Both the position numbers and the translations under genes were made by a program. The notes below the pieces were generated by a model. That model was not told the origin of the DNA. It worked only from the letters and a program-made list of their open reading frames with translations, and ran no database searches. Of a stretch of DNA of 64,000 nt, positions 1 through 64,000 are shown one piece after another; the stretch's first letter is position 1, and every line of letters begins with the position of its first letter. The DNA is taken from NCBI GenBank assembly GCA_038063735.1, contig JBBTUN010000002.1, forward strand, positions 13,321 to 77,320, written 5' to 3'. The stretch comes from Patescibacteria group bacterium. GTDB lineage: Bacteria; Patescibacteriota; Microgenomatia; Curtissbacterales; GWA2-41-24.

Positions 1-252
1 GCACTGGAGCTGAAGCGCGCCGGGATTATTGCGTCCCGTGAAGGTGCAGGCGGTGGTTACTCTCTGGCAAAAGCGGCAAATGAAATTAAAATTCTGGATG
101 TTTTGACAGTTTTGGATGGAGGTTTGGTTAAAGGTGAGTGTTTTGAAGACGACCATGAATGTAAGTGTGGGGCAAAAGGTATGTGGGGAGATATGAAAAA
201 ACAAATGGAGAAGACAATCGGCAAAAAAACAGTGGCTGATTTGGTGGCCTAA
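1..252 (+). CDS. Rrf2/IscR-family transcriptional regulator, C-terminal part (5' end outside window)
   Basis: Frame-1 translation ALELKRAGIIASREGAGGGYSLAKAANEIKILDVL...CFEDDHECKCG matches the Rrf2 wing-helix and C-terminal Cys cluster; sits directly upstream of suf genes. Confidence 0.55.
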   Translation, partial: ALELKRAGIIASREGAGGGYSLAKAANEIKILDVLTVLDGGLVKGECFEDDHECKCGAKGMWGDMKKQMEKTIGKKTVADLVA

Positions 253-253
253 C

Positions 254-556
254 ATGGATGAGAGAAAAGACCCTGTAAATGAGGTTCTCGGATATTTAGT
301 TAATCATGCCGACCCTGTAGAAGGTTCAATTCCAGATTTGGTATCTGACGCAACATGGGTAAATGAATTTATGGCTATAAGGGTAACTGCCCATGGTTTT
401 GGAGTGAAATTTGCTTGTAATTCTATGGCTGAAGAGGTTTATCTCGCAATTCGGAATGATCGTAAAGAAAATCCAGATGCAATGTATTACTTGTATAAAC
501 CAGTGATTCAAGGCCAACCCAGAGAAGGATTATTAATAGGCGGGTTGCTTAAATGA
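254..556 (+). CDS. hypothetical protein
   Basis: 100-aa ORF packed between flanking genes; no recognisable motif. Confidence 0.3.
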   Translation: MDERKDPVNEVLGYLVNHADPVEGSIPDLVSDATWVNEFMAIRVTAHGFGVKFACNSMAEEVYLAIRNDRKENPDAMYYLYKPVIQGQPREGLLIGGLLK

Positions 557-975
557 AATACTGGATTTTAGTCACGCATCCAAACAACTTTAAACTAATG
601 AAGGCCAAGAATATGGCGGCGATGAAGGCGAAGAGAAAAAGTTTTGCTCTCGCAGTTGAGCCGGGGGACAAAGTTGTTTTCTATTTGACTAAAATTGGCA
701 AATTTGGGGGAACAGCGGAGTTTACAACAAGAGCCAGAAACGAAAGTTCAAAAATATTTACGGAGGAAAAGCCCGGTGAAGTCCATCCCTGGAGGTTTGA
801 CGTGAAGTTTGAGAAAAAGCTGGACGAGGCGGATTATGTGCCGTCGGAAAAGTTTAAAGACAAACTTGTTTATCTTAAAAAATGGCCGGCAAAGTACTGG
901 AAACTGGGTTTTCAGGGAAATGTGCACGAAATTGGCCGTGATGATTTTGAGACTTTAAAGAAGGGATTGGGTTAA
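553..975 (+). CDS. hypothetical protein (possibly EVE/PUA-like)
   Basis: 140-aa ORF overlapping the upstream stop by 4 nt; N-terminus MKYWILVTHPNNF weakly resembles EVE-domain starts. Confidence 0.35.
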   Translation: MKYWILVTHPNNFKLMKAKNMAAMKAKRKSFALAVEPGDKVVFYLTKIGKFGGTAEFTTRARNESSKIFTEEKPGEVHPWRFDVKFEKKLDEADYVPSEKFKDKLVYLKKWPAKYWKLGFQGNVHEIGRDDFETLKKGLG

Positions 976-1223
976 TGGTAAAAGAAGACGGAAGAAGTTT
1001 TGGTATTAAGCCGGCATTAGAGTTTGTCAGAAGTAGATTAGGAAAGGCAAATCCAGTTGCGGCTTCTGTTGAAGGGCCGGAGTTGACGGAAGAAGAGCAA
1101 AGGGAACTTTGTCTCTCGGGAATTCCGGGGACAGCTGCGCATGCCAGGGCAGCGCAAAAACTTGTGGATTCTTTCGATCAGGTTGAATTACATAGAAAGA
1201 GGAGAAAGAAAGGAGGGAAATAG
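975..1223 (+). CDS. hypothetical basic protein
   Basis: 82-aa ORF, start overlaps the previous stop. Confidence 0.3.
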   Translation: MVKEDGRSFGIKPALEFVRSRLGKANPVAASVEGPELTEEEQRELCLSGIPGTAAHARAAQKLVDSFDQVELHRKRRKKGGK

Positions 1224-1226
1224 TAT

Positions 1227-1451
1227 ATGAACAATGGAAGAGCCAAAATGATAAGGGATCAGGCTGCAAGGAGGATGGCTGTTTTTGAGGAGGCACGAGG
1301 ATGGAGGCAGCAGGGCGTGGATTTGCAAAACAAAGGAGAAGTAGTACATGGACATTATGGTCCGTTGGTGCCGAAACGTCGCCCAGTTTCTGTTGAGGGT
1401 ACGGTTTCAAGAATTCCTGACGAGTTAAAACCTTCACAGAGGGAGAGATAA
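1227..1451 (+). CDS. hypothetical small protein
   Basis: 74-aa ORF with upstream GGAGG-like site (aaaggagggaaatagtatATG). Confidence 0.25.
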   Translation: MNNGRAKMIRDQAARRMAVFEEARGWRQQGVDLQNKGEVVHGHYGPLVPKRRPVSVEGTVSRIPDELKPSQRER

Positions 1452-1676
1452 ATGGAAAGAAGATTGCCAAAACCTGTCGAGGTGGGGAGGTTTGCCAGAA
1501 AACAAGCTACCAGTATTTCGGTGGTGGTTGGAAGTAGTGGGTTGGTTACGACTACATTTATGTCGGGACGAGTAGACACTTTGATAGGTGTTGTGGGAGG
1601 AATGGCTGCAGGTTATGTTGCGCATCGGATTATTACGCACCCAAAAGGTAGTAGAAATGAACTTAAAGATAAATAA
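1452..1676 (+). CDS. hypothetical small membrane protein
   Basis: 74-aa ORF with a hydrophobic stretch; overlaps the chosen sufC start by about 20 nt. Confidence 0.25.
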   Translation: MERRLPKPVEVGRFARKQATSISVVVGSSGLVTTTFMSGRVDTLIGVVGGMAAGYVAHRIITHPKGSRNELKDK

Positions 1677-2547
1677 ATTAAAGGTTAAAGTTGGGGGCCC
1701 ATCCTTCGCTTCATCCTACGCTAAGGCTACGGATGACAAGAAAGCTATGGAGGGCAAGGAAATTTTAAAAGGTGTTGACCTGGAGGTTGGTGCCGGTGAA
1801 GTCCATGTGGTGATGGGGCCGAATGGGAGTGGAAAAAGTACGCTGGCGCAGGTGATAGCAGGGAACCCAATGTACAAAGTTCACAGTGGACAGATCACGG
1901 TTGACGGTAAAAACATAATTAAATTAAGTCCGGATAAAAGGGCGAAGCTGGGGATATTTTTGGGTTTCCAGAACCCGATTGAAATTCCGGGCGTTAGTGT
2001 TTTCAACGTAATTAGGAAGGCAAGTCAATCTCAAGTGGGTCCTGCCAGTAGTTTCCCTCCCGTCAGTGCTCAATTGAAAACAAAATCCGTGCGTAATGGT
2101 AAATCGAGTGTCAATCTGCGCGCTGCCGGAAGCCCTTCCACTACTGTCACCCAGTTTCGTCAAGATCTTTTAAAATATGCATCTTCTTTAAAATTATCAT
2201 CCGATCATCTTTCCAGATCTTTTAATGAAGGGTTTTCCGGTGGGGAAAAAAAGAGAAATGAGATTTTGCAGATGCTGGCACTGTCGCCAAAACTTGTAAT
2301 TTTGGATGAGATAGATAGTGGGTTGGATGTGGATGGATTGAAGCTGGTAGCCGGTGCTATCAAGAAATTCTCAATTCTCAATTCTCAATCCTCAATTATC
2401 CTTATTACCCACTATGCCCGCATCCTTAAATACATCAAGGCAGATTTTGTGCATGTGATGACTGATGGGAAAATTGTTAAATCCGGAAAGCAAAAATTGG
2501 CAACGGAAATTGAGGAGAAAGGATACCAGTTCGTTAATAGTTTATAG
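1657..2547 (+). CDS. sufC: Fe-S cluster assembly ATPase SufC, with two in-frame repeat insertions
   Basis: Walker A GPNGSGKST, ABC signature FSGGEKKR, Walker B LVILDEIDSGLD and C-terminal IILITHYARIL...GYQF, typical of SufC. Start chosen at MNLKINKLKV (SufC-like MLxIxNLHV); the ORF-track start at 1588 looks like an upstream extension. Extra segments at about 1692-1739 and 2030-2160 are absent from canonical SufC. Confidence 0.85.
   Translation: MNLKINKLKVKVGGPSFASSYAKATDDKKAMEGKEILKGVDLEVGAGEVHVVMGPNGSGKSTLAQVIAGNPMYKVHSGQITVDGKNIIKLSPDKRAKLGIFLGFQNPIEIPGVSVFNVIRKASQSQVGPASSFPPVSAQLKTKSVRNGKSSVNLRAAGSPSTTVTQFRQDLLKYASSLKLSSDHLSRSFNEGFSGGEKKRNEILQMLALSPKLVILDEIDSGLDVDGLKLVAGAIKKFSILNSQSSIILITHYARILKYIKADFVHVMTDGKIVKSGKQKLATEIEEKGYQFVNSL
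1692..1739 (+). repeat. family-B in-frame element (encodes GGPSFASSYAKATDDKK) in sufC
   Basis: gggggcccatccttcgcttcatcctacgctaaggctacggatgacaag; related to 7667-7702 and 55275-55350. Confidence 0.6.
2113..2155 (+). repeat. family-A in-frame element (encodes NLRAAGSPSTTVTQ) in sufC
   Basis: aatctgcgcgctgccggaagcccttccactactgtcacccag; about 80% identical to 50494-50540. Confidence 0.7.
2375..2400 (+). repeat. CTCAATT/CTCAATC tandem tract in sufC (encodes FSILNSQSSII)
   Basis: ctcaattctcaattctcaatcctcaatt. Confidence 0.6.
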
Positions 2548-2600
2548 TTCATGGTTCATAGTATGCGATTAACGATTAACAATTTACGATTAACGAATAA
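2532..2600. repeat. family-D fragment plus (CGATTAACGA)-like tandem at the sufC 3' end
   Basis: gttaatagtttatagttcatggttcatagtatg is the reverse complement of the tatgaaccatgaac core of 40879-40945; then gcgattaacgattaacaatttacgattaacga. Confidence 0.5.
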
Positions 2601-2625
2601 AAATCTGTCCAGAAAGGAGGCATAA

Positions 2626-3093
2626 ATGGAAAAACATTGGCGCAGATTAATTGGAAAGCCGGATATGGATCCAAAGCGAGCTTTACAGATGGCAGACGAG
2701 TTATCTCAACCTTTGGATTTGGTGCAAATGTTGGTTCAAGGATATGCAGAACATGGCCCCGAAAGCACTCGGAAGTTATGCCGGAAATTTTTGGAGCACC
2801 GTGAGAATGATAGAGTGGGTTTAATTGCTTTTCCTCATGAAACATTACAAAGACCGATCGCAATTAGCAATGAAGAAATTGTAGGAAAAAGAAAGTTTAT
2901 GTTGATGGTTTCACCACTACTACACCAACAAATGTGCAGTCCAGACACCAGCCTCGAAGTTGAAAAACAGGTGCTTAGAGCAGTGAAGGCTTTAGTTGAA
3001 GAGATTGATGAATCTTTACAAAAAGGTGATGAAATAATGACAAGTGCTGAATATGACGAACTTATCAGATTGAGTAGACAATCAAGAAACTAA
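2626..3093 (+). CDS. hypothetical protein between sufC and sufB
   Basis: 155-aa ORF with strong RBS (aaaggaggcataaATG); no known motif. Confidence 0.45.
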
Positions 3094-3094
3094 T

Positions 3095-4486
3095 ATGAAC
3101 GATGTCCAGGTAACTGATTACAAATACGGTTTTTCCAAGCCGGAGAATTATGTTTTTAAATCCAAACGTGGTTTGGATGTTGGTGTGGTGGAAGAAATTT
3201 CTTCTATGAAGGGTGAACCTGTGTGGATGAGGGATTTGCGCATAAAAGCATTGGGTATTTTTGAAAAAAAGAAAATGCCGAGTTGGGGTGCGGATTTGTC
3301 TTCCATTGACTTTGACAACATTTTCTACTACATAAAGCCCACAGATAACCAAAAAACAGATTGGCGGGATCTGCCCAAAGAAATTAAAGATACTTATGAC
3401 GCAATCGGAATTCCGGAGGCGGAGCGGAATCTACTAGCGGGGGTTACTGCTCAATATGAAAGTGAGGCGGTTTACCATTCTTTCCAGAAAAAATGGGAAG
3501 ACATGGGCGTTATTTTTTGCGATATGGATACAGCGCTAAAAAAATATCCGGATATTGTCAAATCTTATTTCGGAAGAAGCATTCCGGCAGCCGACAATAA
3601 ATTTGCAGCCTTAAATTCTGCGGTTTGGTCTGGCGGTTCTTTTATCTACGTGCCTCCCGGGATAAAAGTCGATATTCCACTGCAAGCGTATTTTAGGATT
3701 AATGCTGCCAACATGGGGCAGTTTGAAAGGACGCTGATTATTGTGGACGAAGGCGCGTATGTACATTATGTCGAAGGTTGCACGGCGCCGGTTTATTCAA
3801 CGGATTCGCTGCATGCTGCGGTTGTTGAGATTTTTGTCAAAAAGGGCGCGAGGTGCAGGTATACAACTATCCAAAATTGGAGCAATAACGTTTACAACCT
3901 TGTGACCAAGCGGGCGTTTGTAGAAGAAGATGGCGTAATGGAATGGGTGGACGGTAATTTGGGAAGTAAGATTACCATGAAATATCCGAGCTGTTATTTG
4001 GTTGGGCGAGGTGCGCGGGGAGAAATTTTGTCTTTGGCACTGGCGGGGTCTGGCCAACACCAGGATGCGGGCGGAAAGTTAGTTTTTTTGGCGCCGGATA
4101 CAAGCGGGGAGATTATTTCCAAGTCAGTTAGTGTTGGAACGGGTAGGACTTCTTATCGCGGTTTGGTTAAAATAATCAAAAATGCGCAGAGGGTGAAGTG
4201 CAATGTGCGCTGTGATGCGCTGGTTATTGATGAGGAAAGTCGATCGGACACGTATCCGACAATGGAAGTTGCGGAGGATAATGTGCAGATTGGGCACGAG
4301 GCGAGTGTTTCGCGAATTGGCGAGGAGCAACTTTTCTATTTGATGAGTAGAGGTTTAACGGAGGTTGAGGCAACGTCTCTTATAGTAAATGGCTTCATCG
4401 AGCCGATTGTTAAAGAATTGCCGCTTGAATATGCAGTGGAGTTGAATCGGTTGATAAATTTAAGTATGGAAGGAGCGGTAGGATAA
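3095..4486 (+). CDS. sufB: Fe-S cluster assembly protein SufB
   Basis: 463 aa; C-terminal ...RGLVKI..N.....C..C.ALVID.....TYP..EV......[28 protein letters not shown] is characteristic of SufB. Confidence 0.9.
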
Positions 4487-4487
4487 T

Positions 4488-4907
4488 ATGGAAACTGAAA
4501 GACCAAGAAACGTAATAAATTTTAAAGAATCAGTTAGAATTCTCAAAAAGCGGCAGGTGAGAAAGAGGGTTAACTTTGATTTACATAGGACGGTGAAATT
4601 ACATGCGTTTTTAAGTGATCGATTGGGTGATGAACATGAACTGACTAGCACCTTCATGCCCCCAAAGTCACTAAAACCAAGATTTGATTTGCTAGTCACG
4701 AGACGAGGAATAGATCAGATTGCCAGGATGTTACTTGATGAACAAGATGCCAATGTCAGGAAATCTGTTGGAGAATCTTTGATCGGGTTGGATTATGCAT
4801 TTACCGGGGTCAGTGGATATCCGTGGGGTAATGTTGCATACGAAGCATTTATTGCAGAACACTATGAAGATATTAGTAGGCAAGAGGCTTTAGATATTGT
4901 TCAATGA
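4488..4907 (+). CDS. hypothetical protein (cassette 1 between sufB and sufD)
   Basis: 139-aa ORF starting 1 nt after the sufB stop; followed by repeat copy R1. Confidence 0.45.
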   Translation: METERPRNVINFKESVRILKKRQVRKRVNFDLHRTVKLHAFLSDRLGDEHELTSTFMPPKSLKPRFDLLVTRRGIDQIARMLLDEQDANVRKSVGESLIGLDYAFTGVSGYPWGNVAYEAFIAEHYEDISRQEALDIVQ

Positions 4908-4950
4908 ACCATATTATTTTACAAAAAGACGAAAAGAGGTTAAATGGGGG
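4903..4950 (+). repeat. direct repeat R1 (copy of the sufD 5' leader)
   Basis: caATGAACCATATTATTTTACAAAAAGACGAAAAGAGGTTaaatggggg; 40/40 identical to R3 over the core. Confidence 0.8.
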
Positions 4951-5363
4951 CTGAAGATTTGATCGCTCAAGCGGAGAGAGCTGCATACCATGAAGACTAC
5001 CGGAATTTCCGAGTTCGATTAGAGACTGAAACGTTTTTGGCAGTACATGGTTTATTAAAAGTCGATAAAATTTTAGAAGAAACTGATCTTCATAACAGAC
5101 AATTGTCTTTAGGAGAAGGACTTTTTACTATGCTGGCAGACAGGTTTAGAGACGCAATGCGCAAGGCGGAAGATCATGGTACGGAAACAATTGAAGTCGA
5201 TTTAAGCTACAGGGAATTGAATACGTTAGGAGATGTAGCAGTAGTCAAGGGAAATGCTGCTTTGGCACCTTATGTCTTAAACTTGAATGGGGCGTTTGTT
5301 GCTGCGGGTGGGCGCGATAATCAAAGACTGAGAGCGTATTTTGAAATGCTTACAGGGATATGA
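4944..5363 (+). CDS. hypothetical protein (cassette 2)
   Basis: 139-aa ORF; its start ATGGGGG lies immediately after repeat copy R1, which carries the RBS AAGAGG. Confidence 0.45.
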   Translation: MGAEDLIAQAERAAYHEDYRNFRVRLETETFLAVHGLLKVDKILEETDLHNRQLSLGEGLFTMLADRFRDAMRKAEDHGTETIEVDLSYRELNTLGDVAVVKGNAALAPYVLNLNGAFVAAGGRDNQRLRAYFEMLTGI

Positions 5364-5390
5364 ACCAGATTATTTTACAAAAAGACGGAC
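5361..5390 (+). repeat. direct repeat R2 (degenerate copy)
   Basis: tgaaccagattattttacaaaaagacggac. Confidence 0.7.
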
Positions 5391-5429
5391 TTAAATTCGG
5401 GTCTTTGGCTCGGAGGGGAGGATGGTAGG

Positions 5430-5990
5430 ATGAACGAGATTTTAGCGACCGCTGACTTTACAGACGAGGTTTTTGATGATGTTTATTTAAATTATTTATC
5501 GGATGCGGCGATTGCACATTTGGTGTTTGGTGTCGAAAGCGTATTAAGGTTAAATCAAGAAGCAGAGCCTAGGCTTGATTTTAACTTAAAACCAGCTCAT
5601 CCACTATTTGAGTATGACATTATGAGTAAATCTAGGCCGGATTGGCAGGATTGGAAACAAGTGCTTTTGCATCACGAAAGTTATAGTCAAATTTCCAAGT
5701 CGATGGAAGAAACCATTGGTTCTCCACCATATGCTTTTGGTTATTTAAAAGGAAAATTGCTTTTGTTAACTGCGAAAGATGCGGATACGATTAAATATGG
5801 CACGAGTTTATTTTGGGCATACTTAGATGGTGATTGTGAAGTTTCGGAAGACGGGGAATATATAAAAAGACTGATGCAACTATCGAGGGGAGTTTCTCCG
5901 GAATTTCATTATAGGCATGATATTCCTGTAGAAGACAAACAAGGTGGGGGAAAGTGGAGATCATTACTAAGAAGGATCAAAGGTAGCTAA
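5430..5990 (+). CDS. hypothetical protein (cassette 3)
   Basis: 186-aa ORF, RBS ggaggggaggatggtaggATG; followed by repeat copy R3. Confidence 0.45.
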   Translation: MNEILATADFTDEVFDDVYLNYLSDAAIAHLVFGVESVLRLNQEAEPRLDFNLKPAHPLFEYDIMSKSRPDWQDWKQVLLHHESYSQISKSMEETIGSPPYAFGYLKGKLLLLTAKDADTIKYGTSLFWAYLDGDCEVSEDGEYIKRLMQLSRGVSPEFHYRHDIPVEDKQGGGKWRSLLRRIKGS

Positions 5991-6044
5991 TCAATGAACC
6001 ATATTATTTTACAAAAAGACGAAAAGAGGTTGATTGGGATAATG
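5991..6044 (+). repeat. direct repeat R3 (sufD 5' leader)
   Basis: caatgaaccatattattttacaaaaagacgaaaagaggttgattgggataATG. Confidence 0.8.
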
Positions 6045-6614
6045 CTAGGAGACGATAAACCCGGTCATCCTGAACTTGGTTCAGAATCTAGATCCCGAAA
6101 CCCTTCGACTTCGCTCAGGGCGAGCAAGTTCGGGATGACAGAAGGGCGATTGGATGTTGTTCTTGCCGGAGAAAATTCGGAAATTGAGGTTGTAGGATTA
6201 CTAATGGCCAAAGGCGAAAGCCAAACGGCGCTGGAAGTTTACATAACCCACGTGGGGGAAAACACGAAATCAAAGGTTAATGTTAGGGCGGTTTTGCGGG
6301 GAAAATCAACGTTTGCATTTCGGGGGAATGTCAAAATAGAAAAAGGTGCAAAGGGTGCGGATGCATATTTGCGGAGTGATGCGCTTTTGTTTGACGATGC
6401 CAAAATGGGCGACGATACGCCGGCACTGGAGATTTTAGAGAGGGATGTAAAAGCCGGGCATGCGGCGACGATTGGAAAAGTGGATGAGCAAATGTTGTTT
6501 TATTTAATGAGCAGGGGAATTACAAGGAAACAAGCGGAAAAGCTGTTAATTCAGGGATTTGTGGAGCTAATACGATCAAAGCTTAACGACGAACGACTAA
6601 GGACAAAAGCATGA
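6042..6614 (+). CDS. sufD: SufD-like protein, short form (C-terminal SufBD domain only)
   Basis: C-terminal ...[36 protein letters not shown] matches the SufB/SufD C-terminus. Start placed at the ATG following GAGG in the repeat leader; the ORF track starts at 5994 inside the repeat. Carries an in-frame family-C element at 6065-6140. Confidence 0.6.
   Translation: MLGDDKPGHPELGSESRSRNPSTSLRASKFGMTEGRLDVVLAGENSEIEVVGLLMAKGESQTALEVYITHVGENTKSKVNVRAVLRGKSTFAFRGNVKIEKGAKGADAYLRSDALLFDDAKMGDDTPALEILERDVKAGHAATIGKVDEQMLFYLMSRGITRKQAEKLLIQGFVELIRSKLNDERLRTKA
6065..6140 (+). repeat. family-C double-hairpin element with a nested family-B-like core, in-frame in sufD
   Basis: catcctgaacttggttcagaatctagatcccgaaac[ccttcgacttcgctcagggcgagc]aagttcgggatgac; compare 9021-9075. 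Confidence 0.6.
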
Positions 6615-6979
6615 GCGGGAAAGGATATTTTAGATTTGAAAAACTTGATGTTTGGATTGATGCAAGACAGTTTGTATCTTTAATATACAAAGTCACAGAA
6701 GATTTCCCTGCAAAGGAGAGATTCGGATTAATCGATCAGATTAGAAGAGCAGCAGTTTCGATTGCTTTAAACATTGCGGAAGGTTCGACTAAAAATTCTG
6801 ACCCGGATTTTAGAAGGTTCTTGAGAATGTCTCAAGGTTCTGTGAATGAAGTTGTTACAGCACTTTATATTGCTTTGGATCAAAAGTTTATTAAAGAGGG
6901 AAAATTTGATGAACTATATGAATTTACATTAAGGTTAAATGCAAGGCTAAATGCACTAATAAAAAGCATTAGTCATTAG
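6611..6979 (+). CDS. four-helix-bundle protein (23S rRNA intervening-sequence protein family)
   Basis: FEKLDVW..A..F...IYK.T..FP..E.FGL..QIRRAA.SI..NIAEG is the signature of this family. Confidence 0.7.
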   Translation: MSGKGYFRFEKLDVWIDARQFVSLIYKVTEDFPAKERFGLIDQIRRAAVSIALNIAEGSTKNSDPDFRRFLRMSQGSVNEVVTALYIALDQKFIKEGKFDELYEFTLRLNARLNALIKSISH

Positions 6980-7016
6980 TCTTTTGTCTTTAGACATCCG
7001 ACGAAAGGAGGATTAT

Positions 7017-7328
7017 ATGAAAGTAAAAGTCGCTAAAAAGTCTGATATTGCTAAAGGGAAGGTGATTCCTGTTAAAGTTGGTGGCGAGGAAGTTGCGATT
7101 TATCACACAGAAAGCGATGAGTGGTTTGCGACTTCCGACATTTGCACACACGAAGCGTGCAATTTGAGCTATGAGGGTGGAAAACTGCAAGGGTATGAGA
7201 CGGAATGCGATTGTCACGGTTCCAAATTTGATATCAGAACCGGTGCGGTTACATTGCCGCCGGCATTTGAACCGCTAAAGACTTTCAAAGTTGAAACCCA
7301 AGGAGAGGATATATTAGTTGAAGATTAA
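7017..7328 (+). CDS. Rieske [2Fe-2S] ferredoxin-like protein
   Basis: CTHEAC...(17 aa)...CDCHGSKF matches CxH...CxxH Rieske ligands; RBS aaaggaggattatATG. Confidence 0.75.
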   Translation: MKVKVAKKSDIAKGKVIPVKVGGEEVAIYHTESDEWFATSDICTHEACNLSYEGGKLQGYETECDCHGSKFDIRTGAVTLPPAFEPLKTFKVETQGEDILVED

Positions 7329-7633
7329 TGGATAGAGAGCGTTTTTCAAGAGGAAAACTTAAAAAAGATTTTGTAAATATTGTGTCTGGTAGACTCAAAA
7401 GATTATTTTCCATGGAGGAATGGGATAGTATCATGGGTCATTTGAAAACCGATCGTGCTGTAGTTGTGCGTTTCCATTCAGATTCGGAAAAGAATGTCAT
7501 GTGGGGTTTATATTCGTCAAAGGGCAGGACTGAGCGTTTTTCCCAGCAATATGTCCTGGGAGGCGACCGACCAGAAGAGTTTGGAAATTATCCGGTTATT
7601 AATAAGGAATTGGGAGTTGTAGATGAATCGTAG
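7328..7633 (+). CDS. hypothetical protein
   Basis: 101-aa ORF packed between the Rieske gene and sufS. Confidence 0.35.
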   Translation: MDRERFSRGKLKKDFVNIVSGRLKRLFSMEEWDSIMGHLKTDRAVVVRFHSDSEKNVMWGLYSSKGRTERFSQQYVLGGDRPEEFGNYPVINKELGVVDES

Positions 7634-8876
7634 GCAAGATTTTCCAATATTGAATCGGAAAATAAATGGTCCCTCCTATGCTAAAGCTTCGGAGGGCAAG
7701 AAACCTTTGGTTTATCTGGACAGTGCGGCGACGTCTCAGAAGCCAAAGCAAGTTCTTAACGCAATTTCCGACTATTACCAAAAACATAACGCCAATGTGC
7801 ATCGGGGAATCCACACTTTATCTGTGGAGGCAACGGAAATGTACGAAGCGGCACGGAAGAAGGTAGCTGATTTTGTTGGTGTAAAAGATCCGGCGGAGAT
7901 TATTTTTGTGAGAAATGCTACCGAGGCGATCAATCTGGTTGCTTATTCTTGGGGTCGGTTCAACATATCAAAAGGTGATGAAATTGTAGTGACTGTCGCA
8001 GAGCACCACAGCAATTTTGTGCCGTGGCAGCAACTGGCAATCCAGAAGCAGGCAAAATTTAAAGTAGTTCCCATCAATAAAGAAACCGGTGAGATTGATC
8101 TTAAGGCGCTTGGTAAATTACTGACAAAGAAAACGAAAATAGTCGCTTTTGCCCATGTTTCTAATGTTTTAGGGACGATTAACGATGTTTTGCATTTGTC
8201 GTTAGTCGTTCGTCGTTTGGCGCCACAAGCAATAGTACTTGTGGATGGTGCCCAAGCTGTTCCGCATATGCCTGTTGATATTTCTGAAATCGGTTGCGAT
8301 TTTTATGTTTTTACCGGACACAAAATGCTGGGGCCAACCGGAATTGGGGTTTTGTGGGGAAGGCGGGAGCTTTTGGAGACGATGACACCATTTTTATTTG
8401 GGGGAGAAATGATTTCCAAAGTTTCTCTAGAAAAATCCACTTGGAACGAATTGCCGTGGAAGTTTGAAGCGGGAACCCCGGATATTGCGGGGGCGATTGG
8501 ATTAGGAGCGGCGGTTGATTATCTTGATAAAATTGGCATGGATAAGGTTCGGGAGCACGATGTAGAACTAACAAAATATGCGATTGAAAAGTTATCAAAA
8601 ATTGATGGTGTGATTATATATGGACCGAAAGATGTCAAAAAGCGCAGCGGAGTGGTTGCATTTAATGTTGGGTCAATACACGCCCATGATGTGGCATCGA
8701 TTTTGGATAGTGAGGGGATTGCTGTCCGGTCCGGTCACCACTGCGCCCAACCACTCATGGATTTTTTGGGAGTTTCGTCTGTTGCGAGAGCCAGTTTTTA
8801 TCTATATAACTCCATTGAAGAAGTGGATAGGTTAGTGGAGGGTGTTTTGAAAGTTAAGGAGGTTTTTAAAATATAA
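7623..8876 (+). CDS. sufS: cysteine desulfurase SufS (class V aminotransferase)
   Basis: Motifs ...VYLDSAATSQKP, the PLP-lysine region FYVFTGHKMLGPTGIGVLWG and the active-site region RSGHHCAQPLM are typical of group II SufS. N-terminal GPSYAKASEGKK is an inserted repeat-encoded segment. Confidence 0.9.
   Translation: MNRRQDFPILNRKINGPSYAKASEGKKPLVYLDSAATSQKPKQVLNAISDYYQKHNANVHRGIHTLSVEATEMYEAARKKVADFVGVKDPAEIIFVRNATEAINLVAYSWGRFNISKGDEIVVTVAEHHSNFVPWQQLAIQKQAKFKVVPINKETGEIDLKALGKLLTKKTKIVAFAHVSNVLGTINDVLHLSLVVRRLAPQAIVLVDGAQAVPHMPVDISEIGCDFYVFTGHKMLGPTGIGVLWGRRELLETMTPFLFGGEMISKVSLEKSTWNELPWKFEAGTPDIAGAIGLGAAVDYLDKIGMDKVREHDVELTKYAIEKLSKIDGVIIYGPKDVKKRSGVVAFNVGSIHAHDVASILDSEGIAVRSGHHCAQPLMDFLGVSSVARASFYLYNSIEEVDRLVEGVLKVKEVFKI
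7667..7702 (+). repeat. family-B in-frame element (encodes GPSYAKASEGKK) in sufS
   Basis: ggtccctcctatgctaaagcttcggagggcaagaaa; CCCTCC...GGAGGG arms. Confidence 0.55.
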
Positions 8877-9311
8877 GTGGATCTTTACCGCGAGGAAATT
8901 TTGGAACATTGGCAAAACCCGTTAAATTTTGGGGAAATGAAAAATGCCGATTTAGTGATTGAACAGGTTAACCCGCTTTGCGGAGACGAAGTGACGTTTT
9001 ACTTTAGGTTTTCGATCAGTCATCCTGAACTCGATTCAGGATCTAAAAAGATTCCGAAACAAGTTCGGAATGACGAGTGGCAAATAGCGAATGGTCAGTG
9101 GCGAATAAGTGAAGTATCGTTTACCGGTTCTGGCTGTGCTATATCTATCGCTTCGGCTTCGATTTTGTCGGAAAATATCAAGAATAAGAAAATCTCTACG
9201 TTATCCAAAATAACGGGTGAGGATGTTTTGAAATTGATTGGCGGACCAGTGGCACCGGCAAGACTTAAGTGTGCTTTTTTGTCGCTTGAGGTGATTCGCA
9301 AAATTCGATAA
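8877..9311 (+). CDS. sufU: SufU/IscU-like Fe-S scaffold protein (GTG start)
   Basis: NP.N.G.......V...NPLCGDEV and GSGCAIS..SAS with a C-terminal ...KCA.L motif are characteristic of SufU; contains the in-frame family-C element. Confidence 0.75.
   Translation: MDLYREEILEHWQNPLNFGEMKNADLVIEQVNPLCGDEVTFYFRFSISHPELDSGSKKIPKQVRNDEWQIANGQWRISEVSFTGSGCAISIASASILSENIKNKKISTLSKITGEDVLKLIGGPVAPARLKCAFLSLEVIRKIR
9021..9075 (+). repeat. family-C double-hairpin element in-frame in sufU
   Basis: cATCCTGAActcgaTTCAGGATctaaaaagaTTCCGAAacaagTTCGGAAtgac: two perfect 8-bp/7-bp hairpins. Confidence 0.65.
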
Positions 9312-9323
9312 AATACACAGATG

Positions 9324-9403
9324 GCTGATAAGAAATAAGATATCAGCAGGTCGCCTTGGCACCTTTCAGTCATGCCAAAGGCGCTTCTCTGATATTTTTA
9401 TTT
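9324..9403 (+). terminator. rho-independent terminator after sufU (two hairpins then T-rich run)
   Basis: Palindrome GCTGATAagaaataagaTATCAGC, then GGTCGCCTTGGCA...TGCCAAAGGCGC, followed by ttctctgatatttttattt. Confidence 0.5.
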
Positions 9404-9407
9404 AATT

Positions 9408-9638
9408 ATGAGTAAGATTGGTAAATATAAAATAAAAATAGACCGCAATCTCTGTATCGGGGCAGCTTCCTGTGTTGCCTTGGCGATGAAGACGTTTGAG
9501 CTGGATGAAGAGAATAAGGCAATAGTTATAGATGAAGGCGGAGATGAGGCAGAAACGATAAAGTTGGCTGCCGAATCTTGCCCGACAAAGGCAATAATTT
9601 TGGAAAATGCTGAGACCGGTGAGCAGGAATACCCCTAA
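9408..9638 (+). CDS. small single-cluster ferredoxin
   Basis: 76 aa; CIGAASC...AAESCPTKAI resembles Fe-S ferredoxins of the C-x-G...SCP class. Confidence 0.55.
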   Translation: MSKIGKYKIKIDRNLCIGAASCVALAMKTFELDEENKAIVIDEGGDEAETIKLAAESCPTKAIILENAETGEQEYP

Positions 9639-9694
9639 CTCTGCAGATGCAGAGTAATTTCAAATCTCAAATTTCAAATGTCTAATGTTAGAAT

Positions 9695-10498
9695 ATGGGC
9701 ATGGCGGAGGAAAAGGCTTCCAGGGAAAAAATAGACGGATATTTAAAGGATGTTCTGGCGCGCAAAGAAAAATACTTGTCCGAAAATGCCCAGTACAGGA
9801 AACATGAAAGCATGTATCACCGGCATACTGCCGGCAAATATATCGGTGATTTTATTTATGGTGCTAACGACGGGATTATTACAACATTTGCGGTAATTGC
9901 CGGATCGTTTGGTGCTTCGCTTACCCCGATCGTAATTATTATTTTGGGGTTTGCAAACCTTCTTGCAGACGGCCTATCAATGGGCGCAAGCAATTTTTTG
10001 GGAAGAAAATCGGAACAGGATTATGCGCGGGCACAGAGGCAGAAAGAGGAATGGGAAATTGACCATTTAAGGGAAATTGAGATTGAGGAGATTAGGGAAA
10101 TTTATGAACGCAAGGGTTTTAGCGGGAAAGACTTGAAAAGAGCGGTTGAAATTATCACCTCCGACCGTAAGATCTGGCTGGATACGATGATGAGAGATGA
10201 ACTGAACATAATTGAGGAAACGGACAATGATCCGGTAAGACACGGGATTGCCACGTTTGCTTCGTTTGTAGTGGCCGGTTTGTTTCCCTTGCTTCCTTAT
10301 TTGGTACCGAATATGCCCAGCCCGTTTTTGTTATCAATATTAGTTGGAGGTATCACATTGTTTTTCTTGGGAAGCCTTAGGTCTTTGGTTACAACTGTTT
10401 CCTGGTTGAAGGGTGGCTTAGAAGTTTTGGCAATTGGTTCGGTTGCCGCAATTGCAGCTTATATGGTTGGGAAAATAGTTGAGGGATTTATAAGATGA
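9695..10498 (+). CDS. VIT1/CCC1-family iron/manganese transporter
   Basis: GANDGIITTFAVIAG motif, acidic/helical central region and a second hydrophobic half are typical of VIT-family proteins. Confidence 0.65.
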   Translation: MGMAEEKASREKIDGYLKDVLARKEKYLSENAQYRKHESMYHRHTAGKYIGDFIYGANDGIITTFAVIAGSFGASLTPIVIIILGFANLLADGLSMGASNFLGRKSEQDYARAQRQKEEWEIDHLREIEIEEIREIYERKGFSGKDLKRAVEIITSDRKIWLDTMMRDELNIIEETDNDPVRHGIATFASFVVAGLFPLLPYLVPNMPSPFLLSILVGGITLFFLGSLRSLVTTVSWLKGGLEVLAIGSVAAIAAYMVGKIVEGFIR

Positions 10499-11760
10499 AA
10501 AAGACGGATTATTTGATTGTAGGCGGTTCGGCGGCGGGGACGACTGCTGCAGATACCATTCGAAATTTAAATTCGGATGCCACAATTGCGATTGTGACTG
10601 AAGAGGACTATCCGCAATATTCGCTTGTTTTAATTCCACATTATATCCGCGGCAAAATAAGCCGTGAACAGGTTTTTTTGAAAAAGCCCCAGTGGTATAA
10701 CGAACGGAAAATAGAGCTTATAAAAGGGGTTAGGGCGGAGGGTTTAGGGTCTAGTGAGAAGACTGTTAAGTTATCAAATAGTGAAACTATCCAATTTGGA
10801 AAGCTGCTTTTGACGGTTGGCGGGAAAGTAATTCCATTTAATGTTCCCGGGGCGGATGTCAAAAATCTTCTTTATATGAGAACCATTGATGATGCGGACA
10901 AAATTATTGATATAGCCAAAAAAAGTAAAAAAGCTTTGATTATTGGCGGAGGGTTTATTGGGCTGGAGTTTGCGTCGTGTTTTGCCAAAAATGGGGTTGT
11001 TGATATCACGGCATTAGTTCTTGAGGATTTTTACTGGCAGGGGAAGTTGGATAGTCAGTCCAGTCAAGTTGTTGCCGGAGTATTAACCAACAACGGAATT
11101 AAAATAGAGACCAAAGTTTCCGTGGATCATTTTGAAACTAAAGAAGGTATGATAACGGCAGCAATTGCCAAGGACGGTCGAAGGTTTGAGGCCGATGCTG
11201 TTGGGGTTGGTGTCGGCATCCGCAGCGATTTAAGTTTTCTTGAGGGATCCGGGCTTAAGATTGATAGAGGTATAGTCACAAACGAGTATCTGGAGACAAA
11301 TTTACCCGATGTTTACGCTGCCGGGGATTGTGCCCAGTTTTGGGACAGTGTTTTTAAAAGGGAGCATATTTTGGGTAATTGGGCAAACGCAACAAGTCAG
11401 GGTTTGGCTGTTGGAAAAACCATGACTGGCCTGCGAACGAAATTTGAGACAGCTTCTTCTTATACAACTAATTTTTTTGACGGATCTTGTTCATTTTTGG
11501 GTGTGACAGACGAAAAGTTTGCGGAAAATATAATTATTCGTGGATCTGCAGATGAAGGGAAAATCAGTAGGATATTTGTTAAAAAGTATCCTTCGCTAAG
11601 CTCAGGACAAGTGGCTCGAATTATTGGTGCAACGGTCGTAAATAATGTGGGGGAAGTTGCCCCACTTACTATGGCGATTAAGAACAAAGTCGATGTGACT
11701 AATCACGTATCCGATTTAGACAAAGTGGATTTTGATTTGAAGTCGCTTATTGCTTTGTAA
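10495..11760 (+). CDS. FAD-dependent pyridine nucleotide-disulfide oxidoreductase (NADH oxidase / rubredoxin reductase-like)
   Basis: N-terminal YLIVGGSAAGTTAA (FAD GxGxxG), second Rossmann motif LIIGGGFIGLEFA, and ...AAGDCA. Confidence 0.7.
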   Translation: MKKTDYLIVGGSAAGTTAADTIRNLNSDATIAIVTEEDYPQYSLVLIPHYIRGKISREQVFLKKPQWYNERKIELIKGVRAEGLGSSEKTVKLSNSETIQFGKLLLTVGGKVIPFNVPGADVKNLLYMRTIDDADKIIDIAKKSKKALIIGGGFIGLEFASCFAKNGVVDITALVLEDFYWQGKLDSQSSQVVAGVLTNNGIKIETKVSVDHFETKEGMITAAIAKDGRRFEADAVGVGVGIRSDLSFLEGSGLKIDRGIVTNEYLETNLPDVYAAGDCAQFWDSVFKREHILGNWANATSQGLAVGKTMTGLRTKFETASSYTTNFFDGSCSFLGVTDEKFAENIIIRGSADEGKISRIFVKKYPSLSSGQVARIIGATVVNNVGEVAPLTMAIKNKVDVTNHVSDLDKVDFDLKSLIAL

Positions 11761-11827
11761 ATTTGCGATTACACCCAGAAAACTAGTAAGCTTAATGTAG
11801 AGGTGCCAGGTGCATCTTTTTTCGTAG

Positions 11828-12274
11828 ATGAAGATTTATATTGCTGCAGATCATGCGGGTTTTTATTTAAAAAAAACACTAATCCAGTATTTGGGTATTA
11901 AAGGTTACGAGGTGGAGGATTGTGGGGCGTATGAGATGGATGAAAAGGACGATTACCCGGATTTTATAGTACCCTGTGCAAAAAAAGTTGCAAGCGATAA
12001 AGATTCACTAGGCATTGTGATTGGGGGTAGTGGGAATGGTGAGGCAATTGCGGCAAATAAGGTTAAGGGAATACGGGCTGCAGTTTATAACAGTGGAAGG
12101 GCAGAAATAGCAAAGTTAGCTCGCGAACATAATAATGCCAATATACTTTCGCTTGGTGCACGATTTATCACGCCAGATGAGGCAAAACGTGCAGTTACTG
12201 CATGGTTGGAGGCGGAATTTGAGGGTGGCAGGCATGAGGCAAGGCTAAAAAAAATGGAGGAAATAGATAAGTGA
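11828..12274 (+). CDS. rpiB: ribose-5-phosphate isomerase B
   Basis: MKIYIAADHAGFYLK...DCG...GIVIGGSGNGEAIAANK matches RpiB/LacAB. Confidence 0.85.
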   Translation: MKIYIAADHAGFYLKKTLIQYLGIKGYEVEDCGAYEMDEKDDYPDFIVPCAKKVASDKDSLGIVIGGSGNGEAIAANKVKGIRAAVYNSGRAEIAKLAREHNNANILSLGARFITPDEAKRAVTAWLEAEFEGGRHEARLKKMEEIDK

Positions 12275-12633
12275 AGCACACGAGATTGTACCTTTATTTA
12301 AATTTTATTTTTATTTTTATTTTTCTGAATGTTTGGGACTTTGCTATAAACCGTATTTTTTTCAACGGTATGCTACTTGGGCTTATTATGTTTGCCCCGA
12401 TTGGTCTGTTGTGGTTTATAGGCAAGTTTAATGCTGTGGTTTTAATCACGTTGATTTCTATTTTCGAGTTTGTTGTAATGTCTATTTTTGTCTGGGAAGG
12501 TTTTGAACTGTCGGGTGCCAGTTCTTCTGTAAAATCCGTTTTTTGGATTCCGTATTTGTTGGCTGCAGGCATAAATGGTTTTTGGGGTTTGAATATTTAT
12601 TCGAAGGCTAAGAAAAACACACAACCAGTTTAA
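12271..12633 (+). CDS. hypothetical membrane protein (GTG start)
   Basis: 120 aa, three or four hydrophobic helices; contains a (ttttatt)3 tract near the 5' end. Confidence 0.35.
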   Translation: MKHTRLYLYLNFIFIFIFLNVWDFAINRIFFNGMLLGLIMFAPIGLLWFIGKFNAVVLITLISIFEFVVMSIFVWEGFELSGASSSVKSVFWIPYLLAAGINGFWGLNIYSKAKKNTQPV

Positions 12634-12698
12634 CTTACGCCTCCTGCTTCTTTCTAATTTTGGAACATGTAATAATCTAGTAAGAGAAGGAGATCATT

Positions 12699-13580
12699 AT
12701 GACTGCCCGTGATTGGTTTACTAAAGCGAGAAAAGAAGGGTTTGCTATTGGCGCGTTTAATGTAGATTCGCTGGAGATTTTTAAAGCGATTGTGATGGCA
12801 GCCCAGCGCACGAAGTCACCGGTGATTGTGCAGTTTTCTCCGGGTGAAGTGGGATATTTTGGCATCAGGAATATTATTGATTTTACAGTCAACGCCAGGG
12901 AAGAGTTAGGAATAGCTCTCCTATTAAATCTTGACCATGGAAAGCCGGAGGAGGCAGTTTCCAAGGCGATTGATGTTTCTGAATCTATCGAAAATGGTTT
13001 CACCAATGTCCATTTTGATGGATCAGACCTTGAGTTTGAGGACAATATTAGTCAGACACAAAAAATTGTTGAATCGGCACATAAAAAGGGGATATTGGTG
13101 GAGGGGGAGATTAATAAAGTGAGTGGTTCGAGTGAAATCCACAACGAAGACATTGATTTGGAACTTCTTAAAAAAAGTTACACGGATCCCCAAAAAGCTA
13201 AGCAGTTTGTTATGGGGACAAGGGTTGATATTTTGGCTCCTATTTTCGGCAATATTCATGGTACGTTTCCTGTCCAACCGGATTTGGATATTGATCTGAT
13301 TGCCAAAATAAAAGAGGCATTAGGGGAAACATTTTTGTCACTTCATGGAGGATCCGGGATTCCTGCTGTGCAAGTTAAGGAAGCCATAAGGGTTGGTGGG
13401 ATTGTAAAAGTAAATGTTAACACGGAACTTAGGGTGACTTATAAACAGGCACTCGAAGAAAAGCTGGGTGAGCAACCCGATGAATACAAGATTTATGACC
13501 TGATGCCGGAAGTTATAGCTGCTGTGGCTGCTGTAGTCGAAGACAAAATAGATGTTTTTGGGTCTGGTGATAAAGTCTAG
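12699..13580 (+). CDS. fba: class II fructose-bisphosphate aldolase
   Basis: FAIGAFNV...PVIVQFSPGE...LNLDHG...LHGGSGIP are class II FBA/tagatose-bisphosphate aldolase motifs. Confidence 0.85.
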   Translation: MTARDWFTKARKEGFAIGAFNVDSLEIFKAIVMAAQRTKSPVIVQFSPGEVGYFGIRNIIDFTVNAREELGIALLLNLDHGKPEEAVSKAIDVSESIENGFTNVHFDGSDLEFEDNISQTQKIVESAHKKGILVEGEINKVSGSSEIHNEDIDLELLKKSYTDPQKAKQFVMGTRVDILAPIFGNIHGTFPVQPDLDIDLIAKIKEALGETFLSLHGGSGIPAVQVKEAIRVGGIVKVNVNTELRVTYKQALEEKLGEQPDEYKIYDLMPEVIAAVAAVVEDKIDVFGSGDKV

Positions 13581-13650
13581 TTCTTGATATTATTATTCTT
13601 CACTAGTTTTTGGGTTTTCAATGAATTTTTTGCAAAGGAGGGTGATAATA

Positions 13651-14073
13651 TTGAAATTTAATAAATTGAAAGTTATTGGGTTAGTTGGGGTTTTGGCGAT
13701 AATGCTTTCTGCTTGCAGTACGAATCAAAAGCAAAATGAAACAAGCGGACAGAATCCGGATCAAAATCAACTAACTGAGGTAAGCAATGCGACAGATGAG
13801 GCTAATTCTGTAGTAATTATCTATTCAGAAAGTGGATTTGCACCTGCTTCGGTAACAGTAAAGGCAGGACAGAGCGTGGTTTTCCGAAATACCAGCTCTC
13901 GTGCAGTTCAGGTAAATTCTGCTCCTCATCCTGCTCATACACTGTATCCTGAACTAAATATCGGTGTAATAAACGTGGGGGAAACAAAATCTTTGACCTT
14001 TACAAATACTGGAACAAAGAAATATCACAATCATTTGAACTCGTCGCAGAAAGGAACAATAGTTGTTGAGTAA
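13651..14073 (+). CDS. cupredoxin-like lipoprotein
   Basis: TTG start 8 nt after AAGGAGG gives MKFNKLKVIGLVGVLAIMLSAC, a lipoprotein signal. C-terminal H...H.H pattern with beta-rich sequence is cupredoxin-like. Confidence 0.4.
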   Translation: MKFNKLKVIGLVGVLAIMLSACSTNQKQNETSGQNPDQNQLTEVSNATDEANSVVIIYSESGFAPASVTVKAGQSVVFRNTSSRAVQVNSAPHPAHTLYPELNIGVINVGETKSLTFTNTGTKKYHNHLNSSQKGTIVVE

Positions 14074-14638
14074 AGTGCGCGAAATGTTGGCAAGAGTACC
14101 AATTTTAGTTTGGTTTTTATTGCCCACGCTTATTATTGTTGGAGTAGGTGTGTTTTTTGTCTCAAAATCTACGATCGGCAAGGAGGAAGACTCGTCCAAA
14201 CCTGCTCCGGTTTCCAAAGATGTTCCGGGTACGCAAGAATTCACTATTGTTAGTCGAGAGCATATTGCCTCGGGAACAAGTGGCAGTGGCTATAATTCTG
14301 ATCCGCCAACTTCCGGTCCACATTGGAATGGTCCTGCCAGTAAGGGAGTTTATGATAAAGAATTTCCGGACGAGCAGTTAATTCACAACCTGGAGCACGG
14401 TTATATTTTGATTAGCTACAAGCCGGATGTGGGGGACGATGTTATTAATAAACTTAAGGCGATAGTTCTTAAAAACGATTGGAAAATTGTGATGGAACCT
14501 AGGGAGAAAGATGACGCCAAAATTGTTCTGGCTGCCTGGGGGCGGCTGCTGAAAATGAATGATCTTGACGAAAATACGGTTCGCGATTTTATAAATACTT
14601 ACAGAAACAGGGGCCCTGAAAAGACTACGGAGAATTAA
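14063..14638 (+). CDS. DUF3105-domain membrane-anchored protein
   Basis: N-terminal TM segment; SGPHW and HNLEHGYILISY motifs are typical of DUF3105. Confidence 0.5.
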   Translation: MLSKVREMLARVPILVWFLLPTLIIVGVGVFFVSKSTIGKEEDSSKPAPVSKDVPGTQEFTIVSREHIASGTSGSGYNSDPPTSGPHWNGPASKGVYDKEFPDEQLIHNLEHGYILISYKPDVGDDVINKLKAIVLKNDWKIVMEPREKDDAKIVLAAWGRLLKMNDLDENTVRDFINTYRNRGPEKTTEN

Positions 14639-15281
14639 AGATTGTTAGGATGCTTGCTACTTTTTTTCTTAACTCAATTTGATGTTCCATATTTAATAAC
14701 TCACCCTTTCTTTCTTCGTCTGCCCAATCAAGTCTTACACCTTTGCTTTTTCCAGATTCGTATGCCTCTTGATATAAAAGATGATTGTGCCAATGGCTAA
14801 CTGTCTCTGCGGCTTCGTCAAGCACACGCTTTTTACCCATCATCCAGTCAAGATCTGACTTTTTAAAGTTCGCGTCGGATGCTGTATATACGTCGTGTAC
14901 CGCCCCAATTAAGTTGCCTGCGTAAATGTGCCTATTAATTTTGTAAGGACCTTCTTCTTCAAAAGCAAATTCGAATGCTTGGGCTGCAACTTTAAGTAGA
15001 TTTGGCCTGTCAGGGTGGTTAGGGGGCATGTCAGTTATCCTTTGTCCCAAATCATTACTCAGGAGACAGTAGTCGTTGAGACCTTTTGATTGGTGTTGCT
15101 CGTAAGCGGAGGCGTAGAGAGCCGTTATTTCTTGGGCGGAATCGTTGGACAGTTCAACATTTCTAGTGATTTCTTCAGAGTATTTTTCAAAGCTAATGCG
15201 ATGTGGTTCTTCGTCGCCAATTGCTCGGGTTAAATCTGGTAATGGTTGCACGGCTTGTGCTGTTTCCGGGGAATCGGGCAT
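14625..15281 (-). CDS. hypothetical protein
   Basis: 218-aa ORF converging on the upstream gene; no recognised motif. Confidence 0.4.
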   Translation of the reverse strand: MPDSPETAQAVQPLPDLTRAIGDEEPHRISFEKYSEEITRNVELSNDSAQEITALYASAYEQHQSKGLNDYCLLSNDLGQRITDMPPNHPDRPNLLKVAAQAFEFAFEEEGPYKINRHIYAGNLIGAVHDVYTASDANFKKSDLDWMMGKKRVLDEAAETVSHWHNHLLYQEAYESGKSKGVRLDWADEERKGELLNMEHQIELRKKVASILTIFNSP

Positions 15282-15325
15282 TGGTTAATTATGACCACAG
15301 GCGGCAGGTAGTAGTCAAATAAGAT

Positions 15326-15982
15326 TTATACGAGAGGTTTTTGGCCACTCTTTTTAAAGTCGTCCAAGAACTTTTTAAGTCCTATGTCGGTTAATGGGTG
15401 CTTAACAAGTTTTTCTAGAATATCAAACGGGCAAGTTGCAATGTCACAACTAAGCAGAGCGGCTTCTTTAACATGCTCCGGGGATCTGACGGAGGCAAAC
15501 AGGATTTGTGTTTCAAAATCATAGTTGTCGTAAATTTGTACTATTTCGTTTACAACATCAATTCCGGTTTGCCCGATATCGTCAAGCCTTCCAACAAAAG
15601 GCGAGACGATGTAAGCCCCTAATTTGGCAACGAGAAGAGCCTGGTTTGCGCTAAAAACGAGAGTCATGTTTACGCGGATTCCCTCGGCGGTTAATATTTG
15701 CAAGCCCTTGAGACCGTCCAGGGTTGTTGGTAGTTTAACCACAACATTGTGGTGGAGCGTTGCCAGCTCTCTGCCTTCTTTAACCATGCCGACCGTGTCC
15801 GTTGCAAGAACTTCCAGGGAAATGTCACCATCTACAATATCCAGTATTTCGTTAATCGCTTTTTTGTATTCTATGCCAGCCTTTGTTGCCAGAGTTGGAT
15901 TAGTTGTTACACCGTCTATAATTCCGGCGTCCCACATTTCTTTGACTTCTTTGGGGTTTGCGCTGTCGATAAAAAGCTTCAT
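15326..15982 (-). CDS. tal: transaldolase (fructose-6-phosphate aldolase family)
   Basis: MKLFIDSANPKEVKE....GIIDGVTTNPTL matches short-type transaldolase. Confidence 0.85.
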   Translation of the reverse strand: MKLFIDSANPKEVKEMWDAGIIDGVTTNPTLATKAGIEYKKAINEILDIVDGDISLEVLATDTVGMVKEGRELATLHHNVVVKLPTTLDGLKGLQILTAEGIRVNMTLVFSANQALLVAKLGAYIVSPFVGRLDDIGQTGIDVVNEIVQIYDNYDFETQILFASVRSPEHVKEAALLSCDIATCPFDILEKLVKHPLTDIGLKKFLDDFKKSGQKPLV

Positions 15983-15989
15983 ACAGACA

Positions 15990-16195
15990 TTGTAACAAGT
16001 CGGTAAAGGGATCGGTGAGTCGGTAGGTCGGTAATGTCTTTAGAGTCGGTGAGTCGGTAGGATGAGGGGGTCATACTGAATTTACTGACAATACTGGTTT
16101 TACTGATTTTACCGACGTTACTGATAATACTGATTTTACTGAAATATACTGATTTTTACCGATTTATCCTGATAGGATTCCTGATATAATTTTTG
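15990..16195. repeat. intergenic imperfect palindrome built from TCGGTA(G) and TACTGA(T)/TACCGA repeat units
   Basis: Left half carries tcggtgagtcggtagg twice plus tcggtaa; right half carries tactgac, tactggtttt, tactgatttt, taccgacg, tactgataa, tactgatttt and taccgattt, which are reverse-complement-like to the left half. Lies between divergent tal and the MIP gene. Confidence 0.6.
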
Positions 16196-16197
16196 TA

Positions 16198-16902
16198 GTG
16201 AAGTTGTCTTTTAATTTTTTACATGAATGGGTAGAGCCCTGGAGAGCATATGTGTCGGAATTTTTGGGTACGTTTTTGTTTGTCTTTTTGGCAAGTGTCT
16301 TAGTTGTTGTTTCTAAAATTTATGATCTGGACGCAATTTCTATGCCGGTTGGAATTGCATCTATTTATACCGCCCTTATTTTTGCAACTTTGCATTTGTC
16401 CGGGGGATTTTTAAATCCGGCAATTACGGTTTCTTTGTGGATTGCAAAAAAACTGACTACGTCCAAGGCGATATTTTTTATTATTTCTCAGCTTGCCGCC
16501 GGAATTGCTGCAACGTTTTTAGTGGTAACTGTTTTTGGCGGTGGTGTTTACGATTTTGCACAGGGAGCACCTGTACTTGGACTGGGTATATCGGGTGATG
16601 TTGCAATGCTTTTTGAGGCTATATTTACTGCAGGCCTTGTTTTTGTTGTATTTGCAACAATTATCGATAAGAGAGGCTTTGCTTCCTTGGGGCCACTGGC
16701 GATAGGATTTTTCTTAATTGGTGCAGAACTTATTGCAAGCCCCTTAACGGGCGGAATTTTTAACCCGGCGAGGGTAATTGGTGCGACTGTTCTTGGTCGC
16801 GACTTTGAACTTATTTCGCCCTTTATTGTAGGCCCTTTTGTGGGTTCTTTATTTGGGCTGTTTTACGAGTATGTTTTTTTGACGTCTTACAAGAAGAAAT
16901 AA
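16198..16902 (+). CDS. MIP-family channel (aquaporin/glycerol facilitator-like)
   Basis: Two NPA boxes, GGFLNPAITV and GGIFNPARV; six hydrophobic segments. Start is uncertain: GTG lies 8 nt after a TATAAT, so possibly leaderless. Confidence 0.65.
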   Translation: MKLSFNFLHEWVEPWRAYVSEFLGTFLFVFLASVLVVVSKIYDLDAISMPVGIASIYTALIFATLHLSGGFLNPAITVSLWIAKKLTTSKAIFFIISQLAAGIAATFLVVTVFGGGVYDFAQGAPVLGLGISGDVAMLFEAIFTAGLVFVVFATIIDKRGFASLGPLAIGFFLIGAELIASPLTGGIFNPARVIGATVLGRDFELISPFIVGPFVGSLFGLFYEYVFLTSYKKK

Positions 16903-16940
16903 AAAACAATACCCTTATTTCTGCTACAATTACAACATAA

Positions 16941-17498
16941 ATGTCTGTCCAAAGTAACGCACAAAAACCTCCCGTACAGACATCCGACGATACGCAAGCG
17001 TCTTCTGTTGCCGTACCTGTCGATGATGACCAGATTTCTGTAAGAGGTGGAAGTAAAGAGGTAGATTCTCAGAGGTTCGAGGAAGCAAAGTTGCTCCGGG
17101 AAGTTGTAAAAGAAAGTCATGATGCGGATAAAGAAGCTGAGAGACAGGTAAAAGATGCAATCGGAGAAGCAAAGCTGGCAAGGCCCGAGGTTAAGATAAG
17201 CGCGGATATTGCCCAACACGGTGTAAAGTCTCCGGAGGAAGATGCGTATGAGACGCTGGAAAAGGGGAGCACAATTACTCTAACTGCTACCGAGGAAGCT
17301 TATGAGAAGGGCAAAGGAACAAAAGTTAAAGGAAAAATTTCTTCAATTACGGGTAACGTTAGTGGTGTTTTATCAATCGCCGCTTTGGCTATGTATATAG
17401 GAAGGATTATTAAAATAGCTCACAGGCATGCAAGACGTGTAATTTTTAGAAACTCTTCAGCAGAGAATAGTAAAGGCGAAGGTAAGGAGAGTGAATGA
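16941..17498 (+). CDS. hypothetical acidic protein with C-terminal membrane anchor
   Basis: 185-aa ORF, D/E/K-rich, hydrophobic C-terminal segment VLSIAALAMYIG; immediately upstream of the VirD4-like gene. Confidence 0.4.
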   Translation: MSVQSNAQKPPVQTSDDTQASSVAVPVDDDQISVRGGSKEVDSQRFEEAKLLREVVKESHDADKEAERQVKDAIGEAKLARPEVKISADIAQHGVKSPEEDAYETLEKGSTITLTATEEAYEKGKGTKVKGKISSITGNVSGVLSIAALAMYIGRIIKIAHRHARRVIFRNSSAENSKGEGKESE

Positions 17499-17501
17499 CA
17501 T

Positions 17502-19868
17502 ATGCCAATAGAGAGTGTAGGTAGACAAACGGGTCAGATTGATCCGCTTTCCGGATTTCAAATAATTTTAGGTACTTTGGGAATAATTGCTTTGGTTATT
17601 CTCGTTTTAGGTGGGCTGACATTTGTTGTTGGCTGGCTGTGGATTATCTGGATGAAGAATAAAAACCGGGAAGTAAAATCTTTGGACTTTGTCCTCATGC
17701 AAATTGCAGTGCCCAGGGATAATGAGATAAAGATTGATGCTGCCGAGCAAATGTTTGCGTCAATTTATTCAATACACAAAAGTCATGGGACTTTTGGATT
17801 TTTGACCCCACAAGAACATTTTTCCTTGGAGATTGTAGCAACACCCGAGCAGATTAAATTTTATATTTCTTGTCCTAAATCGCTTCAGGATCTGGTGGAG
17901 AAGCAAATTCATGGATCATATCCGGGGGCCGAAGTAAGAGAAGTAGACGAGTACAATATTTTTTCTGAAGATGGGAAGTTGGCTTTTGCAGCTCTTAGGC
18001 TTAAGGAATCTAATTATTACCCCTTAAAGACTCATAAAGATCTTGCTGTTGATCCCTTATCTCAAGTCACTTCGGCGCTTGCCAAAATGGCTCCGGGAGA
18101 GGGTGCTGTTATTCAAATACTGGCGTCACCCGCGGATGGCAGATGGAGAAGCGCAGGCAAGAAATTCGTTTCTAAAACAAAGAGCGCGGAGCTGGACCCC
18201 AAAAAGGAACACAGTGTGCCACCTGACCCCAAGAAAATGGAGGCCATTGAGAGCAAGTGTTCAAAAGTTGGGTTTAATGTGGTTATTAGAATTATGGTTT
18301 CTGCAAAAACCGATGAAGAAGCAAAAGTTCACTTGGATAATATTAAAAGCACTTTTTCCCAGTTTGATGGTGAATACAACGGTTTTGGCAATGCCGGAAT
18401 TAGGTTTAAGAAACAGTTTTTAGTTGATTTTATTTACAGGTATATGCCGCTTTTTGGCCAGTATGGGATTATAAATAGTGAAGAGTTGGCAACCCTATTT
18501 CACTTGCCGAATAAAACTGTTGAGACGCCGGGTATTTTTTGGGTTAATGCAAAAAGAGCACCGGCTCCGGCACAAATTCCGTCATCCGGGCTACATTTGG
18601 GAAAGAGTGTTTACCGCGGTTCTACTAAGGAAGTTTTTGTTTCCGATGATGATAGAAGGCGCCATATTTACATAATAGGGAAAACCGGTACCGGAAAGAC
18701 CGAGCTTTTGAAGTACATGATAATGCAGGATATTCGTGCCGGCCATGGAGTTTGTTTTATTGATCCTCATGGTGATGCTGCCGAAGACTTACTATCTCAA
18801 ATCCCACCAGAGCGGGCAGAGGATGTTATTTACTTTAATCCGGCGGATACCGAAAGACCGATTGGAATGAACATGCTGGAGGCGTCCACCGACCAGGAAA
18901 AACACTTTGTGGCAACCTACATTGTGGGTTTGATGTATAAGCTTTACGACCCACATAAGACGGGTATTATTGGCCCCAGATTTGAGCACGCAATCAGGAA
19001 TGCAATGCTTACCGTAATGAGTGAGCCCGGAAGTACTTTTATGGAAGTTGTCAGGGTACTAACTGACGCCAATTTTGTTCAGGAACTCCTACCAAAAGTT
19101 CAGGACCCGGTTGTAAGGCGCTATTGGACGGACCAGATTGCGCAGACATCTGACTTTCATAAAAGTGAAGTTTTAGATTACATCGTTTCCAAGTTTGGCA
19201 GATTTGTAACGGACAGAATGATGAGAAACATTATTGGGCAATCGCAAAGCGCATTTAATATTCGGGATATTATGGATAACCGTAAAATACTTTTGGTTAA
19301 CCTATCTAAAGGTAAAATTTCCGAAGAAAATTCCAACTTTTTGGGCTTAATACTGGTTCCTAAAATATTAGTCGCGGCCATGAGCAGGCAGGATGTGCCG
19401 GAGGCTCAGCGGCCGGATTTTTTCCTGTATGTTGATGAGTTTCAAAACTTTGCGACAGAAACGTTTGCAGATATTTTGGCAGAAGCCAGAAAATTTCATT
19501 TGAACCTAATTGTTGCAAATCAGTTTATAGGGCAGATAGAAGAGGATGTTAAAAACGCTATCTTTGGTAACGTAGGCACGATTGTTAGCTTTAGAATCGG
19601 CGTAACAGATGGAAATTACCTGCAGCATGAATTTACGCCGGTATTTAGTGAGACGGATTTAATAAATGTTGAGCGCTTTCATGCATATGCAAAAACCATT
19701 GTTCATAATGAACCGGTACCGCCGTTTTCTTTGGATACAACCCGCGATATATCTAAGATAGAGAAGGATGATAGGATAGCGGAAATGATTAAACAGTTGT
19801 CTCGTTTGCGATACGGACGGGATGTGAACGTGGTCGATGCGGAGATAGTACATAGAGCAAGGCTTTAG
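17502..19868 (+). CDS. VirD4/TraG/TraD-like coupling-protein ATPase (type IV secretion family), membrane-anchored
   Basis: N-terminal TM helix; Walker A IIGKTGTGKTELL, CFIDPHGD and Walker B-like FLYVDEFQNF..E resemble T4SS coupling proteins and TraM-recognition domains. Confidence 0.5.
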   Translation: MPIESVGRQTGQIDPLSGFQIILGTLGIIALVILVLGGLTFVVGWLWIIWMKNKNREVKSLDFVLMQIAVPRDNEIKIDAAEQMFASIYSIHKSHGTFGFLTPQEHFSLEIVATPEQIKFYISCPKSLQDLVEKQIHGSYPGAEVREVDEYNIFSEDGKLAFAALRLKESNYYPLKTHKDLAVDPLSQVTSALAKMAPGEGAVIQILASPADGRWRSAGKKFVSKTKSAELDPKKEHSVPPDPKKMEAIESKCSKVGFNVVIRIMVSAKTDEEAKVHLDNIKSTFSQFDGEYNGFGNAGIRFKKQFLVDFIYRYMPLFGQYGIINSEELATLFHLPNKTVETPGIFWVNAKRAPAPAQIPSSGLHLGKSVYRGSTKEVFVSDDDRRRHIYIIGKTGTGKTELLKYMIMQDIRAGHGVCFIDPHGDAAEDLLSQIPPERAEDVIYFNPADTERPIGMNMLEASTDQEKHFVATYIVGLMYKLYDPHKTGIIGPRFEHAIRNAMLTVMSEPGSTFMEVVRVLTDANFVQELLPKVQDPVVRRYWTDQIAQTSDFHKSEVLDYIVSKFGRFVTDRMMRNIIGQSQSAFNIRDIMDNRKILLVNLSKGKISEENSNFLGLILVPKILVAAMSRQDVPEAQRPDFFLYVDEFQNFATETFADILAEARKFHLNLIVANQFIGQIEEDVKNAIFGNVGTIVSFRIGVTDGNYLQHEFTPVFSETDLINVERFHAYAKTIVHNEPVPPFSLDTTRDISKIEKDDRIAEMIKQLSRLRYGRDVNVVDAEIVHRARL

Positions 19869-19897
19869 AATTTTTTCATAACTGCCCAATATTTTAA

Positions 19898-20236
19898 ATG
19901 TTTTTCTTAACTCCAATTTTGGCGGGAATAATTTTGGTTGGTACTCTTGGTGCTGGTACTTATGTAACCGAGCAAGCAAGGGAAGTTGTCTCTAAATATA
20001 ATTTATCGCAAATTAGTCATGTTTTGGAAATTTATTATGTGGAGGATAGCAAATATCCGCAGAGTTTGGAAGAGGTTGTTAGAAGAGGAGAGGTTAAGAA
20101 TTTAAACGTGGCGGATTATTCGTATGAGCTTTTTGGGGATACAAAAGATGTGAAGGTTTGTGAGATTAAAATAAATATTTGTTGGACTTCTTTAGTGGGT
20201 CTGGATGGATTCGAACCATCGACGTCCACCTTATAA
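19898..20236 (+). CDS. type IV pilin/pseudopilin-like protein (3' extent uncertain)
   Basis: N-terminal hydrophobic helix ILAGIILVGTLGAGTYV followed by ...YPQSLEEV, typical of pilin-like proteins. The ORF runs antisense into the tRNA at 20195-20267, so the real stop may be earlier. Confidence 0.35.
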   Translation: MFFLTPILAGIILVGTLGAGTYVTEQAREVVSKYNLSQISHVLEIYYVEDSKYPQSLEEVVRRGEVKNLNVADYSYELFGDTKDVKVCEIKINICWTSLVGLDGFEPSTSTL

Positions 20237-20267
20237 GAGTGGCGCTCTAACCGCTGAGCTACAGACC
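20195..20267 (-). tRNA. tRNA with anticodon UAU (reads AUA; tRNA-Ile)
   Basis: Reverse complement GGGTCTG-TA-GCTC-AGCGGTTA-GAGC-G-CCACT-CTTATAA-GGTGG-ACGTC-GATGG-TTCGAAT-CCATC-CAGACCC-A folds as a cloverleaf with 7/4/5/5-bp stems and a T-loop TTCGAAT; anticodon positions 34-36 are TAT. Confidence 0.7.
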
Positions 20268-20303
20268 CAATAATTTACTGGCAAGTATACCAAAATTTAT
20301 ATT

Positions 20304-20567
20304 TTATCTACCAAGACCGTCAAAAATTAATTTTTTGATCAATGATTGGTAGGGAATATCCATCTTGTGAGCCTGAATCTTTAACCTGTCTATCATGCCT
20401 GCTGGTAGACGCAATGTAATTGGCCTACTGGTAAGCTTTAGATTTGGAAAACTTACATGTCTGGCTGATGAATAATCCACGTATTGGGTAGAATCTACTC
20501 TTTGCCAGAAATCTCTTTCCTCTTTTTCAGATTTAAATTTTGGAATCAGTTTTAACTTTTTCTTCAT
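20304..20567 (-). CDS. brnA: BrnA-like antitoxin (CopG/RHH type)
   Basis: MKKKLKLIPKFKSEKEERDFWQ..DSTQYVD matches BrnA antitoxins; RBS GGAGG 5 nt upstream. Overlaps the toxin gene by 35 nt. Confidence 0.6.
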   Translation of the reverse strand: MKKKLKLIPKFKSEKEERDFWQRVDSTQYVDYSSARHVSFPNLKLTSRPITLRLPAGMIDRLKIQAHKMDIPYQSLIKKLIFDGLGR

Positions 20568-20847
20568 ACAACCTCCTTTCCTTAAAGTTTGCAATTCTTG
20601 CCGAAATTATTCTGACTTTATCGTTTCGTACTGTAAATGCAACAAATAACATCTTTACTTTTTTTATTTTACCTATCGCAATAAATCGAACCTCTTTTCC
20701 TGAGTGTTTTATATCCTCTTGAAAAAATAGGTTTTCATCAAGAAATGCGCTTTCTGCTTCGTTTTGAGTAATCCCATGTTTGTGAAGGCTTTTGTCAATG
20801 TTACCTCTATCCCACTCAAAGCCTTTGATTTTAGTTAAATCAATCAC
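20533..20847 (-). CDS. brnT: BrnT-like toxin (DUF497 ribonuclease)
   Basis: FEWDRGNIDKSLHKHGITQNEAESAF...RFIAIGK.....LFVAFTVRNDKVRIISAR matches the DUF497/BrnT consensus; GTG start chosen just before KGFEWD. Confidence 0.6.
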   Translation of the reverse strand: MIDLTKIKGFEWDRGNIDKSLHKHGITQNEAESAFLDENLFFQEDIKHSGKEVRFIAIGKIKKVKMLFVAFTVRNDKVRIISARIANFKERRLYEEKVKTDSKI

Positions 20848-20883
20848 TGTACATATGATATATGTACAGAGTAGGCTTGTCAA
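20847..20883 (-). promoter_or_regulatory. sigma70-like promoter (TTGACA-17-TATCAT) with palindromic operator TGTACATATGATATATGTACA for brnTA
   Basis: Minus-strand reading: TTGACAagcctactctgtacataTATCATATGTACAgtg...; the 21-bp perfect palindrome overlaps the -10 and start, typical of TA autoregulation. Confidence 0.5.
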
Positions 20884-20908
20884 TATTTTATACTGGTATA
20901 ATTTCCCC

Positions 20909-21697
20909 ATGAAGATTGGAATTGTTTTCAAAGAAGGTAATGTGAAAGCGCAAAGCTTGGTAAAGGAGGCAAGTGCATACATCCGATCTAGGGGGCATGA
21001 GGTTTTAGGTGAAGATGCACTTGAAGGAGCCGATTACATAGTAACCTTTGGTGGCGACGGTACTTTGATCCATAAGGCTTGCGAGCACGTAGAGCGTAAT
21101 GTCCCATTTGTAGGTGTAAATACCGGCAATATTGGCTTTTTGACCGCTGTAGAATCGGATAGTTGGCAAGAGGCAATGGACAAGATTTTGGCTGGGAAGG
21201 TTTTTGTTTCCGAAAGGATGAGTTTGCAGGTTGCGGTGGGTGATAAATTGTACAGTGCTGTTAATGAAGTGGCGGTAAAAGGCTTGTATAGAGTAGTGAA
21301 TTTAAAAATTAATATTAAGGGTGAGGATTTTTTGAGTATTCTGGGGGATGGGGTAATTGTAGCCGGACAAACCGGTTCTACGGCTTATTCTTTATCGGCA
21401 GGAGGTCCGATTGTGGATCCGGATTTGGACTGTTTTTTGCTAACACCGATTAACCCGATAGGTTTGCCAATTCCATCGGTTGTTTTGTCATCTACCGACA
21501 CTATTTCTATTTCTGTCGCCAAGGGTGGAGATGTTTCTTTAATCATCGACGGCCAGGAACACACAAAGCTTGAAAGTGGAGCAGTGGTGGGGGTAAAAAA
21601 AGGGGAAAATAATATTAAATTTGGATATTTTGACCAGAACCACTTTTTAAAGGCATTGAATGCAAAGTTTGGATTAGGAAGTCGGGCGAAGGGTTAG
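20909..21697 (+). CDS. nadK: NAD kinase
   Basis: MKIGIVFKEGN...TFGGDGTLI (GGDG motif)...NE.....G matches PpnK/NadK; start chosen at MKIG rather than the ORF-track extension. TATAAT lies 6 nt upstream of the ATG. Confidence 0.8.
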   Translation: MKIGIVFKEGNVKAQSLVKEASAYIRSRGHEVLGEDALEGADYIVTFGGDGTLIHKACEHVERNVPFVGVNTGNIGFLTAVESDSWQEAMDKILAGKVFVSERMSLQVAVGDKLYSAVNEVAVKGLYRVVNLKINIKGEDFLSILGDGVIVAGQTGSTAYSLSAGGPIVDPDLDCFLLTPINPIGLPIPSVVLSSTDTISISVAKGGDVSLIIDGQEHTKLESGAVVGVKKGENNIKFGYFDQNHFLKALNAKFGLGSRAKG

Positions 21698-22212
21698 CTG
21701 TTAAATTTATCTACAATTTGTTTTAGCACTTCTTCTTCGGGCTTGTTCGTAGTGTCGATTTGCAGATTAAAAAACTTTGGATCGAGGTAATCTTCGTTTG
21801 AATACAGTTTTTTAAATTTAGCGTCCAGCCCAACTTCGCGTTTTTTGATTTCTTCTACCGTTTCCGCGTGGGTATGGTGTCTGGCGAGGGCCCTTTTAAA
21901 TCTTTCTTTGTCCTCGCACTTTAACAGAACTTTTAGGACTTCCGGATTATCTTTGGTAAAGTAGCCCAGATAATGGGCGTCGATAACCCAGCCACCGCTT
22001 TTGGCAAGCTCTGCTAGTTTGGCATCAGCCTCTTGGTCTACATTATCCGGAATTTGAGCTTTATCATAGAGGGGAATATTGTGCTCGAGAGCGTATTTAC
22101 GGAAGAAATCGCCCGCAGATTCGTATTTAAGATTGAGTTTTTGAGCCACATTCTTTGCAGCAGTAGATGTGCCTGAGGCTATTTGGCCGGAAATGACGAT
22201 GGAGCGATACAT
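21694..22212 (-). CDS. archaeal-type cytidylate (CMP) kinase / P-loop NMP kinase
   Basis: P-loop ISGQIASGTST at the N-terminus (start at MYRSIV), about 170 aa, characteristic of short CMP kinases. Confidence 0.5.
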   Translation of the reverse strand: MYRSIVISGQIASGTSTAAKNVAQKLNLKYESAGDFFRKYALEHNIPLYDKAQIPDNVDQEADAKLAELAKSGGWVIDAHYLGYFTKDNPEVLKVLLKCEDKERFKRALARHHTHAETVEEIKKREVGLDAKFKKLYSNEDYLDPKFFNLQIDTTNKPEEEVLKQIVDKFNS

Positions 22213-22281
22213 GGTTAATTTCCAATTACAAATTTCCAATTTCCAAATTTTGGAGCTTGGGGTTTTGTCATTTGGAATTGA

Positions 22282-22692
22282 TTATACACGTCTGTGTCTT
22301 CTTTTTATCCTGAGTTGGGCGAGGGCTTTTTGGAGATTGGCAGCAGCGTAGGCGTATTCTTCCTCGCTGAGCTCATGTTTTTTGGCCAGTGCTTCTTCTG
22401 CCTCTTTTTTGGCTGCCTCGATTGCTTTTTCTTCCAGTTCTTCTTCCGGTGCTGCCAAATCTACCAGAACTTTGACGTTGTTTTGGGCGACTTGGGCAAA
22501 ACCAAAGCCGGCCGCAAGATGATTTTCTTTTGAATGTTTTTTGTAGAGCAGCTCTCCGGGTTCTACTAAGGTGATGAGACTGGTGTGATGGGGGAGAATT
22601 GTGATTTGACCGCTTTTTGTCGGGAGACTGATCTGGTCAACCTCATCGTCGAAAACCGTTTTTTCGGGAGTGATTATTTGAAGGTGGATCAT
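22282..22692 (-). CDS. atpC: ATP synthase F1 epsilon subunit
   Basis: MIHLQIITPEKTVFDDEVDQISLPTKSGQITILPHH; last gene of the atp operon. Confidence 0.8.
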   Translation of the reverse strand: MIHLQIITPEKTVFDDEVDQISLPTKSGQITILPHHTSLITLVEPGELLYKKHSKENHLAAGFGFAQVAQNNVKVLVDLAAPEEELEEKAIEAAKKEAEEALAKKHELSEEEYAYAAANLQKALAQLRIKRRHRRV

Positions 22693-22741
22693 GTGAATAA
22701 GTTACAAATTGATTTGTGCTAATTTATGTGAATGGGCCATA

Positions 22742-23035
22742 TTAATTAAAGAAAGGGATACCTAATAAAGGGAATATTGAAATTGCACCAATAAGTAAAG
22801 GCCAGAATAAGATAATAATGATCATTGTTTTTGGTCCAGCAATGAATTGACTGGCTGCTGTAACGTCTAGATATTTCGCAATGAGTAAGGTAATCACACC
22901 AAAAAGAAAATAAATACTAAGACTGGTGATTAGTGTTGGAATTTTTCCTGAAAATAACTTTCTTGAGATGAACCAACCTAATAAATAACTAATAACTATT
23001 CCAATAATTAATGTAAAGATTAATATGATTGCCAT
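22742..23035 (-). CDS. hypothetical small membrane protein
   Basis: 97 aa, three hydrophobic helices, between atpD and atpC. Confidence 0.3.
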   Translation of the reverse strand: MAIILIFTLIIGIVISYLLGWFISRKLFSGKIPTLITSLSIYFLFGVITLLIAKYLDVTAASQFIAGPKTMIIIILFWPLLIGAISIFPLLGIPFFN

Positions 23036-23040
23036 TTATA

Positions 23041-25295
<2,255 letters not shown>

Positions 25296-26918
25296 TTATT
25301 TGTTTTTGCGGGTCCTGCCACGCTTTTCCCCCGTCCGACGTCCTCGCTTTGAGTTTGAATTTGGTAATGATGTTTTCTTTTCGCTTGCTGCGGGCGCTCG
25401 ACGGGGTCCCCCAAGCGTGTCACCCGCGTCTGGGTTTGTTGAGGTAGTTTTTCCTGTCACTAATTTTTCCAGTTGGCCTTTAACAAAATCGTCTATTTCT
25501 TTTTTATCTTCCAAATAGTCTTTTAGCTTTTTGTTTGCTTCAAACAGTGCGAGAATTTTTTCTTCCTGTTTTGCCACATCTTCTATCGGGACGCTGTCGA
25601 GATGCCCATTGGTGACTGCCCACAGTATGACTACCTGAGCAGTAACGTCCATGGGTTTTAATTGCGGTTGTTTAAGAACCTCGACGATTCTCCGGCCACG
25701 TTCGAGGCGAATTCTGGTACTTTCATCCAGGTCCGACCCAAATTGGGCAAATGCTGCCAGAGATCTGTATTGAGATAAATCCAGCCTTAGGGTTCCGGCA
25801 ACTTGTTTCATCATTTTTGTTTGAGCTGCTCCACCGACACGCGAAACTGATATTCCAGGATTTACAGCGGGGCGGATGCCAGAATTAAAAAGATCTGCTT
25901 CCAGAAAGATTTGACCATCCGTTATTGAAATAACATTGGTTGGGATGTAAGCAGACACATCTCCGGCCTGGGTTTCGATAATGGGTAGGGCAGTCAGCGA
26001 TCCACCGCCGTATTTTTCGTCCATACGGGCTGCCCGTTCCAGGAGCCTCGAGTGAAGATAAAAAATATCTCCGGGGTAAGCTTCACGACCGGAAGGTCTT
26101 TTCAAAAGAAGAGAAAGTTGACGGTATGCCCAGGCGTGTTTGGATAAGTCGTCATAAATTACCAGTGCGTCCTTTCCCTGGTCCATAAAATATTCGCCCA
26201 TTGCACAACCTGTGTATGGAGCAACATACTGCATAGAAGCGGAGTCTGCGGCAGAGGCAGCGACTATTATCGTGTGATCGAGTGCTTTGTGTTTTTCGAG
26301 TGTTGCAACAACTTGGGCGATTTTACTGGTTTTCTGGCCAATTGCTACATAGATACAAATGACACCTTTACCTTTTTGGTTAATTATGGTGTCGAGTGTA
26401 ATTGCTGTTTTTCCGAGTCCCCTGTCTCCGATAATTAGCTCCCTTTGTCCGCGTCCAATTGGTATCATGGAATCAATTGCTTTAAGGCCCGTCTGTAGGG
26501 GAGTGTTAACAGATTTTCTGTAGATTACACCAGAGGCTATTTTTTCAACAGGATAAGCTTTTTTGGCCTTTATCGCACCTTTGTTGTCGATCGGATTTCC
26601 TAGTGCATTGATCACCCGACCAATTAATTCTTCGCCAACGGGGACTTCCAGAATCCTGCCGGTTGTTTGGCACTCGTCACCTTCTTTAAGTTGTGTCCAG
26701 TCTCCGAAGATAATCACTCCGACCGAATCTTCTTCGAGATTTAAGGCCAGGCCGGTGATGTCGTGTGGGAATTTAATAAGTTCGGATGCGGCTACATCGG
26801 AGAGACCGGCAACTCTGGCAACACCGTCACCGATTTCCAAAATTGTCCCGACATTTTTCGGAGCTTGTGAGAATTTTGACTTTTCTATTTGTTTTTCTAT
26901 TTCTTCTACAATACTCAT
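25296..26918 (-). CDS. atpA: ATP synthase F1 alpha subunit with repeat-encoded C-terminal extension
   Basis: [10 protein letters not shown]-loop and alpha-subunit motifs; about 35 extra C-terminal residues encoded by the family-A element at 25390-25430. Confidence 0.95.
25390..25430 (+). repeat. family-A-like element forming the atpA C-terminal extension (opposite orientation to the gene)
   Basis: gcgggcgctcgacggggtcccccaagcgtgtcacccgcgtc aligns with gcgcgctgtcggtagcccttccaatcgtgccacccgcgaa. Confidence 0.45.
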
Positions 26919-26930
26919 ATATATAAATTT

Positions 26931-27314
26931 TTAATTTAAAATTATTTGTTCTAGCTTTACCTCCAGCGTATTATCCCAGATCCAGTCACCCTGATAAATT
27001 CGGGCGCCATATGTGATATTTGGATTTGTTTTGTTAGTAACTTTTGTTATGTGACCAATTTTTTTTAAATTATCAACAACACTTTTTTGGAGAGTTATTT
27101 TGTTGTTTGTTTCGATAATAATCTCTTCTTTTTTGAGTTTTTCGCTAATTAACCTTTTGTATGTCTTTAATATATGGGTAAGTTTAAAAGGATTTTGATT
27201 TATCAACTTGCCGGTTATAATCCGTACCTTTTTCTCGTCTACTATGCCTGCGGTTAAACTTCTTTTATATAAAGCTTTGGCAAGAACGTCTAAATATTTT
27301 TTACTTGTATTCAT
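26931..27314 (-). CDS. atpH: ATP synthase F1 delta subunit (short form)
   Basis: Position between atpF and atpA; C-terminal ...ARIYQGDWIWDNTLEVKLEQI resembles the OSCP C-terminus. Confidence 0.55.
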   Translation of the reverse strand: MNTSKKYLDVLAKALYKRSLTAGIVDEKKVRIITGKLINQNPFKLTHILKTYKRLISEKLKKEEIIIETNNKITLQKSVVDNLKKIGHITKVTNKTNPNITYGARIYQGDWIWDNTLEVKLEQIILN

Positions 27315-27818
27315 TTATATGTTTTTTGTAATTTCTGCAATAGATTTTTTTGTTAATTCTTGTTTTTCTTGAGGTTTCAGGTTTCTGCCAAGAACCTTTT
27401 TAACTACCTCTGTAACCAAGACAAGAGTTTCTTGGGCAATTTCTTCTTTCATTTTAACCTTTTGCGCTTCTATTTGATTTTGGGCAGAAGCTAGCGCTTC
27501 CGTAATAGTTTTTTTAGCTTCTTCTACGGCTTGTTTTGCTATTTCATCTGATTTTGCTCTGGCATCTTCGATTATTTGTTGTGCTTGGTCTTGGCTGGAA
27601 GCTATAATTTTTGCACTTCTTTCTTCTGTGTCTTTTAACTTTTGCTCAATAAGATCGGCGTTTTTCAGGCTTTCCTCTATAGTTTTTTTGCGGTCATCTA
27701 AAATTTTTAAGATTTTTCCATAAAAAAACTTCCTCAGTAAAAAGAGGATTATTAAGAAATTTACTATTTGTCCAAATAAAAGTGTTGGTTGGACGCCAAA
27801 ATCTTTTAGAATATCCAT
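27315..27818 (-). CDS. atpF: ATP synthase Fo b subunit
   Basis: N-terminal TM helix then a long charged coiled coil; operon position. Confidence 0.7.
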   Translation of the reverse strand: MDILKDFGVQPTLLFGQIVNFLIILFLLRKFFYGKILKILDDRKKTIEESLKNADLIEQKLKDTEERSAKIIASSQDQAQQIIEDARAKSDEIAKQAVEEAKKTITEALASAQNQIEAQKVKMKEEIAQETLVLVTEVVKKVLGRNLKPQEKQELTKKSIAEITKNI

Positions 27819-27828
27819 TTACATGCTT

Positions 27829-27918
27829 AAAGACTAACGCTTAACGACAAACGCTAGTTACCATCTAATGACTGCCTTCTAATGCCTTAGTCGTTAGACG
27901 TTGGTCGTTTAGCGTAAT

Positions 27919-27920
<2 letters not shown>
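27829..27920. repeat. palindromic intergenic element between atpE and atpF (TAACG/CTAATG units)
   Basis: ctaacgcttaacgacaaacgctag ... ctaatgactgccttctaatgcc ... gtcgttagacgttggtcgtttagcg: the arms are near reverse complements and fill the whole atpE-atpF spacer. Confidence 0.55.
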
Positions 27921-28137
<217 letters not shown>

Positions 28138-28216
28138 TCACCTCCTTTGATTAACTTGAAACAATAAACAATAAACTTAAAACTGCTTTTTTTGTTTTCT
28201 GTTTCTGGTTTATAGT

Positions 28217-28954
28217 TTAATGTTCGACAGCATGTTTTTCAGTTAAGATTACCATAAAAACCAAAGTGAGAATAGAGAAAATGAGTGCTTGGACAAAGGC
28301 GACCAGAAATTCCAAAAAGTAAAATGGGATTGGCACAATATAGGCGAATATTGATGTTGTGGCAGTTGTTAATAAAACCTCTCCTGCAAAAACGTTTCCG
28401 AAAAGCCTGAAGGATAGGGAGGCGATTTTGGTGAATTCCCCAATTAATTCCAGGATGCCAACAAACAAAAAAATAGGGTTTAGACTGAAAAATTTTCCTA
28501 AGTATCCACCAAGCCCCAGGTATTTGATTGCCAAATAATGTGTGGCAATCACAGAGACGATTGCAAGTGCCATCGTGGTGTTAAGGTCGGCATTCATACC
28601 TCTTAGAAAAGGGACAAATTTGTCGTGTTCCCAGAAGCCAATGGATCCGACACCAGGCAGGAGCCCAAAATAATTTCCGAATAAAATAAACAGGAAAAAT
28701 GTGGCAATGATTGGCAGGAATGCGTTGGTTTTTTCGGCAGCAATGGAGGAGACAAGGCCGTGAAGACCGTCGATCATGATTTCTGCAATATTCTGTAAAG
28801 TTCCGGGGACTGCTTTTGCTTTTCTGGTTGCGAGGTATGCAAAGGTGATAAGAATAATTGTTACAATCCAGGTGGTAAGAACGGAGTTTGTAACCGGAAA
28901 CGGGCCAATATTAAAAAGTTTTTCTGCTGCTAGTTCTACGTGTACTGCTGCCAT
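28217..28954 (-). CDS. atpB: ATP synthase Fo a subunit
   Basis: 245 aa polytopic; ...FRLFGNVFAGE... contains the conserved Arg region of subunit a. Confidence 0.8.
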   Translation of the reverse strand: MAAVHVELAAEKLFNIGPFPVTNSVLTTWIVTIILITFAYLATRKAKAVPGTLQNIAEIMIDGLHGLVSSIAAEKTNAFLPIIATFFLFILFGNYFGLLPGVGSIGFWEHDKFVPFLRGMNADLNTTMALAIVSVIATHYLAIKYLGLGGYLGKFFSLNPIFLFVGILELIGEFTKIASLSFRLFGNVFAGEVLLTTATTSIFAYIVPIPFYFLEFLVAFVQALIFSILTLVFMVILTEKHAVEH

Positions 28955-28979
28955 GTTTTAATTATACTTTTTTATTTCC

Positions 28980-29000
28980 AAAAAAAGGACTTCTTGTCCG
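28980..29000 (-). terminator. putative terminator after the 512-aa hypothetical gene
   Basis: Minus strand reads GGACaagaaGTCC followed by TTTTTTT. Confidence 0.35.
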
Positions 29001-29065
29001 CCTAGCTGGCGAGACAAAAGCCCTTTGGGCAAAAATATACCAAACAATTAATAAATAGGCAAGGG

Positions 29066-30604
29066 TTAATACGAGCTGGAGTGATCGAGCACGTCTAAGA
29101 CTTCACCTGTTGTGTCATCGGTTAAAACATTTATTATAGTTAGCCTGTTTTCTGTTATCCATTCTCTTATTTTTGGGTCGTAAATTATTTCATGAGTAAT
29201 ACTATCGTTGTTACTTGAGGCTCTTTTTCTTGCTTTCTTATCCTTTTTAAAGGCTTCACCACTTATTGAGTTACTGATGTAGACGATTCTGGGTCTTTCC
29301 ATGTCTACGCCTACTTTGTCCATAACTCCGTATTCTATCTTTATTTGTTCGATTGCGTCTGCGGCGTCTGCGGCTGTGCTGCCAAACGCTTGTTTGGTAT
29401 CAAATTTCCCAATGTATTCTCCGCGTATAGAAATACCCATGTAGCCTTCGGAGTGGGATGAAAATGGATGATTTGGGCCACCAGCAGGTATTTCGCTTAA
29501 TCCTGTTAGGTACTGAAAAGCGACTGATTCGGCAATCAAAAACCTTAATGCTTGGGTTTGTCCATCGGTCAAGTCAGGGTAAACATTTTCTATATGGGTG
29601 CTTATTTCATTGTAGAAATCTTTTGAGGCTTCGTTTGTGAGTAAGAATTCCATTATGTCGACCTTTTTTTCAGCAAAATCCAGAAGTAGATTAGCATCGG
29701 TAAAGTTTTGGTTAAATTCCCCGTATGTGATATCCAGCTGGGTAGCTATGGTTTCCTTATATTTATTTGTTAGGTTGGTAGCTGCCAGATCGTCGTGACC
29801 ATCTTCTCTGAGGGTTACCCCCATTGTGGCGGTGTCGTAAAGCGCACCTATCGCTATTGTTGGAAGCCCATCTTTACCTACTGTTTCTCTAACTTTGTTG
29901 TAATACTGGGTAAATGCGGGAACACTTGTTTTCCTGAGTATAATTAGGTTGGCGTCTTCTGCTCTTTGGGTGTGATTAATCTTTGAAAAATCATCGAAGG
30001 TTAATTCTCCTTGATTTGCTGGAGACATATTGTCTTTAATTACACCTAGAATTGCTGCGTTTGCCGCACAACCATGACGGGGATCCGTAGAGTCGTAGTG
30101 GGCGAACACTACCTCAAGTAGCTCTCGGTCTTCGATTGCGTCATTTTTGATGTGCCCTCTGAGTTCGGGTGAATCTGGAATAAATCGGCCGTCGGAGGTT
30201 TTTTTAACTTTGATTGATCCAAGAGGTACTTCCCAGATGTCAACAAGAACGCCCATTGCCATTCCATCGAGTCTACCGTCTACGCACCAAACTGCACCAA
30301 GTTCCGTCTTTCCCCGTAATTTCTCTTTTCTTTCTTTTAGGTGTTGGAATTTTTCGCTGCTTAAGGTTTCGGAAATTGTATTTATCCTTTGTATGTTTTC
30401 CCAAACCCTGCGTTCGACACCACTGATTTCGTTGTCCTCATGTTTGTGGCCATTTTCTGTGAGGGGTAAGTGGTAAAAATTCTGGATGGCGATAGAAGTT
30501 TTCTTTTTTAATAATTGATTTTTATTTGAAGCTGTTTCTGGATTTGGTTGTCTCATTTCGGTTTTTGGATCAAAATCGGTTATTAGTAATTTCTCTGAAA
30601 TCAT
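29066..30604 (-). CDS. hypothetical protein, 512 aa
   Basis: Long uninterrupted ORF, RBS GAGGA; no recognised domain. Confidence 0.5.
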   Translation of the reverse strand: MISEKLLITDFDPKTEMRQPNPETASNKNQLLKKKTSIAIQNFYHLPLTENGHKHEDNEISGVERRVWENIQRINTISETLSSEKFQHLKERKEKLRGKTELGAVWCVDGRLDGMAMGVLVDIWEVPLGSIKVKKTSDGRFIPDSPELRGHIKNDAIEDRELLEVVFAHYDSTDPRHGCAANAAILGVIKDNMSPANQGELTFDDFSKINHTQRAEDANLIILRKTSVPAFTQYYNKVRETVGKDGLPTIAIGALYDTATMGVTLREDGHDDLAATNLTNKYKETIATQLDITYGEFNQNFTDANLLLDFAEKKVDIMEFLLTNEASKDFYNEISTHIENVYPDLTDGQTQALRFLIAESVAFQYLTGLSEIPAGGPNHPFSSHSEGYMGISIRGEYIGKFDTKQAFGSTAADAADAIEQIKIEYGVMDKVGVDMERPRIVYISNSISGEAFKKDKKARKRASSNNDSITHEIIYDPKIREWITENRLTIINVLTDDTTGEVLDVLDHSSSY

Positions 30605-30622
30605 TTTACTTGGGTCTTCCTC

Positions 30623-30650
30623 TAAAAAAAAGGCCTCGGTGTTGAACCGA
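30623..30650 (-). promoter_or_regulatory. hairpin + T-run (terminator/attenuator-like) 20 nt upstream of the RBS of the 512-aa gene
   Basis: Minus strand reads CTCGGTtcaacACCGAGgccTTTTTTTT then agaggaagacccaagtaaaATG. Confidence 0.45.
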
Positions 30651-30716
30651 GAATCCTTTGGGCTGTATACTAACAGAGCTGAAGGGTATTTTCAAGCTAT
30701 AGTCGCTCGCAGAATG

Positions 30717-30745
30717 CTGCTCGCTCATGTAAACTTAAAGAACAA
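30717..30745 (-). repeat. 29-nt element shared with 52035-52063 (opposite strand)
   Basis: ctgctcgctcatgtaaacttaaagaacaa is the exact reverse complement of ttgttctttaagtttacatgagcgagcag at 52035-52063. Confidence 0.7.
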
Positions 30746-30775
30746 CAAAAGCCTTTAGCTTTTGAAGTTTATAGG

Positions 30776-30931
30776 ATGAATTTGCTGGTTAAAATCTGTT
30801 TTGTTTTGTTGGCAATTGGGGGAGTAGTTTTGGTTTTTTATGTTTCGTGGTTTTGGCGAGCGCTTATTATCCCGATGATATTTATTTTGCTTGTTGACGT
30901 TGTCTCCAGTTTGTTTAAAAAAAAGGTTTAG
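30776..30931 (+). CDS. possible small membrane protein (51 aa)
   Basis: MNLLVKICFVLLAIGGVVLVFYVSWFWRALIIPMIFILLVDVVSSLFKKKV: two hydrophobic helices. Below the ORF-track cutoff; may be fortuitous in a UTR. Confidence 0.2.
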   Translation: MNLLVKICFVLLAIGGVVLVFYVSWFWRALIIPMIFILLVDVVSSLFKKKV

Positions 30932-31869
30932 GCTACAAGAGTTGTTGGGTTTGGAGTTGGAACTGGCCTTAGGATTACACCATTTGGGGCTGTGATAGGT
31001 TCCTGGGGTTTGGTGCCTGCCAGGTTTATTGTGGGTGCTTTTGGCGCTTCTGGGGTTTGGACAGCTTGGACACCACGAGCTGCTTCTTCCACTTTTCTTT
31101 GCATTTCTTGCTGCATCAGGGGTGTTGGAATGGGTATCGGATCGTGGGCTACATCGGGTTTTTCCTGAAGATGTGCAATAGGTGCGGGGGTTGGCGTCGG
31201 TTCTGTTTTTGCAAACGGTGTTGAAATTGGGGTAGGTTCTTGCGTTGGAGTTGAAGCTTTAATTGGCTCGGAGGCAGAAGTTTCTGATTTTGCTGTGACG
31301 CCTACAATTTGGGAAATGGCTTCGTAGATTTTGATTCTGGTTTCCTCGTCGGTCGCATATGTTTCTCCAAGTTTTTTTATAACTTCCGCGTTATGGATGA
31401 TCCCCCCTTCGGTTGCTATATTGTAAGCTTGGATTGCTGTTTCCCAATCTTTGGTATCCAGCGCGGCTTCTCCAAAACCTTTTGTAAACCCTTCGAGCTG
31501 CATTTTTATTTTTTTGATATCGTCCGGGTTCATGACTGCTTCCATTTTGCTTGTTTGTGTCTGGAGAGAGCTTGGGAGTTCTGCTTTACTTTTAGTGTTT
31601 GGGTTGAGAGCAATTTCGCCAAGCTTAACCGGAGGAGCACTGGTAATGTCGCCCATTGAAGCAATGTCTTTGTAGTATGAGGCGCCATACTTTATAGCCT
31701 CGGCCTGCAGTAAGTTTTTTTGATGAGCGTCGATCGTCTCTTGAGTTAGTCCTAAAAGAGGCAGTATTTCTGCAGCCGTGCTCGCTGTTTCTTGGACAGG
31801 CGTGATATTTGTTTTTCCGGAATTGTTAAAAAGACCCATGGCAGAAACGTTTCTTATATTAAGCGCCAA
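30928..31869 (-). CDS. hypothetical Pro/Thr-rich protein
   Basis: 313 aa; folded N-terminal part then low-complexity PTPTP..APK tail. Confidence 0.45.
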   Translation of the reverse strand: MALNIRNVSAMGLFNNSGKTNITPVQETASTAAEILPLLGLTQETIDAHQKNLLQAEAIKYGASYYKDIASMGDITSAPPVKLGEIALNPNTKSKAELPSSLQTQTSKMEAVMNPDDIKKIKMQLEGFTKGFGEAALDTKDWETAIQAYNIATEGGIIHNAEVIKKLGETYATDEETRIKIYEAISQIVGVTAKSETSASEPIKASTPTQEPTPISTPFAKTEPTPTPAPIAHLQEKPDVAHDPIPIPTPLMQQEMQRKVEEAARGVQAVQTPEAPKAPTINLAGTKPQEPITAPNGVILRPVPTPNPTTLVA

Positions 31870-31938
31870 AGTGTAGGTGAGTCAAGAGAGGGACTGGAAT
31901 CGTCAACTATTGTCTGTGGACTATCGACCGTAGACAAA

Positions 31939-32814
31939 TTATAGCTGTTCGAGTTTGAGTTTTTCCTCACCCTTAGGAAGTTGAATAAGGGAGAGGTAGC
32001 GCTCGGTAGTTGATAGCCTTTTGTGGCCGGCTATTTTAGAAATCAGAACGAGGGATGCTCCGCTTGAGAGGTGGTGCGCAACCCAGGTGTGTCTAAGGTC
32101 GTTGACTTTAGCGCCGGTTATGCCTGCTTTTCTGTAATATCTGTCGATTGCCGTTCTTATGTTTCTAACCAGAAGCGGTTTGCCGGTTTTTGTTACGAAT
32201 AGGGCTCTATTTGTAGTTTTTGGTCTTATTTCCAGATACTTTTTAAGGGCATTTTCGGCTGCCTTATTTAAAGGAACTGTTCTTTCTCCACGATTTTCTT
32301 GAGGGCGTACGAAAAGATGGCCTTCTTTGTTTTCTTCTCCAAAAAAGACATCGTCGATTCGTAAATTTGCGAGTTCACCAATTCTAACGCCTGTTTGAAG
32401 AAGAATTTCAATAATTGCGGCAATTCGAACGTCGTCTCTGGCTGCATCTCTTAGTGCTCTGTATTCAATAGGGGTTAGGATTCTGGGAGGTTTAGTTTCG
32501 AATTTTGGGTGTTCAACAAGGGAAGCCGGGTCGTCGGTTATGTATTCTTTGATTTTAAGAAAACGGAAGAACGTTTTTGTGGAATTTAGCTTTCTGGAGA
32601 GTGATTTTTGAGTGTAGCCCGTAGATTGCAGTTTTTCCAGGAAGTTCTTAATATCGTCCGGTTTTATTTCGTGGACGTGCACCTTTTGAAGGTCGGCGAA
32701 GAATTTGATCAGCTGTTCTATGTCCTTGCCGTATGCAAGCACAGTTGCCGATGCTCTTTTCCTGCCTTTTAAATGGTCAACAAATTCCTGATGTGCTTCT
32801 TGTAATTTCTTCAT
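31939..32814 (-). CDS. tyrosine site-specific recombinase (XerC/XerD/integrase family)
   Basis: C-terminal catalytic region ...LRHTWVAHHLSSGASLVLISKIAGHKRLSTTERYLSL (R..H..R.Y motifs) and an N-terminal SAM-like domain. Confidence 0.8.
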   Translation of the reverse strand: MKKLQEAHQEFVDHLKGRKRASATVLAYGKDIEQLIKFFADLQKVHVHEIKPDDIKNFLEKLQSTGYTQKSLSRKLNSTKTFFRFLKIKEYITDDPASLVEHPKFETKPPRILTPIEYRALRDAARDDVRIAAIIEILLQTGVRIGELANLRIDDVFFGEENKEGHLFVRPQENRGERTVPLNKAAENALKKYLEIRPKTTNRALFVTKTGKPLLVRNIRTAIDRYYRKAGITGAKVNDLRHTWVAHHLSSGASLVLISKIAGHKRLSTTERYLSLIQLPKGEEKLKLEQL

Positions 32815-33025
32815 TCAACTAACAATTTTTGGGCGAGAACTTTGTGCAGGTAAGTTCAGTGGCAAGCTGAAATTACGATTAGTATACTGCTTGCTATGGG
32901 CCTTGTCAAGAGTATTCAAATGGTGTTTGTGGATTCTTCTATAAGCTCACAGATTATAAACTCGCGGCCGTGCTTATGGCGCCTATCGGTTTTTAATAAT
33001 GCTAAGCGCGTATCTTATATATATA

Positions 33026-33385
33026 ATGGTAAGGATGAGAAGAAATTTAATACTGTTGTTGGCGATTGTTGTTGCAGTGTTTTTAGGTATAAATAGTGTA
33101 AAGCGGATACTTTCGCTTCATGGGACGAGTCAGCAGGTGGAGGAGGAAGAAGCTCATCTTGAAAAACTAAGAAAGGAAAATGAGGCTTTAAAGCAGGAGC
33201 TTGAGTATAAAAAGAGTGAAAGGTTTGCAGAAGGTGAGATTAGAAACAAATTGGGAATGGCAAAGGATGGGGAAGAGGTTGTGGTGATACCAAAAGAAGA
33301 AGAGAGTAGTAAACAGGAAACAGAAAGCAAGAAACCGGTTGCGAATTGGAAGAAATGGCAAAAATTATTCTTTGGAAATGGTTAA
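33026..33385 (+). CDS. FtsB/DivIC-like septum formation initiator
   Basis: Single N-terminal TM helix LILLLAIVVAVFLGI followed by the coiled coil HLEKLRKENEALKQELEYKKS. Confidence 0.5.
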   Translation: MVRMRRNLILLLAIVVAVFLGINSVKRILSLHGTSQQVEEEEAHLEKLRKENEALKQELEYKKSERFAEGEIRNKLGMAKDGEEVVVIPKEEESSKQETESKKPVANWKKWQKLFFGNG

Positions 33386-33438
33386 TTTGATTGACAAAGA
33401 GTTGTTTTGAAGCTAGAATTAACGTTTGAAATTAATCG

Positions 33439-33510
33439 ACGCGGGGTAGAGAAACGGCATCTCGGGAGGCTCATAATCTCCAGAAGTGGGTTCGACTCCC
33501 GCCCCCGCTA
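33439..33510 (+). tRNA. tRNA with CAT anticodon (candidate initiator tRNA-Met)
   Basis: CGCGGGG-TA-GAGA-AACGGCA-TCTC-G-GGAGG-CTCATAA-TCTCC-AGAA-GTGGG-TTCGACT-CCCGC-CCCCGCT-A. Stems are consistent with a cloverleaf; anticodon CAT; positions 1 and 72 are unpaired (C-U), as in bacterial initiator tRNAs. Confidence 0.5.
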
Positions 33511-33631
33511 CAAATTTCGGCAGAAATTTGGAGCGAGGTTCGCTCAAATTTTTGAGCGACCCGCTACACGTAAACCAGACTCGGCAAAGTTGTCGGGTCT
33601 TTTTTTGTTTGATACAATTCAGTCAGCTCAT

Positions 33632-33705
33632 GGCAGGGTAGCTCAGTTGGTTAGAGCGTGGCACTCATAACGCCAAGGTCGTGGGTTCGATCCCCACCCC
33701 TGCTA
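33632..33705 (+). tRNA. tRNA with CAT anticodon (Met elongator or Ile2)
   Basis: GGCAGGG-TA-GCTC-AGTTGGTTA-GAGC-G-TGGCA-CTCATAA-CGCCA-AGGTC-GTGGG-TTCGATC-CCCAC-CCCTGCT-A: canonical cloverleaf with GG in the D-loop and TTCGATC T-loop. Confidence 0.8.
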
Positions 33706-33771
33706 CACTTTTTAAGTGATTATACACTCTACGATTGACAAGACCCATAATATCGTATACAATCCACCGTT

Positions 33772-34296
33772 ATGAATGAAGTAATGTTCGGTGAACGCGC
33801 GACTGTTGAGGCAGTAAAACAGGCTTCCAAAGATTATTTAAGACAAGCAAAAGCAAGAAGAGTGGCTGCGCATGTGGCGCGGGAAAAGGCCAACGTTGGT
33901 TTTCGGATGCTTCGTCACGGGAAATTTGTAAGGATTATACAGGAGGATGCGGCATCGTATTGGCATGGGGCCGCTGCTGAAAAAGTTGATGAAATAGTGT
34001 CTGGAGCAACTTCTCTTAGTTATTCTGAAGAACCAGAGGAAGACAGATTCGTTAAATGGGATTTGGAAATTGTTTCTGGTGGTAAAAAAATAAAAATGGG
34101 TGCTCGTCATTTTCTGGGAGGGCCTAGTTATGCAAGTGGATATATCGACCCGTTTGAGCATAAACCGTATGTTTTATATGAGGGAAAACCGGCTGGAGGC
34201 GAGGAGCTTTATACGACTACAGGAAGATTTAAAGATTTTATTGACAACCTGAAAAGCCAGGGTATTATTGGCACAAAAGTCGCAGTTAAGGCTTAA
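33772..34296 (+). CDS. hypothetical protein
   Basis: 174-aa ORF after the tRNAs; contains GGPSYASGY, resembling the repeat-encoded motif. Confidence 0.4.
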   Translation: MNEVMFGERATVEAVKQASKDYLRQAKARRVAAHVAREKANVGFRMLRHGKFVRIIQEDAASYWHGAAAEKVDEIVSGATSLSYSEEPEEDRFVKWDLEIVSGGKKIKMGARHFLGGPSYASGYIDPFEHKPYVLYEGKPAGGEELYTTTGRFKDFIDNLKSQGIIGTKVAVKA

Positions 34297-34328
34297 TTAT
34301 CACTCCCAGGCTTTGTCCGCTTATAAAT

Positions 34329-34358
34329 TTGACACTTTAAGATTTCAACTGATATAAT
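34329..34358 (+). promoter_or_regulatory. sigma70-like promoter TTGACA-18-TATAAT
   Basis: ttgacactttaagatttcaactgatataat: both hexamers are perfect consensus. Confidence 0.5.
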
Positions 34359-34563
34359 TCTGCTAGGTAATGCTCTTTTGAGGTGAAAGCTTAGCAGAGG
34401 GCAGACTGATCTGCTAAGCAGAAATTATTTCGCAGAGATTTCTGCGCATTTGTATTTAAATGAATATTAACTTAACAATTAACCGATTTTGGTTTTATTA
34501 CTTTGCTCGCTAAGGCGGGTTTTGTAGGTTGTTGAGCTAACTAAAACTTAAGAACAGATACAA
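34359..34563 (+). ncRNA. candidate structured ncRNA or regulatory leader (no ORF) between promoter and terminator
   Basis: Hairpins GCTTAGCAGA...TCTGCTAAGC, GCAGAAAT...ATTTCTGC and CGCAGAgatttTCTGCG; no ORF of 30 aa or more; ends at an intrinsic terminator. Confidence 0.3.
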
Positions 34564-34588
34564 GACTCGCGAGAATGCGAGTTTTTTT
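34564..34588 (+). terminator. rho-independent terminator
   Basis: GACTCGCgagaatGCGAGT followed by TTTTTTT. Confidence 0.6.
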
Positions 34589-34613
34589 GTGGTCTGAAAG
34601 TAGGTGAAACATT

Positions 34614-34898
34614 ATGGAAAGAAAAGAAAATTGTCAAAGACAAAGCGGTATGGATTGCCGAGGTTGCGATGTGGCGGTTGATATTGCAAAAAATGTATTA
34701 TCTAACCCTGGCGAATCTGTAGTTAAGTAGATTTTAGAAGTTGCGGCTGAGAGTTGTCCTGTAGACACAAAATTTCTATTGCACGGAGATTTTGCCGAAT
34801 TGATGGAAGTAGAGAAAAAAGTAATACAATTAAGAACGATAAATGGCGAACCTAGTACAAATACAGAAACATTTGCGTCTGTTGCAGCTGGACTTTAA
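34614..34898 (+). pseudogene. ferredoxin-like gene interrupted by an in-frame TAG at 34738-34740
   Basis: Translation MERKENCQRQSGMDCRGCDVAVDIAKNVLSNPGESVVK*ILEVAAESCPVDTKF...: both halves align with the intact ferredoxin at 9408-9638 (C.G..C ... AAESCP); RBS aggtgaaacattATG. Confidence 0.3.
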
Positions 34899-35298
34899 AG
34901 TAATTGACTTGGATCAGGAAGCTTTTACGGTTGCTGACGTGGTTGATGCTGGGATAAAGGTTGATGAAGTTGTAAAGACGCTGATCGTGCGTGTGGGCGA
35001 TGGATCTTTTATCGCACTCGCTCTGCGAGGGAATGATCGGGTGGATTTTAAAAAAGTGCGGAAGCTGTTTGGATCAAAAGCCGAGCTTGCAAAGCCGGAG
35101 GACGTTTTGAAGGTTGTGGGCGTGCCAATTGGTGCTGTTTGCCCAATTTTGGTTGGAGTGCCAGTGTATGTGGATAAGAATGTTATGGATTTGCAAAACG
35201 TGCATATGGGTTCGGGGGATTTGATGCATGGATTAGAAATGAAGCTTAAAGATTTATTAAAGGCGGTTGGAGAATATCAGGTAGAAGAATTAGCATAA
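34843..35298 (+). CDS. YbaK/ProX-family aminoacyl-tRNA deacylase
   Basis: 151 aa; ...KTLIVRVGDGSFIALALRGNDRVDFKKV...VGVPIGAVCPI resembles YbaK/EbsC deacylase domains. Confidence 0.6.
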   Translation: MANLVQIQKHLRLLQLDFKVIDLDQEAFTVADVVDAGIKVDEVVKTLIVRVGDGSFIALALRGNDRVDFKKVRKLFGSKAELAKPEDVLKVVGVPIGAVCPILVGVPVYVDKNVMDLQNVHMGSGDLMHGLEMKLKDLLKAVGEYQVEELA

Positions 35299-35307
35299 TT
35301 ATTTAAA

Positions 35308-35523
35308 ATGATGATAGAACAAGAAAATTTACAAAGAGGGTTGGTAGGTAAAGGTGTTTACTCATTCAAGTGCGTTGGTTGTGGAACAAATGAGCAAACA
35401 CGAGTAGTTGTTGAATCTGTTCAAGATCGAGGAGGTCGTATTATACGAACGACTAAGGTGCGTGTTTGCGACCCTTGTTCTGTGGATGGTCTTTCTGATG
35501 TTATGATGAGGGTGGAAATATGA
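35308..35523 (+). CDS. small zinc-ribbon protein
   Basis: 71 aa with CVGCG...(30 aa)...CDPC, i.e. C..C...C..C. Confidence 0.3.
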
Positions 35524-36524
35524 AAAAACGTATTTTGACAGGGGATAGGCCGACGGGGAAATTGCATTTGGGCCACTATGTCGGGTCACTTGCAAACAGG
35601 GTAAAGCTGCAACATGAATATGAAACTTTTATTATGGTTGCGGACGTCCAGGCCTTGACGGATAATTTTGAGCATCCGGAAAAACTGGGCGAAAATATTC
35701 GGGAAGTTGTTTTGGACTATCTTTCTGTTGGGATTGATCCTAAGGTTTCGACAATTTTTATTCAGTCCCAAGTTCCTCAAATTGCAGAGCTAACGGTTTT
35801 TTTTATGAATTTAGTGACTTTGGCACGGCTCGAGAGAAACCCGACGGTTAAGGATGAAATGAAACAAAAAGGGTATGGAGCCAATGTTCCTTTGGGGTTT
35901 TTGGCTTATCCGGTTTCTCAGGCTGCCGATATTGCGTTTTTGAAAGCAGATTTGGTGCCGGTTGGGGTTGACCAGGTGCCGATGATTGAGCAGACGCGCG
36001 AAATTGTGCGCAAGTTTAACGAGCTTTATGGAAAAGTCCTGGTGGAGCCGGAGGCGTTAGTTGGAGAGGTAGAAAGATTACCAGGGACTGATGGTAAAGC
36101 GAAGATGAGCAAGAGTTTGGGGAATGTTATTAATTTATCCGATGATCCCCAGACTGTCAGAAAACAGGTAATGGGCATGTATACGGATCCGGCGCGGGTC
36201 CATGGGGACGAACCGGGAGATGTTGAAAACAATCCGGTCTTTATATATCTTGATGCTTTTGCTTCAGAAAGTCACAAGTCACAAGTTATGAGTTATAAAT
36301 CAAAATACAAGGAGGGTAAGGTTAAAGATGTGGAGGTTAAGGAGTTTTTGGTTGGTGTTTTGGAGGAATTCTTGGAACCAATTAGGAAAAGAAGAAAAGA
36401 ATTTGAGAAGCAACCTGGTTTGGTCGATAAAATCTTGAAAGATGGGACAGAAAAAGCGAGAGCGGAGGCAGAAAAAACTTTAAAAGAGGTTAAAGCTGCC
36501 ATGAAAATTAGCTACTTTTCCTAA
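35520..36524 (+). CDS. trpS: tryptophanyl-tRNA synthetase
   Basis: [16 protein letters not shown] (HIGH-like) and KMSKS motifs with class I TrpRS-like architecture. Confidence 0.9.
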
Positions 36525-36587
36525 ACGTTTTTACATAGTTGTCTTTCTTCTTGATGCACATGTGGTTCTGGCAATTGGAGGTTTTCG

Positions 36588-38561
36588 GTGATAAAATATC
36601 CGATTACACGAATGAAATCCCAAGAACAAGACAAAATTCAAACTAATAATCAGCCAACTAATCCAAAAAAGGGTCCTATCCCCAAAGTTAATATGCCCAA
36701 AATCGGCAAAAAGACGTCCTGGCGGGGTTTTGCAATTTACGCGGTGTTTGGCCTTTTATTGTTTATTTTCTTTGCTGTTACTTCAAACCCTGCTGACCGG
36801 TTTTTGCCTGTTGAGCCGATTTCTACTGTAATAACAGACATCAAAAACGATAAGGTACAAAGCGTAGAAATTGATGGTAGCAAGATAAATGTAAAACTTA
36901 GGGATGGTAAAATTTATACTTCCAGAAAAGAAGACAATGAGTCTATCTTTGGTGCTCTTCAAGCAGGAGGTGCGGATCCAACAAAAGTTGCAATTACGGT
37001 GAAGGATAGGACAATGTCGGAAGCGTGGTTAACCCTTTTGACCACATTTTTACCACTTGGGATTATTATTCTTTTCTTCTTCTTCATTTTCCGTCAGGCA
37101 AGAGAGGGTGCGTCCAGTGTATTTTCGTTTGGACAGTCCAGGGCTAAGCAATTTTCGCGCGATATGCCCAAGATTACTTTCAAGGATGTTGCCGGTGTTG
37201 ATGAGGCGAAACAGGAGTTAATGGAGATTGTCGATTTTTTAAGACATTCGGAAAAATATAAAGCAATTGGAGCCAGGACTCCTAAAGGTGTACTTTTGGT
37301 AGGGCCTGCAGGTACCGGCAAGACTTTGCTGGCAAAGGCTGTTGCAGGTGAGGCAGGGGTACCGTTTTATTCGGTTGCAGGAAGTGAATTTATGGAAATG
37401 TTAGTAGGGGTGGGAGCCGCCCGTGTTCGGGATCTTTTTGCACAAGCCAAAAAGACGGCGCCTGCAATTATTTTTATAGACGAAATAGAGTCGATCGGTA
37501 GAGTGCGGGGTTCCGGCTTTAGTGGCGGACACGATGAGCGTGAACAAACCTTAAATCAAATACTGGTGGAAATGGATGGTTTTGCGCCGAACGAAAATGT
37601 AATGGTGATGGCGGCTACCAATAGGCCAGACATGCTAGACCCGGCACTAACTAGGCCGGGCAGGTTTGACAGGCGTGTTGCTCTGGACCTTCCGGACATT
37701 GAAGGCAGAAAGGCTATTATTCAGATTCATATGAAGGGTAAGCCGTTTGACAAGAATGTTGATATTGAAAGGTTGGCTAAGCGTACGGTTGGTTTTAGCG
37801 GTGCTGACCTTGCGAACATGCTTAACGAAGCGGCCATTTTAGCAGCCCGCGAAGCGCGTAAGGAAATAACCAATGTGGATTTGGAGGAAGCCGCAACAAA
37901 GACAAAATTGGGACCACAGAGAAAGAGAATGCAAAGCGAAGAAGAGAGAAAGATGACAGCTTATCACGAAGGAGGTCATGCAATTGTTGCTCATTTTCTG
38001 CCGAATGTTGACCCGGTACACAGAATTTCTATCGTTGCCCGTGCCAATACCGGAGGGCACACGGAGGTTCATCCACAGTTTGACAGAAACCTGGAAACAA
38101 AAACGAGGCTTTTGGACAGAATTGCGATGGCTTTGGGTGGTAGGGCGGCCGAAGAATTGATATTTCATGAGCTTACCAGTGGGGCGTCTTCCGATTTGCT
38201 GGTTGCAACTAATATTGCCCATGCGATGGTTGAGGAGCTTGGTATGAGTGATTTGGGGCCGACTGTGATGCAAGGGCGGGCGCAGTTTGGAATATGGCCT
38301 GTTCCGGGTGAGGGGGCACAAATGTCCCAAGATACGGCAGCTAAAGTTGACCGTGAGGTACAAAAAATGATTGATACCGGGTATAAAAAAGCGAAAGAAA
38401 CGCTTATTCGGCACAAGAAAGATTTGGATAAAGTTGCAGCGGCTCTTTTGGATCGCGAAACTTTGGAGCGTGACGACTTTGAGAAGATTGTTGGTAAACC
38501 TGCAACAAATGGTGAAGTAAAGTTTCATATTCCCAAAAAAACAAAGCCTGCTCAGGCTTAA
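36588..38561 (+). CDS. ftsH: ATP-dependent zinc metalloprotease FtsH
   Basis: Two TM helices, AAA module [13 protein letters not shown] / [14 protein letters not shown], and zinc site HEGGHA. Confidence 0.9.
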
Positions 38562-38588
38562 ACTTGTAGATTTCCTTTGTGCTAGAAT

Positions 38589-39605
38589 TTGGGCATGAGT
38601 TCTCCAAAAATTCTTCTGTTAATTGATGGGAATAATCTTTTCCATCGTGCGTATCATGCCTTGCCTGCATTAACTGACAAAACGGGTGAGAATGCCAACG
38701 CCGTTTTTGGATTTTCTAATATGCTGATTAGGGCAGTAAAGGAGGTCGAACCTACTTATATCGCCTGTGCATTTGATACCAAGGCGCCAACATTCCGCCA
38801 TGTAGAATTTGAGGCTTATAAAGCGCAAAGAAAAGCCCCGCCGGAGGATTTATATCCACAGCTGCCAAAAGTTAAGGCAGTATTGGATGCTTTTGGTGTT
38901 AAATATTTTGAAAAAGCGGGTTATGAAGCAGACGACATACTCGCGACTGTAGCGTCGCGAGCAGTTAATAGTTCACAGTTAATAGTTCACGGTAAGAAAA
39001 ATGAGAAAACTGTGAACCCCTCTGGAATCGGGGTAAACCGTGAACCGTCTACTGTTGACCAAGTGGTGATTCTTTCCGGCGACCGTGACCTACTTCAACT
39101 CGTTGATGGAAATATCAAGGTTCAGGCGCCCGGGTGGAACCTGAGCTCAACCACATTATATGGTTCAAAAGAGGTGGAAGAAAAGTTTGGAATCACACCC
39201 CTTCAAATGGTCGATTATAAGGCGATGATCGGAGACCCGAGTGATAACATTCCGGGGATTGCCGGCATTGGACCAAAAACGGCCTCGGCATTACTTCAAA
39301 AATACAAAACACTTGAGGGAATTTATGACAATATTGATGAAATTTCGGGAACAACAAAAGATAAGTTGGAAAAGGATAAAGAAATTGCCCTGGCTGCTAA
39401 AAAACTTGTTAAGCTGGATTGTAATGTAGATATTAGCTTTAAGCTGTCAGAGCTTAGATTTAATCCGGATTGGGAAAAAGTAATAAAAGAATTTGAAGGC
39501 TTGGGGTTTAAAAGTATTGTTGCTAAATTGCAAGGTAAAGCAGTGGGCAATGCAAAATCTGTACATGTTGCTGATAATAATAAAGACCAGCTTGAGTTAA
39601 TTTAA
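38589..39605 (+). CDS. 5'-3' exonuclease (DNA polymerase I N-terminal/FEN-like domain) with in-frame repeat insertion
   Basis: ILLLIDGNNLFHRAYHA..., acidic catalytic residues and the H3TH region GIPGIAGIGPKTA; about 30 extra residues encoded by the family-D element at 38962-39056. Confidence 0.8.
   Translation: MGMSSPKILLLIDGNNLFHRAYHALPALTDKTGENANAVFGFSNMLIRAVKEVEPTYIACAFDTKAPTFRHVEFEAYKAQRKAPPEDLYPQLPKVKAVLDAFGVKYFEKAGYEADDILATVASRAVNSSQLIVHGKKNEKTVNPSGIGVNREPSTVDQVVILSGDRDLLQLVDGNIKVQAPGWNLSSTTLYGSKEVEEKFGITPLQMVDYKAMIGDPSDNIPGIAGIGPKTASALLQKYKTLEGIYDNIDEISGTTKDKLEKDKEIALAAKKLVKLDCNVDISFKLSELRFNPDWEKVIKEFEGLGFKSIVAKLQGKAVGNAKSVHVADNNKDQLELI
38962..39056 (+). repeat. family-D nested-hairpin element in-frame in the 5'-3' exonuclease gene
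   Basis: GTTCACAGTTaatagttcacggtaagaaaaatgagaaAACTGTGAACccctctggaatcggggtaaaccgtgaaccgtc: 10-bp and 8-bp inverted repeats. Confidence 0.65.
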
Positions 39606-40286
39606 ATGATGGAAGGTCAAACAAAGAGAGAAACCGAAAAACAGCGCATTAACGCCATAATTTTTGATTTGGATGGTTTGCTTATCGACTCCGAACCTGT
39701 CTGGAATGATGCGTATGTGAAATTCATTTCTGTTAAAGGTCTTCCTGATGAGCCTGCTGTTTCTAGTCACTTTAGAGGAATGGGTATTAAAGAGATTGTT
39801 GGAATTTGGAAAAAAGAATATGGTTTGGAGGGAGAAATAGATCAGCTTGCAGCCGAATATAGGTCGTGTTTGTATGGGCTGATTTTAGAACCCGGAAGAC
39901 TTAAATTAATGGATGGTGCTACAGTTCTCCTTGAAAAATTGAAAGGGAAATATGTTCTTGGTGTGGCGACAAGTGGGCATCGTGATGAGATGGCGAGGAA
40001 GATTTTGGGATTGCTAGGTGTAGAAAATTATTTTGATCAAATAATTTCGGGGGATGATGTCACTCATGGCAAACCAGCTCCGGATGTCTATTTAGAAAGT
40101 GCGAGAAAGATTGCGCAGAGACCTATTAATTGTTTAGCTCTTGAGGATTCTGTAAACGGAGTGTTGTCAGGAAAGGCTTCAGGTATGAAAGTGATTGGGG
40201 TTAACGCAGATGAGAAACTAAGACAACAATTACAAGAAGCTGGGGCTGATGAAGTTTATAGTACCTTGGGGGATGTCCGGCTATGA
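39606..40286 (+). CDS. HAD-family hydrolase (beta-phosphoglucomutase-like)
   Basis: Motif I IIFDLDGLLIDSE, ...VATSG... and C-terminal ..EDS.NGV..G..AGM..I. Confidence 0.7.
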   Translation: MMEGQTKRETEKQRINAIIFDLDGLLIDSEPVWNDAYVKFISVKGLPDEPAVSSHFRGMGIKEIVGIWKKEYGLEGEIDQLAAEYRSCLYGLILEPGRLKLMDGATVLLEKLKGKYVLGVATSGHRDEMARKILGLLGVENYFDQIISGDDVTHGKPAPDVYLESARKIAQRPINCLALEDSVNGVLSGKASGMKVIGVNADEKLRQQLQEAGADEVYSTLGDVRL

Positions 40287-41482
40287 AAGTAGCTCTAGTC
40301 CATGATTATTTAAACGAGTTTGGGGGTGCGGAGAGGGTGCTACTAGCATTGTCGGAGATTTATCCGGACGCGCCGATTTATACGGCTTTTTACCAGGAGG
40401 GATCTTCGGCTTACAAAAGGTTTAAAGGAAAAAAAATAATTACTTCCTGGGCACAGAATGTGCCATTTTTTGCAAGTAAATTACATAGTCCATTACGGTT
40501 TTTGGCCCCGTTTATTTGGAACAGTTTTGTCCACCAGCTGGCGGATTACGATGTGGTGATTGGTTCGAGTAGCTGGTACGTAACGAAGGGGTTCAAACGT
40601 ATCAAAAGTATCAAAGGTAACAAAAGTTTCGTTGAGATTTGTTATTGCCATACTCCGCCAAGGTATTTGTATGGATATCCTACTGCTTCAAATTTACAAA
40701 AGCATTTTTTGGTTAGGGTATATGCACTTTTGGTTAACCATTTTATGCGAGTTTATGATTTTGAGGCGGCGCAACGCGTTGACTGGTTTATTGCCAATTC
40801 CAAAGAGGTTGCAGGTAGGGTTAAGAAGTTTTATCGAAGAGAATCCACGGTGATTTATCCACCGGTGGATGTAAAAAAGTTCACAGTTAATAGTTCACAG
40901 TTAATAGTTAATAAAAATACTATGAACCATGAACCGTCAACTAATTACTTTCTGGTTGTTTCCCGGCTTGTGGCGGCGAAAAATGTAGACATTGCAGTGG
41001 AAGTTTGTACAAATTTGAAATTGCCTTTGAAAATAGTTGGAACGGGTAAGGAGATGCAAGCTCTTAAGGAGCTAGCAAGTTCACAGTCCTCAGTGAACGG
41101 TGAACAGTCAACAATTGAGTTTCTCGGTGATGTTAGTGATAGTGAACTGGTTGAGCTTTATCAAAATTGTCGTTCCTTAATTTTTTCCGGGAGCCAGGAA
41201 GATTTTGGGATTGTGCCGGTTGAGGCAATGGCCGCGGGTAAGCCTGTCATTGCTTTAGCGGAGGGCGGAATCAAGGAGACTGTAATTGATGGTAAAACCG
41301 GGCTTTGGGTAGAGGATTTGGCGCCGGGCGCATTTGTCATTGCCATTAATAAATTTTTGGAAATGGAGAAAAAGGGGCAGTGGGATAGCGAATTTATCCG
41401 CAAACACGCCCAAAAATTCAGCAAGGAACGTTTTAAGCGCGAAATTAAGAAATTTGTGGAAAGTAAGCACAAAAAAGCTTGA
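40283..41482 (+). CDS. glycosyltransferase family 4 (GT-B)
   Basis: C-terminal EDFGIVPVEAMAAGKPVIA (E..7E-like) with preceding Rossmann-like segments; start overlaps the HAD stop. Confidence 0.8.
   Translation: MKVALVHDYLNEFGGAERVLLALSEIYPDAPIYTAFYQEGSSAYKRFKGKKIITSWAQNVPFFASKLHSPLRFLAPFIWNSFVHQLADYDVVIGSSSWYVTKGFKRIKSIKGNKSFVEICYCHTPPRYLYGYPTASNLQKHFLVRVYALLVNHFMRVYDFEAAQRVDWFIANSKEVAGRVKKFYRRESTVIYPPVDVKKFTVNSSQLIVNKNTMNHEPSTNYFLVVSRLVAAKNVDIAVEVCTNLKLPLKIVGTGKEMQALKELASSQSSVNGEQSTIEFLGDVSDSELVELYQNCRSLIFSGSQEDFGIVPVEAMAAGKPVIALAEGGIKETVIDGKTGLWVEDLAPGAFVIAINKFLEMEKKGQWDSEFIRKHAQKFSKERFKREIKKFVESKHKKA
40596..40628 (+). repeat. GTATCAAA tandem units in-frame in the GT4 gene (encodes KRIKSIKGNK)
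   Basis: acgtatcaaaagtatcaaaggtaacaaaag; same unit as 62765-62805. Confidence 0.55.
40879..40945 (+). repeat. family-D element in-frame in the GT4 gene
   Basis: ttcacagttaatagttcacagttaatagttaataaaaatactatgaaccatgaaccgtcaactaat. Confidence 0.65.
41078..41112 (+). repeat. family-D short hairpin in-frame in the GT4 gene
   Basis: aGTTCACagtcctcaGTGAACggtgaacagtcaac. Confidence 0.5.
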
Positions 41483-42273
41483 ATATGACTGGAAATGCCC
41501 CAATCCTTGAAGTAAAAAACCTGGTCAAAAATTTTGCTACGTATTGTGCTGTCGACGACATCTCTTTTTCTGTTGGAGAAGGCGAAATTTTGGGTTTTTT
41601 GGGACCAAATGGAGCTGGGAAGAGCACGACAATAAATTGCTTGCTTGGAGTTGTTGAGAAAGACAATGGACAGATAAAGATGTTTGGCCTGGATGTTGCA
41701 AAACATCGGGTCAGTGTAATGCAAAATGTGAATTATTGTTCTGCGGAATATGTTTTACCTTGGAACTTAACATTGTACGAAAATTTGTTAGTTTACGCTA
41801 AATTGTATGAAGTAAAAAAAGCCAAACAACGAGTCTTGGAGGTTTTAGAAGAGCTAGAAATGACAGATATGAGAAATACAATAATAAGAAGTCTTTCCTT
41901 AGGCCAGCGGGCGAGAGCTAACTTTTGCAAGGCACTTATAAACAGGCCTAAGCTGTTGCTTTTGGATGAACCAATGGCGTCGATGGATCCGGATGTAGTT
42001 GACCGTGGTATAAACTTGATTAAAAAGATACAAAAAGAGGAAAAAATGACAATTTTATATACGTCTCACAACATGTGGGAAATTGAACAAGTTGCCGATA
42101 ATGTTGTTTTTATTAATCATGGCAAAATAATTGCTCAAGGTAGCCCACTTGAATTAACGAGGCAGGAATTGGCACTCGAAGCAAAAGAACCGAATTTGCG
42201 GGAGGTATTCATACAGCTTTCAAGAAAAAAGCTCAGTAGGGATTCTGGAGGGGATAAAGATGTCTCGAGATAG
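41479..42273 (+). CDS. ABC transporter ATP-binding protein
   Basis: Walker A GPNGAGKST, signature LSLGQRAR, Walker B LLLLDEP. Confidence 0.8.
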   Translation: MNMTGNAPILEVKNLVKNFATYCAVDDISFSVGEGEILGFLGPNGAGKSTTINCLLGVVEKDNGQIKMFGLDVAKHRVSVMQNVNYCSAEYVLPWNLTLYENLLVYAKLYEVKKAKQRVLEVLEELEMTDMRNTIIRSLSLGQRARANFCKALINRPKLLLLDEPMASMDPDVVDRGINLIKKIQKEEKMTILYTSHNMWEIEQVADNVVFINHGKIIAQGSPLELTRQELALEAKEPNLREVFIQLSRKKLSRDSGGDKDVSR

Positions 42274-43036
42274 AATTTACGCAATGTTACTCCGGCATTA
42301 TTTTCTGACTACTCATCATTTGGAGCGATTTGCCGACTTGTTGATATTTCCAATTGTGGGGCTTGTTATGTGGGGATTTTTAGCAAATTACATTCAGGTA
42401 CAATCATCATCTTTGGCTGCCTTTTTTTTGGGTGGAATGATTTTATGGGTTATTTTTGAACGGGTTGGAACATCCATTGGGATTGATTTTATGTATGAAC
42501 TTTGGGAAAAAAATTTGGTTAATATACTGGCTAGCCCAATTACTACTGTTGAGCTTATTTTTAGTTTGGTTTTGGTATCGGTTACAAAAGTTCTGATTTC
42601 TTTTGCTGCAATGGTAGTTTTGGCAATATTATTTTATGGATTTAATATTTTTTCGTTGGGTTTTATGTTGATACTTTTTTGGATTAATTTAATATTATTT
42701 GCGGTGTCCCTTGGAGTTTTTAGTATAGGTTTAATTACAAGGTGGGGGCATTCTGCCGGCCCTTTAACTTGGGTTTTGCCTTTTATGATTCAGCCATTTG
42801 CTGCTGTTTTTTATCCCGTTCGTGTGCTACCTCAGTTTTTCCAAAAATTGGTTTGGTTTTTGCCGATCTCCCATGTATTTGAAGGTATGCGTTATACTTT
42901 TGAGACGAAAATGTTTAATTCGGGCGAATTTTTTATATCTTTAGGACTAAACGTTATTTATTTTTCTATGGCTGTTGCCTTTTTTACCTATATGCTAAGA
43001 GGATCGAGAAGGAAAGGGACACTTGCCAAGCTTTAA
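42260..43036 (+). CDS. ABC-2 type transporter permease
   Basis: Six hydrophobic segments; overlaps the upstream ABC ATPase by 14 nt. Confidence 0.6.
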   Translation: MSRDRIYAMLLRHYFLTTHHLERFADLLIFPIVGLVMWGFLANYIQVQSSSLAAFFLGGMILWVIFERVGTSIGIDFMYELWEKNLVNILASPITTVELIFSLVLVSVTKVLISFAAMVVLAILFYGFNIFSLGFMLILFWINLILFAVSLGVFSIGLITRWGHSAGPLTWVLPFMIQPFAAVFYPVRVLPQFFQKLVWFLPISHVFEGMRYTFETKMFNSGEFFISLGLNVIYFSMAVAFFTYMLRGSRRKGTLAKL

Positions 43037-43038
43037 AA

Positions 43039-43950
43039 ATGCCTGAATTACCCGAAGTAACGGTTGTAGTTAATAGTTTGAATAATGCAATAAAGGGCTT
43101 AACTTTTGATTCAGTTGAATACGACTGGAAGCCGAAGTTTTATTGGAATGGATTTTCGATAAAAGATTTAAAAGGGGCAAAAGTAAAGGATGTCCGTAGG
43201 TGGGGGAAAGTGATTGTAATTGATCTAGAGACAAGCAAAAAGCAAAAAGCAAAAAGTAGAGGTATGTCGATAGTTATCCACCTTAAATTGACCGGGCAGC
43301 TGGTCTATCAGGACAAAAGGATAAGGGTGGGCGGTGGACATCCTATTCCGCCTCTTAATAAACCTGTTCCAAATGGTACTACCCGGGCTACTTTTGCTTT
43401 TACAAATGGAGGACATTTGTATTTTAACGACATGCGTAAGTTTGGATGGGTAAAGATAGTTGCAAGCGATGAGCGATCTATAAAGGACGCTATCGGAAAG
43501 ATTGAGCTGGGGCCAGACCCAATGACGATGAAATTTGAAGAATTTCGCCAAAGGCTAAAGGCCAAAGGCCAAAGGCGGATAAAACAATTATTAATGGATC
43601 AGGCTTTTGTTGCCGGAGTTGGCAATATTTACAGTGATGAAGCTTTGTGGCGTGCTAAGGTGCACCCAAAAAGGTCTGTTGTGAGTTTAACTGATGCTGA
43701 AATAAAGGCAATATTTAAAGGTTTGATTGACAGTTTTAATTTGGCTATAGAAAAAGGCGGATCTAGCGCTAATTCTTTTGTAGATGGTCGAGGCGAAAAA
43801 GGACTCTATCTTAGTTTTGCAAATGCTTATCATATGACCGGTACGCCATGTAAGCGCTGCAAAACACCAATTGTGCGCGAAAAAATGGATGGCAGGAGTG
43901 CACACTACTGTCCAAATTGTCAAAAGTTGCAACAGCAACTGTTGGTATAG
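43039..43950 (+). CDS. fpg: formamidopyrimidine-DNA glycosylase (Fpg/Nei family)
   Basis: N-terminal MPELPEV catalytic Pro2/Glu3, H2TH region, and C-terminal zinc finger C.RC......GRS...CP.CQ. Confidence 0.8.
   Translation: MPELPEVTVVVNSLNNAIKGLTFDSVEYDWKPKFYWNGFSIKDLKGAKVKDVRRWGKVIVIDLETSKKQKAKSRGMSIVIHLKLTGQLVYQDKRIRVGGGHPIPPLNKPVPNGTTRATFAFTNGGHLYFNDMRKFGWVKIVASDERSIKDAIGKIELGPDPMTMKFEEFRQRLKAKGQRRIKQLLMDQAFVAGVGNIYSDEALWRAKVHPKRSVVSLTDAEIKAIFKGLIDSFNLAIEKGGSSANSFVDGRGEKGLYLSFANAYHMTGTPCKRCKTPIVREKMDGRSAHYCPNCQKLQQQLLV
43231..43258 (+). repeat. AAGCAAAA tandem units in-frame in fpg (encodes KKQKAKS)
   Basis: aaagcaaaaagcaaaaagcaaaaagtag; compare 49921-49944. Confidence 0.55.
43555..43575 (+). 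repeat. AAGGCC tandem in fpg
   Basis: aaggccaaaggccaaaggcgg. Confidence 0.45.
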
Positions 43951-44007
43951 TGCCTAAAATGCACTATATACAACAATTGTCACATCAGTCGAAGTTAACT
44001 TAAATAA

Positions 44008-45240
44008 ATGCCGTTTTTGCCAAAAACCTACTTAGCACTTTTTAAAAATCGTGATTTTTTTATTCTGTCAGCAATAATTTTTTTTGGTCAAGCAGCGTCT
44101 GCTTTTTTAGTGCTGACGCTTATTATTTCTGTATTTTTAAAAACCGGTAGCAATATCGGAGTATCCGGAGTAGTTCTTTCCTTTACAATCCCTTCATTTT
44201 TTTTGATGGCATTTTCTGGGCTGCTTGCCGATATTTTTGATCGCAGAAAAACGATAATTTTTGCCAATGTGTTTATTACACTGGTTGTTCTTATGATTAT
44301 TTACACTCAAAAGGCTGTTTATGCTTCTATCCCCTTGTCCTTTTTATATTTTGCAGGGAACTCTTTTTTTATACCGGCGTCCAGTGCTGCGACTGCACAA
44401 CTTGTCAAAAAGAATGAGTTACTGGTTGCCAATTCTATTTTTATATTTAATTTGGCTGGGGGTGTTCTTTTGGGTCTTTTTGCGGCGGCTGTCGTTTATT
44501 TTTTCTTTGGGGCATATGTGACACTTGTGATTTGTGAAGTGTTTTTGCTGGTCGCGGCAGTACTTTCATTCTTTTTACCAAAACTTGTACCTCTTGAAAA
44601 AAGTGAAGATTCTTTTCGAAAGCGCGTTAGTAATATTTGGGACGGTTTTGTCTATATGTTTAAATCCCGAACAGTCTGGTTCTTTTTTGTAGCTTTTGCG
44701 GCAATACAGGGTGTAATTGTTTTTGGAATAACCTTGGCGCCTGGCTTTTTTACAGAAATAGTCGGAATTTCTATTGAAAAAGCTTTAGTTTTCGTTTTCC
44801 CGCTTATCACCGTGGGGGTCCTGTTTGGCATTGGGGTTATTAATAAACCTAAAATTAACGAACTGTCCCTCTTGTCGCTTGGAAATTTGGTGATGGGTGC
44901 AAGCCTCTTTTTTTATGGTATTTCTTTAAAAATTCAACTGTTTTCCAGATTGGCACTGGCTTTTTTGGCTGTGCCATTTTTAATTGGTTTAGGGTTTGGG
45001 ACTATCCTTATTATGATTGCCTCCCGGACTGTTCTTCAAAAAAAAATACCGCACACTCACCAGGGGACAGTTTTTGGGGCAAATATAATACTGGCATCGC
45101 TATTCGCCGCATTTGCATCTCCACTTGCAGTAATGTTTGAGGTTATTTTTGGCTATTTGGGCACTTTGGTGTTGGGGGGAACTGCTTTAGGGTTTTCTGG
45201 AGCGCTTTTTATTTATTTGGGTAAAAAGTGGAAATATTAA
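44008..45240 (+). CDS. MFS transporter
   Basis: 410 aa, about 12 hydrophobic segments; GLLADIFDRRK after TM2 resembles the MFS signature. Confidence 0.6.
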   Translation: MPFLPKTYLALFKNRDFFILSAIIFFGQAASAFLVLTLIISVFLKTGSNIGVSGVVLSFTIPSFFLMAFSGLLADIFDRRKTIIFANVFITLVVLMIIYTQKAVYASIPLSFLYFAGNSFFIPASSAATAQLVKKNELLVANSIFIFNLAGGVLLGLFAAAVVYFFFGAYVTLVICEVFLLVAAVLSFFLPKLVPLEKSEDSFRKRVSNIWDGFVYMFKSRTVWFFFVAFAAIQGVIVFGITLAPGFFTEIVGISIEKALVFVFPLITVGVLFGIGVINKPKINELSLLSLGNLVMGASLFFYGISLKIQLFSRLALAFLAVPFLIGLGFGTILIMIASRTVLQKKIPHTHQGTVFGANIILASLFAAFASPLAVMFEVIFGYLGTLVLGGTALGFSGALFIYLGKKWKY

Positions 45241-45304
45241 AAAGTGATAGAGATATTAAGGGTCAGAGTGTGAGAGAGAGAAGAGTTATAATTCCCCTAA
45301 AATA

Positions 45305-46468
45305 ATGCGCATAGATTCTCTTAAGCTTACGAACTACCGGAATTTTACTGCTCAGAAGATATCGTTTGACGGAAAACTCACAGCGATTGTGGGTAAAAAC
45401 GGTGCCGGTAAAAGCAATATTTTAGAGGCTGTCGCTATGCTATCCGGAATTAGGCCGATAAGGGTAGAAACGGATTTGGATTTAGTCCGTTTTGGGGCAG
45501 AAAGTGCCAAAGTTGAAGGGGAAATTTCTTCTGAGGGTGACACCAAAAGTTTAATAGTTAACCTACAAGTTATAGATAGGCGAGTTGGTAAGTCTTTTTA
45601 TATAGGTGCATTTAAAAAGAGGCTCGTGGATTTTGTGGAAGTTTTTTCTATAGTTGTTTTCGAGCCAAGTGATTTAGATTTGGTTTCCGGTTCTCCGTCT
45701 TTGCGTCGTCGTCACCTGGACAGGTTTTTATCATCCATTGACGGTAAATACTGGAGAAGTGTCAGCGCTTATGGAAAGATTGTGACGAGAAGAAATAAGA
45801 TTTTGGGAAGAATTGGAGAAGGCAGGGCGAAACCTTTGGAGCTTGGTTTTTGGGACTCACGCCTCTTGGAGCACGGAAAGTATGTTTCGAAAGTGCGTGA
45901 GGAGTTTTTTGAGTTTTTGAATTTTGTCGAAGCGGTTAATGACTCGGGTCCTGTCAGTTCTTTCCTTCCCACTCCTTCGATCGTCTCAGGACAAGCAGTG
46001 CAGCGCGTTTATCCTGAGCGAAGTCGAAGGGCTGTCGGGAACCCTTCTAGAACTGCCACCCGCGAAAATATTAGCGGATTTTTCTGGAACTTAAAGCAGA
46101 GTGTTTTAACTGAGGAGAAGCTCAAGAATAATAGAGAGCGCGATATTGCAGCAGGCATTACGCTTTCTGGCCCGCATCGCGATGATTTCAGATTTGTTCA
46201 CAAAAAACGCGATTTGGAGTTTTTCGGTTCTCGCGGGCAGCAGCGTATGGCAGTTTTGGCACTAAAGCTTGCAGAGCTTGAGTACCACCGTGTCAAGCGC
46301 GGGCAACGGCCGGTACTAGCGCTGGATGATATTTTTTCGGAATTGGATTGGGAGCACAGGAATACTGTTTTGTCGGTAATATCAAATCAACAAACAATTA
46401 TTACGGCAGCGGAAAAAGAATCCATCCCGAGGGAAATTTTCAAAAAGGCAAAGATTGTGGAACTGTAA
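45305..46468 (+). CDS. recF: DNA replication/repair protein RecF, with in-frame repeat insertion
   Basis: MRIDSLKLTNYRNF......F.....AIVGKNGAGKSNILEA and C-terminal ...LDDIFSELD; about 40 extra residues at 45960-46080 encoded by the family-A element. Confidence 0.75.
   Translation: MRIDSLKLTNYRNFTAQKISFDGKLTAIVGKNGAGKSNILEAVAMLSGIRPIRVETDLDLVRFGAESAKVEGEISSEGDTKSLIVNLQVIDRRVGKSFYIGAFKKRLVDFVEVFSIVVFEPSDLDLVSGSPSLRRRHLDRFLSSIDGKYWRSVSAYGKIVTRRNKILGRIGEGRAKPLELGFWDSRLLEHGKYVSKVREEFFEFLNFVEAVNDSGPVSSFLPTPSIVSGQAVQRVYPERSRRAVGNPSRTATRENISGFFWNLKQSVLTEEKLKNNRERDIAAGITLSGPHRDDFRFVHKKRDLEFFGSRGQQRMAVLALKLAELEYHRVKRGQRPVLALDDIFSELDWEHRNTVLSVISNQQTIITAAEKESIPREIFKKAKIVEL
46029..46068 (+). repeat. family-A in-frame element (encodes RRAVGNPSRTATRE) in recF
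   Basis: gggctgtcgggaacccttctagaactgccacccgcgaaaa. Confidence 0.65.
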
Positions 46469-46494
46469 GGACATTATCTGTATAATTCTCGTTT

Positions 46495-48057
46495 ATGGTT
46501 GAGCATAATGATTTACGGTTTGAAGTTGGACCGACTTCCCAGGAGAGTGATAAACAGGGGTCAAATAAAAAACAAGCGAATCGTGTAGTTTATGCAGGCT
46601 GCGCTGTGGTGATTGGAGGATTTGCTGGAATCTCGGGTTTGGCTGGATATGGTTCTTATCGTCTTGTGAAAGATAATGAACCTCGAGTTCAATATAGTTA
46701 TTCATATCAACCTTTGAATGAGAGACCAATTGATCGCTTGGAAGAGTATATAAAATTTCCCGTTGATAATCCTCCAAAACCGGAAATTGTAAAACAATAT
46801 TTAATTAATAATTACTATTTGGGCAGAATTGGTCTTGATACTTTTTCTGATTTTGAATTAAAAACAGAAAAAAGTGATGAAATTAAAAAGACAATTAGCG
46901 AAAAGCGAATCAAACTCGCATTTTTAGGTGCTGAGATTTTAGCCAAAGAGGTTCCTAATAAAAATATAGCATTTGATGAAAAAAATGGCATTATTACGTT
47001 TGAGGGTAGATATTTTGATGTTAAAAACCCTAGACACTTATTTATCTTAGATGAGTTAATTGAGCAGAATTTATATTTGTTAGATTCCGATAAAAGTCCA
47101 CAAGAAAAATATAAGGCGAGTTTATGGATAGAGGATTTGAACTGGCTTGCAGACTCTCAAGTTCCGGTACAATTTGAAGCAAATGATATTGGTTACCCTG
47201 CAGACGGCTCACTACGAGCGCTTGCAAGGTTTTACAGGACATTGGATGGTGTTGGTATTAAAAATCTTCCCAAAAAAATTATATATGTGCCTTATTTGAT
47301 GGATAAAGACACTGGTTATGCAGGTGGAATTTATAGAAGTGAAAATCAGGAAATAGATGTGTCAGAAAGTTCTGGGCCGGATACGATACCCCACGAAGAA
47401 GGGCATCATCAAGCATATAAAAATGCTGATTTTAACCAGGATAAATACAACCAGCTTGTAGCGGAGGCAAAGGCAAAAACCAAAAACGGTTATGACGAAA
47501 AAGACGTTTATATTACACCAGGGGTTATAGATGCCGGTAAAATGAGGAGTAATGTAGAGGTTGAGGATTATGCCGAAACAATGGGGGCATATTTTTGGGA
47601 TGGTGTGGCTTTTAGGCGCAGGATTCAGGAATTGAAATATGCAAAAAGTGATGCTGCAATCGTTCTTGAAGCAAAATATGATTTTGCAAAATTGTTTTTC
47701 AAAGGACTGGAGTTTACAAAAGAAGGCGAAGTTTTTAGTGTGCAGATAGGGGATGTTTTTGCAATTTCAGACTCTGATCCGGTAAAAGAACCGATTCCTT
47801 TGCGCCAGGAACCTATGCAAAATACTGTAAAAACTTATTATGTTTTAGATACAAATTCGGTAAAAATACTTGAAGGACCCATTACGACAATATTTAGAGA
47901 AGAAGAGGTAATAATGTGGAAGGTTGAGATTAGTAGTAAAGAGAAAGACGTTGGGTTTGTAGAAAAGCATGATGCTGGTCAAGGCTGGATTTCAGAGGGT
48001 TGGTTTGGGGAACAAGTTTGGGCAAACGTTGCGGAACTTTTTAAGAGTGAGAAGTAA
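46495..48057 (+). CDS. membrane-anchored hypothetical protein with HExxH zinc-metallopeptidase-like motif
   Basis: N-terminal TM helix VVYAGCAVVIGGFAGISGLAG; IPHEEGHHQAY contains HEEGH; otherwise unassigned. Confidence 0.45.
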   Translation: MVEHNDLRFEVGPTSQESDKQGSNKKQANRVVYAGCAVVIGGFAGISGLAGYGSYRLVKDNEPRVQYSYSYQPLNERPIDRLEEYIKFPVDNPPKPEIVKQYLINNYYLGRIGLDTFSDFELKTEKSDEIKKTISEKRIKLAFLGAEILAKEVPNKNIAFDEKNGIITFEGRYFDVKNPRHLFILDELIEQNLYLLDSDKSPQEKYKASLWIEDLNWLADSQVPVQFEANDIGYPADGSLRALARFYRTLDGVGIKNLPKKIIYVPYLMDKDTGYAGGIYRSENQEIDVSESSGPDTIPHEEGHHQAYKNADFNQDKYNQLVAEAKAKTKNGYDEKDVYITPGVIDAGKMRSNVEVEDYAETMGAYFWDGVAFRRRIQELKYAKSDAAIVLEAKYDFAKLFFKGLEFTKEGEVFSVQIGDVFAISDSDPVKEPIPLRQEPMQNTVKTYYVLDTNSVKILEGPITTIFREEEVIMWKVEISSKEKDVGFVEKHDAGQGWISEGWFGEQVWANVAELFKSEK

Positions 48058-48111
48058 TTTGAGCTTCTGAGCGTTGATTTTTGTTTTTATTTAACGCATA
48101 ATTAACGCATA

Positions 48112-49179
48112 ATGTACTCCCCGAAATATCGAGTTTCAAATTTAATTTTAAAATATATCGGTAAGATAGAAGCCTCAAAGGAAGTTATCGAAAACGCACC
48201 ACTAGTGCCTGCGTACGAAGCTAAATTTCGACAGGAAGCGATAATCAGGACTGTCCATCACGGAACACATATAGAAGGCAATCCATTGGATAGCGGTGAG
48301 GTGGCTGCAGTACTCGAGGGTGGTAATGTTCCGGCTCGTGATCGTGATGTCCAGGAAATTTTAAATTATCGGGAAGTACTAAAGTACATTGATAAAACTC
48401 AAAACTCGAAACTCAAAATTCCAAATTTTAGCGAGAAAGATATTCTTACAATTCACAAATTAACGGTCGATAAAGTTTTGTCTGCTGCGACCGCAGGTAC
48501 ATATCGTCTAAATCAGGTTGTTGTTAAAAATTCTAAAACTGGAGAGATTAGTTTTAAACCTCCCGAGGCGAACAAAGTTAAAAAACTGGTAGGGGATTTT
48601 TTGGATTGGTTAAACGGAAAAGAAGCCAGCGATGTGCATCCGGTTCTAAAGGCAGGAATTACCCATTATGTTTTGGCTTTTATACATCCGTTTGTGGACG
48701 GAAACGGAAGGGCGTCACGTGCTTTTGCGACTTTGGTTTTGTTTCGTGGGGGTTATGATATTAAAAAGTTCTTTTCGATAGAAGAATATTTTGATAGGGA
48801 CTCTAAAAGATATTACGAAACTTTGCAGAGTGTTTCAAACCAAAAGGTGAATAGTCTATCTGAGCGGGATTTAACAGGTTGGCTTGAATATTTTTGTGAG
48901 GGAGTGGCGGAAGAGCTGGAGAGAGTCAAACAAAGAGTGCAAAAATTGTCACTGGATACAAAATTGAAAGGGAGAACGGGGCAGATAGTGCTTAACGAGA
49001 GGCAGGTAAAGCTTGTTGAGTATATCGAGGCTAATGGGTCTATTAATAATAAACAGTGGAGGGTTATTTTGCGTGATTTTTCCGATGACACAATTTTGCG
49101 GGATTTGAAGGATTTGCAGAAGAAAAAACTGGTAAAAAAGAAGGGGTCTACAAAGGGGGCCGTTTACGTACTGAGATGA
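48112..49179 (+). CDS. Fic-family protein (AMPylation fold) with C-terminal winged-helix domain
   Basis: Fic motif HPFVDGNGRASR (HPF.[DE]GNGR) and a C-terminal basic wHTH-like tail. Confidence 0.75.
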   Translation: MYSPKYRVSNLILKYIGKIEASKEVIENAPLVPAYEAKFRQEAIIRTVHHGTHIEGNPLDSGEVAAVLEGGNVPARDRDVQEILNYREVLKYIDKTQNSKLKIPNFSEKDILTIHKLTVDKVLSAATAGTYRLNQVVVKNSKTGEISFKPPEANKVKKLVGDFLDWLNGKEASDVHPVLKAGITHYVLAFIHPFVDGNGRASRAFATLVLFRGGYDIKKFFSIEEYFDRDSKRYYETLQSVSNQKVNSLSERDLTGWLEYFCEGVAEELERVKQRVQKLSLDTKLKGRTGQIVLNERQVKLVEYIEANGSINNKQWRVILRDFSDDTILRDLKDLQKKKLVKKKGSTKGAVYVLR

Positions 49180-49580
49180 AGAGTGATAGTGAGAGAGAGT
49201 TAGAGAGTAAAAGTGTCAGAACTAAGGGTTATCATAAGTTGATTTTGTGGCAGAAGGCAAGGGAATTTTTAAAGTTGGTGTACAAGCATTCAGAAAAGTT
49301 TCCTAAAAGTGAAGAATATGGTCTAAAGAGTCAGCTAAGGAGAGCGACAGTTTCAGTACTTTTAAACATAGTAGAGGGATATCGGAGAAATTCTACAAAA
49401 GAATTTATCAGGTTTTTGAATATTTCTGGTGCCTCTTTAAGCGAGGTAGAAGCTTGTATTGAGATAGCCATCGACCTTGGGTATTTTACTCAAACGGAAT
49501 ATAAAATTCTTGAAGAAAGGAGAGTGGAAATAGAAGTTATTTTATTCTCTTTTGAGAAATCTCTAAGAAAAAAACTATAA
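49176..49580 (+). CDS. four-helix-bundle protein (23S rRNA intervening-sequence protein family)
   Basis: ...GYHKLILWQKAREF...YKHSEKFPKSEEYGLKSQLRRATVSVLLNIVEGY, same family as 6611-6979. Confidence 0.7.
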   Translation: MKSDSERELESKSVRTKGYHKLILWQKAREFLKLVYKHSEKFPKSEEYGLKSQLRRATVSVLLNIVEGYRRNSTKEFIRFLNISGASLSEVEACIEIAIDLGYFTQTEYKILEERRVEIEVILFSFEKSLRKKL

Positions 49581-49593
49581 CTCTATTACTCTT

Positions 49594-51507
49594 ATGCTCT
49601 TTGCAACTTTATCGAAATATTACGAAAAGTTGGAGTCAACGAGTAAACGTTTGGAGCTTGTTGATATTTTATCCAAACTTTTTGGAGAATCGGACAGTGC
49701 GGAAATTGGCAAGATTTGTTATTTGTTGCAGGGAAGAGTTGCGCCGTTTTATATGCCTGTTGAAATGGGAATGGCCGAATCTATGGTCGCGCAGGCAATT
49801 GCCAAGGCGTATGGCCCCACTTCGCCAAGGCTTCGAGGGGTAAACATTACAAAAGATGAAGTTATTAAGCTTTATCGTAAGTTGGGGAATATGGGGCTAG
49901 CGGCACAAGAGTTAAGCAATAAGCAAAAAGCAAAAAGTAATAAGTTGTCAGTAAGCGATGTATTTGAGGAGCTTTTAAAGATTGCAAATACTGGAGGAGA
50001 AGGGTCGGTAGAGCAAAAGATAACAACCCTGGCAAACATTTTGAAAGATTTGGATTCTGTTTCCGTTAAACATGTGGTAAATATTCCGTTGGGAACGTTG
50101 AGGTTGGGAATTGGTGACCCGACGGTTATGGACGCACTTTCCATTGCCAAAACGGGAGACAAAAAACTGCGGCCGGTAATCGAAGATGCTTATAACAAAA
50201 CCAGCGATCTTGGATACGTTGCCGAAGAATTTTTTAAGTATGGAGAAAAGGGTTTGGCGACTATTAAATTAATCGTTGGAAAACCGGTTAGGCCGGCTTT
50301 GGCCGAGCGGATGCCAAATGCAGACGAAGTTGTTAAGCGAATGGGCGACAAATTTGCGGCAGAACCCAAGTTTGACGGATTTAGGGTGCAAATTCATTTG
50401 GACCGGCGCGGTATTGCGGGTCCTGTCACGATTTTCCCTCCCGCCAGTGCTCGATCAGGAAAGAAAACAGATCGTGATCAGTCGGAAAATGTTGATCTGC
50501 GCGCTGTCGGTAGCCCTTCCAATCGTGCCACCCGCGAAGTCGAGATTTTTTCCCGAAACCTGGAAGATATGACACATTCTTTTCCGGATTTAGCGCAAGG
50601 GGTTTTAAAAGAAGTCAAGGCAAAATCTGTGATTATGGAGGGGGAGGCAATTGCTTATAACCCGCAGACGGAGGAATTTTTACCGTTTCAGGAAACAACA
50701 AAGAGAAGGCGCAAATATAAGATCGAAGAAACTGCAAAAGCACTGCCACTTGTCTGTTTTGCCTTTGATATTTTGTATTTGGACGGGCAGGATATAACGG
50801 GAAAGCCGGAGGTTGAGCGCAGAAAACTGTTGGAAAAAATTGTTTCGAAAGACCTGCCTGCCGGCAGGCAGGGTAACCAAACGATTAGAATTGCCGAACA
50901 AAGGGTAATTTCTACTGCCAAAGAAATCCAGGAATTTTTTAATGAGGCAATTTCGGATGGGCTCGAAGGTTTGATGATTAAAAAACTGGATGCGCCATAT
51001 AAAGCAGGCGGGCGGGGTTTCCATTGGATTAAGTTTAAGCGGGCTTCCAGCGGAGATTTGGCAGATACGGTGGATTGTGTTTTGTTGGGGATTTATAGTG
51101 GCAAAGGCAAAAGGACGGAATTTGGGGATGGTGGGCTTTTGGTTGGGATTTATAACGATAAAGATGATGTTTTTGAGACGATTTCGCGGGTTGGGACGGG
51201 TTTGACGGATGAAGAGTTTAGAAAAGTCCATGAAATTGGCAAAAAGTTAAGGCTTGGTCATAAACCGGCAAGAGTAAGGTCTAAAATTGAACCGAGTTAT
51301 TGGGTAGAGCCGAAAGAAGTTTTGGAAATTTACGCCGACGAAATTACCAAATCTCCGATTCATACGGCTGGAGAAGAAGATGGAATTGGGTATGCGTTAA
51401 GATTTCCGAGATTAGTTAAATTTAGAGAGGCAGACAAAAGGGCTGAAGATGCAACTACGGTTGAGGAGATTAAAAAATTGTATAAAAATCAGTATGGCAA
51501 GAAGTAG
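49594..51507 (+). CDS. ATP-dependent DNA ligase, with in-frame repeat insertion
   Basis: Adenylation motif I AEPKFDGFRVQIH (K.DG.R), ...EGLMIKK.... and ...GIY..KG; about 40 extra residues at 50440-50560 encoded by the family-A element. Confidence 0.8.
   Translation: MLFATLSKYYEKLESTSKRLELVDILSKLFGESDSAEIGKICYLLQGRVAPFYMPVEMGMAESMVAQAIAKAYGPTSPRLRGVNITKDEVIKLYRKLGNMGLAAQELSNKQKAKSNKLSVSDVFEELLKIANTGGEGSVEQKITTLANILKDLDSVSVKHVVNIPLGTLRLGIGDPTVMDALSIAKTGDKKLRPVIEDAYNKTSDLGYVAEEFFKYGEKGLATIKLIVGKPVRPALAERMPNADEVVKRMGDKFAAEPKFDGFRVQIHLDRRGIAGPVTIFPPASARSGKKTDRDQSENVDLRAVGSPSNRATREVEIFSRNLEDMTHSFPDLAQGVLKEVKAKSVIMEGEAIAYNPQTEEFLPFQETTKRRRKYKIEETAKALPLVCFAFDILYLDGQDITGKPEVERRKLLEKIVSKDLPAGRQGNQTIRIAEQRVISTAKEIQEFFNEAISDGLEGLMIKKLDAPYKAGGRGFHWIKFKRASSGDLADTVDCVLLGIYSGKGKRTEFGDGGLLVGIYNDKDDVFETISRVGTGLTDEEFRKVHEIGKKLRLGHKPARVRSKIEPSYWVEPKEVLEIYADEITKSPIHTAGEEDGIGYALRFPRLVKFREADKRAEDATTVEEIKKLYKNQYGKK
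49921..49944 (+). repeat. AAGCAAAA tandem units in-frame in the ligase gene (encodes NKQKAKSNK)
   Basis: aagcaaaaagcaaaaagtaataag. Confidence 0.5.
50494..50540 (+). repeat. family-A in-frame element (encodes DLRAVGSPSNRATRE) in the ligase gene
   Basis: gatctgcgcgctgtcggtagcccttccaatcgtgccacccgcgaagt. Confidence 0.7.
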
Positions 51508-51528
51508 GAATATGACTAAATTTTCGAA

Positions 51529-51867
51529 TTACTCTTTTTCTGTTTTTACCTGCATTGTATCTATTTCTTTTTGAATTTTTAACTTTGTCTCCGGATTTCT
51601 GGTAGTTTTTTGCCAGGTTTTCATAAATAGGTAGTGATGTGTGCCCTTTATTGTATCCATTAAGCCGTCTAATGCCAAAAATGTATAAGGAGTACAAAAT
51701 ATTGTTTCTAAACTGGCTCTTAATATGGTCGGGTCTGTGTCTTTGAATCTGTAAATTACAAGTGCGTCAAGTGAGGTACCGATTCCAGTATTAATTAACC
51801 CAACGATTCTTGCTTTATTTCTCCAACTTTTTAGCTTTTCATCGTATGATTTTTGTCGTTCTGACAT
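51529..51867 (-). CDS. hypothetical protein
   Basis: 112-aa ORF with a hydrophobic central segment. Confidence 0.35.
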   Translation of the reverse strand: MSERQKSYDEKLKSWRNKARIVGLINTGIGTSLDALVIYRFKDTDPTILRASLETIFCTPYTFLALDGLMDTIKGTHHYLFMKTWQKTTRNPETKLKIQKEIDTMQVKTEKE

Positions 51868-52034
51868 GTGCAGATTATATTCTTGGCTATAGTATTTTTC
51901 AATTTAGCCCCTCGATGCTTCGGGCAACAGGAAACCTTAAACTAGAAACTTCACTGCGTTTTAACTAAACTATAATTGTCATGCTGAACTTGTTTCAGCA
52001 TCTATAAACTTCCGAGGGATAAGAGCCCTCGGTA

Positions 52035-52063
52035 TTGTTCTTTAAGTTTACATGAGCGAGCAG
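52035..52063 (+). repeat. 29-nt element shared with 30717-30745, embedded in hairpins
   Basis: ttgttctttaagtttacatgagcgagcag; flanked by CTTCCGAG...CTCGGAAG and CCGAGGGataagagCCCTCGG stems. Confidence 0.7.
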
Positions 52064-52148
52064 AACACTTATCTTCTCGGAAGTATGTATTTTCTCGCAT
52101 TCATCCTTGGACTGATAGTCCATGGTGTTCTGCGAACAAATATAAATA

Positions 52149-52175
52149 AGATCCTGAATTAAATTCAGGATGACG
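52149..52175 (+). repeat. family-C first hairpin, intergenic copy
   Basis: gATCCTGAATtaaATTCAGGATgac. Confidence 0.5.
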
Positions 52176-52188
52176 TTGAAAGAAATGT

Positions 52189-53403
52189 ATGGACACTTCT
52201 AAAATTGCTAAGCAGATTCGGGTTAGTGAGAAAGATCTCCAATCAGTACTCAAATACATTGAAGACTACTGGCCTAAGTTGGTAAGAGAGCATAAAAAAG
52301 ATGTCCGCAGTTTGATTGGTTTGCCAAACCCCTACATTGTGCCTACAGACGGTGAAGCGTTTCAGGAACAGTATTATTGGGACAGTTATCCGATTGTGCG
52401 GGCTCTTATCGACCACCCAAAATATTCTAAGCTGGCGATTGGGATGGTAGACAATTTACTTTATTTAGTTAAACGGTTTGGGATTATTCCCAATGCTTCG
52501 CGCTATTTTTTTCTTTCACGGTCACAGCCGCCGGTTTTATCTATGATGGTTTTTTTGGTTTACGAAAAAACAAAAAATAAAAAGTGGTTTGCCAACGCGA
52601 TCAAGTTAGTTGAGGAAGAATATAGAGATGTTTGGATGGGTAGAGTGCATCTACGAAATTTTCGCAATGTTCACAGAGGACTTTCGCGCTATTATGACCT
52701 AAATGCTTTAAATGTTTTGGCGGAAGCGGAAAGTGGTTGGGATATGACTAGCCGTTTCATGGGGAAGTGTTTGGATATTTTGCCGGTTGATTTAAACTGC
52801 CTTCTTTATTTATATGAAGTTGATTTGGCCCGTGCATATGATATTTTGGGAAGTCCCGGGAAAAAGAAAAAATATCTGGATTTGGCTAAGAAAAGAGTTA
52901 GGTCAATTAATAATTTAATGTGGAGTGAACGAGGGGGATATTTTTTTGATTACGATTGGGTTGAGCGCAAAATTAGCCATTTGATTACGGTTGCCGGTGT
53001 TTTTCCGCTGTCGGTAGGATTAGCTTCTAAATCTCAGGCAGAGCGGGTTGTTAACGTAGTTGAAAAGACGCTACAGAAAAATTATGGTGTGGTGCAATCG
53101 GTACGTTTTTTTCAGAATATGCAGTGGGATTACCCCAATGGATGGGCGCCAATGCAGCTACGGGTTGTGGAGGGTCTTTTTAACTATGGCTTTGATCATT
53201 TGGCTGAGCGGATTATCAAAAAATGGCTTTTTCTGAACATTAAAGTCTTTGGCGAAACCGGATTTTTGTGGGAAAAATATGAAGTTGTCCATGGGCGGGT
53301 TGGGGTACCGGACAGGTACCCGACACAAGCCGGGTTTGGCTGGACAAATGCCGTGTTTTTGATTTTTTGTGAGATGCTTTCAAAATCTTCTAAAATTGCT
53401 TGA
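52189..53403 (+). CDS. trehalase (glycoside hydrolase family 37)
   Basis: Both trehalase signatures: ...F.EQYYWDSY and QWDYPNGWAPMQ. Confidence 0.8.
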   Translation: MDTSKIAKQIRVSEKDLQSVLKYIEDYWPKLVREHKKDVRSLIGLPNPYIVPTDGEAFQEQYYWDSYPIVRALIDHPKYSKLAIGMVDNLLYLVKRFGIIPNASRYFFLSRSQPPVLSMMVFLVYEKTKNKKWFANAIKLVEEEYRDVWMGRVHLRNFRNVHRGLSRYYDLNALNVLAEAESGWDMTSRFMGKCLDILPVDLNCLLYLYEVDLARAYDILGSPGKKKKYLDLAKKRVRSINNLMWSERGGYFFDYDWVERKISHLITVAGVFPLSVGLASKSQAERVVNVVEKTLQKNYGVVQSVRFFQNMQWDYPNGWAPMQLRVVEGLFNYGFDHLAERIIKKWLFLNIKVFGETGFLWEKYEVVHGRVGVPDRYPTQAGFGWTNAVFLIFCEMLSKSSKIA

Positions 53404-53426
53404 CATAACAGTTCTTATATTCAAAA

Positions 53427-54065
53427 ATGGTTGTGGCAATTATGGATAAAAAATCACAACTGTTGGATCTTAAAAAACGTATGCAGGATGATGTAAAGCT
53501 GCCGCTTAGACATGGAGCAACCCAGCTTGTTTTTGGTGAAGGTAATGCCAACACAGATGTGTATTTTTTGGGGGAAGCTCCGGGTTATTTTGAGGATAAA
53601 CAGGGCAGACCATTCGTGGGTTTGGCAGGGCAGCTTTTGGATAAATTAATAGAATCTATTGGACTCGTTCGGAAAGATGTTTATATTTCTAACGTTATCA
53701 GGTTTAGACCTCCCGGAAATCGAGATCCCGAGCCGGACGAACTTGGAGCGTTTGCTCCTTATGTTGATGAAGAAATAAAGATAATCGAGCCTAAAGTTAT
53801 TGTCACTCTAGGGCGTTTTTCGATGAATAAGTTCTTGCCGGACGCGAGAATTTCTGCTGTCCATGGCAAAAAATTTGTGGTTGAATTTAATGGAAAAAAA
53901 CAAATTGTTCTTCCTATGTATCATCCGGCAGCAGCTCTTAGAAATGGGGCTATTATGAATTTGTTAAAGGAGGATTTTCAAATTATAAAGCTTGCACTTG
54001 CCGGTGATATAGCAGAATCTGGCGCTCCAAAAAGCGGTAATAATTCGCAGTTAAGTTTAGTTTAG
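53427..54065 (+). CDS. uracil-DNA glycosylase, family 4
   Basis: GEGNANTDVYFLGEAPG (motif A of family 4 UDG) and ...HPAA.LRN. Confidence 0.8.
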   Translation: MVVAIMDKKSQLLDLKKRMQDDVKLPLRHGATQLVFGEGNANTDVYFLGEAPGYFEDKQGRPFVGLAGQLLDKLIESIGLVRKDVYISNVIRFRPPGNRDPEPDELGAFAPYVDEEIKIIEPKVIVTLGRFSMNKFLPDARISAVHGKKFVVEFNGKKQIVLPMYHPAAALRNGAIMNLLKEDFQIIKLALAGDIAESGAPKSGNNSQLSLV

Positions 54066-54098
54066 GGTGGGAAGAGGTAAAATAAATAATAAAACAAA

Positions 54099-54440
54099 AT
54101 GAGTAGTCGGGATTCCAGTAGAAACATGGTTGCTGCTATGTCTTATTTTTTGGGATTTGTGAGCGGAATAGTTATTTTGATGGTGGAGGCAGATGACAAA
54201 TTTATCCGTTTTCATGCGATGCAGTCGACGATGGCAACAGGCACACTTTTTATTTTAAATCTATTGCTTGGGGTTGTATTGAATCCACTGGGGATATTTA
54301 GTTTTATTTCTACTATTAGTGGGCTTATTATTTGGGCAGTAATCATTTACATCTGTGTGCGCTGCGCGACTAGTGCGTATCGCGGTAAAGTATATAAGTT
54401 ACCCATTTTTGGCAATATAGCCGAAAGGCGAGTAAGGTAA
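54099..54440 (+). CDS. hypothetical membrane protein
   Basis: 113 aa with three hydrophobic helices. Confidence 0.35.
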   Translation: MSSRDSSRNMVAAMSYFLGFVSGIVILMVEADDKFIRFHAMQSTMATGTLFILNLLLGVVLNPLGIFSFISTISGLIIWAVIIYICVRCATSAYRGKVYKLPIFGNIAERRVR

Positions 54441-54449
54441 TATTTTTAG

Positions 54450-55010
54450 ATGAAATTAATAGTTGGTTTAGGTAATCCTGGAGCGAAATATGGAAAAAAC
54501 AGGCATAATTTGGGATTTATGGTTGTGGATCTCTTTGTGAAGAATTTTGGGCTTTCGTGGAGGTATAGCCCGGATTGGATTGCTTTTTATGCAAAAGATA
54601 AGAATGTTTATTTAAAGCCGTCCACTTTTATGAATAAAAGTGGAGTGTCAATCGCAGCTCTTGCAAATTTTTATAACATAGACAGTAAAGATATTCTGAT
54701 AATTTATGATGAAGTAGATTTACCGCTTGGCAAAATAAGGCTGGCATTTAATGGGTTGTCTGCCGGCCACCATGGAATTGATTCTATCATTGAATGTTTG
54801 GGTGGGGTGGAGTTTGCAAGACTCAGGGTAGGAATTGGTAGGCCGGAAAAAAGTGAAAAAGGTTATACAAAAGAGGTTTCTGATTATGTGCTTGAGGATT
54901 TTAACAAAGAGGAAGAGAAACGATTGCCAGGGTTGATAAAAAATTGTGAAGAGGCAATAAACTCGTATATTTCGGACGGAATTGAGGCGACTATGAACAA
55001 ATTCAATTGA
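54450..55010 (+). CDS. pth: peptidyl-tRNA hydrolase
   Basis: MKLIVGLGNPGAKYGKNRHNLGFMVVD matches the Pth N-terminus with catalytic His. Confidence 0.85.
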   Translation: MKLIVGLGNPGAKYGKNRHNLGFMVVDLFVKNFGLSWRYSPDWIAFYAKDKNVYLKPSTFMNKSGVSIAALANFYNIDSKDILIIYDEVDLPLGKIRLAFNGLSAGHHGIDSIIECLGGVEFARLRVGIGRPEKSEKGYTKEVSDYVLEDFNKEEEKRLPGLIKNCEEAINSYISDGIEATMNKFN

Positions 55011-55013
55011 ATA

Positions 55014-55442
55014 GTGATAAGCAAGAAGCAACCCATTCGAGGGGCTCAGGGCAAGCAAGCAACAAGACATCAAAATAAAAACTTTAGGGAAGAGGTTTTT
55101 AAGCAAGTTAAGAAAATTCCCAAGGGAAAGGTGACAACGTATGGAGAAATCGCGACTAAACTGGGAAACCCAAGATTGTCTCGACAAGTTGGTTGGGCAT
55201 TACACCAAAATAAATCGGCTGATGTTCCGTGTCACAGGGTTGTTGATAGAAATGGCAGACTAGCCCCTAATTTTGGCGGCCCTTCGCTTGAAAGCTTCGG
55301 ACGCCGAGCATTTTCGTCCAGAGGACGACCAGCCTTTGGCTGGGATGGGGCAAGTGAGCAGAAAAGAAGACTAGCGGTTGAGGGAGTAAAGTTTGTTGAC
55401 GAGATGCATGTAAATCTGAATACCTCTTTGTGGCAAAAGTAG
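55014..55442 (+). CDS. methylated-DNA-protein-cysteine methyltransferase family protein (DNA-binding domain) with in-frame repeat insertion
   Basis: ...YGEIA...G.P...R.VG.A....N......PCHRVV matches the MGMT C-terminal domain; about 25 extra residues (PSLESFGRRAFSSRGRPAF...) encoded by the family-B element. Confidence 0.55.
   Translation: MISKKQPIRGAQGKQATRHQNKNFREEVFKQVKKIPKGKVTTYGEIATKLGNPRLSRQVGWALHQNKSADVPCHRVVDRNGRLAPNFGGPSLESFGRRAFSSRGRPAFGWDGASEQKRRLAVEGVKFVDEMHVNLNTSLWQK
55275..55350 (+). repeat. family-B in-frame element in the MGMT-like gene
   Basis: ggcggcccttcgcttgaaagcttcggacgccgagcattttcgtccagaggacgaccagcctttggctgggatgggg; shares GG.GGCCC.TCGCTT and aaagcttcgga with the sufC and sufS copies. 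Confidence 0.55.
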
Positions 55443-55520
55443 AAAGTGTTGAGGTAGAGTGGAAAAAGAATTTAGAAGACTTAGTGAGTTTGAGGTACCT
55501 GGATGATATAATTCTCCTCC

Positions 55521-56696
55521 ATGAAAGCAGGATCCATAAACATTTCTGTACTTGGTTCGACGGGGTCGATTGGTACACAAACTCTTGAAGTAGTAGACCA
55601 GTTCAAAGATTCCATTAAAGTGGTCGGTCTGGCGGCCGGTGGAAATGTAAATTTAATAAAGAATCAAATCGAGAAATACAAGCCTAAAATTGTATCCGTG
55701 GCGGAAGAAAAGACAGCAGGGCTCTTGCGAAAGTCTAAAAAATTAGGATCGACCAAAGTTAGTTTTGGGGACGAAGGTAATTGTGCCGTTGCGATTATAA
55801 ATTTGGCAGATAAAGTTGTAATTGCTACGCCTGGGCTATTTGGAATAAAACCAACTCTACTTGCTATCAAAAACAAAAAAACGATTGCACTGGCGACCAA
55901 AGAGGTTTTAGTCGCGGCAGGCGAATTGATAGTATCGGAGGCTAGGAAACATAAGGTGGATTTGCTACCGATTGATTCGGAGCATTCGGCGATATTTCAG
56001 TGCATTGCCGGTCGAAGTGCTGATGAGGTTAAGAGAGTAATCCTGACTTGCTCCGGGGGTCCTTTTAGGGGAATGAAGCCAAAGCAGCTGAAAAAAATCA
56101 CTCCGGCTCAAGCGCTTGCGCATCCAACTTGGAAAATGGGCCAGAAAATTACGATAGACAGCGCAACACTTATGAACAAAGGTTTTGAGGTAATTGAGGC
56201 GATGTGGCTTTTTGGCGTTCCTCTTTCTAAAATCGAAGTTGTTGTCCATCCCCAGAGTATTATCCATTCGGCAGTCGAGTTTGTAGACGGTTCAATAATT
56301 GCCCAAATGGGTGCATCTGACATGCGTTTGCCAATTCAATACGCACTTTTTTATCCCGGTAAACGTTTAGGAAATAAATTCAGAAGGTTTTCATTTACAG
56401 ATGGCAAAGGACTTTCGTTTGAAGAGCCGGATAGAAAGACATTTAGGTGTTTGGACTTGGCATTCAAAGCAATTGGCGAGGGGAAAACGGCTCCGGCGAT
56501 TCTGACCGCTGCAAATGATGTTGCAGTTGAGGCATTTATTGCCGGACGATTGTCTTTTTTGAGGATCGCGGATGTAGTCGAGGCGACACTTAATGCTCAT
56601 ACTCCAAAGAAATACTCAAATTTAGAGCAGATTTTGGTTGTTGACGGGTGGGCAAGGGATAAAGCAGCCCAGTTTGTAGTAAAATTCGGCAGATAA
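55521..56696 (+). CDS. dxr: 1-deoxy-D-xylulose-5-phosphate reductoisomerase
   Basis: ISVLGSTGSIGTQTL NADPH-binding N-terminus, ...LPIDSEHSAIFQC... Confidence 0.9.
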   Translation: MKAGSINISVLGSTGSIGTQTLEVVDQFKDSIKVVGLAAGGNVNLIKNQIEKYKPKIVSVAEEKTAGLLRKSKKLGSTKVSFGDEGNCAVAIINLADKVVIATPGLFGIKPTLLAIKNKKTIALATKEVLVAAGELIVSEARKHKVDLLPIDSEHSAIFQCIAGRSADEVKRVILTCSGGPFRGMKPKQLKKITPAQALAHPTWKMGQKITIDSATLMNKGFEVIEAMWLFGVPLSKIEVVVHPQSIIHSAVEFVDGSIIAQMGASDMRLPIQYALFYPGKRLGNKFRRFSFTDGKGLSFEEPDRKTFRCLDLAFKAIGEGKTAPAILTAANDVAVEAFIAGRLSFLRIADVVEATLNAHTPKKYSNLEQILVVDGWARDKAAQFVVKFGR

Positions 56697-56757
56697 TATA
56701 TCACAGGTCGCACTTCGATAAACTCAGTGCGCTCCTCTGATATTTTTGTAGACAAAT

Positions 56758-57465
56758 ATGAATCACTTGATAATAGTTGCCGGGGGCAGCGGTAAGCGCA
56801 TGAATTTAGGGTTTAATAAGATTTTTGTTAAGCTTGGCGGTTTTCCGATAATTTACTGGACAATTTTGGCTTTCGAGAGAAGTAAGACTGTCCAAAACAT
56901 AATTATTTCGGCAAGCGAGGAGGATATTTTAAAAATTAGAGCTCTTGTTAAACGAAGCGGATTTGGTAAAGTTAAGGATATAACTGTTGCAGGTCCGACA
57001 AGGCAGCAATCCACTTTTGAAATTCTAAAAATGATTAAGTTAAAAATTAAAGACAAAGATTTAGTAGGTATTCATAACGGTGCAAATCCGTTTGTGACAG
57101 CGGAGGAAATAAAAAAGGTGTTTTTGGCTGCAAAAAAACATGGGGCTGCACTTCTGGCACAGCCTGCGAGGGACACTGTTAAGATAGCGGACGCGGATAC
57201 TTTTGTTGAAAGTACCCCACTGCGACAGTTTTCCTGGTATGCGCAAACTCCGCAGGTAGCCACTTTTGGAAATTTATGGAAGGCATTTGTTTTTGCCGAA
57301 CGCCAAAAGTTTACGGGAACAGACGATGCCCAGCTTTTGGAAAGAGTAGGTATAAGGCCGAAAATAATCGCTTGTACAAATTTAAACGTTAAGATTACTT
57401 TCAGGGAAGATATACAACTAGCAAAGCAGATTTTAAAAAATTTCTTGAAAAACAATAAGTTATGA
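56758..57465 (+). CDS. ispD: 2-C-methyl-D-erythritol 4-phosphate cytidylyltransferase
   Basis: IIVAGGSGKRM...K.F matches the IspD N-terminal motif. Confidence 0.85.
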   Translation: MNHLIIVAGGSGKRMNLGFNKIFVKLGGFPIIYWTILAFERSKTVQNIIISASEEDILKIRALVKRSGFGKVKDITVAGPTRQQSTFEILKMIKLKIKDKDLVGIHNGANPFVTAEEIKKVFLAAKKHGAALLAQPARDTVKIADADTFVESTPLRQFSWYAQTPQVATFGNLWKAFVFAERQKFTGTDDAQLLERVGIRPKIIACTNLNVKITFREDIQLAKQILKNFLKNNKL

Positions 57466-57956
57466 AAAATACTTCCGACTTTAGAATCGGGATAGGTCAG
57501 GATTCACATAGATTCGAAAAAAGATCAAAACCTTTGTTTTTAGGAGGAATTGAGGTTGCGAAGTCGGGTGGGCTCGCAGGCAAATCTGATGCCGATGTTA
57601 TTTTGCACAGTCTTTGTAATGCGCTTTCTTCGGCAATCGGCGGAGATTCGCTTTCTACATGGTCTGATAAAATGTGCAGCCAAGGGATAGTAAACAGTCA
57701 AAAATATTTGGAGCATATATTTGATGTAATCTGCAAAAAGAACTATAAAGTTTTGAATGTTTCCATATCGGTTGAGGCGAAAAAGCCCTATTTTGTACTT
57801 GAGACGATCAAAAAAATGAAAAACAAAATTGCCAAGCTTTTGGACATTGATGCTGCGCTGGTAGGAATTACGTTCACATCGGGTGAAGGGCTGACGCCGT
57901 TTGGCCGGGGACTTGGAATTCAGTCTTTTGCCCAAGTATTGCTGTGTCGAAAATAA
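57462..57956 (+). CDS. ispF: 2-C-methyl-D-erythritol 2,4-cyclodiphosphate synthase
   Basis: FRIGIGQDSHRF...G......GL.G.SDADV.LH. Confidence 0.85.
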   Translation: MKNTSDFRIGIGQDSHRFEKRSKPLFLGGIEVAKSGGLAGKSDADVILHSLCNALSSAIGGDSLSTWSDKMCSQGIVNSQKYLEHIFDVICKKNYKVLNVSISVEAKKPYFVLETIKKMKNKIAKLLDIDAALVGITFTSGEGLTPFGRGLGIQSFAQVLLCRK

Positions 57957-58825
57957 CCAAAAAAGCGTTTGCCAAGTTAGACTTAGGCATTCATATAAAC
58001 CCGAAAAAATCCAAAGAAGGATTTTTCCCTGTTTCCTATATAGATTGCCAATTGGATATTTGTGACGAACTTCTATTTGAGAGGGCAAAGGGCGGGATTG
58101 AAATTATTTGTGACGAGCCGGAGGTTCCGATAAATGAGGATAATTTTATTTACCAGGCAGGGATTTTATTAAAAGAAGCGAGTGGTAAGGGGGAATTGGG
58201 GGCAAAAATTACTCTGAAAAAGAGGATTCCGATAAAGGCCGGTTTTGGCGGAGGCAGCAGTGATGGGGCGGCGGCACTTTTTGGGCTTTCGCAGCTTTGG
58301 GATATTCGTCTTTCGCCAAATCAGATGCGCGAATTTTCCAAAAAATTAGGTAAAGATTTCTACTACAGTTTATATGGCGGTCTTTCGGAAGTTCAAAGTG
58401 TCGGCAGGAATTATAAAACAAGCAGGATTTCCGGTCGACTTGACGGATTTTGGACGGTTGTCGTAGTACCTGTTTTGGAAAAGCCTTCTACGGGTTGGAT
58501 TTATGAACACTTGGATAGAAAAAAAATTGGCAAGAGTCTTAGTCGATTCAAAAAATTAAAGCAGGCGCTTTTAAAAAAGGACAAAGAAAAGATTATGGCG
58601 AGTTTATTCAACGATTTTGAGAGTTCGGTTTCTGTTTATTACCCCATAATTTCCCAAATAAAGCGGGATTTGGCAGAAGCTGGCGCATCTGGTAAACTCA
58701 TGGCTGGCGCGGGTCTTTCGGTTGTAGGTTTTTTCGACAGCCAGAAAAGTGCAGAATCTGTAGCCTTTGGATTAGGCAAGAATCAAAAATATAAACAGAT
58801 TCTGATTTCAAAGACAATTTTTTAA
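57944..58825 (+). CDS. ispE: 4-diphosphocytidyl-2-C-methyl-D-erythritol kinase (GHMP kinase)
   Basis: AFAKLDLGIHI...K.IP..AGFGGGSSDGAAAL is the GHMP ATP-binding motif; operon context. Confidence 0.75.
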   Translation: MSKITKKAFAKLDLGIHINPKKSKEGFFPVSYIDCQLDICDELLFERAKGGIEIICDEPEVPINEDNFIYQAGILLKEASGKGELGAKITLKKRIPIKAGFGGGSSDGAAALFGLSQLWDIRLSPNQMREFSKKLGKDFYYSLYGGLSEVQSVGRNYKTSRISGRLDGFWTVVVVPVLEKPSTGWIYEHLDRKKIGKSLSRFKKLKQALLKKDKEKIMASLFNDFESSVSVYYPIISQIKRDLAEAGASGKLMAGAGLSVVGFFDSQKSAESVAFGLGKNQKYKQILISKTIF

Positions 58826-58830
58826 AGTTT

Positions 58831-59931
58831 ATGTTTACTCGTGATAAAACCAGACCGGTTAAAATAGGCAAGCTGACAATTGGCGGCGGCAATCCTGTGC
58901 GGGTGCAGTCTATGACCCAGACCAGAACTCACGATGTTGCCGCAACGGTTGCTCAGATTAACGAACTAGCCAAGGCAGGCTGCGAAATAATAAGGGTGAC
59001 TGCGCCGGATATGGACAGTGCCAAAGCACTAGGCCCTATAAAGCGTCAAATTAAAATTCCGCTTATTGTTGATATTCACTTTCAGTATCAGTTGGCGCTT
59101 GAGGCGATCAGGCAGGGTGTCGACAAGGTGCGCATTAATCCGGGCAATATTGGCGGGGAAGACCGGGTAAAAGAGGTTGTTTTGGCCTGTAAAAAGAAAA
59201 ATATTCCAATTAGGATTGGGGTTAATATGGGGTCTTTGGAAAAGGATCTTTTTGCAAAGTACGGAAAATATGGTGTGCCGCGGGTAATGGTGGAATCGGC
59301 AACGCGGCATGTAAAAATTCTGGAAGGGCTAAAATTCTATGATATTGTTGTTTCACTAAAAGGTGATAACCCCGTGTTTGCCAAAGAAGCGTATATGCTT
59401 TTTGCTAAACGTTTTAATTACCCACTGCATGTTGGTATAACTGAGGCTGGAACTCTTTGGGCCGGGACTATTAAATCAGCCGTGGGGATAGGCGCGATTC
59501 TTTCTGAAGGAATCGGAGATACGATTCGTGTTTCTATTGCAGACGACCCTAAAGATCAGGTTAAGATCGGTTGGGAAATTCTAAAATCACTGGAACTTAG
59601 GCAAAAAGGGGTTAATATTATTGCCTGTCCGACTTGCGGGCGAACGGAAATTAATCTGATTGAACTTGCCAAGGAAGTAGAATCGATCGTTTCGGTACTT
59701 GATGCGCCTCTTAAGATTGCGGTGATGGGTTGTGTGGTAAACGGGCCGGGGGAGGCCAGTTTTGCGGATATCGGTGTTTGCGGCGGCAAAAACCAGGGCG
59801 CAATATTTAAGCGCGGAAAGCTGGTTGCTACTTATAAGGAAGCGGAACTTTTGCCGGCTTTTATAGGAGAAATTAAAAAGCTCTTGGTGGAAAAAGGCTA
59901 CAAGTCAGAGGTTAAAAAGCTGCACATATGA
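58831..59931 (+). CDS. ispG: 4-hydroxy-3-methylbut-2-enyl diphosphate synthase
   Basis: ...VQSMT.T.T.DV.ATV.QI..L..AGCEI.R...IACPTCGR.... Confidence 0.9.
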   Translation: MFTRDKTRPVKIGKLTIGGGNPVRVQSMTQTRTHDVAATVAQINELAKAGCEIIRVTAPDMDSAKALGPIKRQIKIPLIVDIHFQYQLALEAIRQGVDKVRINPGNIGGEDRVKEVVLACKKKNIPIRIGVNMGSLEKDLFAKYGKYGVPRVMVESATRHVKILEGLKFYDIVVSLKGDNPVFAKEAYMLFAKRFNYPLHVGITEAGTLWAGTIKSAVGIGAILSEGIGDTIRVSIADDPKDQVKIGWEILKSLELRQKGVNIIACPTCGRTEINLIELAKEVESIVSVLDAPLKIAVMGCVVNGPGEASFADIGVCGGKNQGAIFKRGKLVATYKEAELLPAFIGEIKKLLVEKGYKSEVKKLHI

Positions 59932-60932
59932 TTTCGAAAATAATTCTTGTTAGGCCACGCGGGTTTTGCGCGGGCGTTGATCGAGCGATTGATGTTGTGG
60001 AGACTGCGCTGGAGATTTTCGGGGCGCCAGTTTACGTTAAACATGCAATTGTTCATAATACTCACGTTGTTGGTGACCTTACCGAAAAAGGTGCTAAATT
60101 TATTGAAGAACTTGCTGAAATACCCAAGGGGAAAAAAGTCATTCTGGTTTTTTCTGCGCACGGAACGCCACCTTCTGTAAAGGAAGAGGCTAAAGCTCGC
60201 GGTCATAGGGTTATTGATGCGACTTGTCCACTGGTAACAAAAGTTCATTTGGAGGCAAAACGCTATGCCAATGAGGGTTACTTCATTATTTATGTCGGGC
60301 ATCGCGGCCATCCGGAACCGATTGGGGTAATGGGGGAGATTAACCCCGCGTTGATAGTTCTTATTGAAAATGCAAACGAAGTGGAGACCCTCAAGGTTCC
60401 TCAGGAGGAAAAATTAGTGTACTTGAATCAAACAACGCTTTCCATACCCGATGTTTCCCAAACAATTGAAGCTTTGAAAAAACGTTTTGTGAACATTGTC
60501 GCTCCTCCTTCTTCGGATATTTGTTATGCGACCACAAACAGGCAAAAATCGGCAAGGGAACTTGCAAAAAAAAGTGATGCGGTTTTGGTGATCGGTTCGG
60601 TCACAAGTTCTAATTCTCAAAGGCTTAGAGACGTAAGTGAAGAAGAAGGTGCGAAAGCTTACTTAATTGATGATGAGACTGTAATTGATCCAAAGTGGTT
60701 TGAGGGAGTGAAAACTTTGGGAATAACCAGCGGCGCGTCTGCCCCCGAGTATTTAATCGAGAGACTTGTTAACTATCTTAAGGAGAGATTCCCAGGAGTT
60801 GAAATTACAAATCTTGACGTTATGCGTGAGGAGATTAAGTTTCCTCTGCCGGATGATCTGGTTTCTATGGCCAAGCAAACAGAAAAAGGTAATGTTTGGG
60901 TCGAGAAACACAGGGTGGCTACACAAAAATAA
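59928..60932 (+). CDS. ispH: 4-hydroxy-3-methylbut-2-enyl diphosphate reductase
   Basis: ...PRGFCAGVDRAI...HN..V.... Confidence 0.9.
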   Translation: MISKIILVRPRGFCAGVDRAIDVVETALEIFGAPVYVKHAIVHNTHVVGDLTEKGAKFIEELAEIPKGKKVILVFSAHGTPPSVKEEAKARGHRVIDATCPLVTKVHLEAKRYANEGYFIIYVGHRGHPEPIGVMGEINPALIVLIENANEVETLKVPQEEKLVYLNQTTLSIPDVSQTIEALKKRFVNIVAPPSSDICYATTNRQKSARELAKKSDAVLVIGSVTSSNSQRLRDVSEEEGAKAYLIDDETVIDPKWFEGVKTLGITSGASAPEYLIERLVNYLKERFPGVEITNLDVMREEIKFPLPDDLVSMAKQTEKGNVWVEKHRVATQK

Positions 60933-60933
60933 A

Positions 60934-61998
60934 ATGAGTTTAGCTTTGCTGGGAAATGAAGGTTTTTCGGACCTTTTGGATGAATTTTTAACGGTATTTG
61001 AGCCATATGCCCGATTGTATTTTAAAAAGAGGAAGACAGAACTTAATAAATATCCGGAGTTAATTGGCAGATTCTACGAGGACCTTTGGGACATATCTGC
61101 AGGGGGTAAGAGGTTGAGAGGCTTTTTGGTTTATTTGGGTTATCTGGTGGGCGGCAGAAGTGACCTCGAGAAAATTTTACCGATATCGCTGGCTATTGAA
61201 ACAATTCATACGTTTCTTTTGATTCATGATGACGTGATTGATAAGTCCGATACAAGGCATGGTAAGCTTACTATCCACAGGCGGCTGGAAAAGCTATTTG
61301 GGGCCCACTACGGGATGAGTCAGGCCATTATAGTTGGGGACATTGCCTGTTTTGAGGCGTTTGCGCTTGTTAATTCTTCGCGGCTTAGTGCGCAGGCGAA
61401 AGTTGAATGTCAGAAGAAAATCTATGAAGTTCTTTTGGAAACTGCATACGGTGAAGCGCTTGATGTTGAAAACAGTTACAAGAAGGCAAGTGTTGATGAC
61501 ATCAAACAAGTGACTGATTTAAAGACAGCGAGGTACTCTTTTGTCGGGCCACTCGCTATTGGGGCAATACTCGCAGGCAAGGCTAGTAGCAATCAACTAG
61601 ATGCAATAAGTAAATTTGGACGACTCGTTGGTGTTGCGTTTCAATTACAAGATGATTTATTGGGTTTATTTGGAGATGAAAAGGTGCTTGGTAAATCTGT
61701 TCTCTCGGATATGCGGGAGGGTAAGAATACCCTGGTTATTTACAAGGCGCGAGAATTGGCAACAAACAGTGATAGACAAATGCTTAGCACCTTGTGGGGA
61801 AAACAGACTGCGAGTAAAGCGGATCTAATAACAGTGCAGGAAATAGTTAAAAGATCCGGTGCATACGTATGGTGCACTGGCGAAATGGACAGGTTAAATA
61901 AAAAAGCGAATATGTGTAGAAGTTTGATTTCTAAGGATAAAAATATTCAGACAATTTTTGCGCAAATGGCACAGTTTATTGTTTCAAGGAGGAGCTAG
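60934..61998 (+). CDS. polyprenyl diphosphate synthase (trans-isoprenyl diphosphate synthase family)
   Basis: First DD..D motif LIHDDVIDKSDTRHG, second FQLQDDLLGLFGDE; start placed at MSLALLGNEGF just after the ispH stop. The ORF-track start at 60766 overlaps ispH. Confidence 0.8.
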   Translation: MSLALLGNEGFSDLLDEFLTVFEPYARLYFKKRKTELNKYPELIGRFYEDLWDISAGGKRLRGFLVYLGYLVGGRSDLEKILPISLAIETIHTFLLIHDDVIDKSDTRHGKLTIHRRLEKLFGAHYGMSQAIIVGDIACFEAFALVNSSRLSAQAKVECQKKIYEVLLETAYGEALDVENSYKKASVDDIKQVTDLKTARYSFVGPLAIGAILAGKASSNQLDAISKFGRLVGVAFQLQDDLLGLFGDEKVLGKSVLSDMREGKNTLVIYKARELATNSDRQMLSTLWGKQTASKADLITVQEIVKRSGAYVWCTGEMDRLNKKANMCRSLISKDKNIQTIFAQMAQFIVSRRS

Positions 61999-62057
61999 AG
62001 GTAGAATTAAGTTGAAAGGCTAGCGCCTTTTTGATATCCTTTCCAATAGGTTTAAGT

Positions 62058-62756
62058 ATGCATAAAACTAGTAAGAATTTTCCAAAACACGTGATAATTA
62101 TTCCGGATGGTAATCGCAGGTGGGCCAAAAAACGGGGTCTGGCGCCTATTGAAGGCCACAAAAAGGGTTTGGAAACAGCACTTGAAGTTGTGCGTGGTTC
62201 AAGAAACCTGGGTGTGAGGATGCTAACTCTTTGGGGGTTTTCTACAGAAAATTGGAAGAGGCCTAATATTGAAGTTAAATACCTAATGCGCATATATGTG
62301 CTGTTTTTTAAAAAGCATCTTCGCGAATTGATGAAAGAAGGGGTAAGGTTCAGGTGGCTTGGAAGACGAGACAGGGTTCCAATTTCACTTCGTGAGGTAC
62401 TTGTAAAAATGGAAAAAGCGACTGCAAAAAATAAAAAATATATGCTTAATATTTGCATAGATTATGGCGGACACGAAGAAATTGTGAACGCATTCAAGAA
62501 AATAGTTTCTAAAAAAATCAGGCCATCCCAAATAACTCCGGAGCTAATTTCCCAAAATCTGCAGACCCGCGGAATGCCGGATCCGGACCTTTTAATTAGA
62601 ACATCCGGCGAAATGAGAACGAGTGGAATAATGCCGTGGCAAACGGCCTACACAGAACTTTTCTTCTCCAAGCTTCTGTTCCCGGATTTTTCTGTGCTTG
62701 AGCTCAAAAAGGCGATTAATGGTTATCAAATGAGACAAAGACGCTTTGGGCAGTAG
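62058..62756 (+). CDS. uppS: undecaprenyl diphosphate synthase (cis-prenyltransferase)
   Basis: HVIIIPDGNRRWAKKRGL..........G.......LT.WGFSTENW.R. Confidence 0.85.
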   Translation: MHKTSKNFPKHVIIIPDGNRRWAKKRGLAPIEGHKKGLETALEVVRGSRNLGVRMLTLWGFSTENWKRPNIEVKYLMRIYVLFFKKHLRELMKEGVRFRWLGRRDRVPISLREVLVKMEKATAKNKKYMLNICIDYGGHEEIVNAFKKIVSKKIRPSQITPELISQNLQTRGMPDPDLLIRTSGEMRTSGIMPWQTAYTELFFSKLLFPDFSVLELKKAINGYQMRQRRFGQ

Positions 62757-62764
62757 GTAGAAGT

Positions 62765-62805
62765 ATCAGAAGTTACAAAGGTATCAAGGGTATCAAATGT
62801 CGAAA
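62765..62805 (+). repeat. GTATCA(A/G) tandem units, intergenic upstream of the SIS isomerase gene
   Basis: aagtatcagaagttacaaaggtatcaagggtatcaaatg. Confidence 0.5.
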
Positions 62806-62822
62806 AACGAGTTAACCCAAGT

Positions 62823-63863
62823 ATGGTAAACGCTGTGAATTCCCCACATAAATTTGATAAATCCAATTTAAGACAGGTAATAATAGACGCGCCGAAACAA
62901 TTTGCGGTAGGTTTTGATATCGCAGGTGATGTAAAAGTTGAAGGTGAATTTGAAAGGGTTGTCTTTTTTGGTGAGGGTGGGTCTGCTTTTCCGGCATCTT
63001 TTGTGCGAATTTTGATTGCCGATAAAAGGTACCTTTCGGGACAATTGCCAATAAAATTCATGCAAAATTATACATACAACCTTACTCCGGATAGTTTTGG
63101 CAACACACTTAACGTCTTTTGTTCATATTCCGGAAACACAGAAGAGACAATCTCTACACTGAGACAAGCAATTGAGAAAAAACTTCCGGCGGTTGCGATT
63201 TCATCCGGCGGACAGGTTGAGCAAATATGCAGGCAAAGTGATATTCCATTTGTAAAATTGCCGATGCCAAGCGAGAGTTTTCAGCCAAGAATGGGAACTG
63301 GTTACTTTGTAGCGGCAATGCTTGCGGTTTTGGAAAATGCCAGATTGACGAGCGATTTTTCGGATGAAATTTTAGAAAGTGCAACAGGATTCGGAGAAAA
63401 AATGGAGGGTTTTGAGAAAAAAGGTTTGGAGTCGGCTTTGAAAATTGCCGGAAAAACTCCGCTTGTTTGGGCAAACCAGATGTATCATGAATTGGCTCGT
63501 GTTTGGACGATCAAGTTTAACGAACACGCTAAAAACCCAGCTTTTTGGAACTACTTTTCCGAACTTAACCATAATCTGATGGTTGGGATGTCCCATTTGG
63601 GAGAGGGGTATTTTGTCATTATGCTTAAAGACCCAGCCGATGACCCCAGAAACCATAAAAGATACGAGGTGACAGCAGGGATTTTGAGAGAGGTTGGAGT
63701 GGAATCTGAAATTTTGGAACTTGAGGGCGAGACAGTTTTTGAAAAGCTTTTTAATTCAATTTACTTAGCGGATTTTGCCGCTTATTATCTTGCAGAAAAG
63801 AACCAAGTTGATCCTACCCCGGTTGTGATGGTTGAGGAGCTTAAAAAAAGGCTCAAAGGCTAA
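62823..63863 (+). CDS. SIS-domain sugar isomerase (bifunctional phosphoglucose/phosphomannose isomerase-like)
   Basis: 346 aa with two SIS-like segments (FFGEGGSAFPA..., VAISSGG...); located immediately before glmS. Confidence 0.5.
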   Translation: MVNAVNSPHKFDKSNLRQVIIDAPKQFAVGFDIAGDVKVEGEFERVVFFGEGGSAFPASFVRILIADKRYLSGQLPIKFMQNYTYNLTPDSFGNTLNVFCSYSGNTEETISTLRQAIEKKLPAVAISSGGQVEQICRQSDIPFVKLPMPSESFQPRMGTGYFVAAMLAVLENARLTSDFSDEILESATGFGEKMEGFEKKGLESALKIAGKTPLVWANQMYHELARVWTIKFNEHAKNPAFWNYFSELNHNLMVGMSHLGEGYFVIMLKDPADDPRNHKRYEVTAGILREVGVESEILELEGETVFEKLFNSIYLADFAAYYLAEKNQVDPTPVVMVEELKKRLKG

Positions 63864-63908
63864 TTTATCCTTTACATAAGTCTTCTTAAAATATAAAATT
63901 CCCAAGGT

Positions 63909-64000
63909 ATGTGTGGAATATTTGGATATGTAGGCAAGCGTACAGATGCCGAAAAGATTGTTTTTGAGGGCATAAAAAGTCTTGAGTATAGAGGATACGA
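63909..64000 (+). CDS. glmS: glutamine--fructose-6-phosphate aminotransferase, N-terminal fragment (continues beyond window)
   Basis: [31 protein letters not shown]: Ntn amidotransferase Cys2 start. Confidence 0.7.
   Translation, partial: [30 protein letters not shown]

What the first reader, a model, noticed from the sequence alone, without database searches (positions are those of the whole stretch)
1692..1739. Family B: GGPS(F/Y)A-encoding element in sufC, sufS, the MGMT-like gene and possibly the 174-aa hypothetical gene
sufC carries 1692-1739 (GGPSFASSYAKATDDKK) and sufS carries 7667-7702 (NGPSYAKASEGKK). Their DNA is related (tatgctaaagcttcggagggcaag versus tacgctaaggctacggatgacaag), both have inverted arms (CCCTCC...GGAGGG; CATCC...GGATG), and both interrupt N-terminal regions that are contiguous in canonical SufC and SufS. 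The MGMT-like gene carries a longer variant at 55275-55350 (GGPSLESFGRRAFSSRGRPAF) that shares the GG.GGCCC.TCGCTT and aaagcttcgga blocks. A GGPSYASGY stretch at 34125-34150 may be a decayed copy. sufC therefore carries two different element families at once.
Basis: seen in the sequence. Interest (0 to 1): 0.75.

Follow-up and report, generated by a model that had tools for sequence, protein, structure and literature searches.

The report
Thirty-base hairpin element inserted in genes
The "GGPS(F/Y)A" stretches in sufC, sufS and the MGMT-like gene are real copies of a tiny (30-base, 10-codon) hairpin-forming DNA repeat that has inserted precisely and in frame into housekeeping genes; almost the same sequence occurs in many bacterial phyla, and nothing is known about what moves it.

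Summary
Family B is real. It is a discrete 30-nt unit, YCC TCC TWC GCY AAR GCT WCG GAG GRY AAR, which reads PSFAKASEGK in frame 0. Its edges are sharp. It forms a hairpin whose pairs covary independently across 123 copies.

The window (a Curtissbacteria-like Patescibacteria contig) holds these copies:
- sufS 7671-7700.
- sufC 1699-1758, which is two units, one nested in the other's apical loop.
- A 33-nt length variant in the MGMT-like gene (55275-55307).

The 174-aa gene's GGPSYASGY is not a copy.

Each canonical unit equals an exact 10-aa gap against solved homologues or empty orthologues. The window's nested sufC pair is +19 aa after later loss of one Lys codon. Orthologous sufC genes give two independent before/after pairs of a clean 30-nt nested insertion at GCY^AAR, with no target duplication. 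Host-gene junctions are Y^AAR, except the ligase site.

The same 30-mer occurs in Patescibacteria, PVC, Bacteroidota, Proteobacteria, Cyanobacteria and phage-like contigs. It lies in genes (all frames, both strands) and between genes.

Best reading: a non-autonomous miniature mobile hairpin of the REP/RPE/SDR kind. The mobilising enzyme is not identified.

The parts
1657..2547 (+). Host gene sufC (Fe-S assembly ATPase).
   Evidence: phmmer against PDB SufC 2d2e/2d3w, E=7e-69. 120 homologues retrieved.
1699..1710 (+). Outer family-B unit in sufC, 5' part (CCATCCTTCGCT = PSFA): left stem arm up to the apical-loop Y.
   Evidence: It is identical to the 5' part of the single unit in the orthologue L157 and of the outer unit in L160.
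1711..1740 (+). Inner family-B unit (TCATCCTACGCTAAGGCTACGGATGACAAG = SSYAKATDDK), inserted into the apical loop (GCT^AAA) of the outer unit. Its 6-bp stem TCATCC/GGATGA is perfect.
   Evidence: The covariance model scores it at 45.9 bits, E=1e-11. The DNA fold gives -4.1 kcal/mol, z=-3.05. L157 versus L160 shows the clean 30-nt insertion.
1741..1758 (+). Outer family-B unit in sufC, 3' part (AAAGCTATGGAGGGCAAG = KAMEGK). It is decayed: TCG GAT became ATG GAG. One adjacent host Lys codon has been lost, so the net insert is 19 aa rather than 20.
   Evidence: Seen in the DNA and protein comparison with L160/P0124 and L157/P0151.
7623..8876 (+). Host gene sufS (cysteine desulfurase).
   Evidence: phmmer against 5j8q, E=1e-144. 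The protein is 100% identical to P0001, 'cysteine desulfurase, Patescibacteria group bacterium'.
7671..7700 (+). Family-B unit in sufS (CCCTCCTATGCTAAAGCTTCGGAGGGCAAG = PSYAKASEGK), inserted at GGT^AAA.
   Evidence: The covariance model scores it at 48.4 bits, E=2e-12. It matches an exact 10-aa gap against 5j8q. The empty orthologous site in L123 reads AAT AAA AAG CCA. The filled orthologue L121 carries a different, compensated variant.
49594..51507 (+). Host gene: ATP-dependent DNA ligase.
   Evidence: phmmer against 2hiv, E=1e-114.
49815..49844 (+). Family-B unit in the ligase gene, read in frame +1 (CCCCACTTCGCCAAGGCTTCGAGGGGTAAA = PTSPRLRGVN). It is 26/30 identical to the consensus by my hand alignment and carries a T-A to C-G compensatory change in the stem.
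   Evidence: The covariance model scores it at 25.1 bits, E=1.9e-5. It matches an exact 10-aa gap against 2hiv. The sequence was read. The same CCCCAC...AGGGGTAAA subtype is the outer unit in the sufS orthologue L162.
55014..55442 (+). Host gene: MGMT/Atl1-like alkyltransferase-like protein.
   Evidence: phmmer against 3gva, E=1e-10. The protein is 100% identical to P0241, 'MGMT family protein'.
55275..55307 (+). Length variant of family B ('B2', 33 nt; GGCGGCCCTTCGCTTGAAAGCTTCGGACGCCGA = GGPSLESFGRR). The inner stem is lengthened to GCTT-GA-AAGC. The outer stem is GGCGGCC/GGACGCC. The tail is mutated from CAAG to CGAG.
   Evidence: The model gives a local match CCTTCGCT..AGCTTCGG. Orthologues have either no insert or GGPSLKSFGRQ (+11 aa). 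The B2 core occurs in 18 metagenome contigs with the same outer-stem covariation and the same CAAG/TAAA tail.

Best explanation
Family B is a miniature, non-autonomous mobile DNA element. It is a 30-nt (10-codon) imperfect hairpin with consensus YCC TCC TWC GCY AAR GCT WCG GAG GRY AAR.

Structure:
- A 6-bp stem.
- A 3x3 internal loop.
- A 3-bp inner stem, GCY/RGC, closing an AA loop.
- A 3' YAAR tail.

Shown:
- It is copied into new sites as a precise 30-nt block with no target-site duplication.
- It lands preferentially between Y and AAR. This holds both in host genes and in the apical loop of existing copies, which produces nested copies.

Inferred:
- In this gene-dense Curtissbacteria-like genome the surviving copies sit in frame. 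The length is a multiple of three, and four to six of the six frames are stop-free.
- They lie in tolerant surface turns of housekeeping proteins, where they are probably translated as a 10-residue hydrophilic loop.
- The stem covariation reflects selection on the source copies for a structure needed for mobilisation, most likely a single-stranded DNA hairpin.
- If circularised, the unit would be a dumbbell with a YAAR loop at each end. That would explain why the tail Y and R covary.
- The enzyme would be a trans-acting single-strand nuclease/transferase of the HUH (IS200/IS605 or RAYT-like) kind, or a conserved host enzyme. No such gene was identified.
For: 1. Discrete unit. In 120 public-genome copies, information content drops to about 0 at position -4 and at +27. 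Positions left free in the search pattern are still 78-99% conserved.

2. Structure. Across 123 copies 96.6% of cells are paired, against 88.4% in shuffles. There are 148 double-change cells against 55 in shuffles, reached by 0 of 500 shuffles. Pair states:
- (-3,22): CG 52, TA 57.
- (-1,20): CG 95, AT 11, GC 3.
- (2,17): CG 109, TA 6.
- (8,11): TA 65, CG 48.
These states are mixed independently of one another.

3. Insertion.
- Exact 10-aa gaps against solved SufS and ligase structures.
- Only 3 of 120 SufS orthologues carry an insert at site 1, and 20 of 120 SufC orthologues carry an insert at the site, most of them Family-B-like.
- The empty sufS site is seen in L123.

4. Mobility, from two independent before/after pairs in sufC:
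- L157 holds a single unit. L160 holds the same unit with 30 nt inserted at GCT^AAA.
- L158 holds a single unit of another variant. L159 holds that unit with a different 30-nt unit inserted at GCC^AAG.
- Further nests at the same position: L016, L048, L078, L086, L133 and L162.

5. Target. Three independent host-gene sites are Y^AAR: sufS site 1, sufS site 2 in L161, and sufC. AAR has a frequency of 6.8% per position in the window.

6. The signal is DNA, not peptide. Copies occur in all frames, on both strands and in about 40% non-ORF contexts. The ligase copy is in frame +1.

7. Length filter. The 32-nt variant is 33 nt when it lies inside genes.

8. Placement. In the AlphaFold2 model of SufC the insert lies in the beta1-beta2 turn, with pLDDT 55-67 against 93-98 in the core.

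9. Scatter. Filled and empty states are scattered on insert-masked similarity trees: at least 3 changes for SufS and at least 16 for SufC.
Against: - No transposase or other mobilising gene was found. About 40 window ORFs scanned in Pfam show no HUH, RAYT or IS protein. No protein family recurs within 1 kb of the 120 copies.
- No strain-level (>95% identity) filled/empty polymorphism could be shown. The nearest relatives are 79-87% identical on insert-masked columns.
- Repeated use of one site in SufC and SufS could reflect selection for permissive loops rather than targeting. Other repeat families occupy the same protein sites.
- In the pooled 120 copies the flanks have no strong consensus. 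AAR at +27 or +28 and YAAR at +27 are only 2-4 fold enriched. The ligase copy is not at Y^AAR.
- Near-identity of the 30-mer in many phyla is not explained by any known REP/RAYT biology.
- Translation of the insert is assumed, not shown.
Confidence: 0.7

Rival explanations
1. A structured RNA element with a local function, such as mRNA stabilisation, RNase processing, termination or translational pausing. It would be kept by selection at each locus. Its spread would be secondary.
For: - The hairpin shows real covariation.
- In Lentisphaeria loci L052, L068, L081 and L098 the unit starts at a tRNA CCA end, and its 3' half forms a long hairpin followed by a T-run, like a terminator.
- REPs are thought to act as RNA elements downstream of genes (PMC3733652).
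Against: - Copies lie on both strands relative to host ORFs, 44 sense and 27 antisense.
- Most orthologues lack them.
- An inner stem closing a 2-nt loop is implausible for RNA.
- Rfam gives no match at E<=1 over nine loci that carry copies.
- Nested copies disrupt the outer hairpin.
Confidence: 0.1
2. Templated insertion without a dedicated transposase. The 30-mer would be copied from another locus by polymerase template switching, by a reverse transcriptase (a diversity-generating retroelement or retron-like enzyme) or by repair synthesis. Loops of hairpins would be the preferred break or priming sites.
For: - No transposase was found.
- Insertion is clean and leaves no target duplication.
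- The window has two bAvd-like/23S_rRNA_IVP ORFs.
- Many non-Patescibacteria copies sit inside tandem heptamer tracts, which are slippage-prone.
Against: - Junctions keep both the element's AAR and the target's AAR. A microhomology-mediated switch would leave only one.
- The edges are identical in more than 120 copies from many phyla.
- No reverse transcriptase was seen in the window.
Confidence: 0.1
3. An ancient, non-mobile insertion inherited vertically. It would be repeatedly and precisely lost, and the internal doubling would come from local tandem duplication.
For: - Diverged forms at the SufC site, such as PASTKVTAGK and PSSTKVSADAKALADRSEDK, look old.
- The MGMT variant is shared by many orthologues.
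Against: - The same 30-mer lies at unrelated sites in unrelated genes and phyla.
- Inner and outer units of nests are different variants, each with its own self-consistent stem. The order is A-A'-B'-B, not a tandem A-B-A-B.
- Orthologous sufS copies in the window and L121 differ by two compensatory pairs.
- Precise loss of 30 nt many times over is unlikely.
Confidence: 0.04
4. A peptide module selected at the protein level: a functional PSFAKASEGK loop, for example a binding or modification site.
For: In Patescibacteria loci, by my tally of the per-locus output, frame 0 dominates (16 of 21 genic copies). Hosts are often aminoacyl-tRNA synthetases and Fe-S proteins.
Against: - About 40% of copies are not in ORFs, and the others use all frames and both strands.
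- Conservation and covariation are at the nucleotide level, including third codon positions.
- The ligase copy encodes PTSPRLRGVN.
- The frame-0 bias follows from insertion in front of in-frame Lys codons.
Confidence: 0.03
5. The inserts are not translated. They would be removed or skipped, for example by ribosomal bypassing as with the 27-55-nt 'byp' elements of Magnusiomyces mitochondria or T4 gene 60 (from memory), or by RNA-level excision.
For: They are short GC-rich hairpins inside essential genes. Nothing tested here shows translation directly.
Against: - Every genic copy is a multiple of three and stop-free.
- The 32-nt variant is found as 33 nt in genes.
- The TAA-containing frame is avoided by construction of the variants.
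- Decayed copies such as the sufC outer arm keep the frame.
- No matched take-off and landing codons are present.
Confidence: 0.03

Closest known systems
REP elements (GTAG- or CGTC-tagged repetitive extragenic palindromes; REPINs mobilised by RAYT HUH transposases). Sources: Di Nocera et al. 2013, PMC3733652; Bertels & Rainey 2011, PMC3116915.
   Same: - A 20-40-nt imperfect stem-loop with an unpaired tetranucleotide at one end and a short tail.
- Dispersed in many copies, with variants whose stems co-vary.
- Occasionally found inside genes in frame (O. terrae, R. conorii).
- CGTC REPs likewise have no known transposase.
   Different: - The end motif is YAAR (CAAG or TAAA), not GTAG or CGTC.
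- Copies are singletons or nested, not head-to-head dimers.
- All window copies are intragenic.
- The unit is exactly 30 nt.
- Essentially the same sequence is found in many phyla, whereas REP families are largely species- or genus-specific.
- No RAYT gene was seen.
Rickettsia palindromic elements (RPE-1 and others). Ogata et al. 2000, from memory; RPE-4 and RPE-6 are equated with CGTC REPs in PMC3733652.
   Same: Selfish palindromic DNA inserted in frame into conserved protein-coding genes. It adds a surface peptide segment without destroying function.
   Different: - From memory, RPE-1 is about 100-150 bp and confined to Rickettsia.
- Family B is 30 nt, spans many phyla and nests within itself.
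Small dispersed repeats (SDR, 21-27 nt) of Nostoc and other cyanobacteria. Elhai et al. 2008, Genome Res 18:1484. Recalled from memory; the paper was not readable here and is cited as ref 43 in PMC3116915.
   Same: - Mobile repeats shorter than any transposon or MITE.
- Hairpin-forming.
- Found nested within one another and embedded in tandem heptamer tracts.
- Mobilising mechanism unknown.
- Many non-Patescibacteria family-B copies also sit inside heptamer tracts.
   Different: - As I recall them, SDR families are cyanobacterial and mainly intergenic.
- Sequence relatedness to family B could not be checked.
- Family B is 30 nt, frequently genic, and present in at least nine named phylum-level groups.
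IS200/IS605-type single-strand transposition (HUH Y1 TnpA). This is a comparison of how it works, not a claim of membership.
   Same: - Insertion next to a short specific sequence with no target duplication.
- Recognition of an imperfect subterminal hairpin.
- A circular single-stranded intermediate would fit the YAAR covariation at the tail.
   Different: - Family B encodes nothing.
- It has one hairpin rather than distinct left and right ends.
- No TnpA was found.
- Target specificity is shown for only a handful of sites.
MITEs (miniature inverted-repeat transposable elements; review PMC10969869).
   Same: Short, non-coding, dispersed, and sometimes intragenic.
   Different: - From general knowledge, MITEs are usually longer than 50-100 bp, with terminal inverted repeats matching a parent IS and flanking target-site duplications.
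- Family B has neither.

Membership tests
REP / REPIN | Short (20-40 nt) imperfect palindrome able to form a stem-loop. | tested here: met
   The 30-nt unit has a 6-bp plus 3-bp stem with covariation and predicted folds.
REP / REPIN | Conserved GTAG or CGTC tetranucleotide at one end (PMC3733652). | tested here: not met
   The ends are YCC... and ...YAAR (CAAG 82, TAAA 23 of 120). No GTAG or CGTC is present.
REP / REPIN | Predominantly extragenic, and commonly arranged as inverted dimers. | tested here: not met
   All five window copies are intragenic, and they are singletons or nested. In 120 public copies about 40% are outside ORFs. Inverted partial pairs are seen only next to tRNAs in Lentisphaeria.
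REP / REPIN | A cognate RAYT (HUH Y1) gene flanked by the repeats. | tested here: inconclusive
   None was found among about 40 window ORFs. No gene family recurs near the 120 copies. Whole genomes could not be searched.
REP / REPIN | Tens to hundreds of copies per genome. | tested here: inconclusive
   There are 5 units in 64 kb of the window and 0-2 per 8-21 kb in related loci. No whole-genome count was possible.
Rickettsia palindromic elements | In-frame insertion into conserved ORFs with the reading frame kept. | tested here: met
   Seen in sufS, sufC, the ligase and the MGMT-like gene. Also seen in aminoacyl-tRNA synthetases, topoisomerase I and GatB in other genomes.
Rickettsia palindromic elements | Element of about 100-150 bp, restricted to Rickettsia. 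| tested here: not met
   The unit is 30 nt and is found in many phyla.
Cyanobacterial small dispersed repeats (SDR) | Sub-30-nt dispersed repeats that nest within each other and within heptamer tracts. | tested here: met
   Nested copies are shown. Heptamer-tract contexts include L011, L026, L089, L104 and L114. The unit is 30 nt, slightly above the 21-27 nt recalled for SDRs.
Cyanobacterial small dispersed repeats (SDR) | Sequence identity with one of SDR1-SDR8. | not testable with these tools
MITE | Terminal inverted repeats of a parent IS, plus a target-site duplication. | tested here: not met
   Flanks carry no duplication (information about 0). Before/after pairs show a clean 30-nt gain.
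IS200/IS605-like single-strand elements (mechanistic analogy) | Insertion adjacent to a specific short target without duplication. | tested here: inconclusive
   Y^AAR is found at 3 of 4 host-gene sites and at 8 or more nested sites. Enrichment in the pooled 120 flanks is only 2-4 fold.
IS200/IS605-like single-strand elements (mechanistic analogy) | Encodes or depends on a Y1 HUH transposase. | not tested
   No candidate enzyme was identified. This needs whole-genome search and biochemistry.

The most novel reading that the evidence does not exclude
Family B, with its 32/33-nt variant, is a pan-bacterial 'nano-transposon'. It would be a 30-nt single-stranded dumbbell, a stem capped by two YAAR loops, that carries no gene. 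It would be moved by a highly conserved host enzyme, or by a widely exchanged and still unrecognised one. It would insert at Y^AAR in single-stranded loops, including its own. This would be the smallest cross-phylum mobile DNA described. It would also be a general source of 10-residue loop insertions in essential proteins of small-genome bacteria.
Probability: 0.25. Interest if true: 0.9.

Novelty: new variant of a known kind. Interest (0 to 1): 0.7.

Why it matters
- The finding gives a sharply defined, very small (30 nt) element with direct before/after evidence of insertion, a defined structure and a candidate target (Y^AAR). It is present from Patescibacteria to Proteobacteria and in cultured isolates (Verrucomicrobiae DG1235, Aequorivita capsosiphonis DSM 23843).
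- That makes an old open question directly testable: what mobilises repeats too small to be MITEs? Examples are the cyanobacterial SDRs and the CGTC REPs that have no transposase. One can look for circular or free 30-mers, and test candidate nucleases on a synthetic oligonucleotide.
- It explains part of the length variability and the odd low-complexity loops in conserved proteins of Patescibacteria (SufS orthologues here range from 388 to 506 aa). This matters for annotation, alignment, phylogeny and structure prediction.
- Filled/empty sites could also serve as strain markers.

Tried and rejected
- **Chance similarity.** Rejected by shuffles, covariance-model E-values and conservation of unconstrained positions.
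- **The 174-aa gene as a decayed copy.** Rejected.
- **A known RNA family.** Rfam at E<=1 over nine copy-bearing loci gave only tRNA, rRNA and weak unrelated hits.
- **Link to neighbouring selfish ORFs (23S_rRNA_IVP, GIY-YIG).** Clustering all ORFs within 1 kb of the 120 copies gave no family shared by more than two loci.
- **A transposase in the window.** None was found in the Pfam scans.
- **Covariation as an artefact of subfamilies or GC content.** Pair states are mixed independently, and (-3,22) is if anything anti-correlated with (8,11). The same stem and loop variants occur in every phylum group.
- **Doubling in sufC by two local tandem duplications (my first reading).** Replaced by nested insertion after the DNA of L157 to L160 was compared.
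- **Topoisomerase-IA-like 'C at -4' cleavage rule.** It fits the tail CAAG and the loop CGCY^, but by my reading of the junction sequences it does not fit the host sites or the TAAA tails. Dropped.
- **IS91-type CTTG/GTTC target resemblance of the tail.** This is a recollection only. The tail is YAAR, not strictly CAAG. Not pursued.
- **Literature.** No paper contained the peptide or DNA strings. Searches for Patescibacteria or CPR plus in-frame or palindromic repeats found nothing specific. The Elhai 2008 paper could not be opened.
- **Strain-level polymorphism.** Not attempted by pattern scan, because the nearest relatives in 5.8 billion proteins are only about 80% identical.
Full report
**Source and setting.** The window has 41% GC. 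Its SufS, SufC and MGMT-like proteins are identical to proteins from a 'Patescibacteria group bacterium' MAG, on an 84-kb contig. Their closest named relatives are Candidatus Curtissbacteria. The suf region is syntenic with two related contigs, L121 and L123.

**Checking the observation.**
- The 24-mer shared by the sufC and sufS copies matches nowhere else in the window. None is expected from shuffles.
- Against solved structures, SufS has an exact 10-residue gap (PSYAKASEGK) relative to B. subtilis SufS.
- SufC aligns only from residue 29, after the insert, so its N-terminal strand is interrupted.
- Among 120 SufS homologues only three carry an insert at that site: the window, P0008 (PSFAKASEGK) and P0009 (a 20-aa form). 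The closest relatives, about 84-85% identical on insert-masked columns, lack it.
- Among 120 SufC homologues, 20 carry an insert of 9-20 aa at the site, most of them Family-B-like. The rest read V-G-x|K-E-I-L-K-G.
- The MGMT-like gene has a 21-aa insert where many orthologues read RLAPNF|AFDGA.
- The GGPSYASGY stretch of the 174-aa ORF fails every test. The covariance model gives no hit. There is no predicted fold. It lies ungapped in the best-conserved block of the only homologue found among 1.8 billion representatives.

- Aligned on the match, information content is near zero up to position -4 and again from +27.
- Between these limits, even positions left as N in the pattern are 78-99% conserved.
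- The unit is therefore exactly 30 nt: YCC TCC TWC GCY AAR GCT WCG GAG GRY AAR.

Six outer pairs and three inner pairs are complementary. Four of them vary by double changes:
- (-3,22): C-G 52, T-A 57.
- (-1,20): C-G 95, A-T 11, G-C 3.
- (2,17): C-G 109, T-A 6.
- (8,11): T-A 65, C-G 48.

The states of different pairs are combined freely, so neither subfamily linkage nor GC content explains them. On 123 sequences, 96.6% of cells pair against 88.4% in shuffles. There are 148 double-change cells against 55, reached by 0 of 500 shuffles. All slid controls collapse. The tail YAAR also shows Y/R covariation (C..G 82, T..A 23), which has no partner in the linear form.

**Copies in the window.** A covariance model built from these copies finds the following.
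- sufS at 7671-7700.
- The inner sufC unit at 1711-1740.
- A third locus at 49815-49844 (25 bits, E=2e-5).
- A local match in the MGMT insert.

The third locus lies in an ATP-dependent DNA ligase gene. It is read in frame +1 (PTSPRLRGVN) and again corresponds to an exact 10-residue gap against the S. solfataricus ligase 2hiv. By my hand alignment of the sequence read, it is 26/30 identical to the consensus, and one stem pair is changed T-A to C-G. The same subtype is the outer unit in a sufS orthologue (L162).

**The MGMT insert.**
- It is a 33-nt element, GGPSLESFGRR, at 55275-55307.
- It is followed, after one host codon, by a different 30-nt hairpin, FSSRGRPAFG, at 55311-55340. That hairpin occurs alone in orthologue P0283.
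- The 33-nt element has the family-B core with one extra T-A pair in the inner stem (GCTT-RA-AAGC).
- That core occurs in 18 metagenome contigs: MGMT genes, an Fmt-like gene and non-coding DNA.
- Those copies show the same outer-stem variants (CCCTCC/GGAGGG, TCCTCC/GGAGGA, CCATCC/GGATGG) and the same CAAG/TAAA tails.
- The basic variant is 32 nt. Inside genes it is 33 nt through an extra bulged base.
- The MGMT copy is therefore a genuine family member.

**Evidence of insertion events.** DNA of orthologous sufC genes is decisive.
- L157 has GAC|CCATCCTTCGCTAAAGCTTCGGATGGCAAG|AAAGAG.
- L160 has the same unit with TCATCCTATGCTAAAGCTACGGATGACAAG inserted exactly between GCT and AAA. The window is the L160 type, with a decayed outer right arm and one Lys codon lost (+19 aa rather than +20).
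- Independently, L158 has GGT|CCCTCCTTCGCCAAGGCTTCGGAGGGCAAG|AAAGAG.
- L159 has that unit with ACCTCTTTCGCTAAAGCTTCAGGGGTCAAG inserted between GCC and AAG.
- In each nest the inner and outer units have their own self-consistent stems. The gain is 30 nt, with no duplication and no loss.
- Nests at the same loop position also occur in L016, L048, L078, L086, L133 and L162. L045 holds a tandem pair.

Host-gene junctions with a known empty site:
- sufS site 1: GGT^AAR.
- sufC: GAC, GGT or GGC^AAA.
- sufS site 2 in L161: GTT^AAA.
- AAR occurs at 6.8% of window positions.
- The ligase site (G^CAT) is an exception.

Across the pooled 120 flanks, enrichment of (Y)AAR is only 2-4 fold. The orthologous sufS copies of the window and L121 differ by two compensatory pairs. 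Filled and empty states are scattered on insert-masked UPGMA trees. This fits repeated gain at the same site better than one gain followed by in-situ evolution. A short single-gene tree is weak evidence, though, and selection for permissive loops is an alternative. Other repeat families occupy the same protein sites.

**DNA element, not peptide.**
- In the 120 loci about 50 copies lie in no ORF of 120 aa or more.
- The others are in sense frames 0, +1 and +2 (27, 9, 8) and antisense frames (18, 8, 1).
- In Patescibacteria, by my tally of the output, frame 0 dominates. This follows if insertion occurs in front of in-frame Lys codons.
- By hand translation of the consensus, frames 0 and +1 and two antisense frames are stop-free. 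The remaining frame on each strand is stop-free only in the GCC-AAG loop variant.
- Hosts elsewhere, assigned by reading the translations, include IleRS, ValRS/LeuRS-type synthetases, ThrRS, GluRS (two copies), GatB, topoisomerase I and a P-type ATPase. One is an IleRS of a Cyclobacteriaceae genome.
- An AlphaFold2 model of the window SufC places the insert in the beta1-beta2 turn, with pLDDT 55-67. The core is at 93-98.

**Distribution.**
- The 120 loci come from the following groups:
  - Patescibacteria: Microgenomates, Parcubacteria, Saccharibacteria, Gracilibacteria, Peregrinibacteria and Doudnabacteria.
  - PVC groups.
  - Bacteroidota.
  - Alpha-, Gamma- and Deltaproteobacteria.
  - Cyanobacteria.
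  - Acidobacteria.
  - Cloacimonadota.
  - Neomarinimicrobiota.
  - Chloroflexi.
- Two are cultured isolates.
- The same stem, loop and tail variants recur in every group, at different frequencies.
- Fourteen true copies occur in IMG/VR viral contigs.
- Many non-Patescibacteria copies are embedded in tandem heptamer tracts.
- In Lentisphaeria some start at a tRNA CCA end and help form a terminator-like hairpin.

**Mechanism.**
- Shown: a discrete 30-nt hairpin unit, clean insertion without target duplication, preference for its own apical loop, and Y^AAR at several host sites.
- Inferred: a single-stranded DNA hairpin is the substrate. A circular form would be a dumbbell in which the main stem is capped by YAAR loops on both sides, which would account for the tail covariation. 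A trans-acting HUH-type enzyme or a conserved host enzyme does the cutting and joining.
- Not found: any such enzyme, either in about 40 window ORFs or as a recurrent neighbour of the 120 copies.
- Also assumed: the inserts are translated. This is supported only indirectly, by the multiple-of-three and stop-free rule, including the 32 to 33 nt adjustment of the variant inside genes.

**Comparison with known systems.**
- The closest described kinds are:
  - REPs, which are tagged stem-loops sometimes found inside genes (PMC3733652).
  - Rickettsia palindromic elements.
  - The cyanobacterial small dispersed repeats (from memory).
- Family B fails the defining GTAG/CGTC tag of REPs and the size and host range of RPEs.
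- It could not be compared in sequence with the SDRs.
- It lacks the inverted termini and target duplications of MITEs.
- Full-text searches for the peptide and DNA strings, and for Patescibacteria plus in-frame or palindromic repeats, found no description.
- I therefore rate it a new variant of a known kind.
- The near-identity across phyla and the self-nesting are the surprising features.

Noticed in passing
window 2036-2152 (sufC), 25306-25330, 45945-46061, 50417-50533 (ligase): A second, longer repeat family (GGGTCCTGYCAG...TTTCCCTCCC...GCCGGAAGCCCTTCC) is inserted in frame in sufC, the ligase gene and other genes. In the SufC model this segment has pLDDT below 50, and in both proteins it aligns to a gap against solved structures.
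   Followed up: partly
window 55311-55340: A different 30-nt hairpin family (TTTTCGTCCAGAGGACGACCAGCCTTTGGC = FSSRGRPAFG) lies one codon after the family-B variant in the MGMT-like gene. Orthologue P0283 has it alone (FSAKGGPASG). So other 10-codon hairpin families exist.
   Followed up: partly
window 6064-6090, 9019-9045, 9049-9074, 51978-52004, 52149-52174: Palindromes of the type GTCATCCTGAACTNNNTTCAGGATCT occur in both orientations. Some lie inside sufD (HPELGSESRS) and the NifU-like gene (HPELDSGSKK).
   Followed up: no
window 4901-4948, 5357-5404, 5991-6038: The first ~45 nt of sufD (ATGAACCATATTATTTTACAAAAAGACGAAAAGAGGTT) are repeated three times. The repeats bound three ORFs without Pfam hits (4488-4907, 4944-5363, 5430-5990) that sit between sufB and sufD. 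L121 has other small ORFs there, including a GIY-YIG gene. This looks like cassette insertion with duplication of the target gene's 5' end.
   Followed up: partly
window 6611-6979 and 49176-49580: Two 23S_rRNA_IVP / bAvd-like four-helix-bundle ORFs (E about 5e-35) lie between conserved genes, one directly upstream of the ligase gene. Relatives carry them at other positions (L121 8772-9137, L123 4179-4538).
   Followed up: partly
window 2360-2390, 2533-2600, 6571-6611, 8191-8217, 38961-38996, 40876-40956, 41076-41111, 43231-43258: Tandem heptamer or hexamer tracts (TCTCAAT, GTTCATA, CGATTAA, AACGACG, AAGCAA) occur inside and between genes. One example is SILNSQSS in sufC. Heptamer tracts also flank family-B copies in Bacteroidota and PVC genomes.
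   Followed up: no
window 55028-55059; SufS orthologues after residue ~149: Another short repeat (PIRGAQGK / PIRQAQGK; PSTSSGQ and LRQAQGK are, by my back-translation, the same DNA in other frames) also ends in GGRCAAG. Several families may therefore share a 3' terminal motif.
   Followed up: no
SufS, SufC and MGMT orthologue alignments: Curtissbacteria orthologues of these proteins vary by up to about 100 residues. About ten hot spots each hold short inserts from many repeat families, for example SSRQARTINYSSS..NREVS, RHSELDSESRSRNEFGMT and ALRLRSGQ.
   Followed up: partly
L052 7035-7110, L068 2605-2680, L081 5940-6015, L098 494-531: In Lentisphaeria/Victivallaceae the 30-mer begins at the CCA end of a tRNA gene. 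Its 3' half pairs with a downstream inverted copy, followed by a T-run, like an intrinsic terminator.
   Followed up: partly
window 30717-30745 and 52035-52063: A perfect 29-nt inverted repeat (CTGCTCGCTCATGTAAACTTAAAGAACAA) has its arms 21 kb apart.
   Followed up: no

Follow-up and report, generated by a model that had tools for sequence, protein, structure and literature searches.

How CPR bacteria acquire genes, given their tiny and streamlined genomes, is poorly understood. The sufB–sufD junction in a member of the Curtissbacteria (Microgenomates, CPR), a group of tiny bacteria from groundwater, raises this question in concrete form: in the 64-kb stretch of DNA that we analysed (the window), three small ORFs lie between the two genes, separated by copies of a short direct repeat. 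A sequence-only reading had proposed integron-like or homology-driven capture of cassettes at a fixed attachment sequence. Where do the repeats come from, have the cassettes moved between genomes, and what kind of process could have assembled them?

Repeats derived from both flanking genes

ORF calling and Pfam searches place three ORFs between sufB and sufD, at the coordinates that the sequence-only reading had given them. The interval is organised as sufB[T]-ORF1-[R1]-ORF2-[R2..T]-ORF3-[R3=sufD head]-sufD, with the following parts:

3095..4486, plus strand: sufB, 463 aa, left border of the array (Pfam SUFBD_core, 2e-84)
4472-4486, plus strand: 3' tail of sufB, its last 15 nt, GGAGCGGTAGGATAA (...EGAVG-stop), source of the T module
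4488..4907, plus strand: ORF1 (cassette 1), 139 aa; starts 1 nt past the sufB stop, and its TGA overlaps the R1 ATG
4901..4948, plus strand: R1, a displaced copy of the sufD 5' end
4944..5363, plus strand: ORF2 (cassette 2), 139 aa; its TGA stop overlaps the R2 ATG
5360..5387, plus strand: R2, the 28-nt core of the sufD head
5405..5433, plus strand: junction module: TTGGCTCGGAGGG, the core of a GC-rich short repeat, and then T GGATGGTAGGATGA at 5420-5433
5430..5990, plus strand: ORF3 (cassette 3), 186 aa; start codon supplied by the ATGA of T
5991..6038, plus strand: R3, TCA plus the first 15 sufD codons; the resident, functional copy of the repeat
5994..6614, plus strand: sufD, 206 aa, right border of the array (Pfam SUFBD_core, 1.2e-45; TIGR01981 sufD, 1.8e-48)

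The SufD protein encoded here is a short form: of the SUFBD core, it has the C-terminal half alone (positions 91-232 of the 232 in the profile). The SufB protein shares 97-98% amino acid identity with those of four related loci (L008, L010, L093 and L097); no record of the exact window SufB protein was found.

R1 (4901-4941) and R3 (5991-6031) are identical over 41 nt, in line with the near-identity over 40 nt noted earlier, and their likeness extends to 48 nt (46/48 identical), into the ORF2 start codon. A direct-repeat search returned a single three-copy family (4901-4948, 5357-5404 and 5991-6038), which is the top direct repeat of the entire 64-kb window. The 38-mer ATGAACCATATTATTTTACAAAAAGACGAAAAGAGGTT occurs exactly twice, a count reached in 0 of 100 shuffles, and a 19-nt core of R occurs three times in the window and never in shuffles. 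The third copy, R2, had been called degenerate: it does carry a mismatch to the R core, but a single one in 28 nt (CAT>CAG at 5360-5387), and it is more than a decayed copy, being composed of the 28-nt core, the GC-rich repeat and a copy of the sufB tail. No further R copies were found in the window outside the suf array. Across 91 loci plus the window, R lies on the plus strand only and inside suf arrays only; a metagenome scan of 241-million records for R returned seven stretches, all of them suf arrays, and none was found in viral contigs. The repeat is confined to this locus, and is found neither genome-wide nor in front of other genes.

R opens with the ATG of sufD at 5994 and corresponds to its first 13 codons, encoding MNHIILQKDEKRL. 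Since R starts at the ATG of the sufD ORF, it codes for MNHIILQKDEKRL and is not a non-coding leader; the earlier description of R3 as the natural 5' leader of sufD is thereby replaced by one in which R is the coding 5' end of that gene. At the protein level, the motif M(N)xIxLxKDEKRxI at the N-terminus of SufD is conserved in L008, L011, L013, L015, L093 and L097. The AAGAGG that both R1 and R3 were thought to deliver as a ribosome-binding site lies 5 nt before the ORF2 ATG in R1, but falls within sufD codons 11-12 in R3. Within each genome, the third codon of R is uniform (CAA in all three copies of L008, CAG in both copies of L010 and of L011), a sequence pattern that indicates concerted evolution or in-situ copying. 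In L093, 5 of 28 nt distinguish the internal R from the sufD head of the same genome, and R copies therefore do not always come from the resident gene. The right-hand edge of R differs between junctions, from 24 to 48 nt.

The second module, T, consists of copies of the last ~15 nt of sufB (...EG[AS]VG-stop) that precede the start codons of many cassettes, as at 5420-5433. Internal T copies number nine in 12.5 kb of array, compared with 0.007 per kb elsewhere (~100-fold enrichment), and the motif is absent from ten other ATGA gene overlaps in the window. Many junctions carry the sufB tail in place of R or together with it. Direct R-T fusions are seen in L093, L011, L008 and the window's R2, and junctions of the R2 type also lie 3' of the ORF2 homolog in L008 and of the ORF1 homolog in L010. 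We rejected the idea that the GC-rich junction core CTGGCYCGGAGGG is an extended sufB tail, as it is also present outside arrays.

Stop and start codons overlap as ATGA or GTGA, or are separated by 0-1 nt, at ORF1/R1, R1/ORF2, ORF2/R2 and R2/ORF3, and at most junctions of other arrays. R1 gives rise to a mini-ORF of 16 codons (4904-4954) whose start lies in the ORF1 stop codon and which runs 11 nt into ORF2, and R2 to one of 22 codons (5360-5428) whose stop lies 1 nt before the ORF3 ATG. In the window, L008, L010, L011, L093 and L094, such R-born mini-ORFs reach the start codon that follows, ending at it or overlapping it. Promoter- and terminator-like sites showed no enrichment over positions 1-12500 and none lay at R, and an Rfam search of 4300-6300 gave no match. 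The persistence of stop/start overlaps at nearly all junctions suggests that translational coupling from sufB to sufD has probably been kept. For annotation, the locus carries a warning: a short repeat that looks like a leader can be a gene start out of place, and mini-ORFs like MNHIILQKDEKRL... are sufD remnants.

Variable arrays and exchange between species

We compared 12 distinct arrays of the Curtissbacteria lineage (the window, L008, L010, L011, L012-L015, L093, L094, L097 and L101). In 12/12, between one and six variable genes part sufB from sufD, and cassette content and order differ among all of them. Outgroup CPR bacteria have the two genes side by side or overlapping at an ATGA, as in Shapirobacteria L037, where the junction reads GGAAGTGTTGG-ATGA-sufD. 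The proposal of a cassette array at a fixed position is borne out by these comparisons, with different cassettes in other orders held between the same two genes; the cassette-free arrangement that had been looked for among relatives exists in the outgroups, and every Curtissbacteria array examined is occupied. An apparent intein or insertion in sufB of other CPR lineages was rejected, the long match being SufB plus the adjacent paralogous SufD.

All contigs of the window's species, from several samples, show one array order at the contig level, and we found no alternative arrangements or mini-circles among the contigs carrying these exact proteins. Activity is therefore visible only on evolutionary time scales, a point against assembly by recombination. 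This uniformity, the AAGAGG that R places 5 nt ahead of the ORF2 ATG, and the stop/start overlaps at almost every junction are what one would expect of an old, stable operon whose repeats are kept only as good ribosome-loading leaders, with no role for recombination. We consider that explanation extremely unlikely: array content is different in every related species, R is copied coding sequence found nowhere else in the window or at other loci, and breakpoints and dS values show exchange. Neither a syntenic arrangement shared by relatives nor a genome-wide leader, the two findings that the sequence-only reading had named as arguing against capture, was encountered.

The dS values are 0.37 for an ORF2 pair and 0.12 for a pair of 88-aa cassettes, compared with 0.9-1.3 for sufB and sufD of the same genome pairs. 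L008 and L010 have in common a stretch of ~530 nt with 92-98% identity per 100-nt block, which has the ATG of R as its exact starting point, stops at the GC-rich junction beside T, and has unrelated cassettes on either side; the sufB genes of the two genomes are only 84% identical. Similarly, homology between the window and L008 begins at R1 and ends exactly at GGCTCGGAGGG. Moreover, an identical downstream module stands behind different upstream cassettes in different genomes. On the evidence of these alignments, cassettes have moved between species more recently than their flanks diverged. Exchange at the repeats is upheld by mosaic breakpoints that lie exactly at R and at the GC-rich junction.

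Could the array instead have arisen purely in situ, through repeated tandem duplication of a cassette together with the sufD head, followed by divergence and without horizontal exchange? ORF2-family paralogs occur twice in one array in both L008 and L094, ORF1 and ORF2 may be remote paralogs with motifs in colinear order (hhalign E 9e-4), the R+T fusion is a classic tandem-duplication junction, and the third codon of R is uniform among the copies of one genome. However, cassette dS (0.12-0.37) is far below that of the flanking sufB and sufD (0.9-1.3), breakpoints between species are sharp and mosaic, and one downstream module follows differing upstream cassettes across genomes. Furthermore, R1 and R3 are 100% identical although the cassettes flanked by them are unalignable, ORF3 is unrelated to ORF1 and ORF2, the ORF1/ORF2 link falls to E 0.013 with a deeper profile, and incongruence between cassette and sufB/sufD phylogenies is already indicated. 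A purely in-situ origin is accordingly quite unlikely in our estimation; duplication probably contributed to the array, but is not the whole story.

Recombinase searches and a model for array assembly

The only recombinase in the window, encoded on the minus strand at 31939-32814, lies 26 kb from the array and is matched best by XerC/XerD. Its protein scores 60.9 bits on the TIGR02249 integron integrase model, against a cut-off of 265; the sequence-only reading had named this XerC/D-like gene as the only recombinase in the window. No integrase or recombinase genes were found within 8-10 kb of the array at any of three loci: the window, L008 and L010. When R1, R2 and R3 were folded with their flanks as single-stranded DNA, neither strand gave an attC-like hairpin (minimum free energies of -1.2 to -3.4 kcal/mol; z-scores against shuffles from +0.91 to -0.68), and a repeat search found no inverted repeat within R.

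These results bear on an integron-like, site-specific system in which R would be the attachment site and a dedicated putative recombinase would insert and excise single-ORF circles. Several features fit such a system: the ORFs are single, promoterless and in one orientation; behind each comes one copy of a fixed sequence; sufD offers a constant "attI-like" site; and cassette order varies between genomes. Against it stand the lack of an integrase near the arrays, with the XerC/D-like gene 26 kb away scoring 61 bits against 265, and the lack of hairpin potential in R on either strand. Moreover, a single att site leaves the 24-48 nt edges of R and the sufB tails at many junctions unexplained, and the junctions fall at scattered positions within R, not at one fixed point. 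With no IntI near the array and no attC hairpin in R, integron-like capture in the strict sense does not hold up, and we judge it very unlikely. Both flanking genes have contributed copied ends to the repeats, in the form of the sufD head and the sufB tail, which points to homologous or illegitimate recombination.

A different source of breaks is suggested by the L010 array, where a 98-aa GIY-YIG gene lies right behind sufB (Pfam 1.8e-14; PHROG homing endonuclease, 4e-5). The 3' end of this gene is a copy of the sufB tail, and a GC-rich motif at the same end returns at other junctions, including 5405-5417 of the window. The sufB–sufD junction might, then, be a homing-endonuclease hotspot, at which free-standing GIY-YIG genes cut naive junctions and break repair copies cassettes while duplicating gene ends. 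A GIY-YIG gene is, however, present in 1/12 arrays and absent from the window's array and the rest of the 64 kb; the L010 protein consists of the catalytic domain alone, with no DNA-binding domain that we could recognise; and the junction motif occurs outside arrays too. We hold out only a slim chance for a hotspot of this kind.

The explanation that we favour, and consider probable, is that the sufB–sufD junction of Curtissbacteria is a recombination-built, integrase-free cassette array, best read as integron-like in outcome only. In the ancestor, the sufB stop would have overlapped the sufD start (…GTNGG-ATGA-…), and genes plugged in at this overlap would have given rise to units arranged as [sufB tail T – ATGA – cassette – ATGA – sufD head R]. 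Units of the same or of different strains could then have been joined head to tail, either through recombination of the unequal or illegitimate kind or through a single crossover that integrated a circularised unit, leaving displaced sufD heads (R), sufB tails (T) and R+T fusions between the stacked cassettes; this R-T stacking step is our reconstruction. The resulting 15-48-nt modules, together with the short GC-rich repeat element, would provide portable homology for the swap, gain and loss of cassettes between species, with shuffling by ordinary homologous recombination, probably after DNA uptake, and presumably dependent on RecA. At 15-48 nt, the module homology is short and near the lower limit of RecA-type recombination, which counts against this explanation.

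The modules retain the original overlaps of stop and start codons, along with AAGAGG/GGAG resembling a Shine-Dalgarno sequence; translation of each cassette is therefore probably coupled to that of the gene beside it, and expression could run from sufB through the array into sufD without a promoter of its own. In this recombination-built array, the suf locus would represent a simple route of gene gain that needs no recombinase, with an essential and strongly conserved operon junction as landing pad; the copied ends of the flanking genes would supply both homology for interspecies exchange and the translational signals that keep essential sufD expressed.

A bolder alternative is a purpose-evolved "plug-in socket" with the sufD head and sufB tail as selected adaptors, or an undiscovered recombinase that recognises the 28-nt core of R; we think either unlikely. 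If the socket were real, any ORF could be slotted in among the essential SufBCD scaffold genes and translated along with them, and the fast-turnover cassettes might be Suf-interacting factors, for example Fe-S scaffold protectors or modulators in a host-dependent CPR bacterium, diversifying under conflict. A recombinase acting on the R core would define a new integron-like class whose attachment site is the start of an essential gene.

Known systems and the cassette proteins

The recombination-built array that we favour has counterparts elsewhere. In the published accounts of T4-type phages, PeSLs are short conserved expression signals repeated between small, mostly ORFan genes in a hyperplastic region, where recombination between them adds, removes and exchanges genes, no dedicated recombinase being required, and small circles have been proposed as a vector (Arbiol et al, 2010, PMC2839356; Comeau et al, 2014, PMC4122927). 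The suf array resembles the PeSL regions so described in its short repeats between variable small ORFs, its mosaic breakpoints in the repeats and its lack of a recombinase. By the same accounts, a PeSL combines a sigma70-type early promoter with a terminator stem-loop and resides in phage genomes, whereas the suf repeats are copied coding ends of two essential cellular genes, carry translational signals and no stem-loop, and sit in a bacterial housekeeping operon, and circles were not observed among contigs.

Minimal mobile elements (MMEs) of Neisseria are described as a fixed slot between conserved genes with strain-variable content (Saunders and Snyder, cited in PMC1538595). The suf slot, too, is a fixed place between two conserved genes that holds differing genes. 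In the original description, MMEs are reportedly exchanged by transformation and homologous recombination in the conserved flanks, with no mobility gene. MMEs differ in being described as site replacement, not tandem stacks, and are not known to be characterised by duplicated flanking-gene ends between cassettes or by preserved stop/start overlaps.

With integrons, the suf array shares ordered, promoterless single-gene cassettes in one orientation, one junction copy for each and upstream-driven expression; it differs in lacking IntI and attC hairpins and in having junctions from both neighbour genes, and its expression probably proceeds by translational coupling in the operon rather than from a Pc promoter. 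Tandem integrative elements such as tRNA-targeting islands and tycheposon-type arrays also leave partial copies of the target gene between insertions, with the intact target at one end, but are integrase-bearing and kilobases long. The suf units are single ORFs of 80-240 aa without an integrase, and leave remnants of both flanking genes.

ORF1-3 and seven other cassettes matched nothing in Pfam, NCBIfam, PHROGs or PADLOC except for the GIY-YIG domain in L010 and an AHSA1 domain in L101, which agrees with the earlier remark that the window's three cassette proteins have no recognisable domains. Relatives of ORF1-3 were likewise not found in viral contigs, where we searched for a viral origin. 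Cassette dN/dS values of 0.12-0.32 (0.20 for ORF3) show that the cassettes are real genes under purifying selection. The same few lineage-specific families return in the sufB–sufD slot: the cassette content is one of recurring families, not of random capture. Several lineage-restricted families are defined by the locus, the FVxAGGxDN family among them; they occur almost exclusively between sufB and sufD and are candidates for Suf-associated or conflict-related functions. Their near-confinement to the slot could also mean that, instead of being mobile cargo, they are accessory genes related to Suf that diversify where they stand, which counts against a recombination-built array.

Among the individual families, ORF2 belongs to a small, lineage-specific one with the C-terminal motif FVxAGGxDNxxLR. 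The sole homolog found for ORF1 (L010, 6478-6897, 41% identical) occupies the same sufB–sufD slot; paralogy of ORF1 and ORF2 was set aside as unproven, the hhalign match obtained with a small profile (E 9e-4) weakening to 0.013 with a 24-sequence profile. ORF3 has no relation to either, and its AF2 model, with a pLDDT of 33, is unusable. It has a homolog in the L010 array that is 69% identical and frameshifted there, and distant relatives in the 200-aa cassette of L008 and the 192-aa cassette of L014.

An array of cassettes in the suf operon

The region is a suf operon with the order sufC, a 155-aa ORF, sufB, three ORFs, sufD, a 23S-rRNA-IVP-family gene, Rieske, sufS and nifU. Exact matches to its proteins put the contig in a Patescibacteria MAG from Hainich groundwater (0.1-um fraction), and SufB relatives assign the lineage to Candidatus Curtissbacteria. 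Repeat search and shuffled sequences both bore out the sequence-only reading's report of three ORFs and a three-copy repeat (R) between sufB and sufD. The search returned one three-copy family, and R is the top-scoring direct repeat across the 64-kb window; the window has exactly two copies of a 38-mer from R and three of the 19-nt R core, counts reached in no shuffle.

Features of the sufB-sufD region
1588-2547: sufC
3095-4486: sufB
4488-4907: ORF1, 139 aa
4901-4948, + strand: R1
4944-5363: ORF2, 139 aa
5357-5404, + strand: R2
5420-5433: T, copy of the sufB tail, preceding ORF3
5430-5990: ORF3
5991-6038, + strand: R3
5994-6614: sufD

The slot is hypervariable across the loci compared. R copies in these loci lie on the + strand only and in sufB-sufD arrays only; an R-core scan of a metagenome collection found seven stretches, all seven of them suf arrays, and no R core was found in viral contigs. 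The cassette-array reading is right in outline, with cassette content varying by locus and R confined to these arrays. Since the array is the same in all samples of the window species, turnover is visible between species only.

Cassettes between sufB and sufD, by locus
Window: ORF1, ORF2, ORF3
L008: 110 aa, ORF2 homolog, 88 aa, 200 aa, 151 aa (ORF2 paralog)
L010: GIY-YIG, ORF1 homolog, 88 aa, 172 aa (ORF2 paralog), ORF3 homolog
L011: 120 aa, ORF2 homolog
L093: 78 aa, 186 aa
L094: ORF2 homolog, 140 aa
L097: 87 aa
L012: 221 aa
L013: 99 aa
L014: 192 aa, 116 aa
L015: 157 aa
L101: 242 aa, AHSA1 domain, 141 aa

The L010 GIY-YIG gene (6181-6477), directly 3' of sufB, encodes a free-standing 98-aa nuclease and may have entered the sufB/sufD junction as a homing-type insertion; its own 3' end copies the sufB tail (...REGLVG-stop). 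A further contig (L100, from SRR7550461, 1018 nt) carries the sufB tail peptide (…KQIPLEYAV…) at both ends with an ORF2-family cassette between, which may come from the assembly wrapping around at a repeat or may hint at a tandem or circular form.

Copied gene ends at the cassette junctions

R had been taken for an untranslated sufD leader, a view that does not hold. Because the ATG at the start of R opens the sufD frame (MNHIILQKDEKRLIGIML...) and diverged relatives keep the same N-terminal peptide in their SufD proteins (L008, MNQIILQKDEKRLIGVML; L013, MITLKKDEKRVITVLM; L012, MKLIVLKKGEKKVIPALL; L097, MNQIILQKDEKRLIPILL), R is sufD codons 1 to 13-15; the AAGAGG of R3 forms codons 11-12. The third codon of R is uniform within each genome (CAA in all three L008 copies, CAG in both copies of L010 and of L011), which suggests local copying or gene conversion.

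The 15 nt ahead of many cassette starts copy the 3' end of sufB (T, GGAG(Y)GTNGG-ATGA). T encodes ...EG[AS]VG-stop, and the ATG that follows overlaps this stop. Besides the window copy, T occurs in L008 (6991, 7195 and 7793), L010 (7247 and 7483), L093 (9704) and L014 (9947). A motif scan found 9 internal copies in 12.5 kb of array sequence and 0.007 per kb outside arrays (2.56 Mb scanned, sufB's own stop excluded), and the motif is absent at ten other ATGA gene overlaps within the window. T is thus a sufB-tail copy and not a generic coupling signal. R and T are fused directly in L093, L011 and at L008 7793, and a short spacer separates them at window R2.

A short GC-rich repeat with the core CTGGCYCGGAGGG also recurs at array junctions (window 5405-5417; L008 ~6683 and ~7179; L010 ~6448, ~6939 and ~7430), one copy ending the GIY-YIG gene of L010 on its 3' side, at times with a 33-nt hairpin-like insert (TCGCCTACGCACAAGGCTTCGGCGGACTAAAGA). 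Further copies lie at L013 14627 and L101 1219. It is present outside arrays too, also within a coding gene, and therefore resembles a miniature repeat of genome-wide distribution.

In other CPR lineages sufD follows sufB directly; at the Shapirobacteria junction (L037, ...GGAAGTGTTGG-ATGA-...) the stop of sufB and the start of sufD overlap. Curtissbacteria cassette ORFs mostly start at the ATG of the ATGA after T and mostly end at the TGA of the ATGA ahead of R, and thus occupy exactly the ancestral overlap. In the window, ORF1 and R1 meet in an ATGA, the TGA stop of the ORF overlapping the ATG of the repeat, and so do ORF2 and R2. The R1 mini-ORF (4904-4954) ends 11 nt within ORF2, the R2 mini-ORF (5360-5428) ends 1 nt ahead of the ORF3 ATG, and counterparts in L010, L093 and L094 stop at an ATGA that overlaps the start of the following cassette. 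Promoter-like and terminator-like sites were not enriched in a scan of 1-12500, and an Rfam search of 4300-6300 gave no matches. We infer coupled translation running from sufB across the cassettes into sufD.

Cassette exchange and its possible mechanism

L008 and L010, whose sufB genes are 84% identical in nucleotide sequence, have in common a segment of ~530 nt (92-98% identity per 100-nt block) that spans R, the 88-aa gene and a palindromic element. The ATG of R is the exact left limit of this identity and the GC-rich junction repeat just upstream of T its right limit, and the flanking cassettes are unrelated on both sides. Homology of the window to L008 runs from R1 across ORF2 as far as GGCTCGGAGGG in the R2 region, beyond which the two diverge. 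The GC-rich core coincides with two mosaic breakpoints. dS is 0.12 for the 88-aa cassette (L008 versus L010), 0.37 for ORF2 (window versus L008), 0.9-1.0 for sufB and 1.2-1.3 for sufD (each window versus L008 and versus L010). An R2-type junction lies 3' of the ORF2 homolog in L008 and 3' of the ORF1 homolog in L010, and in L011 sufD itself follows the ORF2 homolog. These comparisons indicate that cassettes move between genomes.

The integron-like capture first proposed was rejected: the sole window recombinase (XerC/D-like, 26 kb from the array) scores below the integron-integrase model cut-off, a folding test found no hairpin in R, and R edges at junctions range from 24 to 48 nt. We propose instead that units of sufB tail, cassette and sufD head would have been stacked via unequal or illegitimate recombination, or circle integration, and would now be shuffled by homologous recombination at R, T and the short GC-rich repeat, with selection maintaining the stop/start overlaps. 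The closest analogues come from T4-type phages, with their PeSL-mediated modular shuffling (PMC2839356), and from Neisseria, with its minimal mobile elements (PMC1538595). The suf arrays differ in that their repeats copy the coding ends of essential genes, carry translational signals and sit within a bacterial housekeeping operon.

Cassette proteins and other insertions

The cassettes are genes, with dN/dS of 0.12-0.32. ORF1-3 have no matches in Pfam, NCBIfam, PHROGs or PADLOC. At E<=1e-3, 1.84 billion proteins yielded only 17 representatives of the ORF2 family (motif FVxAGGxDNxxLR); nearly all members with context lie in sufB-sufD arrays, with one distant member elsewhere. AF2 models ORF2 as a helical protein, for which fold comparison gave no informative match; its ORF3 model is unusable (pLDDT 33). 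ORF3 is related to the 200-aa L008 and 192-aa L014 cassettes, and weak sequence evidence hints that ORF1 and ORF2 might be distant paralogs.

Further suf-operon junctions in the window hold small genes without nucleotide or protein match in relatives: the 155-aa ORF between sufC and sufB (2626-3093), the 23S_rRNA_IVP-family gene between sufD and Rieske (6611-6979), and, between Rieske and sufS, an ORF of 101 aa (7328-7633) whose place is taken in L010 by a DUF1706 gene. No flanking repeats were seen at these three window slots. SufD in the window and its relatives (176-262 aa) matches the SUFBD core over its C-terminal 60% only (profile positions 91-232), the Curtissbacteria lineage being without the typical N-terminal half; Shapirobacteria L037 SufD has 142 aa.

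Coding genes also carry small in-frame insertions flanked by inverted repeats (GTCATCCTGAAC ... GTTCGGGATGAC), which contribute peptides such as GHPELGSESRSRNPSTSLRASKFGMTEG. These elements lie inside sufD (6064-6139), inside the nifU-like gene 8877-9311 (9019-9074) and at 51978-52174. The sufD spot holds different inserts in L008, L010, L013 and L015 and none in L097, L012 and L014, and the 88-aa cassette common to L008 and L010 has a similar element in its non-coding tail. An internal insert in SufC (…GPSFASSYAKATDDKKAMEGK…), which splits its ABC_tran match, is probably another such in-frame insertion.

What the first reader, a model, noticed from the sequence alone, without database searches (positions are those of the whole stretch)
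6065..6140. Family C: a two-hairpin element in-frame in sufU and sufD, with a second element nested inside the sufD copy
The sufU copy at 9021-9075 is cATCCTGAA ctcga TTCAGGAT ... TTCCGAA acaag TTCGGAA tgac, two perfect short hairpins encoding SHPELDSGSKKIPKQVRND. The sufD copy at 6065-6140 has the same outer structure (catcctgaac...ttcaga / atcccgaaac...gttcgggatgac). The loop of its second hairpin is expanded by a 24-nt GC-rich block, cccttcgacttcgctcagggcgagc, which resembles family B. The encoded peptide becomes GHPELGSESRSRNPSTSLRASKFGMTEG. This is an element inserted into an element. The first hairpin also occurs alone in intergenic DNA at 52149-52175. Nested insertions argue for ongoing mobility rather than ancient low-complexity loops.
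Basis: seen in the sequence. Interest (0 to 1): 0.8.

Follow-up and report, generated by a model that had tools for sequence, protein, structure and literature searches.

The report
CGTC-tagged hairpin repeats inside suf genes
The two-hairpin inserts in sufU and sufD are real, but they belong to an already described class of small palindromic repeats (CGTC-tagged REPs, relatives of the Rickettsia palindromic elements), here read through as extra protein loops in a tiny groundwater bacterium.

Summary
SufU (9018-9075) and the SufD-like gene (6063-6140) each carry an in-frame pair of 8-bp hairpins. A third pair lies in intergenic DNA (51977-52004 and 52148-52175). Each unit reads (C/T)GTC, an AT-started 8-bp stem, a 5-nt loop, the return stem, then C. 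Units pair head-to-head with the tags outward, and their stems co-vary.

This is the CGTC-tagged REP superfamily (CGTC-2 type) of Di Nocera et al. 2013. That superfamily includes Rickettsia RPE-4/-6 and Neisseria dRS3/NTS, and intragenic copies are already documented. The same unit occurs in many phyla and in viral contigs.

Related genomes show an empty site, the same dimer, or other repeat families at exactly these two protein loops.

The 24-nt block in the sufD copy is absent from orthologous dimers. It sits exactly in the loop (gaaac^aag). However, the block-carrying unit is itself a dispersed subfamily with loops of 5+24 or 5+48 nt.

The window holds no transposase or Ssn-type GIY-YIG nuclease. 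Ongoing mobility is not shown.

Verdict: a new member of a known kind, in a new host phylum (Patescibacteria). Interest is moderate to low.

The parts
5994..6614 (+). SufD-like gene (206 aa) that hosts one dimer near its 5' end
   Evidence: Pfam SUFBD_core E = 1.2e-45, starting at residue 48, right after the insert. Homologues are 160-260 aa.
6063..6090 (+). sufD dimer, left unit: tag GGTC, stem ATCCTGAA/TTCAGAAT (one C.A mismatch), loop CTTGG, tail CTA
   Evidence: Covariance model 31.6 bits, E = 1.8e-6. Orthologues carry ATTCTGAA/TTCAGAAT or ATCCTGAA/TTCAGGAT, so the window copy is a half-compensated intermediate.
6089..6140 (-). sufD dimer, right (inverted) unit with an expanded loop: stem ATCCCGAA 6092-6099 / TTCGGGAT 6129-6136, loop 6100-6128, tag GACA 6137-6140 (TGTC on the other strand)
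   Evidence: Read directly. Aligned with orthologues L128-L132. Same architecture as 26 composite units found in metagenomes.
6102..6125 (+). 24-nt loop module CCTTCGACTTCGCTCAGGGCGAGC ('family B'-like), encoding PSTSLRAS
   Evidence: Absent from the orthologous dimers in L129-L132 and present in L128. It lies exactly between gaaac and aag. The 19-mer 6101-6119 recurs exactly at 46013-46031.
8877..9311 (+). SufU gene (144 aa) that hosts one dimer
   Evidence: Pfam NifU_N in two stretches. In the AlphaFold model the insert region, residues ~49-73, has no secondary structure and block-mean pLDDT 46-50 (below 50 at 65-71); it lies between strands 38-48 and 74-85. The core blocks score 91-95.
9018..9045 (+). 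sufU dimer, left unit: AGTC, ATCCTGAA, CTCGA, TTCAGGAT, CTA
   Evidence: Covariance model 41.9 bits, E = 2.3e-9.
9048..9075 (-). sufU dimer, right (inverted) unit: AAG, ATTCCGAA, ACAAG, TTCGGAAT, GACG (tag CGTC on the other strand)
   Evidence: Covariance model 45 bits, E = 3.2e-10. Orthologue L126 keeps both stems and changes both loops.
51977..52004 (+). Intergenic left unit: TGTC, ATGCTGAA, CTTGT, TTCAGCAT, CTA (stem compensated relative to CCTGAA/TTCAGG)
   Evidence: Covariance model 44.8 bits, E = 3.5e-10.
52012..52032 (.). Small hairpin CCGAGGG...CCCTCGG at one end of the 143-nt spacer of the intergenic pair
   Evidence: DNA fold -14.6 kcal/mol, z = -5.6. Structured spacers are described for CGTC dimers (PMC3733652).
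52148..52175 (-). Intergenic right (inverted) unit: AAG, ATCCTGAA, TTAAA, TTCAGGAT, GACG. Tags point outward relative to 51977-52004.
   Evidence: Covariance model 41.7 bits on the minus strand.
45974..46031 (.). Inverted repeat of the 'family B' module (arms 45974-45996 and 46013-46031), nested in a ~117-nt in-frame repeat within recF. It shows that the module exists outside CGTC units.
   Evidence: DNA fold.

Best explanation
These are head-to-head dimers of CGTC-tagged REP hairpins of the CGTC-2 type. That type has an 8-bp stem starting with AT, a 5-nt loop, a short tail beginning with C, and partners with different stems.

They are small non-coding, non-autonomous palindromic repeats that act as DNA. 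They have landed in, or been converted into, two tolerant loops of Fe-S assembly proteins of a Microgenomates-group Patescibacteria genome.

The genome is about 93% coding. Copies inside genes can survive only where they keep the frame, contain no stop codon and fall in a dispensable loop. They are then translated as a disordered loop.

The right-hand sufD unit belongs to a loop-expanded subfamily that carries one 24-nt module in its loop.

Inferred, not shown here: the unit's architecture (GTC just 5' of the hairpin foot, C just 3' of it) is the one that Ssn-type single-domain GIY-YIG nucleases bind and cut as single-stranded DNA. Such an enzyme, acting in trans, is the most likely agent that processes these units. 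How new copies are made is unknown, even for the published family.
For: Shown here:
- Unit anatomy, and six units arranged as three outward-tagged pairs.
- Stem covariation without selecting for pairing: 37 of 52 matches are fully complementary (GCT/AGC, TCT/AGA, CCC/GGG, TCC/GGA, GCC/GGC). Orthologous copies differ by compensated T-A versus C-G.
- 81 of 122 left units have an inverted partner within 200 nt, and the two stems differ in 71 of 81.
- C follows the palindrome in 55 of 58 dimers. There is no target duplication (0 of 58).
- Both protein sites are hypervariable among close homologues. The site is empty in 12 of 60 SufU homologues and in many of the 120 SufD homologues. Others carry the same dimer, or peptides typical of other CGTC families (VIPAKAGI, SSPRKRGS, QVRDD). 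Empty and occupied sites are interspersed in a neighbour-joining order.
- The sufD dimer is stop-free in only 1 of 6 frames, the one in use. The sufU dimer is stop-free in 2 of 6.
- The insert is modelled as a low-confidence loop between two strands.
- About 93% of the window is coding.

From the literature:
- Defining features of CGTC REPs, the predominance of HH dimers, heterodimers in CGTC-2, and intragenic copies. These include the CGTC-2 peptide RHSELVSGS in Sulfurovum, and Rickettsia RPE-4/-6 = CGTC-4/-1 (PMC3733652).
- SsnA binds and cuts the NTS (CGTCATTCCCGCGMAVGCGGGAATCYRG) only as ssDNA. The C after the palindrome is critical for binding and the three nt upstream for cutting. Loop identity is dispensable and loop extensions are tolerated (PMC11893778).

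Support for the link to CGTC-2: 94-96-aa GIY-YIG genes lie among CGTC-2-like units in L054 and L105.
Against: - Two of the six units have AGTC or GGTC instead of CGTC or TGTC.
- Tails are CTA or CTT, not the published CCA consensus.
- None of the six units matches the published degenerate SRM search pattern, whereas the NTS control does.
- No Ssn-like gene, RAYT or other transposase is found in the 64-kb window. None is found in the CPR loci held either. The rest of this genome could not be read.
- Only six units are seen in 64 kb, so genome-wide abundance is unknown.
- Translation of the inserts is inferred, not observed.
Confidence: 0.85

Rival explanations
1. GTAG-type REPINs mobilised by a RAYT (IS200/IS605-like tyrosine transposase).
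For: The layout is an inverted doublet of small hairpins with a short spacer. The minimum-energy DNA fold of the sufD copy is one long hairpin that pairs the two outer arms.
Against: - The tag is (C/T)GTC, not GTAG.
- The two units of a pair usually have different stems (71 of 81).
- No Y1 transposase is found in the window.
- The 2013 survey found no RAYT flanked by CGTC units.
Confidence: 0.03
2. Locally generated hairpins: quasi-palindrome correction or slippage in fast-evolving low-complexity loops, with no copying between loci.
For: The same two protein loops vary enormously in length among relatives. Template-switch repair can make imperfect palindromes perfect.
Against: - Near-identical 27-28-nt units occur at unrelated loci in the window and in many phyla, sharing non-paired positions (GTC, loop CTTGT or CTCGA, trailing C).
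- The 19-mer of the loop module occurs exactly twice in the window.
- A near-identical composite unit occurs at other loci (L223, L226, L239).
Confidence: 0.03
3. A selected RNA-level or peptide-level function in the suf genes, for example a translational pause site, an mRNA-stabilising or processing hairpin, or a functional surface loop.
For: Stems are kept in orthologues while loops change. REPs are reported to affect mRNA stability and 3'-end formation in other bacteria (PMC3733652).
Against: - Many close homologues lack any insert, or carry unrelated repeat families at the same codon.
- The same DNA is read in different frames in different genes (HPEL../VILN..; KFGMT/IPKQVRND) and also lies in intergenic DNA.
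- The insert is predicted to be disordered.
Confidence: 0.07

Closest known systems
CGTC-tagged REPs, family CGTC-2 (Di Nocera, De Gregorio & Rocco 2013, PMC3733652)
   Same: - Unpaired (C/T)GTC tag.
- 8-bp stem whose first two pairs are A-T and T-A.
- 5-nt loop and short tail.
- Head-to-head dimers with tags outside and spacers from 1-2 to about 100 bp.
- Partners with different stems.
- Complementary stem variants.
- Copies inside genes.
- No flanking transposase.
- The listed Sulfurovum CGTC-2 peptide RHSELVSGS back-translates to this unit (inference).
   Different: - The host phylum (Patescibacteria/CPR) is not among the five phyla listed in 2013.
- Tails are CTA or CTT rather than CCA.
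- Two in-gene units have A or G before GTC.
- One unit has a 29-nt loop carrying a 24-nt module.
- The published consensus figure could not be read, so the match rests on the described features.
Rickettsia palindromic elements RPE-4 and RPE-6 (equal to CGTC-4 and CGTC-1 according to PMC3733652; the RPE discovery itself, Ogata et al. 2000, is from my own knowledge)
   Same: Small palindromic repeats inserted in frame in housekeeping genes of a reduced, gene-dense genome. They are translated as extra loops and belong to the same CGTC superfamily.
   Different: A different subfamily (stem and loop lengths and sequence) and a different host lineage. The larger RPE-1 type, about 100-150 bp, is a different architecture.
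Neisseria dRS3/NTS and Ssn-related motifs with SsnA GIY-YIG ssDNA nucleases (PMC11893778)
   Same: The plan CGTCAT, stem, loop, stem, ATC. The GTC 5' of the foot and the C 3' of it are the positions critical for cutting and binding. Loop extensions are tolerated. Small GIY-YIG genes lie among CGTC-2-like units in L054 and L105.
   Different: The stem sequence is A+T-richer. The published SRM pattern does not match. No ssn gene is seen in this window. The role in transformation shown for Neisseria is not testable here.
REPIN-RAYT systems (GTAG REPs)
   Same: Inverted doublets of short hairpins. They are non-autonomous and persist in genomes.
   Different: The tag is GTAG. The two REPs are near-identical and fold as one long hairpin. 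A dedicated single-copy RAYT is present.
Cyanobacterial small dispersed repeats (Elhai et al. 2008; from my own knowledge, not checked here)
   Same: Very small palindromic repeats, found nested in one another and occasionally inside genes.
   Different: Different sequences and hosts. No CGTC tag, as far as I recall.

Membership tests
CGTC-tagged REP superfamily (PMC3733652) | Unpaired terminal tag CGTC (TGTC or CCTC allowed) at one end of the hairpin | tested here: met
   CGTC in two units (9072-9075 and 52172-52175, read on the minus strand). TGTC in two (51977-51980 and 6137-6140 minus). AGTC and GGTC in the two left units inside genes. GTC is present in 6 of 6.
CGTC-tagged REP superfamily (PMC3733652) | Stem of 8-9 bp with complementary A and T in first and second position | tested here: met
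   6 of 6 units have 8-bp stems starting AT...AT. One C.A mismatch occurs in the sufD left unit.
CGTC-tagged REP superfamily (PMC3733652) | Loop of 4-5 nt (5 nt in CGTC-2 to CGTC-4) | tested here: met
   Five units have 5-nt loops (CTTGG, CTCGA, ACAAG, CTTGT, TTAAA). The sixth has 5+24 nt.
CGTC-tagged REP superfamily (PMC3733652) | Short unpaired 3-nt tail at the untagged end (consensus CCA) | tested here: inconclusive
   Window tails are CTA (4 units) or CTT (2 units). C is first in 6 of 6 here and in 55 of 58 dimers elsewhere. CCA tails are seen in Sphingomonadales loci.
CGTC-tagged REP superfamily (PMC3733652) | Predominantly head-to-head dimers (tags outside); heterodimers in CGTC-2 | tested here: met
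   All three window pairs have tags outside and different stems. Elsewhere, 81 of 122 units are paired and 71 of 81 pairs are heterodimers.
CGTC-tagged REP superfamily (PMC3733652) | Repeated many times within a genome | tested here: inconclusive
   Six units in 64 kb. The rest of the genome (GCA_964362505.1) could not be fetched.
Ssn-related motif (SRM) / NTS (PMC11893778) | Matches the degenerate pattern HGTCWYN(0-2)YYVSBRHN(0-5)WNVSBRGN(0-2)RNCYNB | tested here: not met
   0 of 6 units match. The NTS control matches.
Ssn-related motif (SRM) / NTS (PMC11893778) | A gene for a small single-domain GIY-YIG (cd10448) nuclease in the genome, often flanked by the motif | tested here: inconclusive
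   None in the window by Pfam or by an HMM built from 120 homologues. The whole genome is not available. Such genes are present next to CGTC-2-like units in L054 and L105.
Ssn-related motif (SRM) / NTS (PMC11893778) | Bound and cut as single-stranded DNA by the cognate Ssn | not testable with these tools
   Biochemical assay needed.
REPIN / GTAG REP with RAYT | GTAG tag and an associated RAYT gene | tested here: not met
   The tag is (C/T)GTC. No Y1 transposase domain is found in about 70 window ORFs.
Classical MITE | Terminal inverted repeats flanked by a direct target-site duplication | tested here: not met
   0 of 58 dimers have even a 2-nt direct duplication. Flanks are YY...RR, that is, inverted.
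Rfam RNA families | Match to any curated covariance model | tested here: not met
   Only three tRNAs reach the gathering score. Nothing meaningful appears at E up to 10 around the elements.

The most novel reading that the evidence does not exclude
Existing CGTC hairpins are themselves the preferred landing or conversion sites for further palindromic modules. The targets would be their loop, at gaaac^aag, and the junction between the two units.

This would explain three things:
- One codon position in orthologous suf genes holds different REP subfamilies in different lineages.
- Loops grow in exact 24-nt steps.
- Occupied sites keep turning over.

If so, gene-dense CPR genomes preserve an in-frame, datable record from which the still unknown copying mechanism of CGTC/Ssn-type repeats could be reconstructed.
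Probability: 0.2. Interest if true: 0.6.

Novelty: new member of a known kind. Interest (0 to 1): 0.33.

Why it matters
The finding extends a published pan-bacterial repeat superfamily (CGTC REPs, Rickettsia RPEs, Neisseria NTS) to Patescibacteria. It shows that in these very compact genomes the repeats sit largely inside essential genes as translated loops.

Practical consequences:
- Insert-bearing CPR proteins will look longer, 'novel' or low-complexity in annotation and structure prediction.
- Alignments and phylogenies should mask these segments.

The orthologous series (empty, dimer, dimer with a 24-nt module, other subfamily) at two fixed codons is a convenient natural system for studying how these repeats turn over. 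The mechanism itself remains unknown, and nothing here is categorically new.

Tried and rejected
- **Rfam.** A gathering-score search of the whole window and permissive searches around the elements gave only tRNAs and noise.
- **Literature search by literal sequence or peptide** (GTCATCCTGAA, TTCAGGATGAC, KQVQHD) returned only unrelated primers. Searches on CPR plus palindromic or in-frame terms found nothing specific. [quoted passage not shown]
- **Autonomous element.** I looked for left and right units flanking a 0.3-4 kb gene. No consistent case emerged.
- **Target-site duplication.** None found.
- **Published SRM pattern.** No match to any window unit. The only window match, at 1110-1138, looks like chance.
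- **Ssn-like genes.** A strict GIY-YIG regex found nothing. A looser regex and an HMM found such genes only in L054 and L105, and none in the window, the CPR loci or the viral loci.
- **CPR Ssn homologues.** The last protein search returned mostly Bacteroidota and no named CPR protein among the best 120. Presence in CPR stays open.
- **Weak covariance-model hits** at 43498-43527, 30139-30177 and 22164-22198 were inspected and not accepted.
- **Pair counts on alignment A2** are circular, because its rows were chosen for pairing. I rely instead.
- **Assembly artefact.** Rejected, because identical proteins come from independent assemblies.

Full report
**1. What is there**

The window comes from a Patescibacteria MAG from Hainich groundwater, 0.1-um fraction (GCA_964362505.1). 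The identical SufU protein is encoded on several independently assembled contigs. The nearest named relatives are Curtissbacteria (Microgenomates group).

ORF 8877-9311 is SufU: Pfam NifU_N, split into two matched stretches. ORF 5994-6614 is a short SufD-like protein: SUFBD_core, starting right after the insert. The two proteins are not paralogues.

**2. Anatomy**

Each unit is about 28 nt. It consists of a 4-nt tag ending in GTC, an 8-bp stem whose first two pairs are A-T and T-A, a 5-nt loop, the return stem, and a short tail starting with C.

| Pair | Left unit (+) | Right unit (-) | Spacing |
|---|---|---|---|
| sufU | 9018-9045 | 9048-9075 | 2 nt apart |
| sufD | 6063-6090 | 6089-6140 | tails overlap by 2 nt |
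| intergenic | 51977-52004 | 52148-52175 | 143-nt spacer |

A covariance model built from units collected elsewhere finds five window units at E = 3e-10 to 2e-6 and nothing else convincing. The sixth unit is the sufD right unit, whose loop is 29 nt.

The intergenic pair lies in the 320-nt gap 51868-52188. Its spacer begins with another small hairpin. The 'lone hairpin' of the finding is therefore the inverted member of a probable third pair.

All three pairs carry their tags on the outside, and the two stems of each pair differ.

**3. More than chance, and constrained as nucleic acid**

The hairpin pattern has 2 exact matches against 0.00 expected in shuffles.

I tested covariation in a way that does not select for pairing. 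I searched all held loci for GTCAT NNN GAA N5 TTC NNN AT and left out the CCT/AGG form used to fetch them. Of 52 matches, 37 have fully complementary triplets, against a chance rate of 1 in 64. Five alternative stems appear.

Orthologous copies tell the same story:
- The sufD left hairpin is ATTCTGAA/TTCAGAAT in four relatives.
- It is ATCCTGAA/TTCAGGAT in a fifth.
- It is ATCCTGAA/TTCAGAAT in the window, a half-compensated intermediate.
- The sufU orthologue keeps both stems while both loops have changed.

The pair statistics are circular, because the rows were chosen for pairing. I do not use them.

**4. Distribution**

My own estimate of the chance expectation for 596 Gb is about 26. The hosts span Sphingomonadales, Bacteroidota, Treponema, Melainabacteria, Elusimicrobiota, Rickettsiales, Gammaproteobacteria, Dehalococcoidales and several CPR groups.

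Features that were not part of the search pattern are shared:
- An inverted partner lies within 200 nt for 81 of 122 units, with spacers mostly 5-120 nt.
- The stems of the two partners differ in 71 of 81 pairs.
- C follows the palindrome in 55 of 58 dimers.
- Flanks are YY...RR.
- There is no direct target duplication (0 of 58).

Most copies are intergenic. About 15 of 141 lie in long open frames, for example in a Nomurabacteria and a Treponema genome.

Sixty IMG/VR viral contigs also carry the unit.

**5. Identity**

Rfam has no matching family.

The literature search led to Di Nocera, De Gregorio and Rocco 2013 (PMC3733652). They define a superfamily of 'CGTC-tagged' REPs with these features:
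- Tag CGTC, often TGTC.
[quoted passage not shown] - Predominantly head-to-head dimers with tags outside.
- Heterodimers in CGTC-2.
- Spacers from 1-2 to about 100 bp, sometimes structured.
- Copies inside genes.
- No dedicated transposase.

Their table of intragenic REPs lists a Sulfurovum CGTC-2 peptide, RHSELVSGS. It also lists the peptides VIPAKAGI, SFPRKRES and DSRFRGND of CGTC-1, and equates Rickettsia RPE-6 and RPE-4 with CGTC-1 and CGTC-4. The HPEL.SGS peptide here is the same reading of the same unit (inference from back-translation).

Feature by feature the window units fit CGTC-2. The exceptions are the tails (CTA or CTT rather than CCA) and two tags with A or G before GTC. CPR bacteria were not among the five phyla listed in 2013.

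**6. What the units probably do**

A 2025 paper (PMC11893778) shows that the Neisseria NTS (CGTCATTCCCGCGMAVGCGGGAATCYRG, equal to dRS3, which the 2013 paper assigns to CGTC-1) is bound and cut by SsnA. SsnA is a 94-aa single-domain GIY-YIG nuclease, and it acts only on single-stranded DNA.

Its findings:
- The C just after the palindrome is critical for binding.
- The three bases upstream are critical for cutting.
- The loop sequence is dispensable, and extensions at the loop position are tolerated.
- ssn genes are often flanked by the motif.

The window units share exactly these critical positions. Two of the genome loci I had fetched (L054, Lutibacter; L105) hold 94-96-aa GIY-YIG genes (PF01541) embedded among CGTC-2-like units.

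The link to an Ssn-type enzyme is nevertheless an inference:
- The published degenerate 'SRM' pattern matches none of the six units.
- Neither Pfam scans of about 70 ORFs nor an HMM from 120 Ssn-like proteins finds such a gene, a RAYT or any transposase in the window.
- How CGTC repeats are copied is unknown, even in the literature.

**7. Why they sit inside genes**

About 93% of the window is coding, so few landing places lie outside genes.

The sufD dimer is free of stop codons in only one of six frames, the one in use. The sufU dimer is free in two of six. This is what a survival filter predicts.

In an AlphaFold model of SufU the core blocks reach pLDDT 91-95. The insert region, residues ~49-73, has no secondary structure and block-mean pLDDT of 46-50 (below 50 at 65-71); it lies between two strands. 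The same DNA is read as HPEL../VILN.. or KFGMT/IPKQVRND in different genes. This argues against a selected peptide.

**8. Empty sites and turnover**

Among the 60 closest SufU homologues, the segment between TFYFKF and FTGSGC ranges from 21 to 82 residues, and 12 are empty. The closest relative (79% identity) has the same dimer. Others carry CGTC-1-type peptides, or a different ~117-nt repeat that also occurs three times in this window.

The SufD site behaves the same way. Many homologues are empty, several have the CGTC-2 dimer, and others have CGTC-1-type dimers. Occupied and empty sites are interspersed in a neighbour-joining order of the core domain. That tree is a rough one.

Both suf inserts are shared with a relative at about 80% protein identity, from a single sample. 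They are therefore old. Turnover over evolutionary time is clear, but ongoing mobility is not shown.

**9. The 'nested element'**

DNA alignment of six orthologous sufD dimers shows that the window and its closest relative carry 24 extra bases. These lie exactly between gaaac and aag of the loop of the right unit. Four relatives have the plain 5-nt loop.

The first 19 bases of the block recur exactly at 46013-46031. There they form one arm of an inverted repeat nested inside another in-frame repeat in recF.

A metagenome scan for the block followed by the 3' arm returned 63 stretches in 52 distinct contexts. Twenty-six of these are complete right-hand units with the block in the loop. Loop lengths cluster at 28-30 nt (18 units) and 51-57 nt (4 units), that is 5 nt plus one or two 24-nt modules.

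Near-identical composites lie at other loci. One is on a different contig from the same aquifer, read in the same frame (L226). Others carry the alternative CCTGAA stem (L239) or a different left partner (L223). B-like blocks also sit in the loops of units in Lutibacter and another genome.

The block-in-loop unit is thus a dispersed subfamily. The sufD difference may reflect an insertion, a replacement or conversion by such a unit, or a deletion. I cannot tell which.

**10. Verdict**

The element, however, belongs to a published superfamily whose intragenic occurrence is already documented, classically in Rickettsia.

What is new is modest:
- The host phylum.
- The two suf loops as recurrent sites with subfamily turnover.
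- The quantised 24-nt loop module.

I rate it a new member of a known kind, of moderate to low interest.

Noticed in passing
window 2036-2152 (SufC-like ABC ATPase), 45945-46061 (recF), 50417-50533 (ATP-dependent DNA ligase): A second in-frame repeat of about 117 nt ('family A'). It has conserved ends GGGTCCTGYCA...TGYCACCC and a variable centre. A long-range 7-bp helix co-varies between copies: CAGTAGT/ACTACTG, CAGTTCT/AGAACTG, CACGATT/AATCGTG. Its peptide (GPV..F.P...AVGNPS) also fills the SufU loop in other genomes (P0005, P0056, P0034, P0090). It was not matched to any known family.
   Followed up: partly
window 4901-4948, 5357-5404, 5991-6038: The first ~30-45 nt of sufD (ATGAACCA.ATTATTTTACAAAAAGACG...) occur three times. 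The first two copies are short dead-end remnants. Each is followed by an unannotated ORF (4944-5363, 139 aa; 5430-5990, 186 aa). In relative L132, sufB is followed directly by sufD. This looks like repeated insertion of small gene cassettes at the sufD start, each with duplication of the target.
   Followed up: partly
window 6611-6979 and 49176-49580: Two genes of the '23S rRNA intervening sequence protein' family (PF05635, bAvd-like). The first lies between sufD and the Rieske gene and is absent from that position in relatives L128 and L130. It therefore behaves as a mobile small gene.
   Followed up: partly
window 7671-7696 (SufS, peptide NGPSYAKASEGKKP): Another short in-frame hairpin, CCCTCC-14 nt-GGAGGG, near the N-terminus of the cysteine desulfurase. 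It has a different repeat type.
   Followed up: no
window 1876-1911, 38961-38996, 40876-40911, 41076-41111: A GTTCACAGT/GTTAATAGT-type short tandem motif recurs inside several genes (SufC-like, 5'-3' exonuclease, glycosyltransferase). The exonuclease Pfam match is split into two stretches.
   Followed up: no
L030, L042, L044, L086, L090, L117, L124 (genome loci), just upstream of left units: One to three tandem 'half units' (GTCATCCTGAAC plus about 9 G-poor bases, period about 21 nt) precede the complete hairpin. In L117 they are read in frame (VILNNQS VILNNQS VILNSIQDL). This may be a trace of how copies arise.
   Followed up: no
L054 858-1139 (-) and L105 6455-6742 (-): Small single-domain GIY-YIG genes (94-96 aa, PF01541) lie embedded among CGTC-2-like units and other GTCAT-tagged hairpins. 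Homologues at 65-67% identity occur in Flavobacteriia, Sphingomonadales, Sulfurimonas and Bipolaricaulota, which suggests horizontal spread.
   Followed up: partly
L150, L153, L172 (IMG/VR viral contigs): Four to seven copies of the unit per ~13 kb, all on one strand and interleaved head-to-tail with other GTCAT-tagged hairpins. This arrangement is unlike the head-to-head dimers of cellular genomes. No Ssn-like gene is found there.
   Followed up: partly
L217 and L220 (metagenome loci): Two tandem 24-nt modules (CCTTCG..T.C.CTCAGG......) lie inside one hairpin loop. The module length is always a multiple of three.
   Followed up: partly
window 1110-1138: The only window match to the published SRM pattern (TGTCTCTCGGGAATTCCGGGGACAGCTGC). 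It is probably chance.
   Followed up: no
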